64,000 nucleotides of DNA from Vezdaea acicularis (GCA_026025075.1 JAPEUI010000068.1:1-64000); one strand, 5' to 3'; numbered from the stretch's first letter, positions 1 to 64,000 are shown. The notes: generated by a model from the sequence alone, not told the origin. Translations and numbers: made by a program.

Positions 1-54
<54 letters not shown>
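1..54. repeat. poly-G homopolymer at window edge
   Basis: 54 consecutive G, truncated by the window start; may be a sequencing or assembly artefact. Confidence 0.9.
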
Positions 55-55
<1 letters not shown>

Positions 56-788
56 ATTGTCTGGATGGGTGGAAGATGTGGCTGGAGCTTTAGTGGGGAG
101 TGGTGGGTGAGCTGATGCGCAGAGTGTTGATCATAGGAGGGTTATCGCATCAGGCTGTGCTGCTGTAGGTACTCCGTAGATATGGGTTCTTCTCCAATCG
201 GTCAACACCATCATCCATTTCCTACACATCAACCCCGTGTGAGATATATGACCAGATTCTCCGCCCGCGAACGCCGCTTCATATCGTGGAGCTCGAAGTT
301 CGGGGCTGGCCGTTGATTTGGCTAATGCTCGCGGCGTACAAAGACGGAGCTATAGCTGTGACATTCAAAATTTACGATTATGGCAGTTGGGGGCAGGGAT
401 AGATGGGGCTTCGTGGGCTTTCTTGGTCTCGTACGATGGTGACGGGCTTGGGGCGTTAGACGGATGGATACTTCGGATGAGGTCGTGTAGGTCTGAAGCC
501 GCTTTACAAGTATTTGCCTAAGAGGGTCTTCTCGGCATTATTTCCATTTCTGATCTGAAGATGCGGCTTGAGTGCAGCTCTATCTAGTTTCTAGAGCTTA
601 AACCCCCTCAAGGTATTGACAGAGGAAGAACGAGAAGAACCAAGCGTGGGGGAGACCAACCCCTCAAACCCGAAGAGTTCAAAACCAAACTCCATCGCGT
701 TCTGGAGTTTAGGTATCCCCATATATGCCCTCAAAACAAACCGTATGAAGACAGAAATTGCAGACAAATCCAACAACAACAACAACAA

Positions 789-2964
789 TTATTTTAGCCA
801 GACCCAGATGAACTCCAAGATCCTCACAGCATTTTCGCGACAGAAGAACTGCTTTTTATTCGCGCGATGTAGGCGGCCCTTCCGCTTGCTAAGATCCGTC
901 TCTTCAGTTGCGACGGGGTTGGAGATATCCATGGTGGCGCGCCTCGACCAGCGAAGCGGGTTCCACTCGCGCTCGTCCTTGACGTGGTAGGCTGCGATGA
1001 GGACGAAGAAGATGAGGACGCTGATGTATGAGGCAACGAAATCGGCGAAGCTGAAGGGATGTAAGAACGATCGCCACCCGTTGAAGATTGCAAGCACGAC
1101 GCATGCGCAGAGGCCGTAGGCGGCGCGCATCCATTGGAGATGCGATTTGTAGGGATAATCGCTGGCGTTGCGGTTCAGGAATGTGCCGTTGTCAGTCGTG
1201 ACAACAATGTCTTCGTCGACATCGCCATTTATTGTGCTGTGCAACACTTCGTTAGCATGATTCACAGATACTTGGAGAATACATCAATTGAATGGCAGTA
1301 CGAACCGACTCTTGAAACTGAGAAAAGCCCCGCAGACACAGGCGTATACAATCAACATAGATGCCGTTGAGTTTATTGCCATGCGGCCCAATATCTGATT
1401 TCAACCAACATGTCAGCAGGGCATCGTAGGTGGAAACTTTTGGGGCCCGCCTGTGTAGGGTGGTCTTTCGAGCAAAGCTCTAGAGAGAAGGATGACGCTT
1501 AAACGAAAGTCACGAACCTGTGCTGGAAAGGGTTTGACAGCTAAGAATCCCAAGAACCCAAACATCCAGCTAAAGAACACAGCAGCCACTGGAACACCTT
1601 TATCGGATGTCTTCTCCAATCTACTCTTGAAGGAATCAGCCCAAGCCGCCTCTGGCCAGACGTTTCGGATATTCGCAAGGGCGTGCAGTAGTCGAGAAGA
1701 GATGTAAAGAGCGTTGATGCCGGTTGATAAAGCTGAGAAGATGAAGAATGCGTTCAAGAAATGCGGCCAGCCCCTAACTTTGTTGCGCACACACGCTATG
1801 ATTATCGCAGAGTATTCTCCTCGTCTGATCGAGTTTATGCTGTAATCGCGGAGGTTTGGGTCATCGTAAGGGACATTGAGCCCCGAAGTGAACACTACGA
1901 GCGTATAGAGCACAATGACACGAAGAGAGATCTTTCTTGTACCCAGCTTGATGCTCTCGTCTTTATCAAGATCTTTATTCTCTGCAGCGGTGACCGCGAC
2001 AGTGAAAAAGCCCTGGACAGAGAAGAAGATCGTGTTTATTGCAGACCACATGCCAATCAGCCGACCCGTACCGCTAGTGTAGACATAATTTTGAGTGGAG
2101 CTCGCCGTTGTGGTGTTACTCGAGAAGAATCCATAGGGGGACTGATAATACCTAAATCGACTTGGATTGTCACCAGTACCTGCACTCCGCGCGTTTATCA
2201 CGACGTTGAAAAGAATGATGCCGCAGATGACCGTCATCTTGAAACACCCGAAAATATATTCCAGCTCGCCATAGGCACGAACTGGAAGTAGATTGATGAG
2301 AAGAATCATGATGAGCACCATTCCTACCCAAACAGCCGGGCTTGTGGTTTGCCCGAAATGCCATCCAAGAGTAGGTTCCGGGTATCCGACCGCTTTTAGA
2401 TAGTCTGGCGCGAACTCAAAATTAAAGAGTTGGGCCACCGCAGTGATTTCAGTCGCAATGACGATAACGTACGCAAACCTGGAAGATATTAGCTACAGGC
2501 TTGTCATCATATAAGAATTATGGTCATCCTTCATACCATGCCATCCACCCGACCGCGAAACCAACACTCTCATCGACGAAACGACTGGGAAAGTCTATTA
2601 TTGGCCCCTTCACTGGGAAGGCGGCCGTCATTTCCCCCAAGGAAGCAACGGCCGACCAGAGCACAGAGCCTATCAACAGATAGGCCATGACCGCACCGCC
2701 CGGGCCAATGAGATATATCACCTTGCCTGACTGGAGAAATAAGCCTATTCCAACAGTGGCGGAGAAAGCGATCATGTTGACATGACGCTCGCCCAGTCGA
2801 CGTCTACGGAAAGGATGTTAGAATGTTTTCATCGCAATAAGTGCCACGCGCATTCTGGGGAGGCTTTAGACAGAAGCGACGTACCGTAGCTCCGTGGGGC
2901 CATATTTCCTCCTATTCGGCGTCTTGACCCTCTTCTTCGCATCCTCTAGACTTTCCATCTCCAT
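789..2964 (-). CDS. amino acid permease (APC superfamily, fungal AAP/YAT type), 5 exons
   Basis: Spliced model from ATG at 2964: MEMESLEDAKK...ELRRRLGERHVNMIAFSATVGIGLFLQSG...SLGEM..FPVKG...RFVDES.GFA.GW; many TM segments; GT-AG introns join ORFs 2524-2775, 1413-2438 and 789-1265. Confidence 0.9.
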
Positions 2965-5781
2965 GGAGCTTGACAGTAGTAGATCGTTATACCCCATGGG
3001 AAACTAAAAGGACCCTTTTAACAATTGCGATGAAGTCGGCCGAGCGCAAACATGAGAAGGAAGAGAGAATTAGAGCACCCCCAGTAATGGCCTTGTAGGG
3101 CAAGGTGAATGGCTTCAGAAAGATATGGAAGGGTATGCAATGGCCATACAGCAGCTCTACACGTGGAGAGCGGGGACGGTCGTGCCAAGAAATTTCTTTC
3201 AAAATCTTAAGAAGTTGAAGCAAGAGATATCAGAGGATCGAAAGCGCTGATGAGAAAAAGAGGAATTGACAAGGCTGAAGATCTCTTTTCTGCAAGGGGC
3301 ATCCCCCACCATGACCCCGAACGACCCAAAGCCGACGAGGCAATCGTCGACAAGGCCAAATTTGGCATTGCAAGCTTATGGAGTCAGTTGTAAAAATGGG
3401 GCGTACGGTATGCGGCGTGCAGATGTCCGGTGGTGCATGGCGTGTTGCGCACAGACTAATTGGTCCAGTCCTGGAGCGCTTGAGAGGGCCCCCCCTGCAG
3501 CTAGAACCCGCCATCTTGCACTCCGGGCGCTCGACCCTTGACGTGTGCGACCTTTCGCAGCCGCTAAGGCCAGAGGACTCTGCACAAGGCTGACATGATC
3601 GCTCTATTTGGGCCTTTGCCGCATGCTAATTGGCACTGGAAATCGAGTTGCGAGCAGCGAGTCCACAGAATGGATCCTTTGAGCTAATCATCTGCCTTCG
3701 TCGGTGAATCGTCGACGCATCGGCGCGGCAAACGCCGGAAGGCGCGGAACTTTCCCTGGGAAAGGTGGGTCGCACGGATCACGCTCGGGTCACGCGCTGC
3801 GATAGGCTGCCGCAGCAAGCTCACATGTGGGGAGCCTCACTCGATGACCCGATCGGGCATGGCCAATGTCAGCACCCTAAACATGAAACAAAGTCCTTGC
3901 TGTAGCAGATGTCGGTGTCGCTCGTAAGTCCAATCGTCCAAAGCAGTTGGTGCAACGTAGTTGAATGCCACACAGTATGATTTCCCTTCACCAGATGACT
4001 TGATCACGTGGAGTCCACCAGGATCCTTGCTCCTCTGTACATACCACCAAGTCATCGATGGAAGCGCAATCAACATCGAAGCAAACACGCTGATCTTGAG
4101 AGCACCTAGTATGAAATCCCGAGGGTAGCAGAATCGTTATCGGTTCGTTTTGCGAGTGCCCACCACCAACAGGAACGCGGCAACCTCTTCCACCGAATAT
4201 CTGGTTGAAACGGGACGACACGCTACAGTGATAGGGGGCTTTTCTACCGAGAATACCACGTCATGTAGTGAAACAGCAGACCTGACCCTCAGAATTGGGC
4301 ACCGTGATTGGAGATATGTACGTTGCAGGTCAAGCCCGAGAGATGGTGTGACAAAAATAGATCTTGCATAACCGAATCGTGACCTGTGCCGCAGCCGAAA
4401 CAAGCCATTGAGGAACGTTCAAGGGCTGTTCAGGAACATGCCCTCGATAATCATGACTTTTGCTTCGATTGCGAGCATAATGCATCTCACCTCTCTCACG
4501 GCATGATTTCTCTTGACGCGGAAAGTGGCGACTCATCCACAAACGGGAGACTGGAAGCAGAGTTGGACGGTACTCTGATTTGTTTGTCTCTGCAGACTGA
4601 GTTGCGGCCAAAGGCTCAATGATGTGAATGACGACTCGGAAGAGACATCGCCGCTGAAGATGTGGCATTACAGCGCATCATGCTGCAGTCGATTACGTCG
4701 ATTGAAGAAACTGGTTCTAGAAAACCGCAGCGGTCGGAAAGAGGAATGGTGTCAGATGGAGGTTACGGAGAAGATCGCAGGCTAGGGATTAGCGAGGCGG
4801 CACGGGCCCCAGAGAAACGACGCTCTGGGAGATGCATGTCAGACGCTTAAAATACGCTCGGGGGCCGGTCAATTTAGCCGAAGGGCTTCAACCCGGGTGA
4901 TCCGCTGCAGTATCCCCCACATACTCCTGTAATAGAAGCACTAAGGATACAAGTGGCCATTGTTTCTCTGCTCTGCCTACTCCGATTGAAATAGAAACCC
5001 CAAAGCAAACAGTACTCTGGCGAACTCTGTTTTGCTATCCGTACCGCACGCTTCGCAGTAGAAGAGTTCGTTACCCCTCCCATCGGGCGAAATGTAAGCG
5101 ACAGCGACCAGGCCAGCCCTAGGGCTGAGATCAAGCCACAATCGCGAGCGGTCAAAGAAAACGCGTATAAGACAAACATCTCGGCTATGAGCCGTCACCG
5201 TCGACCTCTGATATGCTGCAACCGATGAGCTGCCATCGGGGATAGATCCCTACCTATCCTATGACGTTGGGGCATCCGCAGAACGCGTACGCAAATATTG
5301 GCTGGCCGCAGAATTGGTACAGTCAGCTGAGACCGAGGGGGCATGAATCCTTTGATATTTCCCGTGAGGCCTTTGATATTCCGCATGAAAGTAGCTGATG
5401 TACGCTCATATATCGCTGGAGGCGCTCGGTGTGTTCGAACGGTGCGCCTCACAACCCTGGGCATAAACCTTCGATACGTCAGCTGTGGCTTGCTCGACGC
5501 AAATTACTTAGCTGAACGCTCACAATATGGGCAGATGAACTGTCGGAGCTGAAGTTTCCTTCGAACTGGTGGGGATCTCTTCTCCTAGAAGCTGTGAGAT
5601 GAAGAGAAGAATGCATTACGGTCGTGAAGCTGTACGCTCTCCGTAAAATCGCCTCTCTTATTAAAGCTGTATGCTGCCCGCCGTTTCTTCAATTCAAACC
5701 CTCTATTTCTTCACTATCACTCTATCTCCAACTTCCTAGGACAAGATCTTTACAAATACAAGCATTCTTAGGACTTTCATC

Positions 5782-6846
5782 ATGCGACTCCAGTTTCGTT
5801 TGGCTGTGGTAGTGGCTGTCCTTGTCGTAGGATGTGCTGCTACCGAACCCGATAAGATGATCGTGTTAGCCAGTGACAAATCCGACGAAATGGTCATCCT
5901 AGCGAATTGTGTCAATGTGAACAACGTCGGTGAACAGTCTTCGCAAATAGCCTATTACTCGAGCACACACAACCCGTCACCAGCCGCCATTGCCAAGGTC
6001 CAAACTCCGTTTGGTAAAACAGCTTTCTGGGAAGGCGGATCACCTATCAGTGCTACCTTTGCTGATGGTAACGTCTTCTCTGCCGATATCCCCAAAGACA
6101 TCAGCATCCAAGGGGCATTCGTTGGCCTAGGCAAGAACAATGCGGGCACCTTCTCATGCTGGAGAGACTGGCGGCCAGATACCTATACGGCCGACGGCGT
6201 TCGATGCTCGGGCATCTACACGTGCGACCACCGTGCGCCTCCAGGGAACGAAATAGAAGTACAGATTGAAATAGGCCAGAACTCAGTCGTTCTCGAGGGT
6301 GACGTGGACGCGTGGCAGGTATTCCACACGGTCTGGGATCGCCGCCAGGCCAGGAGCTGTGACACCAAACCCGTCGCTATTCCAGACACCTCCTGCACCA
6401 TCACATACGAATGCTTCGGTGCCACCGATTGGGAGATCACCAACGCCATGGCTACAACAGTCAACGGCGTCCTCGCCAAGGCCGTCAAGAAAGTAGAGGA
6501 CTACACCGTTCGCGAGTGCCAGGAAGTGTCCGACATACCGCCCCACAAATGCATCGAGTTGATCCCAGTCAAGCACCAGCGCACGAACATCGTCAATCAT
6601 GGCCGCTTGGACGTGACCAATGTCTCTCCTGCTGGCTCTGGAATCCCCAACTCGCTAGCTGGCTGGTTGACATACGATATCTCGTGCCCTACGGCGCATG
6701 GGAACTGTGCAGGATGCAAGGCGGCGGAGCTCTTCCTCATGGGCGGTGCGGCCGCAGGCACGTATACAATGAACCCGGAAGTTGCTGGAGCTTTTGGAGG
6801 TCTGAACGTCCTCACCACTGCGATCTGTGCTCTTGGAGGGTGTTAA
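5782..6846 (+). CDS. secreted cysteine-rich protein, 354 aa, unknown function (effector/toxin candidate)
   Basis: Intronless ORF; N-terminal signal-peptide pattern MRLQFRLAVVVAVLVVGCAA; many Cys; hydrophobic Gly/Ala-rich C-terminus. Confidence 0.8.
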   Translation: MRLQFRLAVVVAVLVVGCAATEPDKMIVLASDKSDEMVILANCVNVNNVGEQSSQIAYYSSTHNPSPAAIAKVQTPFGKTAFWEGGSPISATFADGNVFSADIPKDISIQGAFVGLGKNNAGTFSCWRDWRPDTYTADGVRCSGIYTCDHRAPPGNEIEVQIEIGQNSVVLEGDVDAWQVFHTVWDRRQARSCDTKPVAIPDTSCTITYECFGATDWEITNAMATTVNGVLAKAVKKVEDYTVRECQEVSDIPPHKCIELIPVKHQRTNIVNHGRLDVTNVSPAGSGIPNSLAGWLTYDISCPTAHGNCAGCKAAELFLMGGAAAGTYTMNPEVAGAFGGLNVLTTAICALGGC

Positions 6847-6887
6847 TCGCTGTTAGAGGTCGTGAAACTAGCAATAAAAATTTGATT

Positions 6888-7190
6888 TAAAATGAAAATT
6901 GATGGCGAATAAACGGGGGTTCCCCCATAGCTAAATACTACTCAATCGAAGTCACAAAATGGGAGTTACCTCATTGCTAAACGTTACTATAATTGAAGTC
7001 ACAAAACGGGAGCTCCCCCGTAGCGAAATGCTACACTCTCAAAGGCACAAAACGGCTCTGCCAGGCCGCAGGCATAACCTGGAGCAGTACTGTTGAGCTC
7101 GTATGAAGAATACTTATCATCGATCGCCAACCACCTCAGTGCTACTAAGACTAACTTATACTGATGGGGCAAACATGCCTATCGCTCGCT
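6888..7190 (+). mobile_element. degenerate copy A of a MITE-like repeat with three 46-47 bp tandem subunits
   Basis: AAAATTGATGGC at 6895, then units starting 6911, 6957 and 7004 (AAACGGGRGTTCCCCCATAGCTAAATRCTACTCAATCGAAGKCACA-like); CTGATGGGG...GCCTATC at ~7161 matches copy B; homologous to 26893-27076. Confidence 0.7.
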
Positions 7191-7215
7191 TCGATCGTAA
7201 GCTACAGTCATGGTT

Positions 7216-8739
7216 TTAGTAGGTGCAATGCCCACAATACCCACAATGATCTGCTGAACAAGCGGTGAAGTCCGGTTCGGATTCACTGTCAGAAAACGAC
7301 GGACCGCGAACACGCTCTATGTATGGCTCATCTTCCTCCTCCTCTGGCCAATCAGTGGATCTGGTCTCAGATGCATCTTCTCCTTGAGTCCATTGGGACT
7401 TGACCTTAGGTGGGAGAGCGTCACGACCGTCTCCTGCCTGCTTTCGAATTTCTAGCACATCCAAGTCATTTCGATATATCTCTAGCTTCGCATTGCTGGA
7501 TGCCTTCGCGTAATTGATGATCATTCTGACGAGAGAGGCGAGACGCCTAAGAGCATCTTGATTTTCCGATTCCCAACGAAGCAAATCGGCGCGTATATCT
7601 TGCCTACGAATATCTTTGAATTCTCCACGAGTATGATAAGCGACGATGAAGTTTGGAATCTGAGAGACCCAAAGACGCGGATACATCTCGGTCATATCGA
7701 TTTCCGTCCGGGCGGAACGGGTCTTGAGATCGAAAATAGCTTTCTGGGGAATTTGTCGGTGGCCTGGCTCGATTTGAATAGCGCTATCTGCGCTTGACGT
7801 CCCCTGGCTCAAACCGCTTAGTTTAGTGCCCTCCAACACTGACGTTAGGTCGGTTTCATCTTTAGTCTTTTGCACTAAGGAATCGGATTGGTCGGATTCG
7901 ACTTTCGAGACCATATCTGTAAAGTAGCCGTCGCTTTCGAAGCGTATGATGCATCTCAAGCCGCCAAAGTCATAAGTAATCATGCGCTGGCTGTTTTCCG
8001 AGCTTTTCACATCTCGCTCCCACGTAGTATAAGACTCGGGAAAAGTGTGCCCATATCCGTACACCCCCGGTATGAGCTCCGTGGGACTCCTCTCCTTCCG
8101 TATGAAGAATACAGTATTCCCAGCGACCTCAACATCAAATCTGAAAGGTTTATCGACAGCGCGGACAAACCTGAGCAGATTTCCGACGGTACTCCCGCAA
8201 GCGAACAGGTCTACTGTTGTAGTCGGAAGGGCTGGGTTTTCCGCCAGAACCGTACGAACGGCTGGCTCTATCGGATATGTGGGGTACTTCGCCGCGTTTG
8301 GATCTCGGAAGTAATTTCCACGGTCTTGTTCGAGTTGCCGAGGTTCTTGCAATGGCGTCCAAGCCGGAGGTACCCCTTTATTTGAGTTAGTCTCAGGGCT
8401 TGTCGCGTATCACGGGTTACGATGCTTACCAGGCACTAGAATGGTCGGAGCTTTCGTGTTGAGCCAGTTGTAGGAAGCAAGGTACTTGCAATTGGTGATT
8501 TTAGGCGACTGCTCTCCGGGTTCCGAGAATACCGTTAGGTCGGCGTTCTTGATCGAAGCTAATAGTGAACCTAAAGGCTGCGCAGGATACTCAGGCTCTG
8601 ATTTGTCGTCTTGCCTTAGCGGCTGCGCTCGGCGACCGCCCGATGATATACCTGACGAGGCTGAAAATCTGGAACGTTGGGAACCTCTCCAATGGCCTCC
8701 GCTTCGCCCGGTGCTGTTGTAGCGATTTCCGAAAGACAT
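7216..8739 (-). CDS. putative PD-(D/E)xK nuclease, DXO/Rai1-like (a family I recall being auto-annotated as 'geranylgeranyl pyrophosphate synthetase')
   Basis: 2 exons (8739-8430, 8375-7216; GTAAGC donor, CTAAC branch); motifs SYNW..PTILVPG.PP.W, GYGHTFPE, RFESDGY, IFDLKTRS, LWVSQ; C-terminal CSADHCGYCGHC. An upstream in-frame ATG at 8757 is possible. Confidence 0.75.
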
Positions 8740-9069
8740 CTCGAGATAGATGAACACCAGATGTTTCTTGACGGGTCAAGGCCTTTGGTGAAGCTTGAGG
8801 GAGACGATGCGGAGTACGCAAACAGAAGGCTTTCTCATTTACAAACAGACGGCATTGTCTCCACCCTGTCCCACTTGCATTGCATTTCTGCCTGTATGAC
8901 GTGGCAGAACCTCGCCAATCATGCCATTGGCCTCGATAAGAAGCTTGGGTGGTGATGGTTGCATTCCATCCCCCATAACCTGAACCAATTCTCTTCTCTT
9001 GGAGACTGTTCTCACACTCCTATTGCTCAATTAGAAAGAGTCTCAGCATTGCCTTTCTTCCATTCTCAA

Positions 9070-12000
9070 ATGTCATCAAATCCTACCGATCAATCGTCAG
9101 TTCGATCTGCTAGGTTACGGAGTTATTTCAATCAGATACTTCAGGGAAAGCGGTCGGTGAAAAGCTTGAACGATGCAAAGCGGTTCTTGGAAGCCATATG
9201 TGACCAAGAAGATCCATCTGGTTGCATCGAAAGACTCATCGCAAGTGCTGAAGGCTTGCACGCTGTGCACAAAAGTTTGAGAGTTGATGTTTCGCCATCA
9301 TTCCTAAACGGTTCTGGCACGGATTTCATAAAATACTTGACCAATGACGCTATAAAGCAATTATGCAGCGGCAGATTTCTTCAGGATATTATTACCATCA
9401 TCGTGGAACCTCCGACGGTTTGGCACGCTTTCCATAAAGCACATAAAGACAGAACTCTAAATCAACCTGGCTTGAATGCATTTGCATGGCTCCTACTACA
9501 ATTACTTCAGTCTACTAATCATGTTCCACCAGATGTTCGGGAAATTGCATGTGGTGTGACAGCGGACAGGTCTCTTCTCGACTCTCCATCTTTCAATACA
9601 CGCACAATAGGTCAAAAGATCAAGCATGTGCTGGATACGCTATCGAGGGACTTGCATCCCGAAAACGACTATAGACCAGGTGGCCGTCATGACAATGATT
9701 TCGCCGATTTTCGACAAATCTCCATCTTACCTACTACTGATGAGTTCCTGTCAAGCGAAAGGCCATTCTATCGTCGGGCTGATGCCGTCGATGAAGCAGA
9801 TATCGAATGTCGCGGTGCAATCCATTTAGATAATCAGTTTCGACTCCTTCGAGAGGATCTCCTGGGAGAACTGCGTAATGACCTGCAGATTGCCCGTGGC
9901 CACAAGAAAGGAAAACGAACAGGCCTAATAATTCGTGGCTTATGCTTGGAAGGAATCGATTGTGGTACAGATCAGAGACCGAAGAAGTCTAGTCTAATGT
10001 TACGCTGTACGGCCGGAATTCCACAGCTGTCAAGACTTCACCCATCGGAGAGGAAATCTTTTATCAGCATGAATCGAAACTTTATGAAACATCAATCTTT
10101 CGGATGTATTATGGATGGGGACGAACTAGTGGCTTTTGCAACTGTAGAAAGAAATGAAGAGCTTCTTGCAGAAAGCGACCCAGTTCTTGTTTTGCAGATC
10201 TCCGGCAAAGCTCCATTCACTAAAACGCTCCTTGCTCTGAAGGAATCGGAGGTCCTCCAGTTTGTTCAGGTTGATACAGCGGTATTTGCATACGAACCTG
10301 TACTGAAATGTCTACAAGAGAAGAGGGAATTACCGCTGGAAGACGAACTCTTCTACTCGCGGACGTCGCAAGAACGGCAGGATTCTACCCTCGACCTAAC
10401 CAAAATTACCCAGAGGATTGAGGATGCGGGAACTCAAGATCTCAGCTCATATCTGAGAACGCCCAAGCCTGTTGAGTTAGATAGTTCACAAGTCAAGTCC
10501 CTAGTTGCTGGATTAACACAAAAACTCAGTCTCATTCAAGGACCTCCAGGTGAGTTAGCAAACTCCGGAGAGTATATCCATCATCAAACTCACTATTCAA
10601 GGAACGGGCAAGTCATTCATTGGAGCATTGATTGCAAAAATTCTCCACGACCACACCGCAGAAAAAATACTCATAATATGCTATACTAATCACGCATTGG
10701 ATCAGTTTCTTGAAGACATTCTTGATATCGGAATTCCTGAGGAGGCGATGGTGCGCCTGGGAGCAAAATCCACCCCAAGAACCGAACATTTGAGTATTAC
10801 AAAGCAACGCAGTACTTTCACGCGTAGTGCTACCTCTTGGGACGTTATCAACAATTTGAAATTTCAGTCAGAAGATCTTAAGGAGGATATAGCTCGTTCG
10901 GTCTCTGGTTATCAGCACTTGAGCATCGGCAAAAATCAAATCCTAGAATATCTGGAATTCTCAGAGGACGAATCAGATTTCTATTACGCTCTGAGTACTC
11001 CCACGGAGCAAGATGGGATGACAAGGGTCGGTCGAAAGGGCAGAGCCGTTGGACCTTCCTATCTACTCGACCGCTGGGAATCAGGTCGAGACGCAGGGAT
11101 ATTCCAGAATAGGGTCATGAAAGAGCATGAACGCATTTGGGAAATGGACTCCTCTTTAAGAAAGGCCTGCGTGAAGAGGTGGACTTCCGAGCTACTTAAA
11201 GAACATGTGGATGAAATACACAACCTAGTGCAGAAGTTTGATGGTCGTCAAGCTTATCTCAATTACCTCTTCGGCGAGAAAAGCGCAGACATAATCAAAA
11301 CAAAGCGCATTATCGGATGTACAACCACGGCAGCTGCAAAATACGCGCGAGAACTTCAGAGTGCTTCTCCGGGTGTTATAATTGTTGAGGAGGCAGGCGA
11401 GATTCTCGAGAGTCACATTCTCACTGCAATGACTCCACAAACTAAGCAACTCGTGCTGATTGGAGATCACAAGCAGCTTCGGGCCAAAGTTAATAACTAT
11501 AAGTTGACGGTTGAAAAGGGTGATGGCTACAATCTTAATGTGTCTCTTTTCGAGCGGCTAGTTCTGGCAGGAGTTCCCCACACGACCCTTTACAAACAGC
11601 ACCGCATGTGTCCCGAGATATCTACGCTTGTCAAGAATCTTACATATCCTGATCTCTTAGACGCTCCCAAGACCCTAAATAGAGCCGTACTTCGTGGGTT
11701 TCAGGACAGAGTCATATTCTTTGATCATGACCATTTAGAGGTTGATATATCAGAGATTGCTGATCGACGGGATGAAGGATCCAAATCAAGCAAGCAGAAT
11801 CGGTTCGAAGTCGAAATGGTTCTGAGATGTATTCGTTATCTTGGACAACAAGGTTATCGTACGGATGAACTCGTCGTTCTCACTCCCTACTTAGCACAAT
11901 TGCGACTCTTGCGCGACGTCCTCAGCAAGGAAAATGATCCCATTCTAAATGATCTTGACTCTTACGATTTAGTGCGAGCTGGACTACTTCCAGCCGCAAG

Positions 12001-15000
12001 CGCAAATATTCAGAAGCGTCCCATCAGGATCTCCACAATAGGTATGCCTTTGAAACCCTTGATCATACCCTTCCATAACCCCTCTGAGTACCTCTGCCGT
12101 TGATTTGTCAAATACACTGCACATTATTGATACATAACGGACAATAATTTTTGTTATATCCAGACAACTATCAAGGAGAAGAGAGCGATATTGTCATTAG
12201 CACTCTGACTCGCAGCAACAAGTCAGGCGAAATTGGATTTATGTCAGCTCCGCAAAGAGTCAACGTTCTGTTATCCAGAGCCCGTAATGCGCTAATAATG
12301 ATTGGCAACGCCAACACTTTCATGGGTAGTCGCAAAGGCAAAGAGGTTTGGCTTCCTCTTCTTGACCTTCTCAAGCGTAACGGGCACATCTACGATGGAT
12401 TTCCCGTCAAATGCGAACGGCATCCCAACAAGAAGGCCCTTCTCCAGAAACCAGAAGACTTTGAAATTGAGTGCCCTGATGGGGGATGTGCCGAGCATTG
12501 GTAAGTAAAAATTACTTTTTTGCGTAGCAATTGACTGATACGTGCTCCAAAGTGAGACAAAGCTGAACTGTGGAATTCATGACTGCCCACAGCGGTGCCA
12601 CCAACTTTATGACCACTCGCAGATATTATGCCAAAAGGTGATTGAGTCTAGTTGCCAGAAGAATCACAAGATGACGTGGAGGTGTCACAAGGGCCGCCCT
12701 ATTGCTTGTCATACATGCGATCGTGAGACTCGTATACTGGAAGAAAAACGCCAGAGAGACCATGAGCTTGACATTGAGCGTGAAGCCAAACAGCGAGCTT
12801 ACAAGAAACAACTGGATGAAATTCAGATCGAAATAGCCTATCAAAGGCGCTTGCAGAGAGAGCAGTCGGATCAAATGGAGAGAGACCGGGTGCTTGAACT
12901 ATACAAAAAAGATCTTGCAAACATTGTAGCGGGGGTCAATCGTACAAATATCCAGCCACCTGAAAATCAGTCTGCCTCTCGTCAGCCCGAGAAACCCCTC
13001 CCTAAACCTATTTTAGGAGAAACTCATGATCAGCCTGCTAATCCTGTGCCCGTACCACATAGGAACAACGAAGCATCTCAACTTATCCCTCTCGTCTCGC
13101 CTGCTAAAGGTGAATGGGAGCACCAAAAAGATTTTGAGGGTGCACGTAATGATGCTCTAGACTCTTTGATGGGCATGATTGGCCTTGAAAATGTTAAAGA
13201 GCAATTCTTGGACATAAAAGTCAAGATTGATACTATGATCCGCCAAGGCACGGATCTGAAGGGTGAACGCTTCGGCGCTGCATTTTTAGGAAACCCAGGA
13301 ACAGGTAACGTCTTATCATTTTGAACCTAAAAATAAATTGACTGACAGTCTGAAGGCAAAACGACCGTGGCCCGTCTCTACGCAAAGTTTTTAGCATCTA
13401 TCGGAGCTTTGCCCGGTAGTCATTTCGTGGAGACTTCTGGATCGCGTATTTCAAATGATGGTGTTGCTGGATGCAAGAAACACATTGAGGATATTCTCAA
13501 CAACGGCGGAGGTGCATTGTTTATCGACGAAGCCTACCAGCTGGTCTCAGGCCATAGTTACGGGGGACCGCAGGTTCTTGATTTTCTTCTCGCGGAGATA
13601 GAAAACCTAACAGGAAAGATGGTAATTATTTTGGCTGGCTACAATAAGCAAATGGAAGCTTTTTTCTCCCATAATCCCGGAATTCCTAGCCGTATCCCCT
13701 ACCAACTTCAGTTTCAGGATTATGGAGATGCTGAGCTTTTACAAATTTTGCGCTCTCGGATTAATGAGAAATATAAAGGCTCCATGAAGTTGGATGGTGG
13801 CGAAGATGGCCTATATGTTCGTGTCGTTGCACGCCGGATTGGCCGTGGCCGTGGTCGTGACGGGTTTGGCAATGCTCGAGCCGTCCACAATGCATTCGCT
13901 TGCATTGCTGATCGTCAAGCAAAACGTCTGCAGCGGCAGCGGCGAGCTGGAGAGACTCCTGATGATATGCTGCTGACAAAAGAAGACCTTCTTGGGCCCG
14001 AACCTTCAGATGCTCTTAAGGATAGTAAAGCGTGGTCTAAACTACAGAAGCTTATCGGTCTTAAGTCAGTTAAGGAGTCTGTAAAGGCCCTGTTGGATAG
14101 CATTCAAGTCAACTATAACCGAGAGCTTGAAGAAAAACCACTTGTCGAATATTCTCTCAACCGTGTGTTTCTCGGTTCCCCAGGAACTGGAAAAACCTCG
14201 GTCGCCAAATTGTACGGACAGATACTTGCCGATATTGGTCTTCTTACAAGTGGTGAAGGTAGGACATCTCTTAATAATAGTCGAGAATATAGCTGATAAG
14301 TAAACAGTCGTCACAAAGAACCCGGCCGACTTTGTCGGTAACGTAATAGGCCAGTCGGAAAGTAACACAAAAGCGATACTGGCGGCGACAATTGGGAAGG
14401 TCTTAATTATAGATGAGGCATATATGCTTTCAGGTAGCACAGGAGGGGCAACATCAAATGCCGATTCCTATAAAACTGCTGTCATTGACACAATTGTTGC
14501 AGAGGTTCAGAGTACCCCTGGCGAGGATCGATGTGTGCTTCTCCTTGGCTACAAAGATGAGATGGAGAAGATGTTCCAGAATGTCAACCCGGGACTTTCT
14601 CGACGGTTCCCTATTGACTCTGGTTTCCTTTTTGAAGACTTTACGGACGACCAACTACAAAGTGTTCTTGCCCTAAAACTTGATCAACAAGGGTTTGAGT
14701 GTACGGATCAAGCAAAGGTTGTTGCTCGAGATATGCTGAGTCGGGCTCGCAACCGACCGCATTTTGGAAATGCCGGTGAAGTTGATATTCTATTGGACAA
14801 AGCGAAATTACGCCACCAGAAGCGGGTCTCTTCTGGAAAGTCAAAAAGCGCTGATACTCTAGAAGCCCCGGATTTTGATGAAGATTTTGATCGGGGAGAG
14901 CGAGCTTCTACAAATATTCACAAGCTTTTCGAAGGTGTAATAGGCTGTGATTCAATTATTACACAGCTAGAAGGCTACCAAAACACTGCTGCAAGGTCGA

Positions 15001-16425
15001 AAAAGATTGGCATGGATCCTCGAGAGCTGATTCCTTTCAATTTCTTGTTCCGTGGTCCTCCAGGTACGCAGCCGCGAATTTATCAAATCCTCAATTGCAA
15101 TTTTAGAATTAACGACTTACACAGGCACCGGAAAAACAACGACTGCAAGAAGAATGGGAAAAGTTTATTATGACATGGGCTTTCTAGCCACGGCGGAAGT
15201 AGTTGAATGTTCAGCGACAGATCTAGTTGGACAATATGTCGGGCAAACGGGACCCAAAACACAGAACATTCTCGAAAAGGCTTTAGGCAAAGTCTTGTTC
15301 ATAGATGAAGCTTACCGCCTCGCCGAAGGCCACTTTGCAACAGAGGCCATGGACGAAATTGTTGACTGTCTCACAAAGCCAAAGTTTGCTCAGAAACTCG
15401 TCACAATCCTCGCAGGCTATGATGCAGACATCAATCGGTTAATGTCAATTAATCCGGGACTTACAAGTCGGTTTCCAGAAACTATAATTTTCAAGCATTT
15501 AAGCCCAGAAGATTGCCTAAGCTTGTTTATCAAACTCCTCAAGCAAAAGAAGCATTTGGATACTGCAATTCTAAAACAACCATCGGCTGATCTTCGGAAA
15601 AGGCTAATTATGTATTTCGAAGAGCTCGTTAGGCTCCCGTCTTGGGGAAATGCTCGTGACATTGAGTCGCTAGTCAAGCATATTTTTAGGACCATTCTAT
15701 CGTCAGCTAAAGGGCCGGTAGAAGATCTACGACTTGATGGTGATGTAATCTTTAAGTCATTTCAATCCATGATCTCTGAGAGAGCTCATCGTGGTAACAA
15801 TATTTCCGGAGGTCGCCCGTTTTTGACTACTGATAGCCCTCAGAATATACGCAAATCTGAATCAACAAAGCCTCCTGAAACACATACGACTGTGCTTTCT
15901 TCTCTCGAAACATCTCGGAACGACCCTCATCCCCAACAGCGCCCAGAATCAGAGCGCGTGCCGGAAGAAGTACCGCGAGATAGTGGGATAAGTGATGCAG
16001 TGTGGCAAGAGCTGCAATTAGACAAATGTGCAGCTAAAGATCGTGAGCGGAAGTCCGAGCTGGACTACAAGCAAGTCCTCGAACAACAAAAAGAATTAGC
16101 AGAATTATCTATGAAAGATGCACAGGCCGAAAAAAAGGTACAATTAGCTATCGAAAATGCTGTAAATGACGAAGCAAAACGGCGGCATGAAGAGGAACGT
16201 CTGCGGCTATTGACGGAGCGAAGAGCCTATGAGAAAGAACTCGAGGAACTAGAAAGGCGAAGGAAGGCTGCTGAGGAAAAGAAGCGCAAGGAGGCGCAAG
16301 TTCAAACCAAGCTGAGGCAAATGGGTGTTTGCCCTGTGGGTTACCGGTGGATTAAGCAACACTCAGGCTACAGATGTGCAGGAGGTAGCCATTTCGTCTC
16401 AAAGACGCAATTGGGTATTGATTGA
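9070..16425 (+). CDS. ZNFX1/UPF1-like SF1 helicase + NFX1-like Zn finger + coiled coil + three CbbX/SpoVK-type AAA+ domains, ~2322 aa, 7 exons
   Basis: Exons 9070-10549, 10602-12041, 12164-12500, 12553-13304, 13356-14258, 14308-15063, 15125-16425 (6969 nt, in frame). Helicase motifs GRHDNDFADFR, GPPGTGKS, VEEAGE, LIGDHKQLR, SLFERL, QHRM, TPY..Q, DNYQGEE, NVLLSRAR; three GxPGTGKT + IDEAY + NPG..R modules. Confidence 0.92.
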
Positions 16426-16859
16426 GAGACTTTTTTACAATCGTTCTCTTTCTGCGGTAGATGGATGGGTGCAAACTAAAGCAGAAGTGCTTGACTCTTC
16501 TTACATCTACTTGGTGGGCGGATTTTTACAAGTAAAAGTTATAAAGGAGTATCAAGGGCATAAATGAAACGGGCAAACTAGATACGTGGTAGACTCGATC
16601 AAAGGTTATATCTGCTGCACAAAACCATGGAAGATGGTTGAATAGCCTCGACGACATAATGGAGTGGTACTGTGCGGCTAGACCATCTGGAGCGGCACCC
16701 CTCATAAGCCTTTACTATTTTTGGATGACCAACCCCGTTGCAGTTTTCTTGCCCCTTGGACCATAGCTTGAGTGGCAAAGCCTACTGTTAAGAGCAGGTC
16801 AGAGCCCTGCGGACCTTAAGCAGGAGTTTGCCCTATTCTCATCACGTATATCGCTTATC

Positions 16860-17220
16860 ATTCACGAGGAGCATTGTAGAATTCTAGATTTTAGACTTTC
16901 GAATATTGTCTACATCGCTAGCTTTGTATGACGGATCCTGGTCTTAAGCCTAGAAGCCAAAGTAGAGAGGGTCTCCTTCAACTATCTAATATTAACGAGA
17001 TCACTCAACAAAGCTTCATGATCATCATGAATGCGATATAGGAATTGAATCTAGTTTTGTCTCTGCTTTGCGTATTTCCTTAGCACTTGACATAGAGCTA
17101 TATAACAACGGAGTCAACTGATATAGCCGAATATAGCTAATAGAGCTGTTGTTTCTATATCAGAGAGGCTCATCAGCAATCCATTCATCTATTCATCTCA
17201 ATAATTAGTAGGAAGGCAAC
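16860..17220 (-). pseudogene. possible RIP-like degenerated coding relic
   Basis: TpA-rich stretch; one minus frame reads protein-like for ~115 codons with only TAG/TGA interruptions; no family recognised. Confidence 0.25.
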
Positions 17221-17663
17221 TTCACTCTGCTATATCTTGATCTTAATCAGCTTTTCCATGCTACGACTCCTGTACCTAGACTCTTGCAACAGATACTAGA
17301 GTCCTTGAAAGTACGCTCACATATATACAGGGACTAGAACGCCTGGCGAAGCATTTCCCTGTCCTCACAGCCTCGCCCTCCATCAAGGAGCCTATGCATC
17401 TGTGGGCTGATGCTTGATTCGGTCGCTAACACTGTTCTCCACCCAATCAGCTTCATACATCACTCTTGAATAATAGCTCGACTTGTGTTACCACTGCCCA
17501 CTTACAGCCTTGTTGCTCGTTAGAAAACCTAGCAAATCACAACCGTGACTCCCAAGGGCCCTTTTGTCGGCCTTAGACAGTTGATCACTACAGCAGTGAT
17601 GATGAACAGCCTTACCATCACGCTTCAAGAGTTGTCGTCCGCCGCGGAATACAGCTTAACACC

Positions 17664-19133
17664 ATGGGCGATCAAGTCACTACTGTTGCCAGTCTCCCTG
17701 CTGGCTATGCAACGCTCGCCGGAATTGTGTATGCCGCCATAGCAACAGAGCAAAAGAACTGGAGCTGTATCGTCTGGAACCGGATTACGCCAGCCTTCTA
17801 TTGTCAGCAATATCAAAACGGGTGGACCGAGCAGGGAGACCAAAAACTAGAGGGCAATTTGGATCAAAAACAACAACAACTAATCGACGCTCTGATACGC
17901 TGTATCACCAAGCACGCAAGAAGTTTATCCTCCAGCAAAAAGGATAAATCGATGGCAAATAATGAGCCACAACTAGTAGACTGGACGGCTGCACTATATC
18001 TTTTGTACAGCGCGCTTGTTCCGGTACCTGAACCCAACATAGAATCGTCAGATAACCTTGATTCCCAGGCCGATATACATTTAAGGACTTCAGGTGACTT
18101 ATCCTCAGTAACAGGTCTAGAACATGACTCAAACGGAGATGAGACGCTACAGCCATTGCCTGTAAGTCTCGATGTAACACAAATGACTATCCAGGTCAAC
18201 ATGGTCAAGGAGAGCATAGAAAAAAGACAACACGAGGTTATATGCAACAAGGCGTGGCTGCAAAAAACACTTCAAGATGATGAGATCCGCCATATTCATG
18301 ATCCTTCTATCACCATCTCCGAACTCGACAAAATAATTTCTAAAGTCGAAGAATGGTTAGAAAATCCCTCTACCACGCTCCGACGCTCTGAAAACCCCAT
18401 CTTCGTCCAACTCGCTGGACCCTTCGAAGTGTTCATTATTGAGGTTGCTTTCAAAGCGGCCGAGATTCTTTTCGCATGCGCCATTGTCCTTGGTTCGACG
18501 GGTGGCGCCTGGCTTGGGCTGACCATGGCGTCTATATTTCCTACACGCCGTGCCGCAGGAGTGTTTACTAGTGCTTACGGACAAGTGGAACCCCACAACA
18601 GTACAGAGCAGGTATCTTTCCATGCAGCCGGCATGATGTGGGGATTTTGCTATTGTGTCCATCCACATGGCTGGATGGACGAGAGCAGAGTCGCTGTAGG
18701 GTACATCTTGCAATACGGATGCCTGGTCGCAGTGCAGCACTTCAAAGTTCCTCTTCGTTCACTGCTGGAATTCAATACATACTCTTACACCCGGGACGCG
18801 ATCCGGTACATTGTTCTTGTGTTAGAATTAATCTTCATTGTGTCCATGACACATTTGCTGTACCGCCAGCTGCACAAAAAAACCTCGCCGAAGATACGAT
18901 TGATACCGGTAGTTTTGTATGCAGTGTTCCTTGGGGGGTGTATAACGTGTTTGATTCTAGCACAGCATGACTTCATGAAGCCACTTCCAAAATTCTACCG
19001 TCTCTCGAAGTTGGTGGATCCAATCGCGGCAGCTGGATCATTCATCGCTGCTATGATTACCGTGGAAAGAGTTGTTTCTGCTGAAATATGGATCATGATT
19101 TGGGCGGTAGGGGTGTGTAGTGCTGTGTTTTGA
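17664..19133 (+). CDS. orphan multi-pass membrane protein, 489 aa
   Basis: Long intronless ORF; several hydrophobic segments in the C-terminal half (ILFACAIVLG, YIVLVLELIFIV, LIPVVLYAVFLGGCITCLIL, IWIMIWAVGVC). Confidence 0.7.
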   Translation: MGDQVTTVASLPAGYATLAGIVYAAIATEQKNWSCIVWNRITPAFYCQQYQNGWTEQGDQKLEGNLDQKQQQLIDALIRCITKHARSLSSSKKDKSMANNEPQLVDWTAALYLLYSALVPVPEPNIESSDNLDSQADIHLRTSGDLSSVTGLEHDSNGDETLQPLPVSLDVTQMTIQVNMVKESIEKRQHEVICNKAWLQKTLQDDEIRHIHDPSITISELDKIISKVEEWLENPSTTLRRSENPIFVQLAGPFEVFIIEVAFKAAEILFACAIVLGSTGGAWLGLTMASIFPTRRAAGVFTSAYGQVEPHNSTEQVSFHAAGMMWGFCYCVHPHGWMDESRVAVGYILQYGCLVAVQHFKVPLRSLLEFNTYSYTRDAIRYIVLVLELIFIVSMTHLLYRQLHKKTSPKIRLIPVVLYAVFLGGCITCLILAQHDFMKPLPKFYRLSKLVDPIAAAGSFIAAMITVERVVSAEIWIMIWAVGVCSAVF

Positions 19134-21405
19134 AAAATTCTTAGTCTTAGCCCCTTCATGGAGTTATCTTTGTTGGACCACGATGAATCTTTTGAACCTT
19201 TCGCTTCCTGTAAGATTTGGCAGCCAACCGACCACTGTAGTCTCCATGCGGACAGTAGCAGTAGATACCAAAGCATAACAGGTAGATTCTAGTAATCAAT
19301 AGATGTTTGATGCCTATGTTCAATTGAACACTAGAGATCTATTCTTCGGCGCCTCTCCAGTTTCTTATCCACAGTGGGTAACGGAACACCAGCTTAGCGC
19401 AGGGTCGGCGCGGCCCAAAACACGGGTTAAGCGGACGCGTGACAATTGAAGCAAGGCACCCAGCAGCCAGATGATAAACAACCATTATGCCGAGAAGAGC
19501 CAGATTCAGTCTTGACTAGAACTGTGGTCGGCAGCGGAGAATGAGAAGTGAAGATCAGACCTTCGGTAACAGAAGCCAGAGACAGAGAAGATAAAGCAAT
19601 AGCGAAAACACCCTCTGTCAGGGCACTTTGCTGCGCATTACCAAAATCGGTATTCACGTTGGGAATTTCAATGTCAAATTTTTTGCTCACAGCATGCGAG
19701 ACGGGCGTTGATGGTCTCGCAAACGCAAAATGATCAGCCGCCTGCCGAAACCCTTATTGAAGCACAAAATTTGGCCGAAAATCTCCAGAACTCTGAAATC
19801 CTATACTACATTTGCTGTACACTGTATACTGTAATTTGAAAGAGGATCTAAGTCTATATGGCGCCGCTCTACTCTCCTTAACATTGTCTGATTTTAGTAG
19901 GGTGGACTCGCTTTGCATGTTGTCTGCCGGGCACCGAGCTACGCGATCCGGTTCAGCCCTCACTCCATTCGCCTCGCTTTACCACTCGCCGCTTTGTCTG
20001 GAACGTCGGTCGTTGTATCGTCGATATCCATCACCCTTTTACACTCCCTATTCACGGACCGGCATTAACATCCTCCCCTGATTGCTCATGCGCTGTGCCG
20101 CCGCCATGTCTCAGCTCCACCTTCTGTGCTCGTGATCAATGCGCTCCCAGCGATTGAGATACCATGCGGGGATCGAGAAACCCCATGGCCGTCGATAGCT
20201 GCCTCCTGCCACGAAGGTATGCCTGAAGCTGCTCACTGATGTAACACGGAGGCGTGGCATGAATAATTCCACCGTGATCTGACGATAGCTTCGATTGATT
20301 GGGCAGCACTGCCCCCAATGCAAGGCAGAATAGACCGTTTCGCTCCGTAAAGCTGCATCAATTGACAACGGCATTGGGCGCCCTTGAAGGTTGCAGGAGG
20401 TTGAGTGGGTATGGTCGCGAGAATGAAGGGTCGTGCCATAGGAGCAATGCCAAAGATCATGCAGGCTGACTCCAGGAGTGGGTCATGTTGGCCGAAAGAG
20501 GTATGACCCACAGCAGCTCAGGTCAACGCCTACTTCAGTCTGCTGAAATCGCTCCTCCTTCAATCTGACCAATGCATCACGGGGAGCCTTCAACCTCGAT
20601 GCCCCTCTTGCCATATTACATGTAGTCACAGCGCCTAGCTCTGGCCTTTGTGAAGCGGAATGTCCGTTGGTTTGGGAGACTGCATAGCAGCGTGGCGTCG
20701 CATGGCTTGGGAGGAGAGTGTGCAACGGGAGCAGAGACAATGAGATTTAGATGCGCCAGCGTCCTGGCGATCACTGGAAGCAATCCTAAACGGTGTACCA
20801 AAAAGTGTTGGCCGGTTTCGCGAATCTGGTCAACACCAAAAAAGGGCTATAAAATCATGTATGGCCTACGACTCTCGTATTATAGACAATTTAGATAATT
20901 GAAGCTACAGATAATCATGTATATGCTGTATGCTACCTCTTATTCTTGATTAATTGCAGCAAGCGCTGCTATACCATGCGCTGGCGGCTTTGAATAAACA
21001 ATGAGGGGCCGTGGATGGCCCCACATGAACTATAGAACTGTACAAAACTTGCTTGCATTAGGTGCTGTAGGTCCTGCAATAACTAGTAAAGGTACGAAGC
21101 AGTACATGGTGCTTTTGCAATCATATAGTGCTTAGGTTAGCTAATTTATGTCTATGATGGGTGAATTATGGGCATTACCATGCAAAATCGTGCATCCAAT
21201 AGCCTTGTCACGCAACCCTTAACTTTCAGCCTTGCAGCGTCTTGTGCGAATAGATCAATAATGTCCAGAGAAGGTCGAATAGAAGAGCAGACGATATACT
21301 CAACCTCACTCTGCTATTACTTTGTATCGACCCACAGAAACTTGACTAGTCAGAGCTAAGTATTCCTCTGCTGCGACCAGGTTATCCGTTCCAGCAACGG
21401 CAGGC

Positions 21406-24400
21406 ATGACAACCTTGTCAGTAAACCATTCATTCCGTAGCGTCTACGATCCTTCTTCTTCCAAAGTCAATATGCTACATACCAAAGCTGACAACATCCC
21501 TAGCCAGGCAGGTAACTTATGGCCAAAGGCCGTTGCTGCACTATCCGAGGAAGAACGACGTATTCTCCATACGAACGAACCGCCACCCCAGGTCCTTGAA
21601 AATTTACGACACACAGTCGAAGAGGAGAAACAGCTTTGCCTTGAAAAGCGCTGGAAGTATAGAAAAGATGGTCAAGACATTATCTTACGGGATAAACTCG
21701 AAAAGATCATGACGTGGGTGAGCAAGTTTGTCGCCGTTGGCGATGTTGCAATTCAGTACGACCCATTTCATGCGGCCTTGCCTTGGGCAGCTGTTCGCTT
21801 CTTACTTCAGGCCAGTCCAATTGCTCCTGCTACAAAAAAGCGGATCTCTGACTAAGCTTGATCAGGCTACAGTCAATGACTCGCAAATATTCGGTTCCAT
21901 GGTCGATGGTCTTGAAACCGTGTCAAATTCTATTGCGCGTTGTTATGCCCTCGAAGGGCTGTATATTCAACAGAGCGCTACCACAACAGTGCAACGCCAA
22001 CTAGAGCAATCTATTTCAGGGCTGTACTCCGCCATTTTAACTTATCTTTTTGAATCCAAGAGGTACTACGCTCAAAATACTGCTGGTTTGTCCATCGAGC
22101 CAATCATATATGGGAAAGGCTGATTGACCTGGTAAATTAGTACGTACGGCGAAGAGTGTGTTTACCGTCAAAGAGTTAAAGGTGGATGGATTTCTTCAGA
22201 AGATATCAGCAAAGCAGGCCGATGTTGATGCTTGCACACGCCTCATTGATAGAAAAGATGTCCAAGCAACAGGGGATAGTCTAAAAAAACTGCAAGCAAT
22301 TCTGTTGGATTTGGCCGCTCCCATCAATCGATCGGCAAGCCACCTGTCAGAGCTTCATGATCATTTGAAGGAGTCGGAACGAAAGGAGATTTTGGATTGG
22401 ATGTCGACGGTACTGCATCAATCCCACCATCGCGCTATGGGAGAAGGGTTTCTACCTAACTCTGGAAAATGGCTTCGGGAAAAGGCTGAGTTTTTAGAAT
22501 GGGAAAAATCTAGTACCTCATCCATACTGTGGCTACATGGAATTCGTATGTTCACCACCACCCATCGCCCATCTTCATTAACGGTATTACTGATATAGCA
22601 GTAGCTGGCTCAGGAAAAAGTCGACTGATGTATGTTTAGATTATTTTATCTTGAGCGCGAAACTTAATCTCTCAACAGATACTCAGTCATCAAATCCCTT
22701 CAACCTGAGATCCGGCAAATCCAGAACTTCGCACCAGTGTTGTTTTTCTACTGTGCGCGCAGCGAATCGGAACCACAACGTGCAGACCCAGAAGAAATCT
22801 TACGGAACATTCTAAGTCAGCTATCCATCTCAGGATCAGACTCTATAAAACAAATTGTAATAAAAGCACACAAGGAAAAAAGGGATGAAGCTAGAAAACA
22901 TGGCTCAAGAAAACTTGACCCTTTGACAATTAACGAATGTGTTGAGATTATACTCAAACTAGTGGAGCTAGATCCAGTGACTATCGTTGTTGATGCACTT
23001 GACGAATGCAATCATAACACAAGATTCAAGCTACTCAATGCCCTCCGCGAGATAATTGACAGGTCCCCTAGCCTAGTCAAGGTGCTTATCTCTAGTAGGG
23101 ATGATACAGACATTGTTAATTGTCTCAAAGACTTTCCAAATGTCCTTATCAATGCCAAAGACAACGGAGCCGATATTAAACGTTTCATTGAGGAAGAGGT
23201 TGCCAGCTCTATTAGCAATAGGCGATTGCTCTACGGCACTGTTTCAGAAGATCTCAAGAACGAGATTATCATGACGTTACAAAAGGGTGCACAGGGCATG
23301 TAAGTGCATTAGTACTGGTATAAATTCTTGCTATTGGAACTGACTCGTATCTTAGGTTTCTCTGGGTCAGTTTCCAGCTACAAAATCTTTCTGACTTTGA
23401 AAGATTGCAGCATGAAGACGACGTTCGAGATGAATTAGGAAAGCTTCCAAAGGATTTAGCAGATCTCTATAGTGTTGTATACTCCAAAATACAACGGTCA
23501 GCTCAAACGAGTCGCTCAATTGCCGACCGAGCAATGAAATGGTTACTTTGTGCTCAACGTCCACTTGAAAGTGAAGAGCTTATTGCAGCTGTTTCTGTAG
23601 GAGCTAATGGAAAATTCTCAAAACTTTCTAAAGTTGGCCTCCTGACCATGTGCAGAAATCTTGTTGTTCTAGACACAGAGCTCAACACATTTGGATTTGC
23701 TCATCTGTCAGTCAGAGAGTTCCTAGAGCGCCAAGTGGACTTCTCTTCACTTAGCACCAACGGCCTTGTTTTGGAGAGGTGTCTTGATACATTACTCTCT
23801 AACTCGACAAAACCAGAGCCAGGACACGATTTAATACTCGAACAGAACCGGGTGCTCCAATCATACGCAATGTTGTTCTGGCCGACGCATTGTAAAATTC
23901 TCGAGAATGAGAAAATTGAACCTTGCGTAGAAAAGAAAATTAGAGATTTCTTACTCCAGAATGGTCATACAAGTCAATCATTCCAAGCATGGGTCTCAGA
24001 TATCAATGGAGCGATTAAAAAGGGTCCGTACTCAGCTATATACAATCGTCTTGGGGACGTAGTTAGCTCACCACCAACACCCCTGTTTTTGGGCTGTACA
24101 TTCGGACTTCTCTCTGTGATAGAATGGCTCAGTACAGCCCACAGCATTAGCGTAAATGCTACAAACCAGCGTGGACATACTGGATTGTGTATTGCTAGTT
24201 CATGGGGACACAAGGATATTGTCGAGCTGCTGCTTGCAAAAGGGGCAGATCTGGAGGGAGGGAAGAATAGCGCTAATGGGACTGCGCTGGTCCAGGCGGC
24301 GGGCGGCGGGCACAAGGATATCGTCGAGCTGCTGCTTGCAAAAGGGGCAGATCTGGAGGGAGGCGAGAATAGTCACTTTGGGACGGCGCTGCGCCGGGCG

Positions 24401-26668
24401 GCGGACGGCGGGCACAAGGATATCGTTGAGCTGCTGCTTGCAAAAGGGGCAGATCTGGAGGGAGGGGAGGATTGGTTCTTGGGGACGGCGCTGGGCCAGG
24501 CGGCGGGCAAAGGGAATAAGGATATCGTCGAGCTGCTGCTTGCAAAGGGGACAGATCTGGAGGGAGGCGAGAATAGTCACTTTGGGACGGCGCTAGGCCA
24601 GGCGGCACGCGGCGGGCACAAGGATATTGTCGAGCTGCTGCTTGCACAAGGGGCAGACCTGGAGGGAGGGAAGAATAGCTCTCTTGGGACGGCGCTGGGC
24701 CAGGTGGCGGGCAAAGGGAATAAGGATATCGTCGAGCTGCTGCTTGCAAAGGGGGCAGACGTGGAGGGAGGGAAGAATGGCTACAGCGGGACTGCGCTGA
24801 GTGAGGCGGCGGGCGGCGGGTACACAGATATCGTCGAGCTGCTGCTTGCAAAGGGAGCAGACCTGGAGGGAGGGAAGAATAGCTTCGTTGGGACGGCGCT
24901 GGGCAAAGCGGTACGCGGCGGGCACAAGGATATCGTCGAGCTGCTGCTTGCAAAAGGGGCAGATCTGGAGGGAGGGGAGAATAGCCACTTTGGGATGGCG
25001 CTGGGCCAGGCGGCGGGCAGCGGGCACACAGATATTGTCGAGCTGCTGCTTGCAAAGGGCCCAGATCTGGAGGGAGGGGAGAATAGCAACTTTGGAACTG
25101 CGCTGGGCCGGGCAGCGGGTAGAGGGCACACAGATATCGTCGAGCTGCTGCTTGCAAAAGGGGCAGATCTGGAGGGAGGAAAGAATGGCTACAGCGGGAC
25201 TGCGCTGGGCCAGGCAGCGGGCGGCGGGTACACAGATATCGTCGAGCTGCTGCTTGCAAAAGGGGCAGATCTGGAGGGAGGGAAGAGTAATTACGGTGGA
25301 ACTGCGCTGGGCCAGGCGGCGGGCAAAGGGCACACAGATATCGTCGAGCTGCTGCTTGCAAAAGGGGCAGATCTGGAGGAAGGGAAGAATAGTCGCTACG
25401 GGACAGCGCTGGGCCAGGCGGTGGGCAGCAGGCACACAGATATCGTCGAGCTGCTGCTTGCAAAGGGGGCAGATCTGGAAGGAGGGAAGAATAGCGACTT
25501 TGGGACTGCGCTGCGCCAGGCGGCGAGCAGAGGGTACACAGATATTGTCGAGCTGCTGCTTGCAAAGGGGGCAAATCTGGAGGGAGGGAGGGATAGCTCT
25601 TATGTGACGGCGCTAGGCCAGGCGGCGCGCGGCGGGCACAAGGATATCGTCGAGCTGCTGCTTGCAAAGGGGGCAGATCTGGAGGGAGGGAGGGATAGCT
25701 CTTATGGGACGGCGCTAGGCCAGGCGGCGCGCGGCGGGCACAAAGATATCGTTGAGCTGCTGCTTGCAAAGGGGGCAGATCTGGAGGGAGGGAAGAATAG
25801 CGACTTTGGGACGGCGCTAGGCCAGGCGGCGGGCGGCGGGCACAAGGATATTGTCGAGCTGCTGCTTGCAAAAGGGGCAGATCTGGAAGGAGGGGAGAAT
25901 AGTCACTTTGGGACGGCGCTGGGCCAGGCGGCGCGCGGCAGACGCAAGGCTATCGTCGAGCTGCTGCTTGCAAAAGGGGCAGACCTGGAGGGAGGGAAGA
26001 ACAGCTCTAAAGGGACTGCGCTGGGTCGGGCGGCGGGCAAAGGGTATAAAGATATCGTCGAGCTGCTGCTTGCAAAGGGGGCAGATCTAGAGGGAGGGAA
26101 GAATAGTTCTAAGGGGACTGCGCTGGGCCAGGCTGCGGGCAGCAGGCACACAGATATCGTCGAGCTGCTGCTTGCGAAAGGGGCAGACCTGGAGGGGGGA
26201 CACAATAGCTACGCTGGGACAGCGCTGGGCCGGGCGGCATATTGCGGGCATCAGGATGTTGTCGAGCTGCTACTGAAAAAAGGGGCAAATGTTGAAGGAG
26301 GGAATCATGGCTGGGGCGGGACAGCACTGGCCTTTGCAGCAGGCAGGGGCCACAAGAATGTCGTCGAGCTGTTGCTAGCAAACGAGGCAGACATCGAGGG
26401 AGAGAATAATGGCACAAACAGAACGGCACTGTGCTGGGCAGCAAGTGGGGGGCACAGAGAGGTCGTCGAGCTGCTGCTGGCAAACGGGGCAGACCTAAAG
26501 AGAAAGGAGGATACAATGGGGAGGACAGTGCTAGACAAAGCTGCAGGCGGTGGGCATGTGGCGATCGTCGAGCTACTGGTGGCAAAAATGGCAGACATCA
26601 AGAGAGATAGAAGAGGCATAATGGCATTGGACTTGGCGGTACTGGACGGACACAAAGCGATCTCCTAG
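21406..26668 (+). CDS. fungal NLR-like protein: helical N-terminal domain + NACHT + ankyrin repeats, ~1662 aa, 6 exons
   Basis: Exons 21406-21810, 21866-22085, 22141-22545, 22605-22629, 22679-23299, 23356-26668 (4989 nt, in frame); N-terminal DP.HAALPWAAVRFLLQ; Walker A WLHGIPGSGKS; Walker B IVVDALDEC; GMFLWV; FAHLSVREFL; 24 ANK units. Confidence 0.93.
24215..26662 (+). repeat. coding tandem repeat, 24 x 102 bp ankyrin units (first ~20 near-identical)
   Basis: GATATYGTCGAGCTGCTGCTTGCAAARGGGGCAGATCTGGAGGGAGG recurs every 102 bp (24215, 24317, ...). Confidence 0.97.
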
Positions 26669-26892
26669 CTACTATTTACTCAATGGATTTATCAACTCCC
26701 CGCTGCATCATCCGAGAGTCAGCTTGCTCATATCCCAACGAAAGTGCTAACATGTCTGAAGTACAATCTCGCGCAAGTATAGTTGTTTAGGATAGAGATG
26801 ATACCAATCGGCAAAAAGACACTGTTCTTTGGTGAAAGGATTAGTCCCTTGCAGTATTCGACACAGAATCCTGTGTTGACGGGCACGGTAAC

Positions 26893-27076
26893 TAAACTAA
26901 AAATTGATGGCAAATAAACGGGGGTTCTCCCATGGCTGAATGCTACTCAATCAGAAGCATAAAACGGGAGTTCCCCCATAGCTAAATTCTACTCAATCGA
27001 AGGCACAAGTTGGGAATTCCCCTATAGCAAGCTGATGGGGAACGCGCCCATCATTTGCTCATGTGCCATCAATTTT
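26893..27076 (+). mobile_element. MITE-like element copy B with 13-bp terminal inverted repeats and 2.5 x 46-bp tandem subunits
   Basis: AAAATTGATGGCA (26900-26912) / TGCCATCAATTTT (27064-27076); subunits at 26916, 26962 and 27008; internal hairpin TGATGGG-N7-CCCATCA; no obvious target-site duplication. Confidence 0.7.
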
Positions 27077-27526
27077 GTCCACCGCTTCGGAGCCCCCCTC
27101 GCCCCCAAGTCACCGATTGGGCGATTTTGTGACATGGAGCGGGATATGAATGTTTCCTGTTGATGCTGCCTAATTTACGCGAATCATTCATTCACTTTTC
27201 CGGAGGGGAGGGCAGTCCGATAACTCTAGCCGTTATAAATGCATCGCGGCATGAAGCAATCGAGTCATTACTTTGTCCCAGAAATTTATGCTAAGTAGGA
27301 GCACCGAAGCATGCAAACGACAGAAATCATAAACAAAGACTTCTTCTGTCACTCTCTTTCAGCTTTGATAAGCTAAACCCATCGCCGGGTACCCATCCTC
27401 ATCCTCAATTAGCAGCTTCATTTGTTAGAGAGCATCTGATAGCTATTAGGAGCAAAGGATTTTCAAGTGAGTTCATCAAATATATATTTGGTGCCTTGAA
27501 TAGGACTTTTAAGATATATTTTCAGA

Positions 27527-27727
27527 ATGTGTCAGCGTTCAATCTCAGTGACAACCTTTAGTGGCTGCCCTGCATCATGCAACGTAACGACAAGCTTTGT
27601 GGTAAAGTGTTCGCAGGCCTTAACTACGGGAGTAGAGTGCGCAAATCCAAAGATTCAACATATGGGTCAAACTAGAAGCCGTGCTCATTGCCCTGTTCAC
27701 AGAGACGAGGGATACTCTGGACGTTGA
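27527..27727 (+). CDS. small Cys-rich protein, 66 aa (MC-start, putative zinc-binding microprotein)
   Basis: 6 Cys plus CPVH; preceded by a plausible 5'-UTR intron GTGAGT (27467)...TTTCAG (27525) ending one base before the ATG. Confidence 0.6.
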   Translation: MCQRSISVTTFSGCPASCNVTTSFVVKCSQALTTGVECANPKIQHMGQTRSRAHCPVHRDEGYSGR

Positions 27728-27913
27728 AGCTTTATCGACTTTTTGGGCATCAGCAGCGGTCACAGGGTTCAAGGCTTAGGTCCTTGTACTTTACCTTACA
27801 GGGGTGGTGAAAGCCGAATGGTCATGGACTGTGTGTCTTGGGAGTTGGAAGTATGGCCAGGGAATTCTTAGAGTTCTCTTCAAGCAAATTCTTGTTCCGA
27901 TCCCCCATTAGCA

Positions 27914-28984
27914 CTATTTGAAGGTACAATGAATCTTGATCTCACATGATAGTTTCTCCTCTATGACTTGAATGAGATGGTATATTTCTTGAGCAGTAGC
28001 AACGTGACAATGCCAGCATCGTTCGATTATTTCTCCGCATACTATACCGGCCACGTTGGGGAATTTATTGGCCTTGTAAAGCTCTTCGACTTTGTCATTT
28101 GGCAAATCATGGAAAGGAGCTCGGCCTGTCATGATATTGTAGATTGTGGATCCAAAACTGTATAAATCTTGTTGGATTGTTGGCGGGCTGCGCCAGTTAA
28201 AGTCAGGAGAAGTAAATCTTGCCCCAGCACATGCTGATGGTTGCGATCCCTCAAGAGAAGAGCCACCGAAATCCGCAATTTTGAGGCCAAGATCTGTATC
28301 TAGCAGGAAGTTCTTGGGCTCTACATCGCAATGGATCACATCTGCTGAATGCAGCAGCTGTAGTCCTTCGGCTGCCTCACGTATCCACTGCAGTCGTTGC
28401 TTTGTAGATATCTTGTTGTTATTTTCACGGAGATAATCGTCAAGGCAGCCATTCGGCATGTAATCCATTGTTAGAACGCAGTCTTTGGAATCCCAGTTGA
28501 TTATCTTCACCAGGCGGGGATGTGATCCTAGTTTCCCATATATTTTGCTCTCGGTCGTTAGATCTCTGCGGCAATCTGCAGCTCGAAGGCCAGGCCATGG
28601 CGATTTGACCACGTCGCCTGAGGGCAAGCGCTCCACAAGCCCTGAAGTCCCACCAGATATCATCTCACCCTTTCCGGCAATAACGAGATGTTCGAATTTG
28701 CCTTCGCGTGCAGGCTCTTCAGAGCTAGTAACAACGCGGTCCTAGATATTTTAGTACAACTATAATTCATCGAATGCACGAGACGGATGACAATATGAGC
28801 TTACGTGTTGTCTAGCAGAGACGTCGGGACAGTTTCCATTATCCTGCTCAGTAGCAGTCTTTTCCCGTCCACCACCCGGCAACCATTGTCTGACACCAGA
28901 AATACACGCAAGAAACTTTGAAGGCCAACGCCACATCAAAAGCCACACCGACCAACAAACAGATTGAGGTATGAAGGTGGACAT
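27914..28984 (-). CDS. protein kinase, non-RD fungal lineage-expanded type
   Basis: ISGGTSGLV, VVK, E in helix C, HCDVEPKN, DFGG, DLYSFG; probable exon 1 28984-28805 and exon 2 28741-27914 (start uncertain). Confidence 0.85.
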
Positions 28985-29150
28985 GGTTGGTGCTCATGCT
29001 TTGGGGCTTATTTTCCTCTAGGCGCATCGAGCTTCGCAAGATTTAGGCGAAGCCATTCAAGTAGCCAATCATGCAGTGGTGGCTGGGGCGGGGGGAGCGC
29101 TTAGGATATAGCCAATATATAGCGAATTTCCCAATGAAATTGCATATTCC

Positions 29151-29245
29151 GGGCTTGTGGTTTAGTGGTATAATACCCCCTTAGCATTGTTGATCGCAAC
29201 GACTGTAAATGGGGGTGGTCCGGGGTTCGATTCCCCGCGAGTCCA
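29151..29245 (+). tRNA. tRNA-Ala(AGC) with 23-nt intron (29187-29209)
   Basis: Acceptor stem GGGCTTG/CGAGTCC+A with G3:U70 Ala identity pair; D arm TAGTGGTA; anticodon stem CCCCC/GGGGG with loop TTAGCA^T; T loop GGTTCGATT; T-run terminator at ~29248. Confidence 0.97.
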
Positions 29246-29519
29246 TCTTTTTATTGGCTACATTCCAATATTCGATTTATCCGACCAGGCAATAGAGCTT
29301 TCTTACCTTTTTGTGAGCGCCCCTTTGTCGGGCGTGATGATGGCAACGTCTTTGGAGCTTGTTGGAACAGAGCCCCACTCCAACGCGAAAGTTAAAGACC
29401 TAGACTTCAAAGATCTCTTGGCAAGAAACTGCGGTCAAAATCTTGAAATTCTTGAGTAATGCATCCACTGAGGTAAACAGACCAGTTTCACGCAATCGCC
29501 TTCATACAGACAGATAGCA

Positions 29520-31173
29520 ATGGCGGCTTTCGCTGAAGCAGGTTGCAAGATCTGATCTACCTGCCCCAAAAAGCTCGCTAATAGTCCCCACGGGATAGCT
29601 CCGTATGTCACCTCTGACAAGTCTTCATTCGCATATTTCTCCGCTAGAGATAGGTGGCCTATAATTCTTGTAAGCGGTGTATACCTGACTGAGAATGAAT
29701 TAATCGAAGCTGATCGTCGCCAGACCAGCGCTATTGATGACGTCCATCGATCCATATCAAACGCATCCGATCCGGTATATCAGGCAGAAGGTAAAGCTAT
29801 TGTCGAGCAGCTAGCAAAACTCAAGTACGATGTTCAGCACGACCGTCCCTTGACGTGAGTATCTCGACAATGCTTCCACAAGAATGGCCTAACATCTAGA
29901 AGACCTATTCCAGACGACGGAGAAGCGGATATAGCCGGATACAACCAGGAGCTCAAACAGTTAGGGACGCCAACATGGTTCAATGTGCCATGGCTCTTCT
30001 CAGAGTGCTACCTCTATCGACGCCTGCATTCAATCTTTACCCTTTCTAATTCGTGGAAGAGTTATGACGTTTTTTACAAGCAGAAAATGTCAACTTTTAA
30101 GTCATCACGGGCTGCCGTAATCGAGCTCGCCGCAAGATACAAGCTACTTGACTCCCAGCTGGATGCTGTGAAGGATGATATGCAAACCCAAAAGTCCATG
30201 GAAGAGAAGAAGGAGGCAGAGAGGCTCTTGTTTATCGAGATGTGCGAAATATGCCTTTGGGGCAACGCCACGGATCTCTCTTTACTCACATCCTTAACCT
30301 ACGAGGACATTCAGAAGTTACAAGGCTCAAAAGCGCGCAAGGAGCAAGAGAAGAACATCATTGTCAACGATCTGCCAAAAGCGTACGAGATCTTAAAGAC
30401 GGCCAAGGACAGAAGACAGGCAAGTCGACAAGTAGATATCATTCTCGACAATGCTGGATTTGAGCTGTATGTCGATCTGATACTTGCTGGGTATCTTCTG
30501 GCATCAGGGCTTGCAACCCACATCATACTGCATCCCAAATCCATTCCGTGGTTTGTATCGGACGTCTTGCCCGCAGACTTCGCAGCGCTGTTAAACGTTA
30601 TGCAAAACCCACAGGCTTTCTTCACCACCCCGTCAGATGACGATAAGCATACTGGAACGACACCATCGCCCTTGTCTCAAGATGAAGTTGATCTTTTCTC
30701 TTTCCTCTTTGAGAGTTGGTCTAAACTTCACCAGGAGGGGAAATTGATCATTCGGCCTAACCGGTTCTGGACGCAAGGGTGCAGTTACTGGAGCCTGCCG
30801 CAGGCCGACCCAGATCTTTTTTCGGACCTTAAAGATGCTGAACTTTGTATCTTCAAGGGAGACCTAAACTATCGCAAGCTGACAAAAGATGTAAGCCCCT
30901 CATATTGCTTTCCCCAGCCCCGGGCTAAGTCTCGTGTAGGCAATGTGGGATCCCACTACTCCTTTCGCTGCCGCTATTGGTCCACTTGGTCCAGGATCAG
31001 GTATTCGCTCAATAGCTCTTCGAACCTGCAAGGCCGATGTGGTGGTTGGCCTTCCTCAGGGAGAAGATGAGAGACTCAGAGCCATGGAGGGAGGCGGTGG
31101 GGATAGTGGTGCGCGTAAATGGGCTTGGAGCGGCAAATGGGCCGTTGTCGAGTTCTGCGATGGAAAAGCGTGA
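29520..31173 (+). CDS. damage-control phosphatase, DUF89/ARMT1-like (yeast YMR027W type), multi-exon
   Basis: SFAY.SARDRWP.IL, PWLFSECYLYRR, LWGNATDLS, LDNAGFEL, PWFVSD, FKGDLNYRKL, LRTCKADVVVG. Confidence 0.92.
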
Positions 31174-32061
31174 AGCGAAACGCGGACTACGTCGGAGCAC
31201 GAGCTGGCGATGAGAAGCTAGATACATTACCTTAAGATATAGAATATATTTCGATCGGTAAATAGGGAAGGTCGCATATGTATCAGCTGACAGAGACTTT
31301 CTTGTGGATAAGCAGGCGGGTGGTAATTCTGGCGCATAAGTCCACGCAGCCCTACAGAAGCACCTTTCCAAGTTGCTCCACCTGTTGAATTACAATGCAC
31401 TGTCCGTATGTTGGTTGGGCAACGGGGCCATACCTCCGAGCTATATGGAATGTACGCCAAGTCTGGCGATCGATAAGTTGGAATGTGGTATGGAACGTTC
31501 ACCACTGCACTGTGCTCTATTTGGATTAGGCTCTCGGGTGGCGTGGAAATTCCGCGGTCCCAGCTACCGAATCCTGGCCGCAGGGCCTGCTGATCGCTTG
31601 GCGCATGTTCAACCTCCCCAAAAAAATACCCCACCAAACACCAGCCACGTGCATTTACAGGACGTCCCCTTCTTGTATAAGCCAACGAGATGACTATTCA
31701 TGAAACCATGGTTATCGATCTTGGTCTTATCCTTTGGAACGACATTTCTCACCCTCCTCGAGGACCTACAATCGTCTTCAGCAGATGCCATTTAACATTG
31801 TTAGTGAAGAGGACGTTCGAGACAACCCCTCCATGAAGATCTTCACTGCGACACGGCCCGGATAATCAAGTGCGACCTTGAAGGCCAAGTTTCGCAGCTG
31901 TCGCTTCTCGAGCGCGTCACCATAGAGGGCCGAAATTCTAACCGGCCTCCTGTAGCTGCAGATTTTGAAAGGAAGAAGGAGCAGCAGCGGATTTGGATGG
32001 AAAAGCAAGAGCGACCCATCGATTCTGCTTCTTGACACCACTTTGAAGATACAAGCTCGCC

Positions 32062-33630
32062 ATGTTTTCACGGCTCCGCTCCACGGCCATCTCCCTACCT
32101 CAACCTCTATACTCCTCAGAGGGCCCATTCCGAGATTGTTCGATTGCCAATTCGGCTGAACTGCGACCAGATCTCACAAATGTCGAAGATCACTTTCGTG
32201 AATTAGATCTCTCTGACCCGCCATCTGCTCGCGACAATCCAAATCTATCTTTAAATTACCTAGACAGCACTTCCAAGACTTCACATCGTTCTCCGACGGA
32301 TTACAATTCAGATTCAATCTCAGATAATCCGTGGCGCCATCAATCTACCTACGAGGGTCCTTCGCCTCCGGCACCCACGCTTCGAAGATACTCACAGCTG
32401 TCATATCACCGTTCACTGTCACAGGACAGCACAAACTTCATGCCTACCTTCACAGGAGAAAATGAGGGGAGGGTCAAAGTTGAGAATAAGAATGGGAAAT
32501 TGAGTAGTTGGTTCAGTGGCACGTCAGACCCAGTCAGCATTGGAATGCCGGTTCGAGAGGTCGAAATCCTCGAAACCACGAAAATAAGATCCCCTACAAG
32601 TTCACCAAACAAGCTTCAAAAGAGATCTCCTGTGGAAGGAAGGTCTCCAGCGGCTTCAGTGAGCCGCTTTTCGTTCTTTGCTGCAAAGGGACCTTCGACC
32701 CCTTCATTGCCTGCAACTTCAGATGAGTTCATCAACATGGATATACGCGCTAGTCTAGAGTCTCTCCCCTCAAGTAACCCGAATACATCAGCCAACGACA
32801 TCCTCTCAAATGCTGAGGCCCTACTGTCTCGCATGCAGGCAGCTTATAAAGCTCAAGCAGCCTCTCTACGAGAACTAAGAGCAGAGAAGGAGGCGCAAGA
32901 TGAGGAGATGGAAGAAGTCCAAACCCGCGTACGACACCTGAAATTGCAGCTCCAGGAAATGGCCGAACGCTCCACCGTCCAAGAGCAAGCTATGAACGAA
33001 ATGGCTGAAGAGCTGGCCCTCGAGCGGCAGCGCCGCCGAGACGAGGAAGAGGCCCGGAAACGCAGTATCGCCCTCATTAAGAGTCCGCCCGTCACATACT
33101 CCGAAGAGGATGACAATTTCGTGGCGAGACAGGCTGCTCGAGACAGTGGGATCACTATGGCCAGTGATTCTGGCCTTGAGTCTGAAGGGGAGAGTTCAGC
33201 AGACAGTGTGTTCTCGAGAACACACGGCAACGTATCTCCTGCTAGTACGATGTTCTCTTCAGCCGCAAGTTCCAACTCGCCAGACGGTTATCAGGTTTAT
33301 CAACACTCCCTCAACTCCTCACCACAGATAAACGGATCCTACCATACTACGCAACGAAATCTAACTAGTCGCCCTCCACCCCCACAAAGACCGTCAACCT
33401 TCCAGAAAGTTCTCAGGGGGCTATCTACTACCAGTCTTCATGAAGGCCACGACGAAGGCGAGACGATAGAGAATGAAAACGGCTGTTCCAACTGTTGCGG
33501 CGCCAGTCCATCTGCAACCTGGAATATCGTCGGGAGTCTGCGACATGAGAACAAAGAGCTGAAAGATCGTGTTGTTGGTCTCGAGGCCGCAGTCGAGGGA
33601 TGTTTGAACCTAGTCAGTGGGATACAGTAA
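32062..33630 (+). CDS. hypothetical Ser/Pro-rich coiled-coil protein, 522 aa
   Basis: Long intronless ORF with heptad-rich central segment and C-terminal CxxC plus coiled coil (LRHENKELKDRVVGLE.AVEGCL). Confidence 0.8.
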   Translation: MFSRLRSTAISLPQPLYSSEGPFRDCSIANSAELRPDLTNVEDHFRELDLSDPPSARDNPNLSLNYLDSTSKTSHRSPTDYNSDSISDNPWRHQSTYEGPSPPAPTLRRYSQLSYHRSLSQDSTNFMPTFTGENEGRVKVENKNGKLSSWFSGTSDPVSIGMPVREVEILETTKIRSPTSSPNKLQKRSPVEGRSPAASVSRFSFFAAKGPSTPSLPATSDEFINMDIRASLESLPSSNPNTSANDILSNAEALLSRMQAAYKAQAASLRELRAEKEAQDEEMEEVQTRVRHLKLQLQEMAERSTVQEQAMNEMAEELALERQRRRDEEEARKRSIALIKSPPVTYSEEDDNFVARQAARDSGITMASDSGLESEGESSADSVFSRTHGNVSPASTMFSSAASSNSPDGYQVYQHSLNSSPQINGSYHTTQRNLTSRPPPPQRPSTFQKVLRGLSTTSLHEGHDEGETIENENGCSNCCGASPSATWNIVGSLRHENKELKDRVVGLEAAVEGCLNLVSGIQ

Positions 33631-34307
33631 TGGATCGACTTGAGTTTTTAAATTGAAAATGCCAGGCTGGAGTTTTCATGGAACTGGGTGGGACGGGCGC
33701 TGGGGTGCGTGGGGCTGGGATCGTAATAAGGGGTGTATATTGGTGCGGATGGGGATTTAAGGGGGAGTTTTTATACTTGTTATATCATAGAATATAGATA
33801 GAATCTCAATATAATCACCATCTCTATGGAACTTGCGGAGTTGAACGATGTGCACTTTGAAACAGGTCGTTCCATTTTTGACTGGATGCGCAGGGGGGTG
33901 ATGGCGTTATCAGAAGTTCAGAACCGAACCTACCTCGTCAACCTTAGTTTCAAAGAACATTCTCTAGCCCACAGAGAGCTTTCTAACTTTATATACCCTG
34001 CACTAGGTGTGTGCACCAATGATTCTCACAGGCAACGATTATGAGAATTTTCCGGCCTAGACCCCGGGAGGATGATGGCCATATTGAAGAGCAGGTATCT
34101 AAAGGCAAATTCAACATCACGCATAATTTCTCAAAGTCTTCACCCACTTTCCAGACCTTTATTTCTATCATGACAAACAATGAGTATAGGCTGACACACG
34201 CCGCTCTAGCATCTAACATCCGCATCTACCTAGTCCAGCGGTCGAATAAGCCAAGAAGAAACGATAAAAGTCTGATCTATACATGACGCATCTTAACATA
34301 ACACACC

Positions 34308-35660
34308 TTAACCCATACCTCTAAGATTTCCATACACAGCGAAGTTCCACAGCTTTGCAATGATGTTGCAGATGAAAGCTAGTGAAGCCAGCGGGGCGAT
34401 GATCTGGGTTAACTCCCACCAGTGGGCCAGCTTTACATTGGTCTCGATGTACCCGGCGCTTTGCGATGAAACAGCCTTCTCTAGAACTTCTTCCTCTTTC
34501 GTGTCGTACTCTGACGGAAATCTATCGTGCGTCAGGAAATATTCTATCAACTCGTCTTTCTCTAGCCATCTTTTGTGTAGCCACTTCTCAAACGCTTTGG
34601 AGTCGTCAAGGGGTATCGAAGAGATGGGGAAGCGTCGCCAGTACAAATTCACTGACTTTGGCGGTCTTCCCTGGAAGTATGTCGACCGCAGTGTGAATAA
34701 GTTTTCTCCGTATTGGCCCCTTGGAATGCCTTCGTATGCAATTGTACAGTCGTACACCCAGTCAATGCTACCCTGTAGCTCCTGAAGGCAGGTGAACAGC
34801 CCAGTGCTCCTTGGTAGCAGCAAGTGCCGCATGTCAGGCGTGCCTGATTTTTCCGCCCACGCAGCGCTTTTTGAGCGTCCATTCTTGCCAAGGTTTGTAC
34901 CCTCGGGGAAGATGAGGAGCCACATCGGGTCAAGCACTCTCTTCCCGCTTGTGAGACTTCTTGAGCTACGCGTCTTTAGCCTAAGTAGAGCTTTCGACAA
35001 GATTTTCTGATCTTTCGCCCATTTGCGAGTTAGAAAGATGAATTCGTAAAACATCATCCCAGGACCGAGGATTGGGATGAGACGCAAAGTGTCCTTTAAA
35101 ATAATATATATGTATCCATGCATCCTACTCGTGTATGCGCTCCACCACATGTACACCCAATCCGTATATATTTGATGATTGGCCATAAAAACTATCCTGG
35201 CCGGGAAGTCTGTCTCGAGCCTTCCATCTGCCGTTCTATGGAGCTGCCCCCTTATACTGTCGTCGCCACTGACTCTTATAACTGTGGGAGACCACCATTG
35301 AGTGCCTGTCACCAACAATAAGCCGAAATTTTGCTTTGTGAGGGCAAGTGCTGCGTGATAAATATCCCTGTCAATGAAGTACAATGGTGTAGCGAGAATC
35401 TGTGTGGTGAGGGTACTATACGCCCATCAGCTTTGTTCAATAGTGGCTGGAGCTTGGTTCGCATGAGGAGCTTACATGCAACATATACCCAAGAAATATG
35501 TCAAGAAAAGGAAAAAGCGTAGAAGCTGTTTAGGGCCGCCATGTTTGATCCTCCCAGCCGGATGTGGCTCCGGAAGCTTTCCGCTTAGACCTCCACCAAG
35601 CTTTGAGTCCAGCGATGGGGCTTTCAAAGAAACATTCCTCTTCATGCTCGTGGTATCCAT
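34308..35660 (-). CDS. lysophospholipid acyltransferase (PlsC family, CST26/YDR018C-like), 2 exons
   Basis: NHQIYTDW (HX4D), FIFL.RKW..D, IFPEGTN, LLPRSTGL; intron starting GTAAGC at 35475. Confidence 0.9.
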
Positions 35661-36071
35661 CTATTAAGAGTGGCTTGATAGCAGTGAGGCTGATATAATT
35701 GTGAATAATTCCGGGGACCAACGCGCCAAGCAAGTCGCGTGCTTATCTCGTACCGCAAAACACCTTGCCTTAGTTTCGAGGTTGCCTGAGTCCCTCTGCA
35801 CAGCGTATTGTACTACCCCCCAAGGTCAAGTTGACATATCAAAATGTTCTGCAGCTGGAGTAGGAGCATGGCTCTTGTTGAAATGTGTGTTGAGTCAGGC
35901 CGAGTTGAAGGCTGGAGTCTGCCTTGGCTATCGATAATGGAGAGCTCGAAGTGGGTGATCCTACAGGGGATAGCGGAGCGGGTCGGAGAAAGGGTATTGC
36001 CGACGGCTTTCTCCGTAACGATGTAGCATCAACAAAATACCATATTCGTCTAGAACACCACAATCCACGCT

Positions 36072-37486
36072 ATGAGGGTCCCTCTAAGGCCTTTGCAGCT
36101 TGTAGTCCCTTGGAAACGTTGCTTCTCTGCCTCTGCAGCTCGAGGAGAGATAAGGAATGTCAAAGAGCTTCCAGATCGCATCATACCGCGCTATCAAGGT
36201 CACTATAAACCTCAGGACTTCCGTGGTTGAGTCGTATAGCTTACGTTCATATAGAAACTCGCGGTACTGATCTGCTCTCCCTAGAATGGCCTTCACCACC
36301 GCGCAATATCCTCCTTGTAGCTAAAGATGGTGTCCCGTCAGTCCTCGACTCCCTTGTCGAGTTCGCAAAGCATATCCACTCGACCTACCCCTCGATCGTC
36401 ATTATCCTTGAACCCTACCTTGCTGCAAGACTCCATGGATCTGTCCCTTTTCCTATCTATACCGCCATCCCCATGTTGTCTCCTCTAGATTCATCTCCAC
36501 CCTCGCCCATCATAAGTACTACCACCCTTCCAGAGAAAACTGATCTAACTGCTACTCTTGGCGGCGACGGAACGATTCTCCATGCAACCTCCCTCTTCTC
36601 GCACACCCCCTCTGTCCCCCCAATTCTTTCCTTTAGCCTCGGTACACTCGGATTCCTATCAGAATGGAAGTTCTCCTCCCACAAGCGTGCCTTCCGGGAA
36701 GTATACATGTCAGGCTCCTCTCCGCCTTCGCACATTTCCGGCCTCTCCACCAACCCTTCCCCCAGAACCCTCCCTTTCTCAGAACATTCCGTTGGTGAAG
36801 AGGAGGTTAACAGCTTTACAGCTGGCACGTATGATGGCTTGAATGGTTGGGCAGCTCTGCGCGGCAAGATTCTCGGGCACACGCGTCGTTCGCGAGTACT
36901 CCTTCGCAATCGACTGAAAGTTAGCATTCACTCCGCTGACTCCAAATCACCATCTCCAACCACCCACGCCACAAATGAAGTGATACTCCACCGCGGCGCC
37001 GCTCCTCATTTAACACATATTGACATCTCAGTCGCTGGACGACATCTGACGACCTTCATTGGGGATGGACTGATAGTCTCGACCCCCACGGGCAGCACCG
37101 CCTACTCGCTCTCCAGTGGCGGGAGTATCATCCACCCACTCGTGTCTTCTTTACTCTTAACACCCATCTGCCCTCGCAGTCTGAGCTTTAGGCCGTTGGT
37201 CCTTCCTGGGCACTCGCCTGTGAGTCTGAGGTTGGGCAATGGGAATCGTGGAAGAGAGGTGGAGGTCAGCGTTGATGGACAGAGAAGAAAGGAGGGAATC
37301 GGCACGGGTATGGAGGTTAGGATTCAAGGAGAGGAGGTGGGGCGGGAGAGGGGGGGTGGTGGAGGGTGGAGAGGGGGTGTCCCGTGCGTGATGAGAGGAG
37401 GAGATCGGGGTGACGAGGGAGATGAAGGCTGGGTTGGGGGTTTGAATGGGTTATTAAAGTTTAACTATCCGTTTGGGGAGGAGTAG
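36072..37486 (+). CDS. POS5: mitochondrial NADH kinase, 2 exons
   Basis: Presequence-like MRVPLRPLQLVVPWKRCFSASAAR; GGDGT, GTLGFL, NE, DGLIVSTPTGSTAYSLSSGG, TPICPRSLSFRP. Confidence 0.9.
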
Positions 37487-38017
37487 TCTGGCGACCTCGT
37501 CATTCACCGTACTATACAATATGTTATGGCATACATGGTTGTCCTTCTCAAAGACATCGTCTAGAGCACTTTAATGAAGTGAAAGCTTTTCCATTGAATA
37601 GACCACATGCAATCTATCCGCCCGTTCATCCCTCGTGGGCACCATCCAGCTGTCAAGCAAGCATCAGATCCACATTCATCTACCATCGAGAATGCGTGAC
37701 TAGATGAGACCAGAAGTATCCATGAGAAGTTGCACACGCCCTGCAGGCCCATGTGAAATGGAAAACAGAAACTCAGAGCCGTAAGTATCATCTAGCCCAC
37801 CTTGCTGGAAGCTCCAAGACCAGGGGCGAGAACAAGGAGTGTTGTAATCATAGTACGTGCCAACGCCGAATAAAGGAGAGTTAAGACTTGCTACCGCCCA
37901 CCAAACGCCGGAGCCGAAGAAAAGGAAAGGTGTAGACCAGATCCTGAGGTATCTCGCGCCGATTACATGCAAACCTGAGCTCATACACAGAAATTTTTCA
38001 CTTTTGCCCTAAGCGTT

Positions 38018-41000
38018 CTAATGGCCTGGCTTGCCTTTGAATGCGAGCAACTGCGTCAATTGCCCCAGTGGGCACCCACGCTTCAAGAACTCATGCTCCA
38101 TCAACTCTGTTGCGCTAGCCCGGCTCTTAACGTCGACGCAGAGGCAGACACTTAGAAATGCTTTCAGCTCTCGGCTCAGCTTATCCGGGTGCTTTAGTCT
38201 AGGTGTGCCGTTTGTAGCGATCAGATAGAGGGCTTTAAGTGGCTCTTCATTGAGGTAGGGCGGTTCTGACTCGATCATTTCAATAGCCATAATACCAAGA
38301 GACCAAACATCGACTTTTGGACCATACTCCTTTTGCTTTACAACTTCTGGAGCCATCCAGTAGGGCGTACCGACCATAGTGGCGCGTTTGGACTTTTGGT
38401 CGGTGAGTTTAGCGCAGAAGCCGAAGTCGGCTTGACAGAAATTACAATTAGCAGTGAATGGAGCAGGGAATAACAGGATACTTACTTATTTTTACGCCGC
38501 CAACTGCGTCGAGAAGCACGTTGTCCGATTTGATGTCGCGATGGATGATCTTCTGTGAATGTAGATGATCAAGGCCCTTGCACGTCTATGAAGATGTTCG
38601 CGTCATTATCATCATTGAGATATGCAGCAGGAGACTTACCTCGTGGCAGATTGTTGCAATCTGTGCCTCGGAAATTTCAGGGTTGTTATCAATGACATCA
38701 GTAAGAGCGCCACCTTCCATGTATTCCATAACTACCCAAAGCTCGTTCGGACCCCTGAGGAAGGCATCGAGGAAGTTGACAATGTTCGGATGCGTACTTT
38801 CCTTCATTACGATTATTTCATTTACGATCAACTCCTTTCTTGGTTGGTTGTTGAGATCCATCTGTTTGATCGCGACCTGGGGCTTACCCCGACCACGATT
38901 GTTCTTCAAGACCATGCGTGCAGTAGGTGACTTGGCATCTTCGAGCACCTTGGCCACATACACAGAACCCGATGCCCCTTGACCGATTTTTTTCTGCTTA
39001 GAGTAGGAAGCGTTGGGATCATCTTTCGATACCACTTCACGCAGCTTCGACATTATTTGATCCTCACTCATCCCGGACATCCTAACATCCTCCTTTCGTG
39101 TTTGCGCAGGGTCTTTTTTCGTCAAAGCAGCTTCAGCCTGCTGGACAGCAGCTGATTTTGCGGTACTCTGAGCGACTGGTGCTCCGGTAGGTTGCTTTGC
39201 AACATTAAGTGGTTTAGGGGCTCCAACTGGAGCAGGGAGGCGAGACGGCGGTTGAGCTTGAGGATGACCATTGGCTTGAGGCGTTCTACCTTGTGGCTGC
39301 TGAGCGGACTGGCTATTAGATGGTTGCGGGAATCTAGGGCTTGGAGGTCCTCGCTGGGCTTGGTTGTCATACTTATTGACGTTTAGACCAATGGGCGCTT
39401 TTGGAGAATGATCCCTAGAAGTTGAACCTGGCTGTTGTTTGAGGGTTTGAGCTGGGCGCGTAAGGCCGCCATTGGCAGCAGATGGAGCAATAGGCGCTTG
39501 CCGCTGGGCTGGCATCTGCCGAAGTGATTGTGCGGCAGGTGGTTGACGACTTTTATCATTGCCGACAGGTGCTGCGGGAGCAGTTCGGGCCGGATTGTAT
39601 CGGCTTGAAGGAGAATTGTCCCCGCCTCCTCCACCAAACATACCGATCTCCTGTTTTGCCAACGGCGTACGAGTTTTAGGTATATCATCGTAATCATCAA
39701 AACCGTCTTCTCGTCCCGTTTGCTCGCGATCGCCGGGTTGGACCTGACGCATCTGAGGTTGCTGTGGCTCCTGACGGCGTTGATCAATTGTTTGATTGGA
39801 GCTCCCATTAGAGTATGGAGTATGTTGTGGTGGTGTTCGCTGCTGTTGCTGGTATTCAGGGCCGGACGGACGTCGTTGGGAAGGTGGTGGAGTCGGGGTA
39901 TTGGTCTCGGATCGGGGTGGAGTGCCACGAAGGGTTTCGCCGCTGTAGCTCTCCATGCGCTGCAGTTCATTCCCTTGAACATTGGGATTTATAGGTCTAG
40001 GAGGAGCAATTGATGCGCCGCCGCCCATGCCATATCCAAGTTGCTTGTTGGCACCAGCGTTTACTGGAGGCGTTGGGGTTAAGCTCAAGTATTGCTGAGG
40101 ATTCTGAGCCCGCTTTGTAATGTCTGTATAGAACTCGAGAACCTCAATCACAGCTTGAGGATTCTTTGCATAATCTTCTTTCGTAATCGCAGATGCAGTA
40201 AGCAGCTTCTCCCATTCCGTTGGAAGGCCCACAAAAGCGCCGGTCGTTGGATCAAAGCCCACATGTACGTTGTGTGAGAAGTTCGTGGGATTGCTGACAC
40301 CTCCCATCCCAGGACATCGGTTGTAAATCTGATCAATCCAATCGTAGAGTTCATCGTCACTCTTTGTCTGAACGTAGACAATCTTCTGGGGCAAATCACG
40401 GTTCGCGAGAGCCAAACCCACGTTGTTTGGGGCAGAGTTGGGATTCGCTAGACGACTGATCTCGAAGGAAAACTGAGGGGCATCAGAACGAGACACTCCA
40501 GTAACATCGCGTAGTTGAATTGAGAATGACACTTTCTCAGCCTTTTCATTCTTGTGAAAGTCAAGGGTGAATTCTCTTAGGATCAAGTACTTGGTTTGCC
40601 ACATCATCAAGCCTCGAAGCCCCTCCTCTTTGACCTTTGCGAACCCTTGTTTAACAACTCCTGTTCCACCATGTGTTGCTCCTCCATGTGTCTGGCTTCT
40701 CTGGAGGGGCAAAGAAATATTTTGGCCGCCAGGTCCAATGGAGAAACTCGATGCCGAGTGGATCGAGCTCGGGGATATTGTAGCTAAGCTCATGTTGGAC
40801 ATATTGCCCGGGAGGTTCGTAGCGGGCGTGAGATTTAGGCGAGCACGGTTGGTCGGTGGTTGAGGCGCTGGTCCAGGGTTCATGAACTGATCGTGGGAAT
40901 ATATGCTAGACAGAGTCATGTCAGAGCCTGCGAAACATTTAAAGCGAATGTTTCATGACAAGATGTTCTCGCAATTGAGGTTTCCCGGTCGTTTCTTGGC

Positions 41001-41082
41001 AAAGGCTTGAATGGAAGTATAGAACAAGCTTGAAGACAGTGATCAACGAATAGACTTACTGTGAGTTTTGAGACGAAGCCAT
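38018..41082 (-). CDS. CLA4: PAK/STE20-family kinase with PH and CRIB domains, multi-exon
   Basis: PH domain, [57 protein letters not shown]; short first exon MASSQNS at 41082. Confidence 0.93.
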
Positions 41083-41826
41083 ATCTGAAGATTTGTTGGA
41101 CAAGTCCAGTTCAATTCACGTCGAATGGAGTACAAGATGTGTATCTCAAACAACTAGAGTCTTGTGGCAAGGCAAGATGGATTAGACTGACGAGAAAGAA
41201 GTAGAGGTAGAGGAAGCCTTGAGGGGGGGATACACCTCGAGCGAGGGGATTCTAGGCGTACTTCGTACCTCTAGACTGCCAAATGCGGCAGTCGTGCTCG
41301 AGTACACGCGGATGCTGATTACCTGCAGGTCATCGGTTTGCCTCCTGCTTCGCCCAAGTGTCCAAGTTGCTTAATGGGATAAACAAGAGATCTAACTGGG
41401 TTCGATGAAAAGAATGCTGATAGATTTCAAAGGTATCGGCGGATAATCGTGTCGTGTTGCGCAGCGCCCCATCCCGTTTGGGCGTGGAGGGAGTCTTGAG
41501 GCTTGGCGCAAGGAAACCCAATCAAACCGCGATCATTAACGCCACGCAGGTATCACGTCAGGGAAAAGTTTAGAGACACGAGCACACGACACATGAAGAG
41601 CTCACTGTGAAACATTGTGAAAACGGGACGTGCAGATTCTGAAATCATCTCCCAAACGCTTTGGCCGTTGCCGTACATATCGAGTCCACCAAAGAAGATG
41701 CTCTTTGTCCCCCTAGAAGGCCCATGCCACAGAATACTCATAAACCGTATTACGCCATGGGTATCTGCCTTAATGATCCACGCGAATAGAGATGAAAAAC
41801 GCGTTCCCAACACAGGCAGATTACCT

Positions 41827-42780
41827 TCATCTGCCTTCATATCCAGCGACCGCGTTCTTCAGCAACTGATCAAGTTTGTATCTTTCGGAGCCAGGCTGAG
41901 TAACCTCTGCCGCCTTCTGAGTTGATTTTGGCGGTCTTCGAAAGAATTCCGTATCTCTGCTCGGAGCAAACATCGCAGGCCTAGCAATTTGCTCCTCAAT
42001 GTTTAATTGCTGAGATCTACTAGGGTTACCGGCTTTGTATTCATGACCAACCTTCGCTCCTTGCAGCACACCATCTGCAGCTTGCTGATGCCCGAAGAGC
42101 TCTTGTAAATTGACCTGACGGCCTATTGGATCTTTTCGTCTATTGTTCCTTGAGTTCTCTGTACTATGCTCTACCTGTTTTTCTTTCTTTGCTCTCATGG
42201 CCTTCGTTGATGCTTCGGCCGCAGCGGCGCAGTCTTCTATGATCTTTGCGTTACGAGTACGAGTCTCGGCCGTAGATGAAGGGGGAGGCTCGCTGAATAT
42301 CCAAAGCCCATATATGGGTGCATTGCCAGGGTTGGAACTCGAACGTAGAATGACATATTGATCGGTAATTTCGACATCATTGGAGCTTGTCAAATCTGCG
42401 GTGAAATTGTCCAAGCCACGGCGATTCAGTATAATGACCTTGTACCTTTCAATACCTTCTTCTTTGGCGACCTCAGAAGGAGAGAGTTGACAGACAAACA
42501 TAGTCCCTTCAATATCATTCTTTTCCCATGTCTGTGATTCGGTCGAAAAGACATAGACCACTGCGTAATTGGCGATAGACAGGATTTGAGAGATAGTAGG
42601 CTCATACCTGCGGAGTACAGTAAGATTTATCTCACTGTTTGACCGCGTGGGAGGTGGAGCAGGGAGGTCTGATAGGTTTGCGAGATCGGATTCATAGTCA
42701 GACGGTTGCAACTGAGCTTGGGCTAGTGGCTCTTGATTTGGACGCTGTCGGCGCTGATATTGATAAGAATTCCTGACCAT
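41827..42780 (-). CDS. DCP1: mRNA decapping activator (EVH1 domain)
   Basis: NLTVLRRYEP.I..IL...YAVVY.F....WEK..IEGTMFV...IILNRRGLDNF...IYGLWIF. Confidence 0.88.
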   Translation of the reverse strand: MVRNSYQYQRRQRPNQEPLAQAQLQPSDYESDLANLSDLPAPPPTRSNSEINLTVLRRYEPTISQILSIANYAVVYVFSTESQTWEKNDIEGTMFVCQLSPSEVAKEEGIERYKVIILNRRGLDNFTADLTSSNDVEITDQYVILRSSSNPGNAPIYGLWIFSEPPPSSTAETRTRNAKIIEDCAAAAEASTKAMRAKKEKQVEHSTENSRNNRRKDPIGRQVNLQELFGHQQAADGVLQGAKVGHEYKAGNPSRSQQLNIEEQIARPAMFAPSRDTEFFRRPPKSTQKAAEVTQPGSERYKLDQLLKNAVAGYEGR

Positions 42781-43472
42781 TTTAGGGGTACCTTATGTAA
42801 GATCACTCGGGTTTCGGTTACAGGTTGATTATTTTTTTTGAAATAGAGTGGTATGACTCTTGCCAATGAAAGATGTGATTGATGAAGGCATTGCCCATAA
42901 GCTTCCTATCAATAACGCGAGTAGCGTTTCACGATTCACGAGAACTGGTAAGCGAGAAATTCGGAAGCTTCCATGCTTCCGCAGATATGTAGCAGCAATA
43001 TTTTTCTCATCAATTCACTTATCATCCAGAAATTGTAATGGCGTATTATCTTACATACCCCAATTCTTACGGATAGCTTTTCGAAGGACCTACAACTATC
43101 ATCCGTCACACATGCGGGTTTGAGGGTGCTCCTTTGTAATTTTGCCTTTGTTCATTGTTGTCGCGCTTAAAATCTTTTAGTTTTCGGCTAAGAGTGACGT
43201 GACGCCTTCGCAAGTGAAAAGCCAACTCCATGAATCTAGTCTACCGTTGACGCGCTTTCCTATCTCTCAAGATGTTAACTCAACAATATGGGCCTGCTGC
43301 AAGTTTTGTCAAGCTGTTAGAAGCGGGCTAAGGGTGGGTGAAGATATTCACGCGGCTTATGCATTGCCATATACGTCATCGCCCTTGATAGCTGTAGAGG
43401 CTGGGTTCTTCTGGGTTCCTCTAGGTTCTTTTCTTTGTTGGTCCCTCTGAACTTTACACCTCTATTCTTTCC

Positions 43473-46400
43473 ATGGCCACAATCGGCCGCGGTGAGGGTG
43501 GCACCCTTAGCCAAGACTCATTGCCAGGGGCATACCCACAAGCTGGTCTCATAACGTCCAATCTCACCTCCTTAGCAAGGGCCGTTCATAGTCGTCAAGC
43601 TGAGTATGTCCGTCCGCAAAGAATACGGATTAAAGTAGGGTCTTGGAATGTCGCCGCTTTACCAGGCACCGAAAAGGATATTGGTGGATGGTTTGTACAG
43701 GGCAAAGGCGTCTCCGAGTCACTGGCCAATTTAAAGGTGAACTCTCCTGAAGAGCCACACATGCCTTGCCAAGAGGCTCTGAACCCTTCTGCCGGCAAGG
43801 TGAGAGAATCAGTTGTCGATCAGGAAAGCCGAGCTAGTAAGAAACAATCTACTATTCCTCAGAATGATAAGGGCACCCTCCCCGGCGGTGAAGATATTGG
43901 TTTATACGTTCTGGGTCTCCAAGAGATTGTCGACATATCTTCCGCTACAGAAGCTCTTCGCCCTTATCACGATTCAAGTGTTACTCAAAAATGGAAAAAA
44001 GCTCTGAGCGATGCACTTCCCCAGGGGTACATGTTGGTAACCGAGCAACATTTCCACGGACTTTACTTATTAATTTATGCTGCGCCGTCCGTAGCCCAAT
44101 CGATATCTTCCGTTAGTGCCAGTAGCGTTGGTACCGGAATAATGGGCTACATGGGCAACAAAGGCGGCGTGACCGTCCGGTTCCTGCTTGGCGAGACGAC
44201 CAGACTTGTCTTTGTTAATTGTCATCTTGCTGCTGGTACAGAAAAGAATAGTCTTGAACGGCGAAATTGGGACGCTGCTCAGATTGTTGCGCGGACAAAA
44301 TATGATGCAATAGATGATGGCAGCAGCGCGAAAGAAGAAAGCGGAGAAGTAATTGGAGATGAAGATTTTGCTTGGTGGTTTGGTGATTTGAATTACAGAC
44401 TTACAGGTCTACCAAGTGAAGATGTTCGTAGGTTGTTGATGTTGCACACGCGGAACGAGTACGACTTAGGCCAAAGGTCATCACGGAAGATAGAGAATGA
44501 ATTGGCTAAAACCGAAGGCTCAATTGTACCTAGTGCAAATGCTGAACACCACAATCAGACTGACCGATCTGCACTCATCCCCCCAACTGGAGGAGCCGTC
44601 ATCGAAAGCGCGTCCGATATGATATCGTCAACCTCATCGACGGCAAATAGCCAAACTGACGGCAACGAGCTGGATCCTTACTCGGACCCAACATCTCTTC
44701 AAACAACAATTAGCTCCTTGTTACCTCATGATGAACTTCGTCAACAGCAGAAGGCTGGCCACGTATTTCATGACGGTTGGCGCGAAGGTCCAATCACTTT
44801 CTTACCTACCTACAAGTATGATATAGGGAGTGTTGGAGTTTTCGATTCCAGCGAGAAGAAAAGAAATCCCAGTTGGTGCGACAGGATACTTTTCAGGTCG
44901 AAAAGCGATAGAGATGCATATTATCAACTTCGCCAAGAAGAAGCGGCAGCTAGGAGAAAGGATGCCGAGATGAAAGCGAGCGGGATAGCCAAAGCTGCTG
45001 CAGAGGATGAAGCTGTACTTTTCGACTACAACCCCGAATATGATGGTATGGCTTACGTTGAAGATGATGATGACGATACGAACGATGGGCTGGAAGGTGG
45101 GGAACCTGTCGTTACCAAGGCTGGTGTAGTCGATAGGCTCCAACTCGATGTCTATACCTCACACCAGAGAGTTTTATCCTCAGACCACAAGCCCCTAGTT
45201 GCTATCTTTACCCTTCAATACGACGGCGCGGTCCCCGAATTGAAGGCAAAGGTGCACCAGGAAGTTGCCCGAGAGCTAGATCGGGCCGAGAATGATGCAA
45301 GGCCCGATGTGACCGTGGTCGTGGATCATCGGCCAGACGATGAGGAAGGGTATTCTACTCCACTAAATGCAGCAAAGTTAGAGGACTCCAACGTGGTCAA
45401 TTTCGGCGAAGTTCGTTATGGTCAGTCTAAGCTGAGAACCATCACGATCGCGAATACGAGCCAAGTCGCTTCGGATTTCAGTTTCTCCGAAAAGGCTTTA
45501 CAGGATGGGACAATGGCGATCGTCCCCCCATGGCTCAAATTACGACTCGATAATACAGACGACCCTGATAAACCTGTAGAAAGGTTCAGCACTAGTCCAA
45601 AGCTTCATCTTGAGCCTGGAGAGGCTATCAGTGTCGTTCTCGAGCTTCGAGTAGAGGATGTGGCACACGTTCGGGATCTCAACTCTGGAAAAGCGAAATT
45701 GGAAGACTTTCTTATTCTCCATGTATCTCACGGCAGAGACCACTTTATTCCTGTCCACGGCAAATGGATGCCTTCAGCATTCGGTCGCTCTGTTGACGAA
45801 CTAATACGTGTTCCAGAAGACGGAGTACGCTCTATTCCAGTCGACAGCAATAAGGATTGTGACAATAATGTAAAGTGGTCGGCTCCTCGTGAGTTATTTC
45901 GACTGACGGAACTTATAGAAGAGCTCGTTGAACGAGTCATTGCTGAGGTTGGCATGACTGCCCACGATCCAGCAGTAAAAGCGCCGTGGGAGGTGAAGAC
46001 AGGATGGCCTTTCGACTCCTCAGCAATCTCAGAAGAGGACCCTGAATTAGACGACTTTTGTACTAGCATTCGTGAATACTTAGATACCGCCAAGGTTATT
46101 CCGCAAGCTCCTTCCACAGTCCAAGCAAACGTTTATCTAATGGCTGCGTCTCGAGTTCTGGTTGATTTCCTTCGAAGCCTCTCCGATGGTATCATTCCTG
46201 AATCTTTGTGGAATATCCTAGACCAGTCAATGAAGGACCTCGACGGTACGTCGCATACACCAGAGGACGAACGACAAGCAATCTTGGATGTTCTATCAGC
46301 GGCGCCAAACTACAACGTATCGTTCGTCTTGCTTACCTCGATGCTTTCGCGAATCGCAGGCGAAGTTGCGCCAGTTCATGATACCCAGTCAGCCCACAAT

Positions 46401-46580
46401 ACTCTTAACCTGCCTCTTGAACGAATTGTCAGACGAGCAGCCGTGAACGCTGCACTAGCAGGCGTTTTTGCCAAAGTCATGATTAGATCCAATACTCCTT
46501 CCAAAGAGAAAGAAAAGAAGGCTCTCGAGGACAGGAAAAGGGGGGTGATTGAGGTTTTCTTGGTCACCAGTTCGTCATGA
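43473..46580 (+). CDS. inositol polyphosphate 5-phosphatase, OCRL/INPP5B-like (ASH and RhoGAP-like C-terminus)
   Basis: SWNV, GLQEIV, GNKGGV, NCHLAAG, WFGDLNYR, PTYKYD, PSWCDRILF, SDHKP. Confidence 0.93.
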   Translation: MATIGRGEGGTLSQDSLPGAYPQAGLITSNLTSLARAVHSRQAEYVRPQRIRIKVGSWNVAALPGTEKDIGGWFVQGKGVSESLANLKVNSPEEPHMPCQEALNPSAGKVRESVVDQESRASKKQSTIPQNDKGTLPGGEDIGLYVLGLQEIVDISSATEALRPYHDSSVTQKWKKALSDALPQGYMLVTEQHFHGLYLLIYAAPSVAQSISSVSASSVGTGIMGYMGNKGGVTVRFLLGETTRLVFVNCHLAAGTEKNSLERRNWDAAQIVARTKYDAIDDGSSAKEESGEVIGDEDFAWWFGDLNYRLTGLPSEDVRRLLMLHTRNEYDLGQRSSRKIENELAKTEGSIVPSANAEHHNQTDRSALIPPTGGAVIESASDMISSTSSTANSQTDGNELDPYSDPTSLQTTISSLLPHDELRQQQKAGHVFHDGWREGPITFLPTYKYDIGSVGVFDSSEKKRNPSWCDRILFRSKSDRDAYYQLRQEEAAARRKDAEMKASGIAKAAAEDEAVLFDYNPEYDGMAYVEDDDDDTNDGLEGGEPVVTKAGVVDRLQLDVYTSHQRVLSSDHKPLVAIFTLQYDGAVPELKAKVHQEVARELDRAENDARPDVTVVVDHRPDDEEGYSTPLNAAKLEDSNVVNFGEVRYGQSKLRTITIANTSQVASDFSFSEKALQDGTMAIVPPWLKLRLDNTDDPDKPVERFSTSPKLHLEPGEAISVVLELRVEDVAHVRDLNSGKAKLEDFLILHVSHGRDHFIPVHGKWMPSAFGRSVDELIRVPEDGVRSIPVDSNKDCDNNVKWSAPRELFRLTELIEELVERVIAEVGMTAHDPAVKAPWEVKTGWPFDSSAISEEDPELDDFCTSIREYLDTAKVIPQAPSTVQANVYLMAASRVLVDFLRSLSDGIIPESLWNILDQSMKDLDGTSHTPEDERQAILDVLSAAPNYNVSFVLLTSMLSRIAGEVAPVHDTQSAHNTLNLPLERIVRRAAVNAALAGVFAKVMIRSNTPSKEKEKKALEDRKRGVIEVFLVTSSS

Positions 46581-46661
46581 AGCTGTGTAGTTGGCGCGGA
46601 TTTGGTCCTTACGGAGCTTTTGTGCCTATAAAAAAAGTGTAAGAACGCAATTTTATAGGCT

Positions 46662-48512
46662 CTAACCCTTCCACCTGAACACCTTCTGCACAACATACCT
46701 GTACTCGCGGTCTAGAGCTAAAGTTACAGAATAATTGGCATCAAGCCTGTATCTTAGCCCTTGCTCTTGAGACTCAGTACGGTTCTCCCTAGGGCCATTC
46801 CTCTGCCCCCCACGGTTCGTCGAACTCCTAGGGTGCATCGTTAGCGACTGGGGACGCGATTTTGAGGAAGCCCGAGTTCGGACGCCGATGAGGATGGTAC
46901 TTACCATAGGGCCGAACGGCTCACCCGGCAAGACTCCATATTCAGTCCACTCTGATTTGGGCAGCGATGTGGTTCTTGGTGCCGTCTTATTCCTACTCGA
47001 CTCTTTTCGTGGAGGGAGTCCCAACATCGACCGCCACCGGCCTTGCCTCATATTTAGACCATTGCAGGCTCGCTTGCACTCGTCTCTTGTCTTTTCCCTA
47101 TTATTGGTTGTCCCTATAGGTATTCCCATGCGCTGGATTACATCGCGCATGCTCACAGCAGAACAAGAATAACGATATGCGTACGATACTATCGGCGGAC
47201 ACTTTGGAGGTATACGGTCGGGTAGGGTTGGGAGGTATTCTAGCCTCACTCCCGCATCGTCAGTTGGCACAGACGTCCTTGGATCTTCCACCTCATCCAG
47301 CTGGTAGCCATCTGGTATACTGGCGAGCAGTCGCTTCCAGCATCTGTACGCGTCCGCTGTGACCTCTGAGGGAACAGGTTCCCAATATTCGGACCATTCC
47401 AGAATCCTCCAGTTCTGATCGGTCCACCGTTTTATTTCCCGTCGTCTCTCGGCGCTCTTGAGATAGATCATCCCTGCCGACGGGATTCCTGTGGTCCTTA
47501 TAGAGCTACCCTCTCTTGTTAAGGCTTGTCTTCTAATCTTCTTCGCGGGACTCTCGGTTTCACTGTCAGTCTCATCTCCACTGCTAACAGCCTCAAACCC
47601 TCTTTTGAGCCCCTGCTCCTCCTCTAGCAACGCAAACGGAGCGATAACTTGAGGTTCCGGTTTGAGCATTTCGTCAATATTATTCCCGCTTTCTGGCTTA
47701 GGCTTCTGTGCAATCTTTCGAAGTGGCTGGGTGTCAGGTGGATCCGGTCTATTCTCAAAAGCCCATAGAGGAATAGCTGGGCCTGTATCCCCTGTTATTG
47801 CCCAGTACGGTCCAGCTGATGCTCGGAAGAAAGGTTCGAATTCGACAGGGGCGTACTCCAGATAATCACGGTCTTCCCCTAAGATTAAGCCCTGGGTCAG
47901 CATTCAATCGCTCAGAAAGTAGGCCCAGAGAAGCTAGCTGATTCTCTTACCTGTCTGTTTCTTTCTTGGAAACCTCACGTCTGCCAAACCGTATCCCATC
48001 AAATCGTCGTAGCCTTCGATGGGCATCTCCCTCTTATTTTCAGGCCTAAGGTCGTGAACAGCCCAAAGGTTGGCGGGAGCTTGATCTAGAAATCCAGGGG
48101 TTCCCTCTAAAACAAAGGTTAGAGTCGTCTTCCAGTCTCTGAATATGAATCTGATGGGTTAGAAGTTTTTCTTACTTGACCCTTTTTCCCTATGACGTCT
48201 TAGTCTCGCCTGGGCATAAGCAACGAACTTGCTGTATTCGTTAAGAGGTTTCTTCTTCCTTCTTCGCCTTGGAATACCACCGTTGAGAGTCTCAGTCACA
48301 ATTAATTTGGATGAGCTACGTTTTCCAGTATGATGGATGGAACTGCGAACGTGCCCATTTGCTGTCTCTGCCGTTGCTTCAGGCAAATGGCGCTTTCTGA
48401 GGACTCGAGAGTGGCTGTTGGGGCGCAGGACCTTTGTCTCTTCATGGGATGAGTCGGTCAATTGACGGTCTCTCACACTACAACGGGGATTCGAACGGCG
48501 AATGGTAGCCAT
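46662..48512 (-). CDS. uncharacterised basic protein, 3 exons, paralogous to 50637-53357
   Basis: Exons from MATIRRSN (48512) join via GTAAGA donors to the 413-aa ORF; motif LP..I..KC.......R....+.+RD++QRM. Confidence 0.65.
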
Positions 48513-50636
48513 TGCTCCTGGACTACTAGGATCAAGATGATTAACAAACACATACTCGCAACGATCAAACAAGCTTTAAACGTTTCCAGAATAGTAAAGA
48601 TAACACGGGACTCCGAACACTCACTAGTTAGGTCTATCTCGGTGGTAGAAGTGTGTTTCAATGGTTCGGTTTTCGTATTTAAGAGTCCTCTTAAGAAACA
48701 ATTTCGAACGTTTCTCTTCTCTCTTCGCCTTTCTCCTTCTGAGATATGGGAGAGACTGAAGCGGTCGCTAGGAGTGGTCGCTCAACCCACGTGGAGTGCT
48801 TTTCAGTAGATTTGAGCCCTAATTTTCTTCAAAGACGTATCGGCTTATATGTAGTGAGTACTCAACAGCTCCGGGGGTTGCAAGAGTAGGCGTAGTACGG
48901 TAGGTGCAGTTGTAATCTTTCGTGAAAGTTGGCTGATCGGAATAAGATGTATGTTTTGGTTATGGCGAGGCGAGGAGTGCAAAGAAGCGTGACGAGAAAT
49001 GTGTAGGGCCGAGGTAAGCCCTCGTCCCCCTGTCTCTTCAGCAAGCTGACATGCAACACAAGTGCGCTACGTTCAACTGTGTTCATGATAGCTCTGATGA
49101 CACCTCGAGAGTGTTCCAGATGATTCGTACGCGACCAAAGTATGGGATCCTGAACTTTCAGATCGCGCGGACGCTACAGGCACGGCAAGGTCCTTGCGGA
49201 CGAAGAAAAGATAGGGAAATGCATTCTAAATACTACGAAGGTGATGGAAAAGGCCATTTACGCATAAATGCCCTTTAAGATACAGCTTGGTACCCTCGAT
49301 AACGTGCAACTGTAGTTTTAAGAAGTCTTAGAGCACTTGATGCTGCTCATTTCAAATTTCAAGTCACCTTGAAATTTCTGGTTATGTCGTGTATTTAATT
49401 TAATATCTGTCGAAGCCCTTGACTATGGCTGACGGTGGCTTTCGAAGCTTAGAGAATCCCTGAAAGCTACGTAGTGACTGCTGGAGTGCCCAAGAAGCCC
49501 CGCCTCACAGAATTTCTTGGCCTCGGGCCTTTGGAAGCTCCTTGTCACGTGTGGAGGTAGCTCTAAAGTCCCCCCTGGATCCTGATCCCGTTATGTCACA
49601 CCGAAATGGCACGGAGACTAACAGCGGCTAATTTCGAGCCCCACGGAACCCGCTAACGGAAACAGCCGCTCATGTTCATTAGAAACATAAGTCAAATTCA
49701 CTTTAATGTCACTTATGCGTTAGAGGCGAACTTCTCGCCTATCTAGCTCGCTGAGGTTCGACTATGTCAATTCTATGCGACTACGAGCTGTTATACACGA
49801 CTCCATGCGAGCACAGACGACTACATACAAATATGTGCAATTAGAAGGCGACTGGGATGAACCATATGCCAGTTTACACAGAAAACCGTTCCAACCCATC
49901 TATGAAAGATAGCGCAACATATGACATACTAGTACTACCTATGAATAGTCAATCCTATACGAAATGTTTATTGCTTTCCATTTCGAAAGAGCACTAAAAA
50001 GATAGTGCTCAAATCAGCAGAAGGAACTAGTGTCTCAGAATGGAGATAAAGAAACCCGAAACCGAGATGCGAAAGAAGACAAAGCCCAATAGCAAATGAG
50101 AAGTACAGCTTCCGCAAGACCTAGGTCTTGGCAAGTTATCTCTCTGTACCCAAGATCCAACGCGCCTCATTGGCAGACAACATTAGTCGATAAAAATACT
50201 GGAGGTCTGTATGAACTCTCTGCAAGCTCTGACTTCTCACGGTTGCTGGACTCGGACTAGGCGACCCAACCTTTTTTCAAGCAACGTTCCCATCTATCTT
50301 TATCAAAAAGAACGGGGCCTATGGTGCGAAATATCGAATGGACCAAGGGAATTAGAGCAGCGAAAGCTACATGGCCTTTGCCTGGAAAAAAAAAAGGAAA
50401 GGTCTTCGGTTGATGATCCATCTCTCTGTAGCTGAGATCATCAACCTTTCATACCATGAATGTTAGAAACGTATGAAGAAAGTACTGCTCAAAAGTTGAG
50501 CAGCCATTACGACCGTTCATTTGTCAACGGATACAATTCCGACCCTGGGTTCAACGGCCTTATGCAAAGAAAAGAAATGTGGAATCCCTCGCAAAAGAAG
50601 GTTCTCTTCTGCATCCTCTGGCAATTGCTGGGTTCA

Positions 50637-53357
50637 CTAGGATAATGTTTGATGCCCTTGGGAACCTGTCTGGCCTAGCTGATCGGGGTACATGGACGCC
50701 AAGGCGTCTCGGGAATACTGGCCTGATAGCGCACGATATTCTGCGAACATTTCGTCTTGCTCTGTAGGTGGTGCTGTAGTGACATCGCCGCTTTCTCCAG
50801 AGAACAAAGTCCATCGAGGCGGCCGCAATCCAGCGCGGCAGCGGGCATTCACGGTGCCAACCACACCAAAGCGTTGGTCCAAGCTGGTGGTCTGATACCC
50901 GATTCTGTCCATCTCTTTCAGCTTGCGAAGGATGAACTGTTGGTCCCATCGGCCCCAGCATATCCCTTCCTGGTCGTATATCATCTCATTATCCACGGCT
51001 AGGTCTGGACATCCTTCTAAGGGAACTCTATATCCGCGGTGTTGGGTACAGTTTTCCCAGTCCCACATATCAGCCAGAGTTAGTTGGTACTTCCTAGTCT
51101 CTATTGCAACTTCATTGGGTCTATCGCTATTAGGAGATATGCGTATCTTGATGCACTCTCCACTGGGCAGCTGCACATCCTCCATGGTTGGAATATCCGG
51201 GTCGTCAGAAAGGTCAATATCTCTATCGGCCGGTAGTCCATTGCTGTCATGTCTGTCAGCGGAGTTTCTGTTGGTGATGCTTTGGTTCCCATTATATGCG
51301 GTTTCGCTAAATCGAACTCGTTTCGGTCGCTGAGCACTATCGTGGTTTGAAGCAGAACCCGTTCCAGTAGCGCTAGCTTCGGTCACGTCTCCAGGAGCTG
51401 CTCTCTTTCTCTTGCCGCGACCAGAGTGTCCTTGCTGATCAACATCCAGCGGTGCGCTTGTTTGCATTGCAGGATGTTGAAACGCAGCAGCCGGCGGTTG
51501 AATAAGCTGGGATATAGCAGGCTGAGCGCCATCTGGCCGAGCAAGCCGAGCCACATAGTTATTGAAATCGGAGTTATATTTCTCCTGCAGGCGCTGTGGG
51601 AGGCCTACCCGGTTATAGGGATGCTCTCCAAGCGCTGGGTCGATCAAGCCCGGTGTCACTCCTCGCGTCGAATTTGCATCGTTGAGCAATATTGGAGGCG
51701 TTTGATTCCTTAGCTCAGAACGCTTCGCCGCGATAAGCTTCCTGATCCTCTCGATTGAGCTCTCACGGTTCTCATTATGGCCTTTGTCTGTCCAGGCCAA
51801 TACATTCATGGCGTCGCGGAATCTTTGGCAGGGCGTCGATATCCATGATGAATGTTTGGGCATGGCTGGGAGAGCCCACATTCGCTGCAAAATGTCTCTG
51901 ATCGCTAAACGTCTGTCAAGACGCCTCCAATATTCAATCCTCCAGCTTTCGCATTTTGTTGAGATGGAGTCCGGCAAGAACTCGAAATCTCTCAATGTTT
52001 TCCCATGAACATCCCTGGTTTGAATCTCTTGGCCAAGATTTTCAAATGGGCTGCTGTTATCTTGTCGGAAGGTGTACAAGATGTTCGGTAGATGCGCAAT
52101 GTCGTACTGGCTCTGTTCAGTGGCGCATCTTGGATTTCTGGCGATTTGATATTGGCTGAACTGCGTCACATCATTACCAGACCCTGCCGGGGGAAGGACT
52201 AAGGATGAAATATCAGCCTGATCCGTGAAGCGCATGGGGCCCCTAGACATACCGGTGTTTCCGACAAAGTTATTGTTCCCTCCCTGTGTAGAAGCACTTG
52301 CCGTGTATTCAGCCAGCAGAGGTTGCTGATCCACCAAAGCAGATGCATTGCTCTCGCCAACCTGTGAGGCGAAAGGGGTATCGTTGGGCAATGGTGGATC
52401 GGTTTCATAATTAACAAATTCGTCGATAGGATCAACAAACTCATGCAATCCATCCCCTGCCTCCTCAAAGTTTCCTTCCTGCTGATTAATAACATCAGCC
52501 CCTAAGGCCATGTCATCGTTGAAGTAATTCAAGGAAGGCAGATCAAGGTCTGGAAAAGCCCCATGAGCATGAGGCTCTTGCCAGTTATTATTAAAGTCGC
52601 CAAGGTCGTTAGTATTCGATTCGAACAGCGTGGCCTGCGCAGGATTGGTGCCATTGATAGCAGATTCAGCAACTGGTTGCTCAAGGTTGGGTCTATCGAA
52701 GTGGTCTGCCAGACCAAATGTGCTAGCTGAACCTAACTCTTGCTCGAGGTATTCCAACAAATCGTCACTGTTGTTCAAGTAAGGAAGTTCTTCCGACAAA
52801 ACATTCTCAGCTCCTTCAGGAACAAAGGTCTCAAATTCATGATTCGAATCCAAAATGGGACCATTATCCAATTCCCCCTCAACATTCTTATCTTCGGGAG
52901 CAACAGTTTCCACAGTCGTATTAGTGGAACCAGTGAGATCAACGTCTTCATCGAATACGGAACCTAAGTCGGAGAAAGAGTCATTAACCACAAAAGACGC
53001 GTTGTTGTGGTCAGAGCTCTTTTCATTAAAGAGCGAATCGCTGTCTGAAATGTTTCTGTTCTCGGCTTCATCTGGTGCGGTAAGGTCATGCTCAGCATGG
53101 TTAGACAGATAAGGCTGTGGGGCAGGCTTACTATCCTCAACCTGCTCGCCTGCTACATTCTCAAGATCATTTTCCGTTTCTGTTTTTCGCAACCTCGGGC
53201 TGTAGCGTCCAGCTTCAGCTTCGTCATGGATACCAGCAGCCTCAGCAGTACGTTTCTTGCTTGGGGCAGATGGGGAGCTCGGGTCAGGTCGCTCAAGCTC
53301 GACTTCGTCATGAGGTAGAGCTCCCGCCACCGTATACTCTTTGTTGGATGCAGCCAT
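50637..53357 (-). CDS. uncharacterised protein, 906 aa (acidic N-terminus, NLS-like GKRKR / PKRVR)
   Basis: Long intronless ORF; motif LRDFEFLPDSISTKCESWRIEYWRRLDRRLAIRDILQRM. Confidence 0.8.
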   Translation of the reverse strand: MAASNKEYTVAGALPHDEVELERPDPSSPSAPSKKRTAEAAGIHDEAEAGRYSPRLRKTETENDLENVAGEQVEDSKPAPQPYLSNHAEHDLTAPDEAENRNISDSDSLFNEKSSDHNNASFVVNDSFSDLGSVFDEDVDLTGSTNTTVETVAPEDKNVEGELDNGPILDSNHEFETFVPEGAENVLSEELPYLNNSDDLLEYLEQELGSASTFGLADHFDRPNLEQPVAESAINGTNPAQATLFESNTNDLGDFNNNWQEPHAHGAFPDLDLPSLNYFNDDMALGADVINQQEGNFEEAGDGLHEFVDPIDEFVNYETDPPLPNDTPFASQVGESNASALVDQQPLLAEYTASASTQGGNNNFVGNTGMSRGPMRFTDQADISSLVLPPAGSGNDVTQFSQYQIARNPRCATEQSQYDIAHLPNILYTFRQDNSSPFENLGQEIQTRDVHGKTLRDFEFLPDSISTKCESWRIEYWRRLDRRLAIRDILQRMWALPAMPKHSSWISTPCQRFRDAMNVLAWTDKGHNENRESSIERIRKLIAAKRSELRNQTPPILLNDANSTRGVTPGLIDPALGEHPYNRVGLPQRLQEKYNSDFNNYVARLARPDGAQPAISQLIQPPAAAFQHPAMQTSAPLDVDQQGHSGRGKRKRAAPGDVTEASATGTGSASNHDSAQRPKRVRFSETAYNGNQSITNRNSADRHDSNGLPADRDIDLSDDPDIPTMEDVQLPSGECIKIRISPNSDRPNEVAIETRKYQLTLADMWDWENCTQHRGYRVPLEGCPDLAVDNEMIYDQEGICWGRWDQQFILRKLKEMDRIGYQTTSLDQRFGVVGTVNARCRAGLRPPRWTLFSGESGDVTTAPPTEQDEMFAEYRALSGQYSRDALASMYPDQLGQTGSQGHQTLS

Positions 53358-55219
53358 TGATTTCTACTCTAGACCCGACCGTTGGATCGATAGTCACTGC
53401 TCGCTCAGACTACAATGCCACCAGGAGAGCAAAAATGTTTATCGACTCACGATCCTAGGTTGACCGTGCAAGTCGTAATTCGGGGCAAGAAGCCAGCAAG
53501 ACCAGAAGTGCTTGATGGCAATGCAGGGATTTTATTATTCACAGTTGTGTTGGTTGAGAGCTAAGGTCAGAGCTCTCTGGTAATTGGTGGGGAACTCCGG
53601 TCTATAGGCTCCGTGAGAGAGTCGAAGCCTAATCTTTCTAGCGAAGACACTAGAACAAGGTACTAGGAAAAGGGTTTAATTGGTTGACGCGTTAAAGGAG
53701 TGCGAAGTTTCCTCGATTGGAGTCGTGGAAGTAATGGGGATCTTCGTACCTGAAATATGGTAGCTAGGGGTGAGTAGAGGCTTTTGAAGGTGAGAGTCGT
53801 CTAAGTGTGGGAAGGGTCCATAGGAGAAAGGAGGGATGGATTAACCGGGGTGGCTGGAAAAATAAGTATGCCAATGGACACAAAATGCTCGACATAGTTC
53901 GCTACGATGGCTTCAACACTCGAGCGAAGTGCCTCAGAACATAACACATCTAGGCAGCTATGTACAACTCTCCTGGACATGGCCATTGTTCAGCCCTGCG
54001 TGGCTAGCAGCGTGAGACATTCAATTAATGGAAGCAAAATGACAACTATACAAGCACACTACAATATCGTCAAATATGGGAAGGCGAATGATTCTGTCTT
54101 AAAGAAGCTGGCGCGGTAGTGCGAGAAACGCAGAGTCATATATTGATCAGGTACCCGTTCCAAAGAAAATGGGCACCACTACAAGGGAATTGTCCGCCAA
54201 GTCAAGTACTATTCAGGTACTTGTAGCAGGATTATTGAATGCTATTACTAAAGAGTCGTACATTGGGTCTCATTGAGGAGACCTCCGACGTGTACGCGTT
54301 TGAGGGAGACAAAGAGGACATGAGAACACTGAGTGGGCTAGACCAGATAAGAAAGGATGCAATATACTAGTTGAACCCGAAATAGAGATGAGAATGGTAG
54401 AGCTAGGCTAAGAAGGAGACACGGTTCGTCCAAAAAGAAATGCTAGGATGCAGTCATTGAAGCATCAGAACAATTGAACAGCATCAGGATCATGGACAGC
54501 ATCTAAACAAATCAGCAGATGTCCGTGCGTATTTCTACTACACAGCAACTTGATCAAGTAGACAAGCTTGTAGTTTTAAAAGGGGTAACGGCCATGAAAA
54601 GACGGGAAGATACGTTTGAGTCTCCAGCGCACGTAAAAGCTGAAACGGCTCATGCCTCTGCTGCCGCCGCAATATCAAAGCCGAAACTACACTCCACGAA
54701 GTCCAATGATACAGAGGAGCCCCATCTGACGCTAGTTGGATCCAAATCAAAACAAGCACATCCCACACGTTGCAGCCCGGACCGCTTGGCAAAGCTCGAG
54801 CTGAAATATAAGCCGTGGTGGCATTTGCGCTTAGCCCCAACTTGCACAACGACCACACGCGTGCAGTGCACAGCCCCCTGCTAACCCGCCAAAACTCGCT
54901 TCGGCACCAATAAACGGCCGCCGAACACATAAGCTTAGACACTAGACGGGCCGCTTGCCCGATTCTGTAGGTGGTGCCGGTCCGTGTGGGTTCAAGCCGG
55001 CTGACCCCTTGAAGGGCATGCGCGACTAAGAAAGCTTATAAGGGCGAGCCGTGCGAGCAAAAGCTTACTTTCTGTTTCCCGTCACCTCCCCCATTCTTAC
55101 ATCCTCCTATTGACCTACGCTCTACCCTACCCACTGGTACAGCTTCTCGAAACTTATCTTCTCATTCACGACGGATCCAGTCAAGAGTTGAATTATCCTC
55201 GATAAAATAAATTCTCATC

Positions 55220-55618
55220 ATGTCTCCAGAGCAGGTCCAACAGCCAGCGGCTACGGTCCAAATGACCGCAGCACCTGAGGCTGAACGCATCAGCAGCGAG
55301 CAGCCAGTATGTCTCCCCTTCTACTTCTCTTCCTCAATTTTGCCACAATCTGAAGCTTTGTCTTTCGTAAATTGTTCCCTAAGCATCACGTTTGTCGAAG
55401 CTTGGCGATGCTAATCATCCCCCCCAATAGAAGTCCCAGCCCCAAATGTCCATCCGTGGAGGTGGTACTGGCGAGAAGATCTGCTGCGGATGGTAAGTCA
55501 CAAAGCAGCCATGTTTTCAAACGTAATTGAGCTGACATTGTCCATCAGCTGTGCCGCATGCTGTGCCTGCGAAGCATTCGAATGCTTCGAGTGCTGCGAG
55601 GGTCTCTGCGGCGATTAG
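55220..55618 (+). CDS. CYSTM-type cysteine-rich tail microprotein, 72 aa, 3 exons
   Basis: Exons 55220-55306, 55431-55492, 55549-55618 with canonical GT/branch/AG; MSPEQVQQP...QPQMSIRGGGTGEKICCGCCAACCACEAFECFECCEGLCGD. Confidence 0.85.
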
Positions 55619-55960
55619 ACGCCATCTAACATCTCAGTTCCAAGTAGACACTAGCAGAGGATTGTTGGGGGAGCTCAGATAGCTGACAACGTAGCATGAG
55701 CGGAGTGTGGTAAGGTGGGACGAGCTGCTTTAGCTAGATGGAATGGATGATATACCCCTAAACCTAGCGAGTTCCTGAATCAAAAGTGAGACATACTTCA
55801 CACATGAGTGAGAAGCTTGAGCGGAACAATGCCCACGTCACCAAGGCACCAGCGCCGATTCTGCAACGATCCATACACTGACTTACAGTATTACCATTTA
55901 CTGGCTGATTATTACTGCTAACAAGCTTATTCGTTCTAAAGCTTCCATTCAGTACAAAGT

Positions 55961-57526
55961 CTACCTTTTTCGATAATTTCCAGCAGGCACCCGCAATTTA
56001 GGGAACTCCAGCGGCAACTTCAGCCTTGCTATTCTATGCATCTGTGCCTCGACCTTCGTTGCGATGCCAAAGCGTCTCCTCTCCGAGTCGGTGGGTATCG
56101 TAACTTTACACCCAATCTCTTGGAAGTACTTGCTCATCCTGAACAAATATCAGCAAAATTTTTTTGACAAGAGTAGGGTGGGAAGGGTATTGAACGTACT
56201 CTTTGGTCTCCATCCTCAGATCTTCTTTCAATTCATACGTGTCAACCTCAAAATCGTCGACGACCAGTGCGAGCGCCGCTATATGTGTCCACAGATTGTC
56301 CAGGTGCCACTTATTGAGAAAATTACTCCCCTCCTCTGTAAACCTGACCTTTACCTTGTCGGCCAACGCCTCACTAATTCCCAATTGAGAGGCCAGATCT
56401 TTTGTCATTCCGGCCTTTTTGCCCCCGAACTTGCCTGGCTTCAGGGATAGGTGGAAGTCCAACAGTATCAGCAAGTACCGTAATGCCCTGAGCTTCCTCA
56501 CGTCACCGTTTCCTCCTTGCAGAACTTTAGCAAGTCGTTTGTTTACGTGGCGGCTCTTCATTGTGATGAGCTTATTTTGCCTTGCCGCTTCTTGCCAGTG
56601 ATGGACAGGAATCTGCAGCATAATGTCCGTTCCCCCAACAAGCTCCTCGATCGGATAAACTTCCTCAGGCACCTCAGTGTCTAGATTTGCTTTAGGGCGT
56701 GGTTTCTTTTCGTCCACCGCAAGCTGCAGCTCTTGGCGAGTTGGCATGCTACTCGTAGAATGCGTAAGGGACTCGATGATGGCAGAGGTTCGGGCATCTG
56801 GTGGGGGAGTGTGCCTATCCGGGTCTTTTGGCCCATCTGGTTTCTGTAGGCTGATGGCATTCACGGTAAGGGAGTCAATAGCTTTGCGAGCTTTCTTTGT
56901 ACCAAATGTACGGCCGAGATCATTCTTCAGAGACTGAGACTGTGTCCAGAATTAGACTCTGAACCAACAGTGTGGGAACAAGACAAAACCTACTGTTTCC
57001 ATTAGTATGTCGTCCTTTGATGCTTCTTCAGGCAGCTCGCGAACAGTCCCGCGTAAAACCAGGTTTCGTGCCTCAATGACCTCGACCTTCCCTGTCTCCG
57101 GGTCATAGATCCCCACATAGTGCCGTCTCAAGCTATGTGCTCCTACACTTTCTTCCCTTGCCACGTAATCAATCTTCGGGTGTTCAGATGATTGTAGCAG
57201 AAGCTCGGAGCTCTGTATCGGCGACTTCTTTCTAGGGTTAAATGTACTATCCATGCGAGTCTTCGAGTATGGCTTGAAGGGGTGAGTTGGTACGATCATT
57301 CCAGGAGCTGTCACTATGATGTATTAGCATTGCTGATCAGGAATTTAATTTACTTCAGGGGCGTGGTAGACTCACCTATTATTGGGCACCAGTCGTCGGT
57401 ATTCTCAACCATGGAGACCTTGATGGATCCATTCCTTGCCAAGGGTTGATGCACTCTATTTACAGCGGCCTTTTTCAACGGTCGATCGCTATGATCGGAA
57501 TCCCGTTTTCTTTTGCCATCAGACAT
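55961..57526 (-). CDS. RPA49: RNA polymerase I subunit A49, multi-exon
   Basis: MSDGKRKR; LLLQSSEHPKIDY; HYVGIYDP.TG.V; TFGTKKARKAI; C-terminal YFQEIGC...ARLKLPLEFPK. Confidence 0.88.
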
Positions 57527-58159
57527 TATTCCTGCGGAGTCGAGTAAGATAGTGCGGCGTCGCCAACCATTGGTAGAGTGTGAGCTCTGGGTTGTAGGGA
57601 TAGTGCTGGAGCTAAGAATTATTTTCCACTCGGTTCGCGCCGAGGTCTAGACCGGTTAACACCAGAGTTGACGATTGTTCCATAAAGTTACTAAACGGAG
57701 CATGACAACCCTTAGAAGAGGGCTTTGTCAACCGAACAATGGACATTGTTCGCTTGGTTTCGCAGTGAGACATTCAAATCACATTCATAATATTGGTGGT
57801 CATAGATTGAGCAAAAAGCTTCATTTTCTGCTGCTATGAACAGCGACTATTAAAGGCAGATGTCATATCGTCGAGCCGGCTGTGTGAAATGTTCAAGAAC
57901 TCCATGATGAACCCCCGACGGATGTTGACCAGCTCTAGTCCACCAACATACCATACCATTCAACGACTTCATGCTTGTAAGGGTCAATATACTCGAGGCA
58001 AAGCAATTTGCCATGTTACACGGAAAAGCCATAAGTCCCTCCCTTTGAACTCCCCTGATTTAGCTTGTAGAAGGAGGCGCTGAGGTTGTAGAGATCCCAT
58101 GTCCTTTTAGATGGAATGATGGTTGGATGGAATTAAGCTGAGATCGAGCGGTTTGGAGT

Positions 58160-58304
58160 TTACTTGCTGTAATAAAGAGGTCATTCAGTAGCCATCCTTC
58201 CGCTGTGCCTTAATAGGAAATGCATGAACTTACGAACGAGCGCGGGTCTTTCTCCTCTTACGTTTGAGGCGGCGAACCCGCTTCTTCCTCCATTTGGCTC
58301 TCAT
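58160..58304 (-). CDS. RPL41: 60S ribosomal protein L41 (eL41), 25 aa, 2 coding exons
   Basis: Exons 58304-58234 and 58166-58160 give MRAKWRKKRVRRLKRKRRKTRARSK; an additional 5'-UTR intron is likely. Confidence 0.95.
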
Positions 58305-59177
58305 CGTCAAAGACTAGGTGAACTGCAAAAATTCCATTAGCTCCATGTTTAAGAAGTCCTCCATAGTGTCTTCAAATTCCAATTGATCAATTGGGCAGAG
58401 GGAATGGGCGGCGACCTACTCGTTTTTGAGGATGAGTGTCAGTGGTGTTGAAAGAACTAGGCGGAGAGCTCGCCCCAAGTGTGCGGAGAAGCTCTTGGCA
58501 CTTCGCTTGTGCCCTATCACGCGGACTAACAGGGGATACGAGTCACGGGAAGGGAGAGCCTCCAAAATATTTTCTTTGAATGGAAGAGCAGGGAACAAAC
58601 AGTCAGGTTTATTCCACATTTTACTTGTGCCAGGGTGATCCGATTAGATTTTTTCCAGAAAGTGAAAATAGTATCCGTTTTTGCTTTGCTCCAAACCCGC
58701 GGTACTTTCCACATTGAACCATCGACCAGATTTAGCTTCAAAATACCGACCTAAGAACCTCCTAAGCAATGAACTCCCATCAACATATCAATTGTCAATC
58801 AAAATTACCGTCTACGTAAAGCACAATGACTGTGATAGGTTCGTAGGTCAAACTCAATCTACCATTAACGTTTATTTGCCCCCCCGCCCCCCGCGGCCAT
58901 TTGGGGAGGTTGTAGGGCGACCGCTGCGGAAAGGGGCTTAGGTCCCCGTATAAAGGGGCTGATGTTAACGTAGACATAACCCATGACAGCCCTCGTTCTA
59001 AGATTACAGAAGAAGCATTCTGGCGCTACGAGAAGGTCGTATATACGTCGGGATTCATGCAAAAATGTCTCGTCCATACCTACAAAATCTGCAGCCGAAA
59101 GGTGAAGCGCAACGAGGCACTGTCCCTACACAGTACTTCTCCAGCATAGAGTGAGATGCAAGCCAGTTGAGCCTTGG

Positions 59178-60458
59178 TCAAAGCTGGAACTTTGTCCGTT
59201 GCTTCTCCATCTTCCCTTTCCATTCCCACTCAGCCCCTCCCCCTGCCCTCCCTATTGCTTTATCAACCCGCCTCAATTTCATGGTGAATCTAGGCCCAAG
59301 CTCCTGTAAGCCCGCCCTTATACCCTCCATACCTTTGACCTCTTTCCCATCAGTTCCTACTACACTCTTCTCAGTTGCTCGCTTATCTCGGAAAACGTAT
59401 CTATGGCGCCGTAGGAATATGTAGTCACGCTGATTGTGGAGAGTCACCACTTGCCGACCTTCTAGTTCTGGTTGCGGAGGGAACATAGTACGGAATAGAT
59501 GTGCTGTCAGCAGGCCCAATGGTGTCCTGAAGTTGTTTAATATGAGCTCAGGGAAATGGTTTGTTGGGTTGCCGTGCCCAGGGAGCTTCTTCCCTTCGAC
59601 CCAATTGCTTATCGAAAAGTGGAATGTTGGGCCGTGAGGGAGGTGCACGATGGAAAGACCAGTTGGAACCTTCTGGTCTTCTTTGAGTATGGCGAGAGCC
59701 GTGTAACCTCGATTGGCCGCAAATGAGGATATTTCGCGCACTGAAAATTTGTGCCCGTATCGATGTGCTGACCGAGGAATGTACACGCTGTTCGGGAGTA
59801 GAGTTGTAAGCAGACTTGCTTCGCGATGTAGTGTCGAGTTTATAGAAGTGGTGACAAGGATCTTCGGGACAGGAGGAGACTCGGTGGTAAATAGAGTAGG
59901 GAATCTTGCTGCAAGAGCTTCAGGGGTGAGGTCAAGGTTTGTGCTCATGGTCGATGGGGCTGGACTCGTGCTTCTATCCGCTGCTCGTATTTGACTTTTG
60001 CCATTCCTTATTAATCTGACATTACTCCCGTCTTTGTCTTCTTCAGGTTCACTTTCCGAGCCCAGCATACTGTCTTCGTCTTCATCTTCCCCCCCTTCTG
60101 TCCTTATATTCTCCGGCTCGGTAGGTTCGTCCTCATGCGCTTCGCCCTTCTCAAGTCTAGTTTTTTGACGCTTGACTTTTTCAACGTCTACACTCAATCC
60201 TAATTGATCTTCCCCATTATCTCCAGTCTCGTCCCACGCTCTCTTCCGATCCAATGTCTGAGGTACATTTCGCCTGAGGCGCTCTTCCTTCAACTTCGGA
60301 TTCTTGTCCTCCTCTCGCTTTCGGCGGAATCGCTCATCGCGGGAGATGCTGTCTCTGGCCCGTTTTTGCTTTACATGAAGTGCTTGCCTCTTCTCCTTGT
60401 TGGATGTTTTGAATGGCAAATGCGCCCTAGAGGATGGTATGGACTTTTTAGGGCCCAT
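59178..60458 (-). CDS. RPF1: Brix-domain 60S biogenesis factor
   Basis: PKILVTTS, HLP.GPT.HF, PELILNNFRTPLG, VVTLHNQRDYIFLRRHRY, ELGPRFTMKL. Confidence 0.9.
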   Translation of the reverse strand: MGPKKSIPSSRAHLPFKTSNKEKRQALHVKQKRARDSISRDERFRRKREEDKNPKLKEERLRRNVPQTLDRKRAWDETGDNGEDQLGLSVDVEKVKRQKTRLEKGEAHEDEPTEPENIRTEGGEDEDEDSMLGSESEPEEDKDGSNVRLIRNGKSQIRAADRSTSPAPSTMSTNLDLTPEALAARFPTLFTTESPPVPKILVTTSINSTLHREASLLTTLLPNSVYIPRSAHRYGHKFSVREISSFAANRGYTALAILKEDQKVPTGLSIVHLPHGPTFHFSISNWVEGKKLPGHGNPTNHFPELILNNFRTPLGLLTAHLFRTMFPPQPELEGRQVVTLHNQRDYIFLRRHRYVFRDKRATEKSVVGTDGKEVKGMEGIRAGLQELGPRFTMKLRRVDKAIGRAGGGAEWEWKGKMEKQRTKFQL

Positions 60459-60704
60459 GACTAAATCTTATAAGCTCTGGGGTGGTGTAGTCGAGTAGAC
60501 TATTTTTCGCAATGCGTGCGGAAAAATGCCTTTGTCGGAAGAATCATTTATCCGACGGCACCGGCGATTGGTCCAAATTCGGGTCGCCTTAGAGCTCCCC
60601 CTTCAACTGCTTTTGAGTCACGAAGAAGACTGGTGCTGATCTAAAGCTTCTTTCGGTCAATTCCAGCTCGTGGAGCTGTTCTGTCATTTTGCGACTTCAA
60701 ATAT

Positions 60705-62929
60705 ATGCCCCGACCCGGCGTAAGCCTCTGGTGCGCATTTGTTCCCCGACAAAATCCTTTCAAGCAATCGGCGCGCATCCAAGTGCGCACATTCAACGTC
60801 ACAAACAGTAAACAACGCATACAAGTACTCAAAGCCAGTAGAATGGCCACATCAACCACCAAAACCGGTGAGCCACTCGATCGACCAACCTTGGATTCCC
60901 TACTCCGGCGTAGGCTATTCTACACCCCTTCTTTCGAAGCTTATGGTGGTGTCTCGGGACTCTACGACTATGGCCCGCCAGGATGCTCCCTACAAGCCAA
61001 TATCGTCGAATTATGGAGGAAACACTTTGTTTTGGAAGAAGATATGCTGGAGGTTGACTGCACTATGTTGACACCAGCAGAGGTTCTCAAGACTAGTGGG
61101 CACGTGGACAAGTTTGCCGACTGGATGTGCAAGGATCCAAAGACGGGTGAGATATTCAGGGCAGATCATCTCGTCGAGGAAGTTCTTGAGGCGCGGCTTA
61201 AAGGCGACAAGGAAGCCAGAGGTCTCAAGATCGAGCGAGATGAGGAAGCCGAAGCGAAAAAGAAGAAGAAAAAGGTCAAAGAGACCAAGGCAGTCAAATT
61301 AGAGGATTCAAAGGTGAAGGAGTATGAAGAGATTCTGGCCAAGGTGACATATAACACCAATCTTCTAAATACTGTTTCTCTGACATGAGTTACATAGATC
61401 GACAATTACGACGGCGAAGGCCTTGGCAAATTTATAAAAGAGCACGATATTAGGAATCCAGGCACTGGCGGCGAGGTGCAGCCTCCCGTAGCATTTAACT
61501 TGATGTTTCAAACCTCAATTGGACCAAGCAGTAATTTACCGGGGTATTTACGGCCAGAAACTGCACAGGGCCAATTCTTGACATTCCAGAAATTACTAGA
61601 ATTCAATCAACAGAGTATGCCATTTGCCTCCGCCTCTATTGGAAAATCCTTCCGCAATGAGATATCCCCTCGATCTGGTCTCTTACGAGTTCGAGAGTTC
61701 CTAATGGCTGAAATCGAGCATTTCGTGGACCCGCAGGGCGGCAAGAAGCATGACAGATTTGACGAAGTGAAAGACGTTGAACTCACGCTATTGAACCGCA
61801 AGGTGCAGCTCGAAGGTCGCACAACCGTTGAAAAGATGTCTATAGGCAAGGCAGTTCAGACCGGACTCGTTGACAATGAAACACTGGGCTACTTCCTTGC
61901 GAGAATCCAGCTCTTCTTGAAGAAGCTGGGTATAGACCAGTCCAAACTGCGATTCAGGCAGCATATGGCAAACGAGATGGCGCATTATGCAGCGGACTGC
62001 TGGGACGCAGAGCTGTTCACAAGCTACGGATGGATCGAATGCGTGGGTTGCGCCGACCGAAGTGCTTACGATCTGACAGTGCACGCCAAGAAGACCGGAG
62101 CGGCCTTATGCGTGCGTGAGACTCGAGCAGAGCCCCTTCGGATAGAAGAATGGCAATTAGACCTGAACAAGAAGAAGTTCGGGCCATTCTTCAAGAAGGA
62201 CGGCAAGAAAGTCGAAATCGCGATCGAGGCGACAAGCCAAGAGGAAAGGGAAAAGCTCGCGGGCGAGTTGGAAAAGAATGGGAAACTGGTCCTGAGCGTG
62301 CCCGACGTCGCCGATGGTAAAGTGGAAATCAGCAAGGATCTTATCGGCATCGTCAAGCGCACAAGGGTGGAGAACGTGCGGGAATACACCCCTAACGTGA
62401 TCGAGCCCTCCTTTGGCATCGGCCGAATACTCTACTGTCTCCTGGAGCACGTCTACTGGACGCGCCCCGGCAGCGAAGAGCGCGGCGTAAGCCCACCCCC
62501 CTTTCCGCACAGTCCTCAAAGCTAACGCTACTACCATCCTAGGTCCTCTCCTTCCCCCCGCCCCACTCCCCCACCAAAGTCCTAATCGTCCCTCTCTCGA
62601 CCAACGCCGCCTTCAAGCCGATCGTGCGGCAAATCTCGCACGACCTCCGCGCCCTCGGCGTCTCCAACCGCATTGACGACTCCAGCGCCAGCATCGGCAA
62701 GCGCTACTCCCGCAACGACGAGCTCGGCACTCCCCTCGGCATCACCGTCGACTTCCAGAGCGTCCGCGACGGCACCCTCACCCTCCGCGACCGCGACTCG
62801 ACCAAGCAGGTCCGCGCCACTGTCAGCGAGGTCTTGGCCGCGGTCAAGAGTCTGGTCGAGGCTCACGAGGCCTGGGAGGATGTTATGAAGCGGTTGCCGG
62901 AGTTCACGGAGCAGCTCGTTGAGGATTAG
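60705..62929 (+). CDS. GRS1: glycyl-tRNA synthetase, 3 exons
   Basis: YGGVSGLYDYGPPG, SGHVDKFAD, YLRPETAQG, FRNEISPR, EMAHYA, VIEPSFGIGR, YSRNDELG. Confidence 0.96.
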
Positions 62930-63099
62930 AGGGATTTACTGAGCGGCAGATAGATTTTGTAAAAAAGAAGGATCCTGCTAAAAGGATTGAGATTCGTGAT
63001 TTCATCGTCTATTGATTTCTGGCCTTCTGGGGTATAATTCTAAACAAGCCCGTTAACTCCTTCCCTTATGACATAGCGACAGCCACGGGTACGCCGCCC

Positions 63100-63262
63100 A
63101 GTTCTACTTCATCCCCCAATTTCTTCTAACTTTCCCCCCCCTTCTTCGCCATCCCCCATCTCTTCTTCTTCCCCCAATTTCTTCTTCATCCACTCGTTTC
63201 TTCTTCATCCCTCCATATCTCCTTCACCCCCCTTTTCATCTCCATCCCCCCATATCTTCTTC
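63100..63262. repeat. CT-rich low-complexity degenerate repeat (TTCTTCATCCCCC-like)
   Basis: Pyrimidine-rich recurring units between two convergent genes. Confidence 0.7.
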
Positions 63263-63275
63263 TGCTCTCGGATTT

Positions 63276-64000
63276 TCAGGCGGGCTTCTGCGCAATCACA
63301 AAATGCCTGGCTCGAACAAACCATTACACATCAGCTTCCCTTTAACAGACAACAGAGATATACGGAAAAGTTCAAATACAGAAAATCGAAAGAATCTTAC
63401 ACTTCCGTGCTCAAGCCGGCGAACCCACCCGCCACCTCCCTCTTAGCGCGCTCCACGACCCGATCGACCCTCTCCTTCGGCCAACCGATCCTGGTCAACG
63501 GCCTCAAGACAGTCGCCTCGATTCCCTCGAGCACGGCAACCAACCACATCTTGCCCAACGCCTTCTGCGCGGGGTCATCTGGCCAGTCGCCGACTGGGAC
63601 CTGGAGGATTGTGCGCTGAATATTGTCGAACCCGGCTCTCTCCAGCATCCCGAACGGCGGCGCAATGTGTCTGAGGTCGCTTGGTCGTGCGGCCGACATC
63701 CGATACTGCCTCTTTCCCGCCTCCAGCTCATCCCACGCAGACGCGTACTCGGTATCGCTTTGAGCGTCTAGCGCGCCACGGGGCTCTACATTTCCCACAA
63801 CATCTTCTGGCAATCCACGGGGTCGCGGCACCTCGCCCAGCTCGACAATCTCCACCCACCCGCCGGGCTTGAGCGCCTTGTGCATCTTGCGATAGATCTC
63901 CTCCCAGCGCTCGAAACTGCCTGCCACGTCGCGCGCGTGTACGAGATCGAACGCCGCCCCGCCAAACGTCCAATCCTGGGCCTCGAAATCGTCGACTTCG
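63276..64000 (-). CDS. SAM-dependent methyltransferase (fungal LaeA/TAM-like), 3' part only
   Basis: FDLVHAR, W...Y......LKPGGWVEIVE, AGF, PVG.WP.DP..K.LG; last exon HFVIAQKPA*; runs off the window end. Confidence 0.85.

Follow-up and report, generated by a model that had tools for sequence, protein, structure and literature searches.

A gene for a predicted DXO/Rai1-fold protein (gene A) and a gene for a ZNFX1-type helicase carrying three AAA+ modules (gene B) lie head to head in the stretch of Vezdaea acicularis DNA analysed in this study (64,000 nucleotides, referred to below as the window), and sequence comparison with related loci indicates that the pair is an ancient module, inherited vertically in the lineages sampled. 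Since the two genes have kept their side-by-side placement in most filamentous ascomycetes for so long, their products very probably work jointly on RNA. The account that we favour, with somewhat more confidence than doubt, is that this ancient, co-inherited and probably co-expressed module of filamentous ascomycetes monitors RNA, or breaks it down, starting at the 5' end. No paper describing a fungal pair of a DXO-like protein and a ZNFX1-AAA+ protein was found in the literature searched.

Gene structures

As read from the sequence, gene A starts with the ATG at 8739-8737 on the minus strand and gene B with the ATG at 9070 on the plus strand, which confirms an earlier reading made from the sequence alone (the sequence-only reading), in which two divergent genes were placed with starts at 8739 and 9070, about 330 bp apart. 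Gene A comprises 489 codons with one intron, a structure that agrees with the consensus of its homologues. Exon 1 (8430-8739, minus strand) encodes a disordered N-terminus rich in R, G and S, followed by a conserved SYNWLN...PTI.VPG segment. Exon 2, an open frame including the stop codon (7216-8375, minus strand; stop at 7216-7218), encodes the DXO/Rai1-fold core, an acidic disordered linker, and a C-terminal Cys4 tail. The intron between them (8376-8429, minus strand, 54 nt) reads GTAAGC...CTAAC...AG, with CTAAC as the branch site; an in-frame stop at 8410-8412 is spliced out with it, and the resulting junction gives PTIxVPGKPPxWTPL, the consensus of the homologues. A tblastn search placed the exon-1 peptide of related loci directly before their exon 2, and RGG-type repeats are present in gene A homologues.

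Gene B (9070-16425, plus strand) encodes 2322 amino acids in seven exons (9070-10549, 10602-12041, 12164-12500, 12553-13304, 13356-14258, 14308-15063, and 15125-16422) and ends with the stop codon TGA at 16423-16425. Its six introns are of the GT-AG type and 49-122 nt long, and the spliced translation is identical, letter for letter, to the stored 2322-residue protein P0121.

The spacer between the two start codons (8740-9069, 330 bp, assigned to neither strand) is presumed to be a shared bidirectional promoter, a function that we infer. No promoter k-mer common to all 37 spacers compared was found. AGCCAAT is present in 19 of the 37 (at most 14 in shuffles) and CAAGGCTG in 17; among these 17, the extended form CTCAGCCTTG is present in eight and just CAAGGCTG in one more, all nine with identical offset and strand. 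Several of the top spacer k-mers are exon-1 coding sequence.

Domains of the helicase-AAA+ protein

The N-terminal region of gene B (9085-10269, plus strand) was modelled with AlphaFold2 (pLDDT 84) as an armadillo-like helical repeat (residues 6-191), a stalk helix, and a beta-barrel (residues 287-400), an arrangement like that of ZNFX1. The best Foldseek match of this model is the ZNFX1 helicase core (PDB code: 9q9z; E 5e-6, 23% identity, 307 columns), and the model contains both the ZNFX1-type armadillo domain and the 1B barrel. The SF1 (Upf1-like) helicase core (residues about 489-1030; 10534-12333, plus strand) is recognized by Pfam AAA_11/AAA_12. Its Walker A motif, GPPGTGKS, is interrupted by intron 1, and across 28 homologues the conservation of its helicase motifs is at least 90%. 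Among PDB sequences it matches ZNFX1 (9q9z_A) with E 7.4e-47, Aquarius with 1.7e-16, and UPF1 with 4e-12. Judged by these alignments, the helicase of gene B is of the ZNFX1-type SF1 class. A Cys/His-rich region (residues about 1056-1142; 12409-12721, plus strand) is presumed to be a short NFX1-type zinc-finger stalk; in the 28 homologues its Cys and His positions hardly vary, and Pfam zf-NF-X1 matches it at E 7, which is not significant.

The order of an armadillo-like N-terminus, a 1B barrel, a Upf1-like core, and then a Cys/His-rich stretch is common to gene B and animal ZNFX1 (and S. pombe Hrr1). However, the stalk of ZNFX1 consists of twelve zinc fingers, as described in PMC13710534, whereas its presumed equivalent in gene B is about 90 residues long. 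ZNFX1 is reported to be a 5'-3' RNA helicase that dimerizes through its armadillo domain and to end in a Miz domain and an RZ-finger E3 module (preprint 10.1101/2025.10.14.682297). In contrast, neither a Miz domain nor an RZ-finger E3 module is present among the Pfam matches of P0121 or in its last 100 residues (E up to 10), and the position of the E3 module is taken by three AAA+ modules, which are followed by a coiled coil and a short motif.

These modules (AAA1, 13163-14026; AAA2, 14054-14885; AAA3, 14973-15756; plus strand, each with its lid) are tandem CbbX/CfxQ-type domains by Pfam AAA and AAA_lid_6. Walker A, G(N/S/P)PGTGKT, and Walker B, (F/I)IDEAY, are found in all three and are at least 90% conserved in the 28 homologues. 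AAA1 matches CbbX (the red-type Rubisco activase) and EccA1 in the PDB with E 5e-25 and 7e-24, respectively, and the likeness includes the AAA_lid_6 lid; gene B differs from both in that a single chain contains three such modules after a helicase. The C-terminus (15994-16422, plus strand) is a K/E-rich predicted coiled coil followed by a terminal motif, MGVC..G(Y/F)RWIKQ..GYRCAGGSHFV (16318-16422, plus strand), which is conserved in the 28 homologues and has no Pfam family at E up to 10 and no usable Atlas match. Overall, gene B proteins have 55% mean column identity over about 2300 amino acids, across classes.

Two annotated fungal proteins may be mentioned here by their labels, neither of them tied to the gene B family: an 'AAA family ATPase' of A. 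fumigatus with abundant antisense small RNAs, and MGG_11779 of M. oryzae, labelled 'ZNFX1'.

The helicase core also matches the PADLOC model of MkoA (E 3.5e-70, residues 469-1028). Mokosh type I, which consists of the MkoA helicase and the MkoB nuclease, has the same two-gene layout of a helicase plus a nuclease as the pair. Whereas the nuclease of Mokosh belongs to the phospholipase-D type, protein A has a predicted DXO fold and matches no PADLOC defence model at E up to 0.001. Moreover, Mokosh is a bacterial operon without an AAA+ array, whereas the pair consists of divergent eukaryotic genes.

Conservation and inheritance of the pair

The arrangement recurs far beyond what would be expected by chance. 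A head-to-head helicase is present in 45 of the 49 related metagenome loci with at least 2500 bp upstream, and after clustering at 80% identity the head-to-head pair is found in 35 of 38 informative metagenome lineages. Among the named assemblies that occur in both best-120 match lists, 13 of 14 number the two genes with consecutive locus tags; these assemblies cover Orbiliomycetes, Geoglossomycetes, Lecanoromycetes, and Dothideomycetes. Three lineages hold gene A without a neighbouring helicase, and therefore the adjacency is not obligatory; all three are nested within paired clades. The trees of gene A and gene B have 15 of 26 splits in common (at most 2 in 500 label shuffles), and the correlation of their distances, 0.805, was reached in none of 2000 permutations. 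Both the head-to-head adjacency of homologues and the congruence of the two trees had been proposed as tests in the sequence-only reading. None of 11 flanking ORFs of the window was found in any of 80 related loci, and no third conserved gene was found there. Since the flanks are not conserved and the trees agree, the pair appears to be an ancient, vertically inherited module and not an accessory island.

The same reading had put the pair in an accessory island near an NLR, and in respect of the island it did not hold. A NACHT-ankyrin gene (NLR) is located at 22668-26665, about 5-10 kb downstream of the pair; the remainder of the window contains chiefly housekeeping genes, which also make up most of the flanks, and the pair is widely conserved. 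In none of the 80 related loci does the NLR adjoin the pair; its position here is incidental, and it was ruled out as a member of the system since it is not conserved beside the pair. A mobile, defence-island-like history is not supported: the trees are congruent, conservation is strong, and in the sampled lineages the pair descends vertically.

It is conceivable, though rather unlikely, that the pair is dedicated to inducible antiviral or anti-transposon immunity, with the helicase/AAA+ protein as the sensor of foreign RNA and the DXO-like nuclease as the effector that destroys it, as in the sequence-only reading, and with both being switched on together with RNAi genes. In animals, ZNFX1 is described as a helicase with an antiviral role. 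The helicase core has the match to MkoA given above, Mokosh being a defence system of bacteria. In flies (Cutoff) and worms, paralogues of the DXO family have been co-opted for small-RNA or surveillance functions, according to PMC11571810 and PMC13129544. An unverified lead comes from Cryphonectria: in Table 2 of PMC6530638, JGI 342243 ('geranylgeranyl pyrophosphate synthetase', a name that protein A homologues routinely carry by misannotation) and JGI 342244 ('aaa family') belong to a set of 73 co-regulated genes and appear beside DCL2, with JGI 342244 flagged as hypovirus-affected. By their table labels, these two genes are candidate counterparts of the pair. However, because the pair descends vertically, is highly conserved (the column identity given above), and lies amid housekeeping genes here, it is unlike typical defence loci, which evolve fast and are patchy, and the NLR neighbour is not conserved. 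A more elaborate version is quite doubtful: a Pezizomycotina-wide innate RNA-immunity machine, roughly 400 million years old as estimated from the classes involved. Its ZNFX1/Mokosh-type helicase would detect foreign RNA that lacks a cap or has an unusual one. Two copies of this protein would form a ring of six CbbX-type AAA+ modules, and by holding the Cys4 tail of the previously unrecognized DXO-clade nuclease the ring would license it to destroy the RNA. Infection by a mycovirus would induce the pair along with Dicer, a possibility at which the Cryphonectria table hints.

Distinctly improbable, in our view, is that the adjacency reflects no joint function at all, the two genes being kept together only by an indivisible, compact bidirectional promoter while their products act in unrelated pathways. 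A shared promoter could by itself preserve the adjacency, and the spacer is indeed short, 330 bp here and 645-1432 bp from the helicase start to nuclease exon 2 in related loci. In addition, no A-B fusion protein (Rosetta-stone) was seen among the best 150 of 2929 profile matches (280-798 amino acids), which is weak evidence, and four protein A relatives of 677-2000 amino acids are without helicase domains. However, the adjacency outlives nearly all synteny, since only 5 of 276 lineage pairs have any flanking ORF in common, and it persists in paired lineages whose nuclease is only 39-53% identical to protein A of the window. Also, both products belong to families of RNA 5'-end enzymes or RNA helicases, which an accidental promoter constraint does not predict.

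The DXO/Rai1-like protein

The AlphaFold2 model of protein A (pLDDT 75) has DXO/Rai1/Dxo1 proteins as all of its approximately 30 best Foldseek matches (E 2e-9 to 5e-7). When aligned with VIA-align, it gives Z 18-21 against Rai1/DXO (rmsd 3.1-4.1, 245-277 residues aligned), Z 12-14 against eIF3d, and Z about 5 against generic PD-(D/E)xK exonucleases. The model thus assigns to protein A the DXO/Rai1 fold, a mixed sheet with a PD-(D/E)xK core, and the family calls of the sequence-only reading (gene A as a DXO/Rai1-like PD-(D/E)xK protein, gene B as a ZNFX1-type helicase with three AAA+ modules) are borne out by the domain and fold searches. Protein A is alike in fold to DXO/Rai1/Dxo1 proteins (e.g. 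Rai1 of yeast Rat1-Rai1) over about 270 residues, with similar acidic and lysine residues on the central strands. However, there is no match at the sequence level: the Pfam RAI1 model matches none of 30 aligned family members, and the family profile matches no PDB sequence, both at E up to 10. For viral relatives, the fold gave no match in BFVD at E up to 0.001.

Putative active-site residues of gene A are D149 (7932-7930), D216 (7731-7729), and K218 (7725-7723), all on the minus strand within 7723-7932 and numbered by the exon-2 translation. Their conservation was assessed in 349 related sequences, of which 347 to 349 are aligned depending on the column. D149 is kept in 343 of 347 relatives, D or E at position 216 in 344 of 347, K218 in 346 of 347, T219 in all 347, and E or D at position 114 in 330 of 349, and R93, R131, and R145 are each kept in more than 98%; E147 is substituted in 55 of 347. 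In the model, E114, E147-x-D149, and D216-x-K218 are located on or beside strands 140-146 and 214-221. Catalytic motifs of the DXO family are named II, III (E-h-D), and IV (E-h-K). Since neither Pfam RAI1 nor PDB sequences give a match, the residues of protein A are equated with them tentatively, by pattern and strand position. Motif I of the family is described in PMC11571810 as an Arg that is absolutely conserved, with Gly and then a branched residue after it; none of R93, R131, and R145 precedes a Gly in protein A of the window.

Protein A also has features additional to those of DXO/Rai1/Dxo1: an RGG-type N-terminus, a disordered insert of roughly 40 residues, and the Cys4 tail. This tail, C-x4-C-x2-C-x2-C (7225-7260, minus strand), ends two residues short of the C-terminus and is presumably a metal site. 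Among relatives reaching the tail, its four Cys are kept in 256 of 257, 256 of 256, 255 of 256, and 251 of 252, respectively, and a His within it is not conserved.

That protein A is not a nuclease, but a cap- or 5'-end-binding adaptor or a regulated client comparable to eIF3d or Cutoff, with its Cys4 tail gripped by the AAA+ ring, is highly improbable: its fold is common to the non-catalytic cap-binding domain of eIF3d, E147 is variable, and it has a conserved extreme C-terminal motif after a disordered acidic linker, the kind of tail on which CbbX-type AAA+ proteins pull, but D149, D/E216, K218, T219, R93, R131, and R145 are each more than 98% kept, as an active PD-(D/E)xK enzyme predicts, and the match to active Rai1/DXO is far better than that to eIF3d.

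Rai1 and protein A are both coupled to a 5'-3' RNA machine, the coupling of protein A being genomic. The partner of Rai1 is the exonuclease Rat1, whereas that of protein A is the helicase-AAA+ protein. Eukaryotes usually have one DXO-family gene per genome, as stated in PMC11571810, and protein A appears to be additional to this usual single member. In a profile search with E up to 0.001, its family comprises 2929 sequence clusters.

Proposed mechanism and implications

A possible mechanism of the favoured 5'-end surveillance module can be described as follows. The 330-bp spacer would drive both genes, and the products would be made together. Protein B would bind single-stranded RNA and translocate 5' to 3' like ZNFX1, and its motor would remove structure and proteins ahead of the nuclease. 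Because the armadillo-like end would pair two copies of protein B, each a three-module chain, the six AAA+ modules could form a ring, which could remodel an RNA-protein target or the partner. Protein A, kept near the RNA by its Arg/Gly-rich N-terminus, would hydrolyse non-canonical 5' ends (triphosphate, NAD-type, or incomplete caps) and/or digest 5' to 3' in the manner of DXO/Rai1. Candidate substrates are aberrant transcripts of the cell itself and RNA from transposons or mycoviruses.

The protein A family would represent a hidden DXO-type clade, large, without a Pfam model, and mislabelled, which contrasts with the view of one DXO gene per genome (PMC11571810). Its linkage with a ZNFX1-type helicase is likely among the most durable gene linkages in fungi. 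How this helicase family acts in immunity and in small-RNA inheritance is still under study, and the linkage offers it a concrete and testable partner. The exchange of the ubiquitin-ligase end of ZNFX1 for an AAA+ array is a natural domain swap, which may reveal the outputs that can be coupled to such a helicase. If the Cryphonectria lead holds, fungi would have in this pair an antiviral arm in addition to RNAi.

Gene models and spacer

Gene A, the DXO/Rai1-like nuclease gene on the minus strand (7216-8739), comprises two open reading frames in the same frame, 8410-8775 and 7216-8409, split by a single stop codon. This codon lies inside a 54-nt intron and is removed by splicing. The intron donor is GTAAGC at 8429, the branch site is CTAAC, and the AG acceptor ends at 8376. 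With its start codon read from the DNA as the ATG at 8739, the spliced gene has 489 codons, and its exon junction matches the homologue consensus PTIxVPGKPPxWTPL. Among the matches listed (proteins of 212-676 aa), no entry was identical to the product, the best having 64% identity; therefore, gene A may be missing from the public annotation of Vezdaea acicularis.

For gene B, the helicase gene on the plus strand (9070-16425), a script search for GT..AG introns gave seven exons (9070-10549, 10602-12041, 12164-12500, 12553-13304, 13356-14258, 14308-15063, and 15125-16422, then TGA). Translated from the start at 9070, they reproduce exactly the 2322 aa of an entry already in the public collection (P0121). 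The two start codons are separated by a spacer of 330 bp, and the coordinates, starts, and orientation that the sequence-only reading had assigned to both genes are borne out.

When spacers were compared, CTCAGCCTTG was common to eight related metagenome loci (L037, L007, L010, L036, L019, L012, L039, and L053), in the spacer or the nuclease 5' region about 305-385 nt from the helicase start, with constant offset and strand. Locus L051 has only the CAAGGCTG part of it, and the element is absent from the window and most other lineages. One possibility is a regulatory or 5'-UTR element that is lineage-specific.

Linkage of the nuclease and helicase genes

Metagenome contigs were scanned with the gene A alignment (80 loci kept of 141 confirmed) and the head-to-head arrangement was checked by tblastn with the exons of gene B. 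The helicase N-terminus lies upstream on the opposite strand in 45/49 loci with at least 2500 bp of upstream sequence, in 50/55 with at least 1500 bp, and in 54/64 with at least 1000 bp. The full helicase gene follows in order wherever the contig reaches, and its start region is 645-1432 bp from nuclease exon 2. Near-copies were frequent, so the nuclease peptides were clustered at 80% identity into 48 lineages: 35 paired, three unpaired with at least 2500 bp upstream (L017; L014-L016; L056), and ten too short. Clustering at 95% identity gave 60 lineages (41 paired, three unpaired, 16 too short). The neighbours of the unpaired copies are unrelated genes, and each copy is nested in a clade of paired copies (SH-aLRT 98-99); therefore, they represent three separate secondary changes. 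One of them, L015, has a Sir2-family ORF downstream (12394-13530, plus strand) and an SNF2-related fragment upstream (5147-5818, minus strand).

Fourteen named assemblies, matched by locus-tag prefix, were common to the best-120 lists of nuclease and helicase homologues, and 13 have consecutive tags for both genes: Trichoglossum (GP486_002828/29), Sarea (M1819_004655/56), Teloschistes (Q9212_002191/90), Pyrenophora (CFE70_010353/52 and PTNB73_09973/74), Alternaria (ACET3X_007158/59), Neocucurbitaria (N0V83_007872/73), Plenodomus (NX059_009276/77), Pleosporales (ACEQ8H_002346/45), Orbilia (TWF694_004980/81), Dactylellina (H072_1968/69), and Arthrobotrys (TWF481_002392/91 and TWF506_010362/63). 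The sole exception is AA313, with non-consecutive tags. Among the matches listed, helicase homologues are present too in Eurotiomycetes and Leotiomycetes; nuclease homologues occur in the Sordariomycetes Colletotrichum and Pseudoneurospora.

Of the 11 window ORFs that flank the pair, none was found in any of the 80 related loci. Among 24 lineage representatives, each with 3 kb or more of sequence beyond the pair, a flanking ORF is common (E <= 1e-10) to 5 of 276 lineage pairs, and the pair itself is common to all. Trees were compared for 28 loci and the window, kept from 33 representatives since both peptides had at least 300 residues. Nuclease and helicase-core trees have 15 of 26 splits in common (mean 0.23 and maximum 2 in 500 label shuffles), and their patristic distances correlate with r = 0.805, a value equalled in 0/2000 permutations. 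Since relatedness alone gives such agreement, the result is one of co-inheritance and not of interaction. Overall, both the head-to-head adjacency of homologues and the congruence of the two trees, proposed earlier as checks on the pair, were found, and the linkage is a genuine, ancient, and specific one.

Family and fold of protein A

Pfam gave no match for protein A or for 30/30 aligned family members even at E <= 10, and no PDB sequence matched the family profile at that threshold. The family is nevertheless large: 886 of 3924 candidate proteins are homologues at E <= 0.001, and the profile has 2929 matches at E <= 0.001 (1791 at 1e-10 and 866 at 1e-30) among 1.84 billion cluster representatives. 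The best 120 of the 886 come without exception from fungi or metagenomes and are devoid of Pfam domains; many carry the label 'geranylgeranyl pyrophosphate synthetase'. It appears that the family carries no name in sequence libraries.

The AlphaFold2 model of exon 2 (mean pLDDT 75, pTM 0.74) is disordered at 161-197 and 334-386. With this model, the top Foldseek matches were DXO, Rai1, and Dxo1 only (E 2.4e-9 to about 5e-7), followed by the eIF3d cap-binding domain. In VIA-align, Z was 18-21 for Rai1/DXO (245-277 residues aligned, rmsd 3.1-4.1), with lower values for Dxo1 (15), eIF3d (12-14), and the exonucleases RecE, MGME1, and lambda exonuclease (about 5). By its modelled structure, protein A thus belongs to the DXO/Rai1 superfamily, outside the reach of that family's sequence models.

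Conservation was scored in 349 sequences of the family (269 proteins from databases and 80 peptides from the related loci), with residues numbered on the exon-2 translation. D149 is kept in 343/347, D or E216 in 344/347, K218 in 346/347, T219 in 347/347, E or D114 in 330/349, R93 in 345/348, R131 in 343/347, R145 in 344/347, and E147 in 292/347. In the model, D149 falls just after strand 140-146 and D216-x-K218 within strand 214-221, a predicted placement that is the usual PD-(D/E)xK layout. The conserved acidic and lysine residues may correspond to DXO motifs II-IV.

Three additions are specific to the family: an N-terminus rich in Arg, Gly, and Ser, with plain RGG repeats in homologues; a disordered insert; and a tail with an acidic linker and a terminal C-x4-C-x2-C-x2-C motif. 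In this motif, each of its four Cys is kept in at least 251/252 to 256/257 of the sequences reaching it, and the His between them varies among relatives. PADLOC defence models did not match protein A.

Architecture of protein B

Against the PDB, the helicase exon matched ZNFX1 (9q9z_A) at E 7.4e-47, far before Aquarius (1.7e-16) and UPF1 (4e-12). In the model of residues 1-494 (pLDDT 84), helical repeats span 6-191 and a barrel spans 287-400; its best structural match is also ZNFX1 (E 5e-6, 23% identity). Human ZNFX1 is described as having an armadillo domain, a helicase with 1B and 1C inserts, and a stalk of twelve zinc fingers (PMC13710534; 10.1101/2025.10.14.682297), ending in a Miz + RZ-finger E3 module (10.1101/2025.10.14.682297). 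Protein B, in contrast, has a Cys/His stretch of about 90 residues at the position of the stalk, and an AAA+ array takes the place of the E3 end. Judged from its sequence, protein B belongs to the ZNFX1 type of helicase and lacks the E3 module.

After the Cys/His stretch come a coiled coil, a linker, and three AAA + AAA_lid_6 modules (Pfam), the first of which has CbbX (E 5e-25) and EccA1 (7e-24) as closest solved relatives; this part is a regular CbbX-type array. In 28 full-length homologues, conservation of Walker A and B reaches at least 90% in the helicase and in each of the three AAA+ modules, and mean column identity along the whole length is 55%. At the C-terminus stand a K/E-rich coiled coil and then a conserved motif of roughly 35 residues (16318-16422, plus strand), kept in the 28 homologues and matching no library family in Pfam or Atlas. 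Its two Cys and one conserved His would be too few ligands for a zinc site of its own. In PADLOC, the helicase core matches MkoA of Mokosh (E 3.5e-70).

Surroundings of the pair

An amino-acid permease gene lies upstream of the pair. Elsewhere, the window encodes kinases and an ARMT1-like phosphatase, an acyltransferase, an NAD kinase, and a PAK-type kinase, DCP1 and an inositol 5-phosphatase, and RNA polymerase I A49, a Brix protein, and a class II tRNA synthetase. Such content is ordinary for a core genome, and the 'accessory island' proposed earlier finds no support. The NLR-like gene downstream (22668-26665, plus strand), then noted as a neighbour, is not conserved beside the pair (0/80 related loci). 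It encodes an NPHP3_N/NACHT domain, a winged helix, and ankyrin repeats, and at 24209-26304 has 20.5 tandem copies of a 102-bp (34-aa) unit with 84% matches, an array that coincides with peak GC content (0.60) and strongly skewed GC.

About 25 kb away from the pair is a Dcp1-like decapping-factor gene (41830-42792, minus strand; Pfam DCP1, E 2.6e-32), and there is no sign of a link between them. Pfam gave no match at E <= 1e-4 for long open frames at 50640-53363 (minus), 17577-19130, 32047-33627, and 5740-6843 (all plus), of 908, 518, 527, and 368 aa. The two of these flanking the pair have a counterpart in 0/80 related loci.

Proposed function

The analysis establishes the models of both genes, the modelled folds, the conservation of residues and of the divergent adjacency, and the co-inheritance of the pair, and on balance the pair seems somewhat more apt than not to be a joint module acting on RNA 5' ends. 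One possible scheme is as follows. The spacer may be a bidirectional promoter giving matched expression of both genes. Protein B would be a 5'-3' RNA translocase, by analogy with ZNFX1 (10.1101/2025.10.14.682297), and in a dimer its three AAA+ modules per chain could form a six-module ring. Protein A, by analogy with its structural relatives, would clear non-canonical 5' ends and/or degrade 5'-3', while the motor of protein B would remove structure and proteins, letting the nuclease advance. Working in this way, the module would most resemble a Rai1-type enzyme of RNA 5' ends linked with a 5'-3' RNA machine.

A narrower antiviral role is conceivable and rather unlikely. Its best support is indirect and comes from the precedent of animal ZNFX1, the MkoA match of the helicase core, and DXO paralogues described as recruited to small-RNA pathways in animals (PMC11571810). 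It also draws on two Cryphonectria genes that may belong to the families of the pair, JGI 342243 (labelled 'geranylgeranyl pyrophosphate synthetase') and JGI 342244 ('aaa family'); both appear in Table 2 of PMC6530638 among 73 co-regulated genes with DCL2, and 342244 is starred as hypovirus-affected. There is little prospect that promoter constraint alone keeps the two genes adjacent, and protein A is least of all expected to be a non-catalytic adaptor or client.

A description of the pair was not found in the literature searched, which covers a minority of subscription journals, and prior mention elsewhere is possible. For the pair as a joint module at RNA 5' ends, Mokosh type I is similar in layout.
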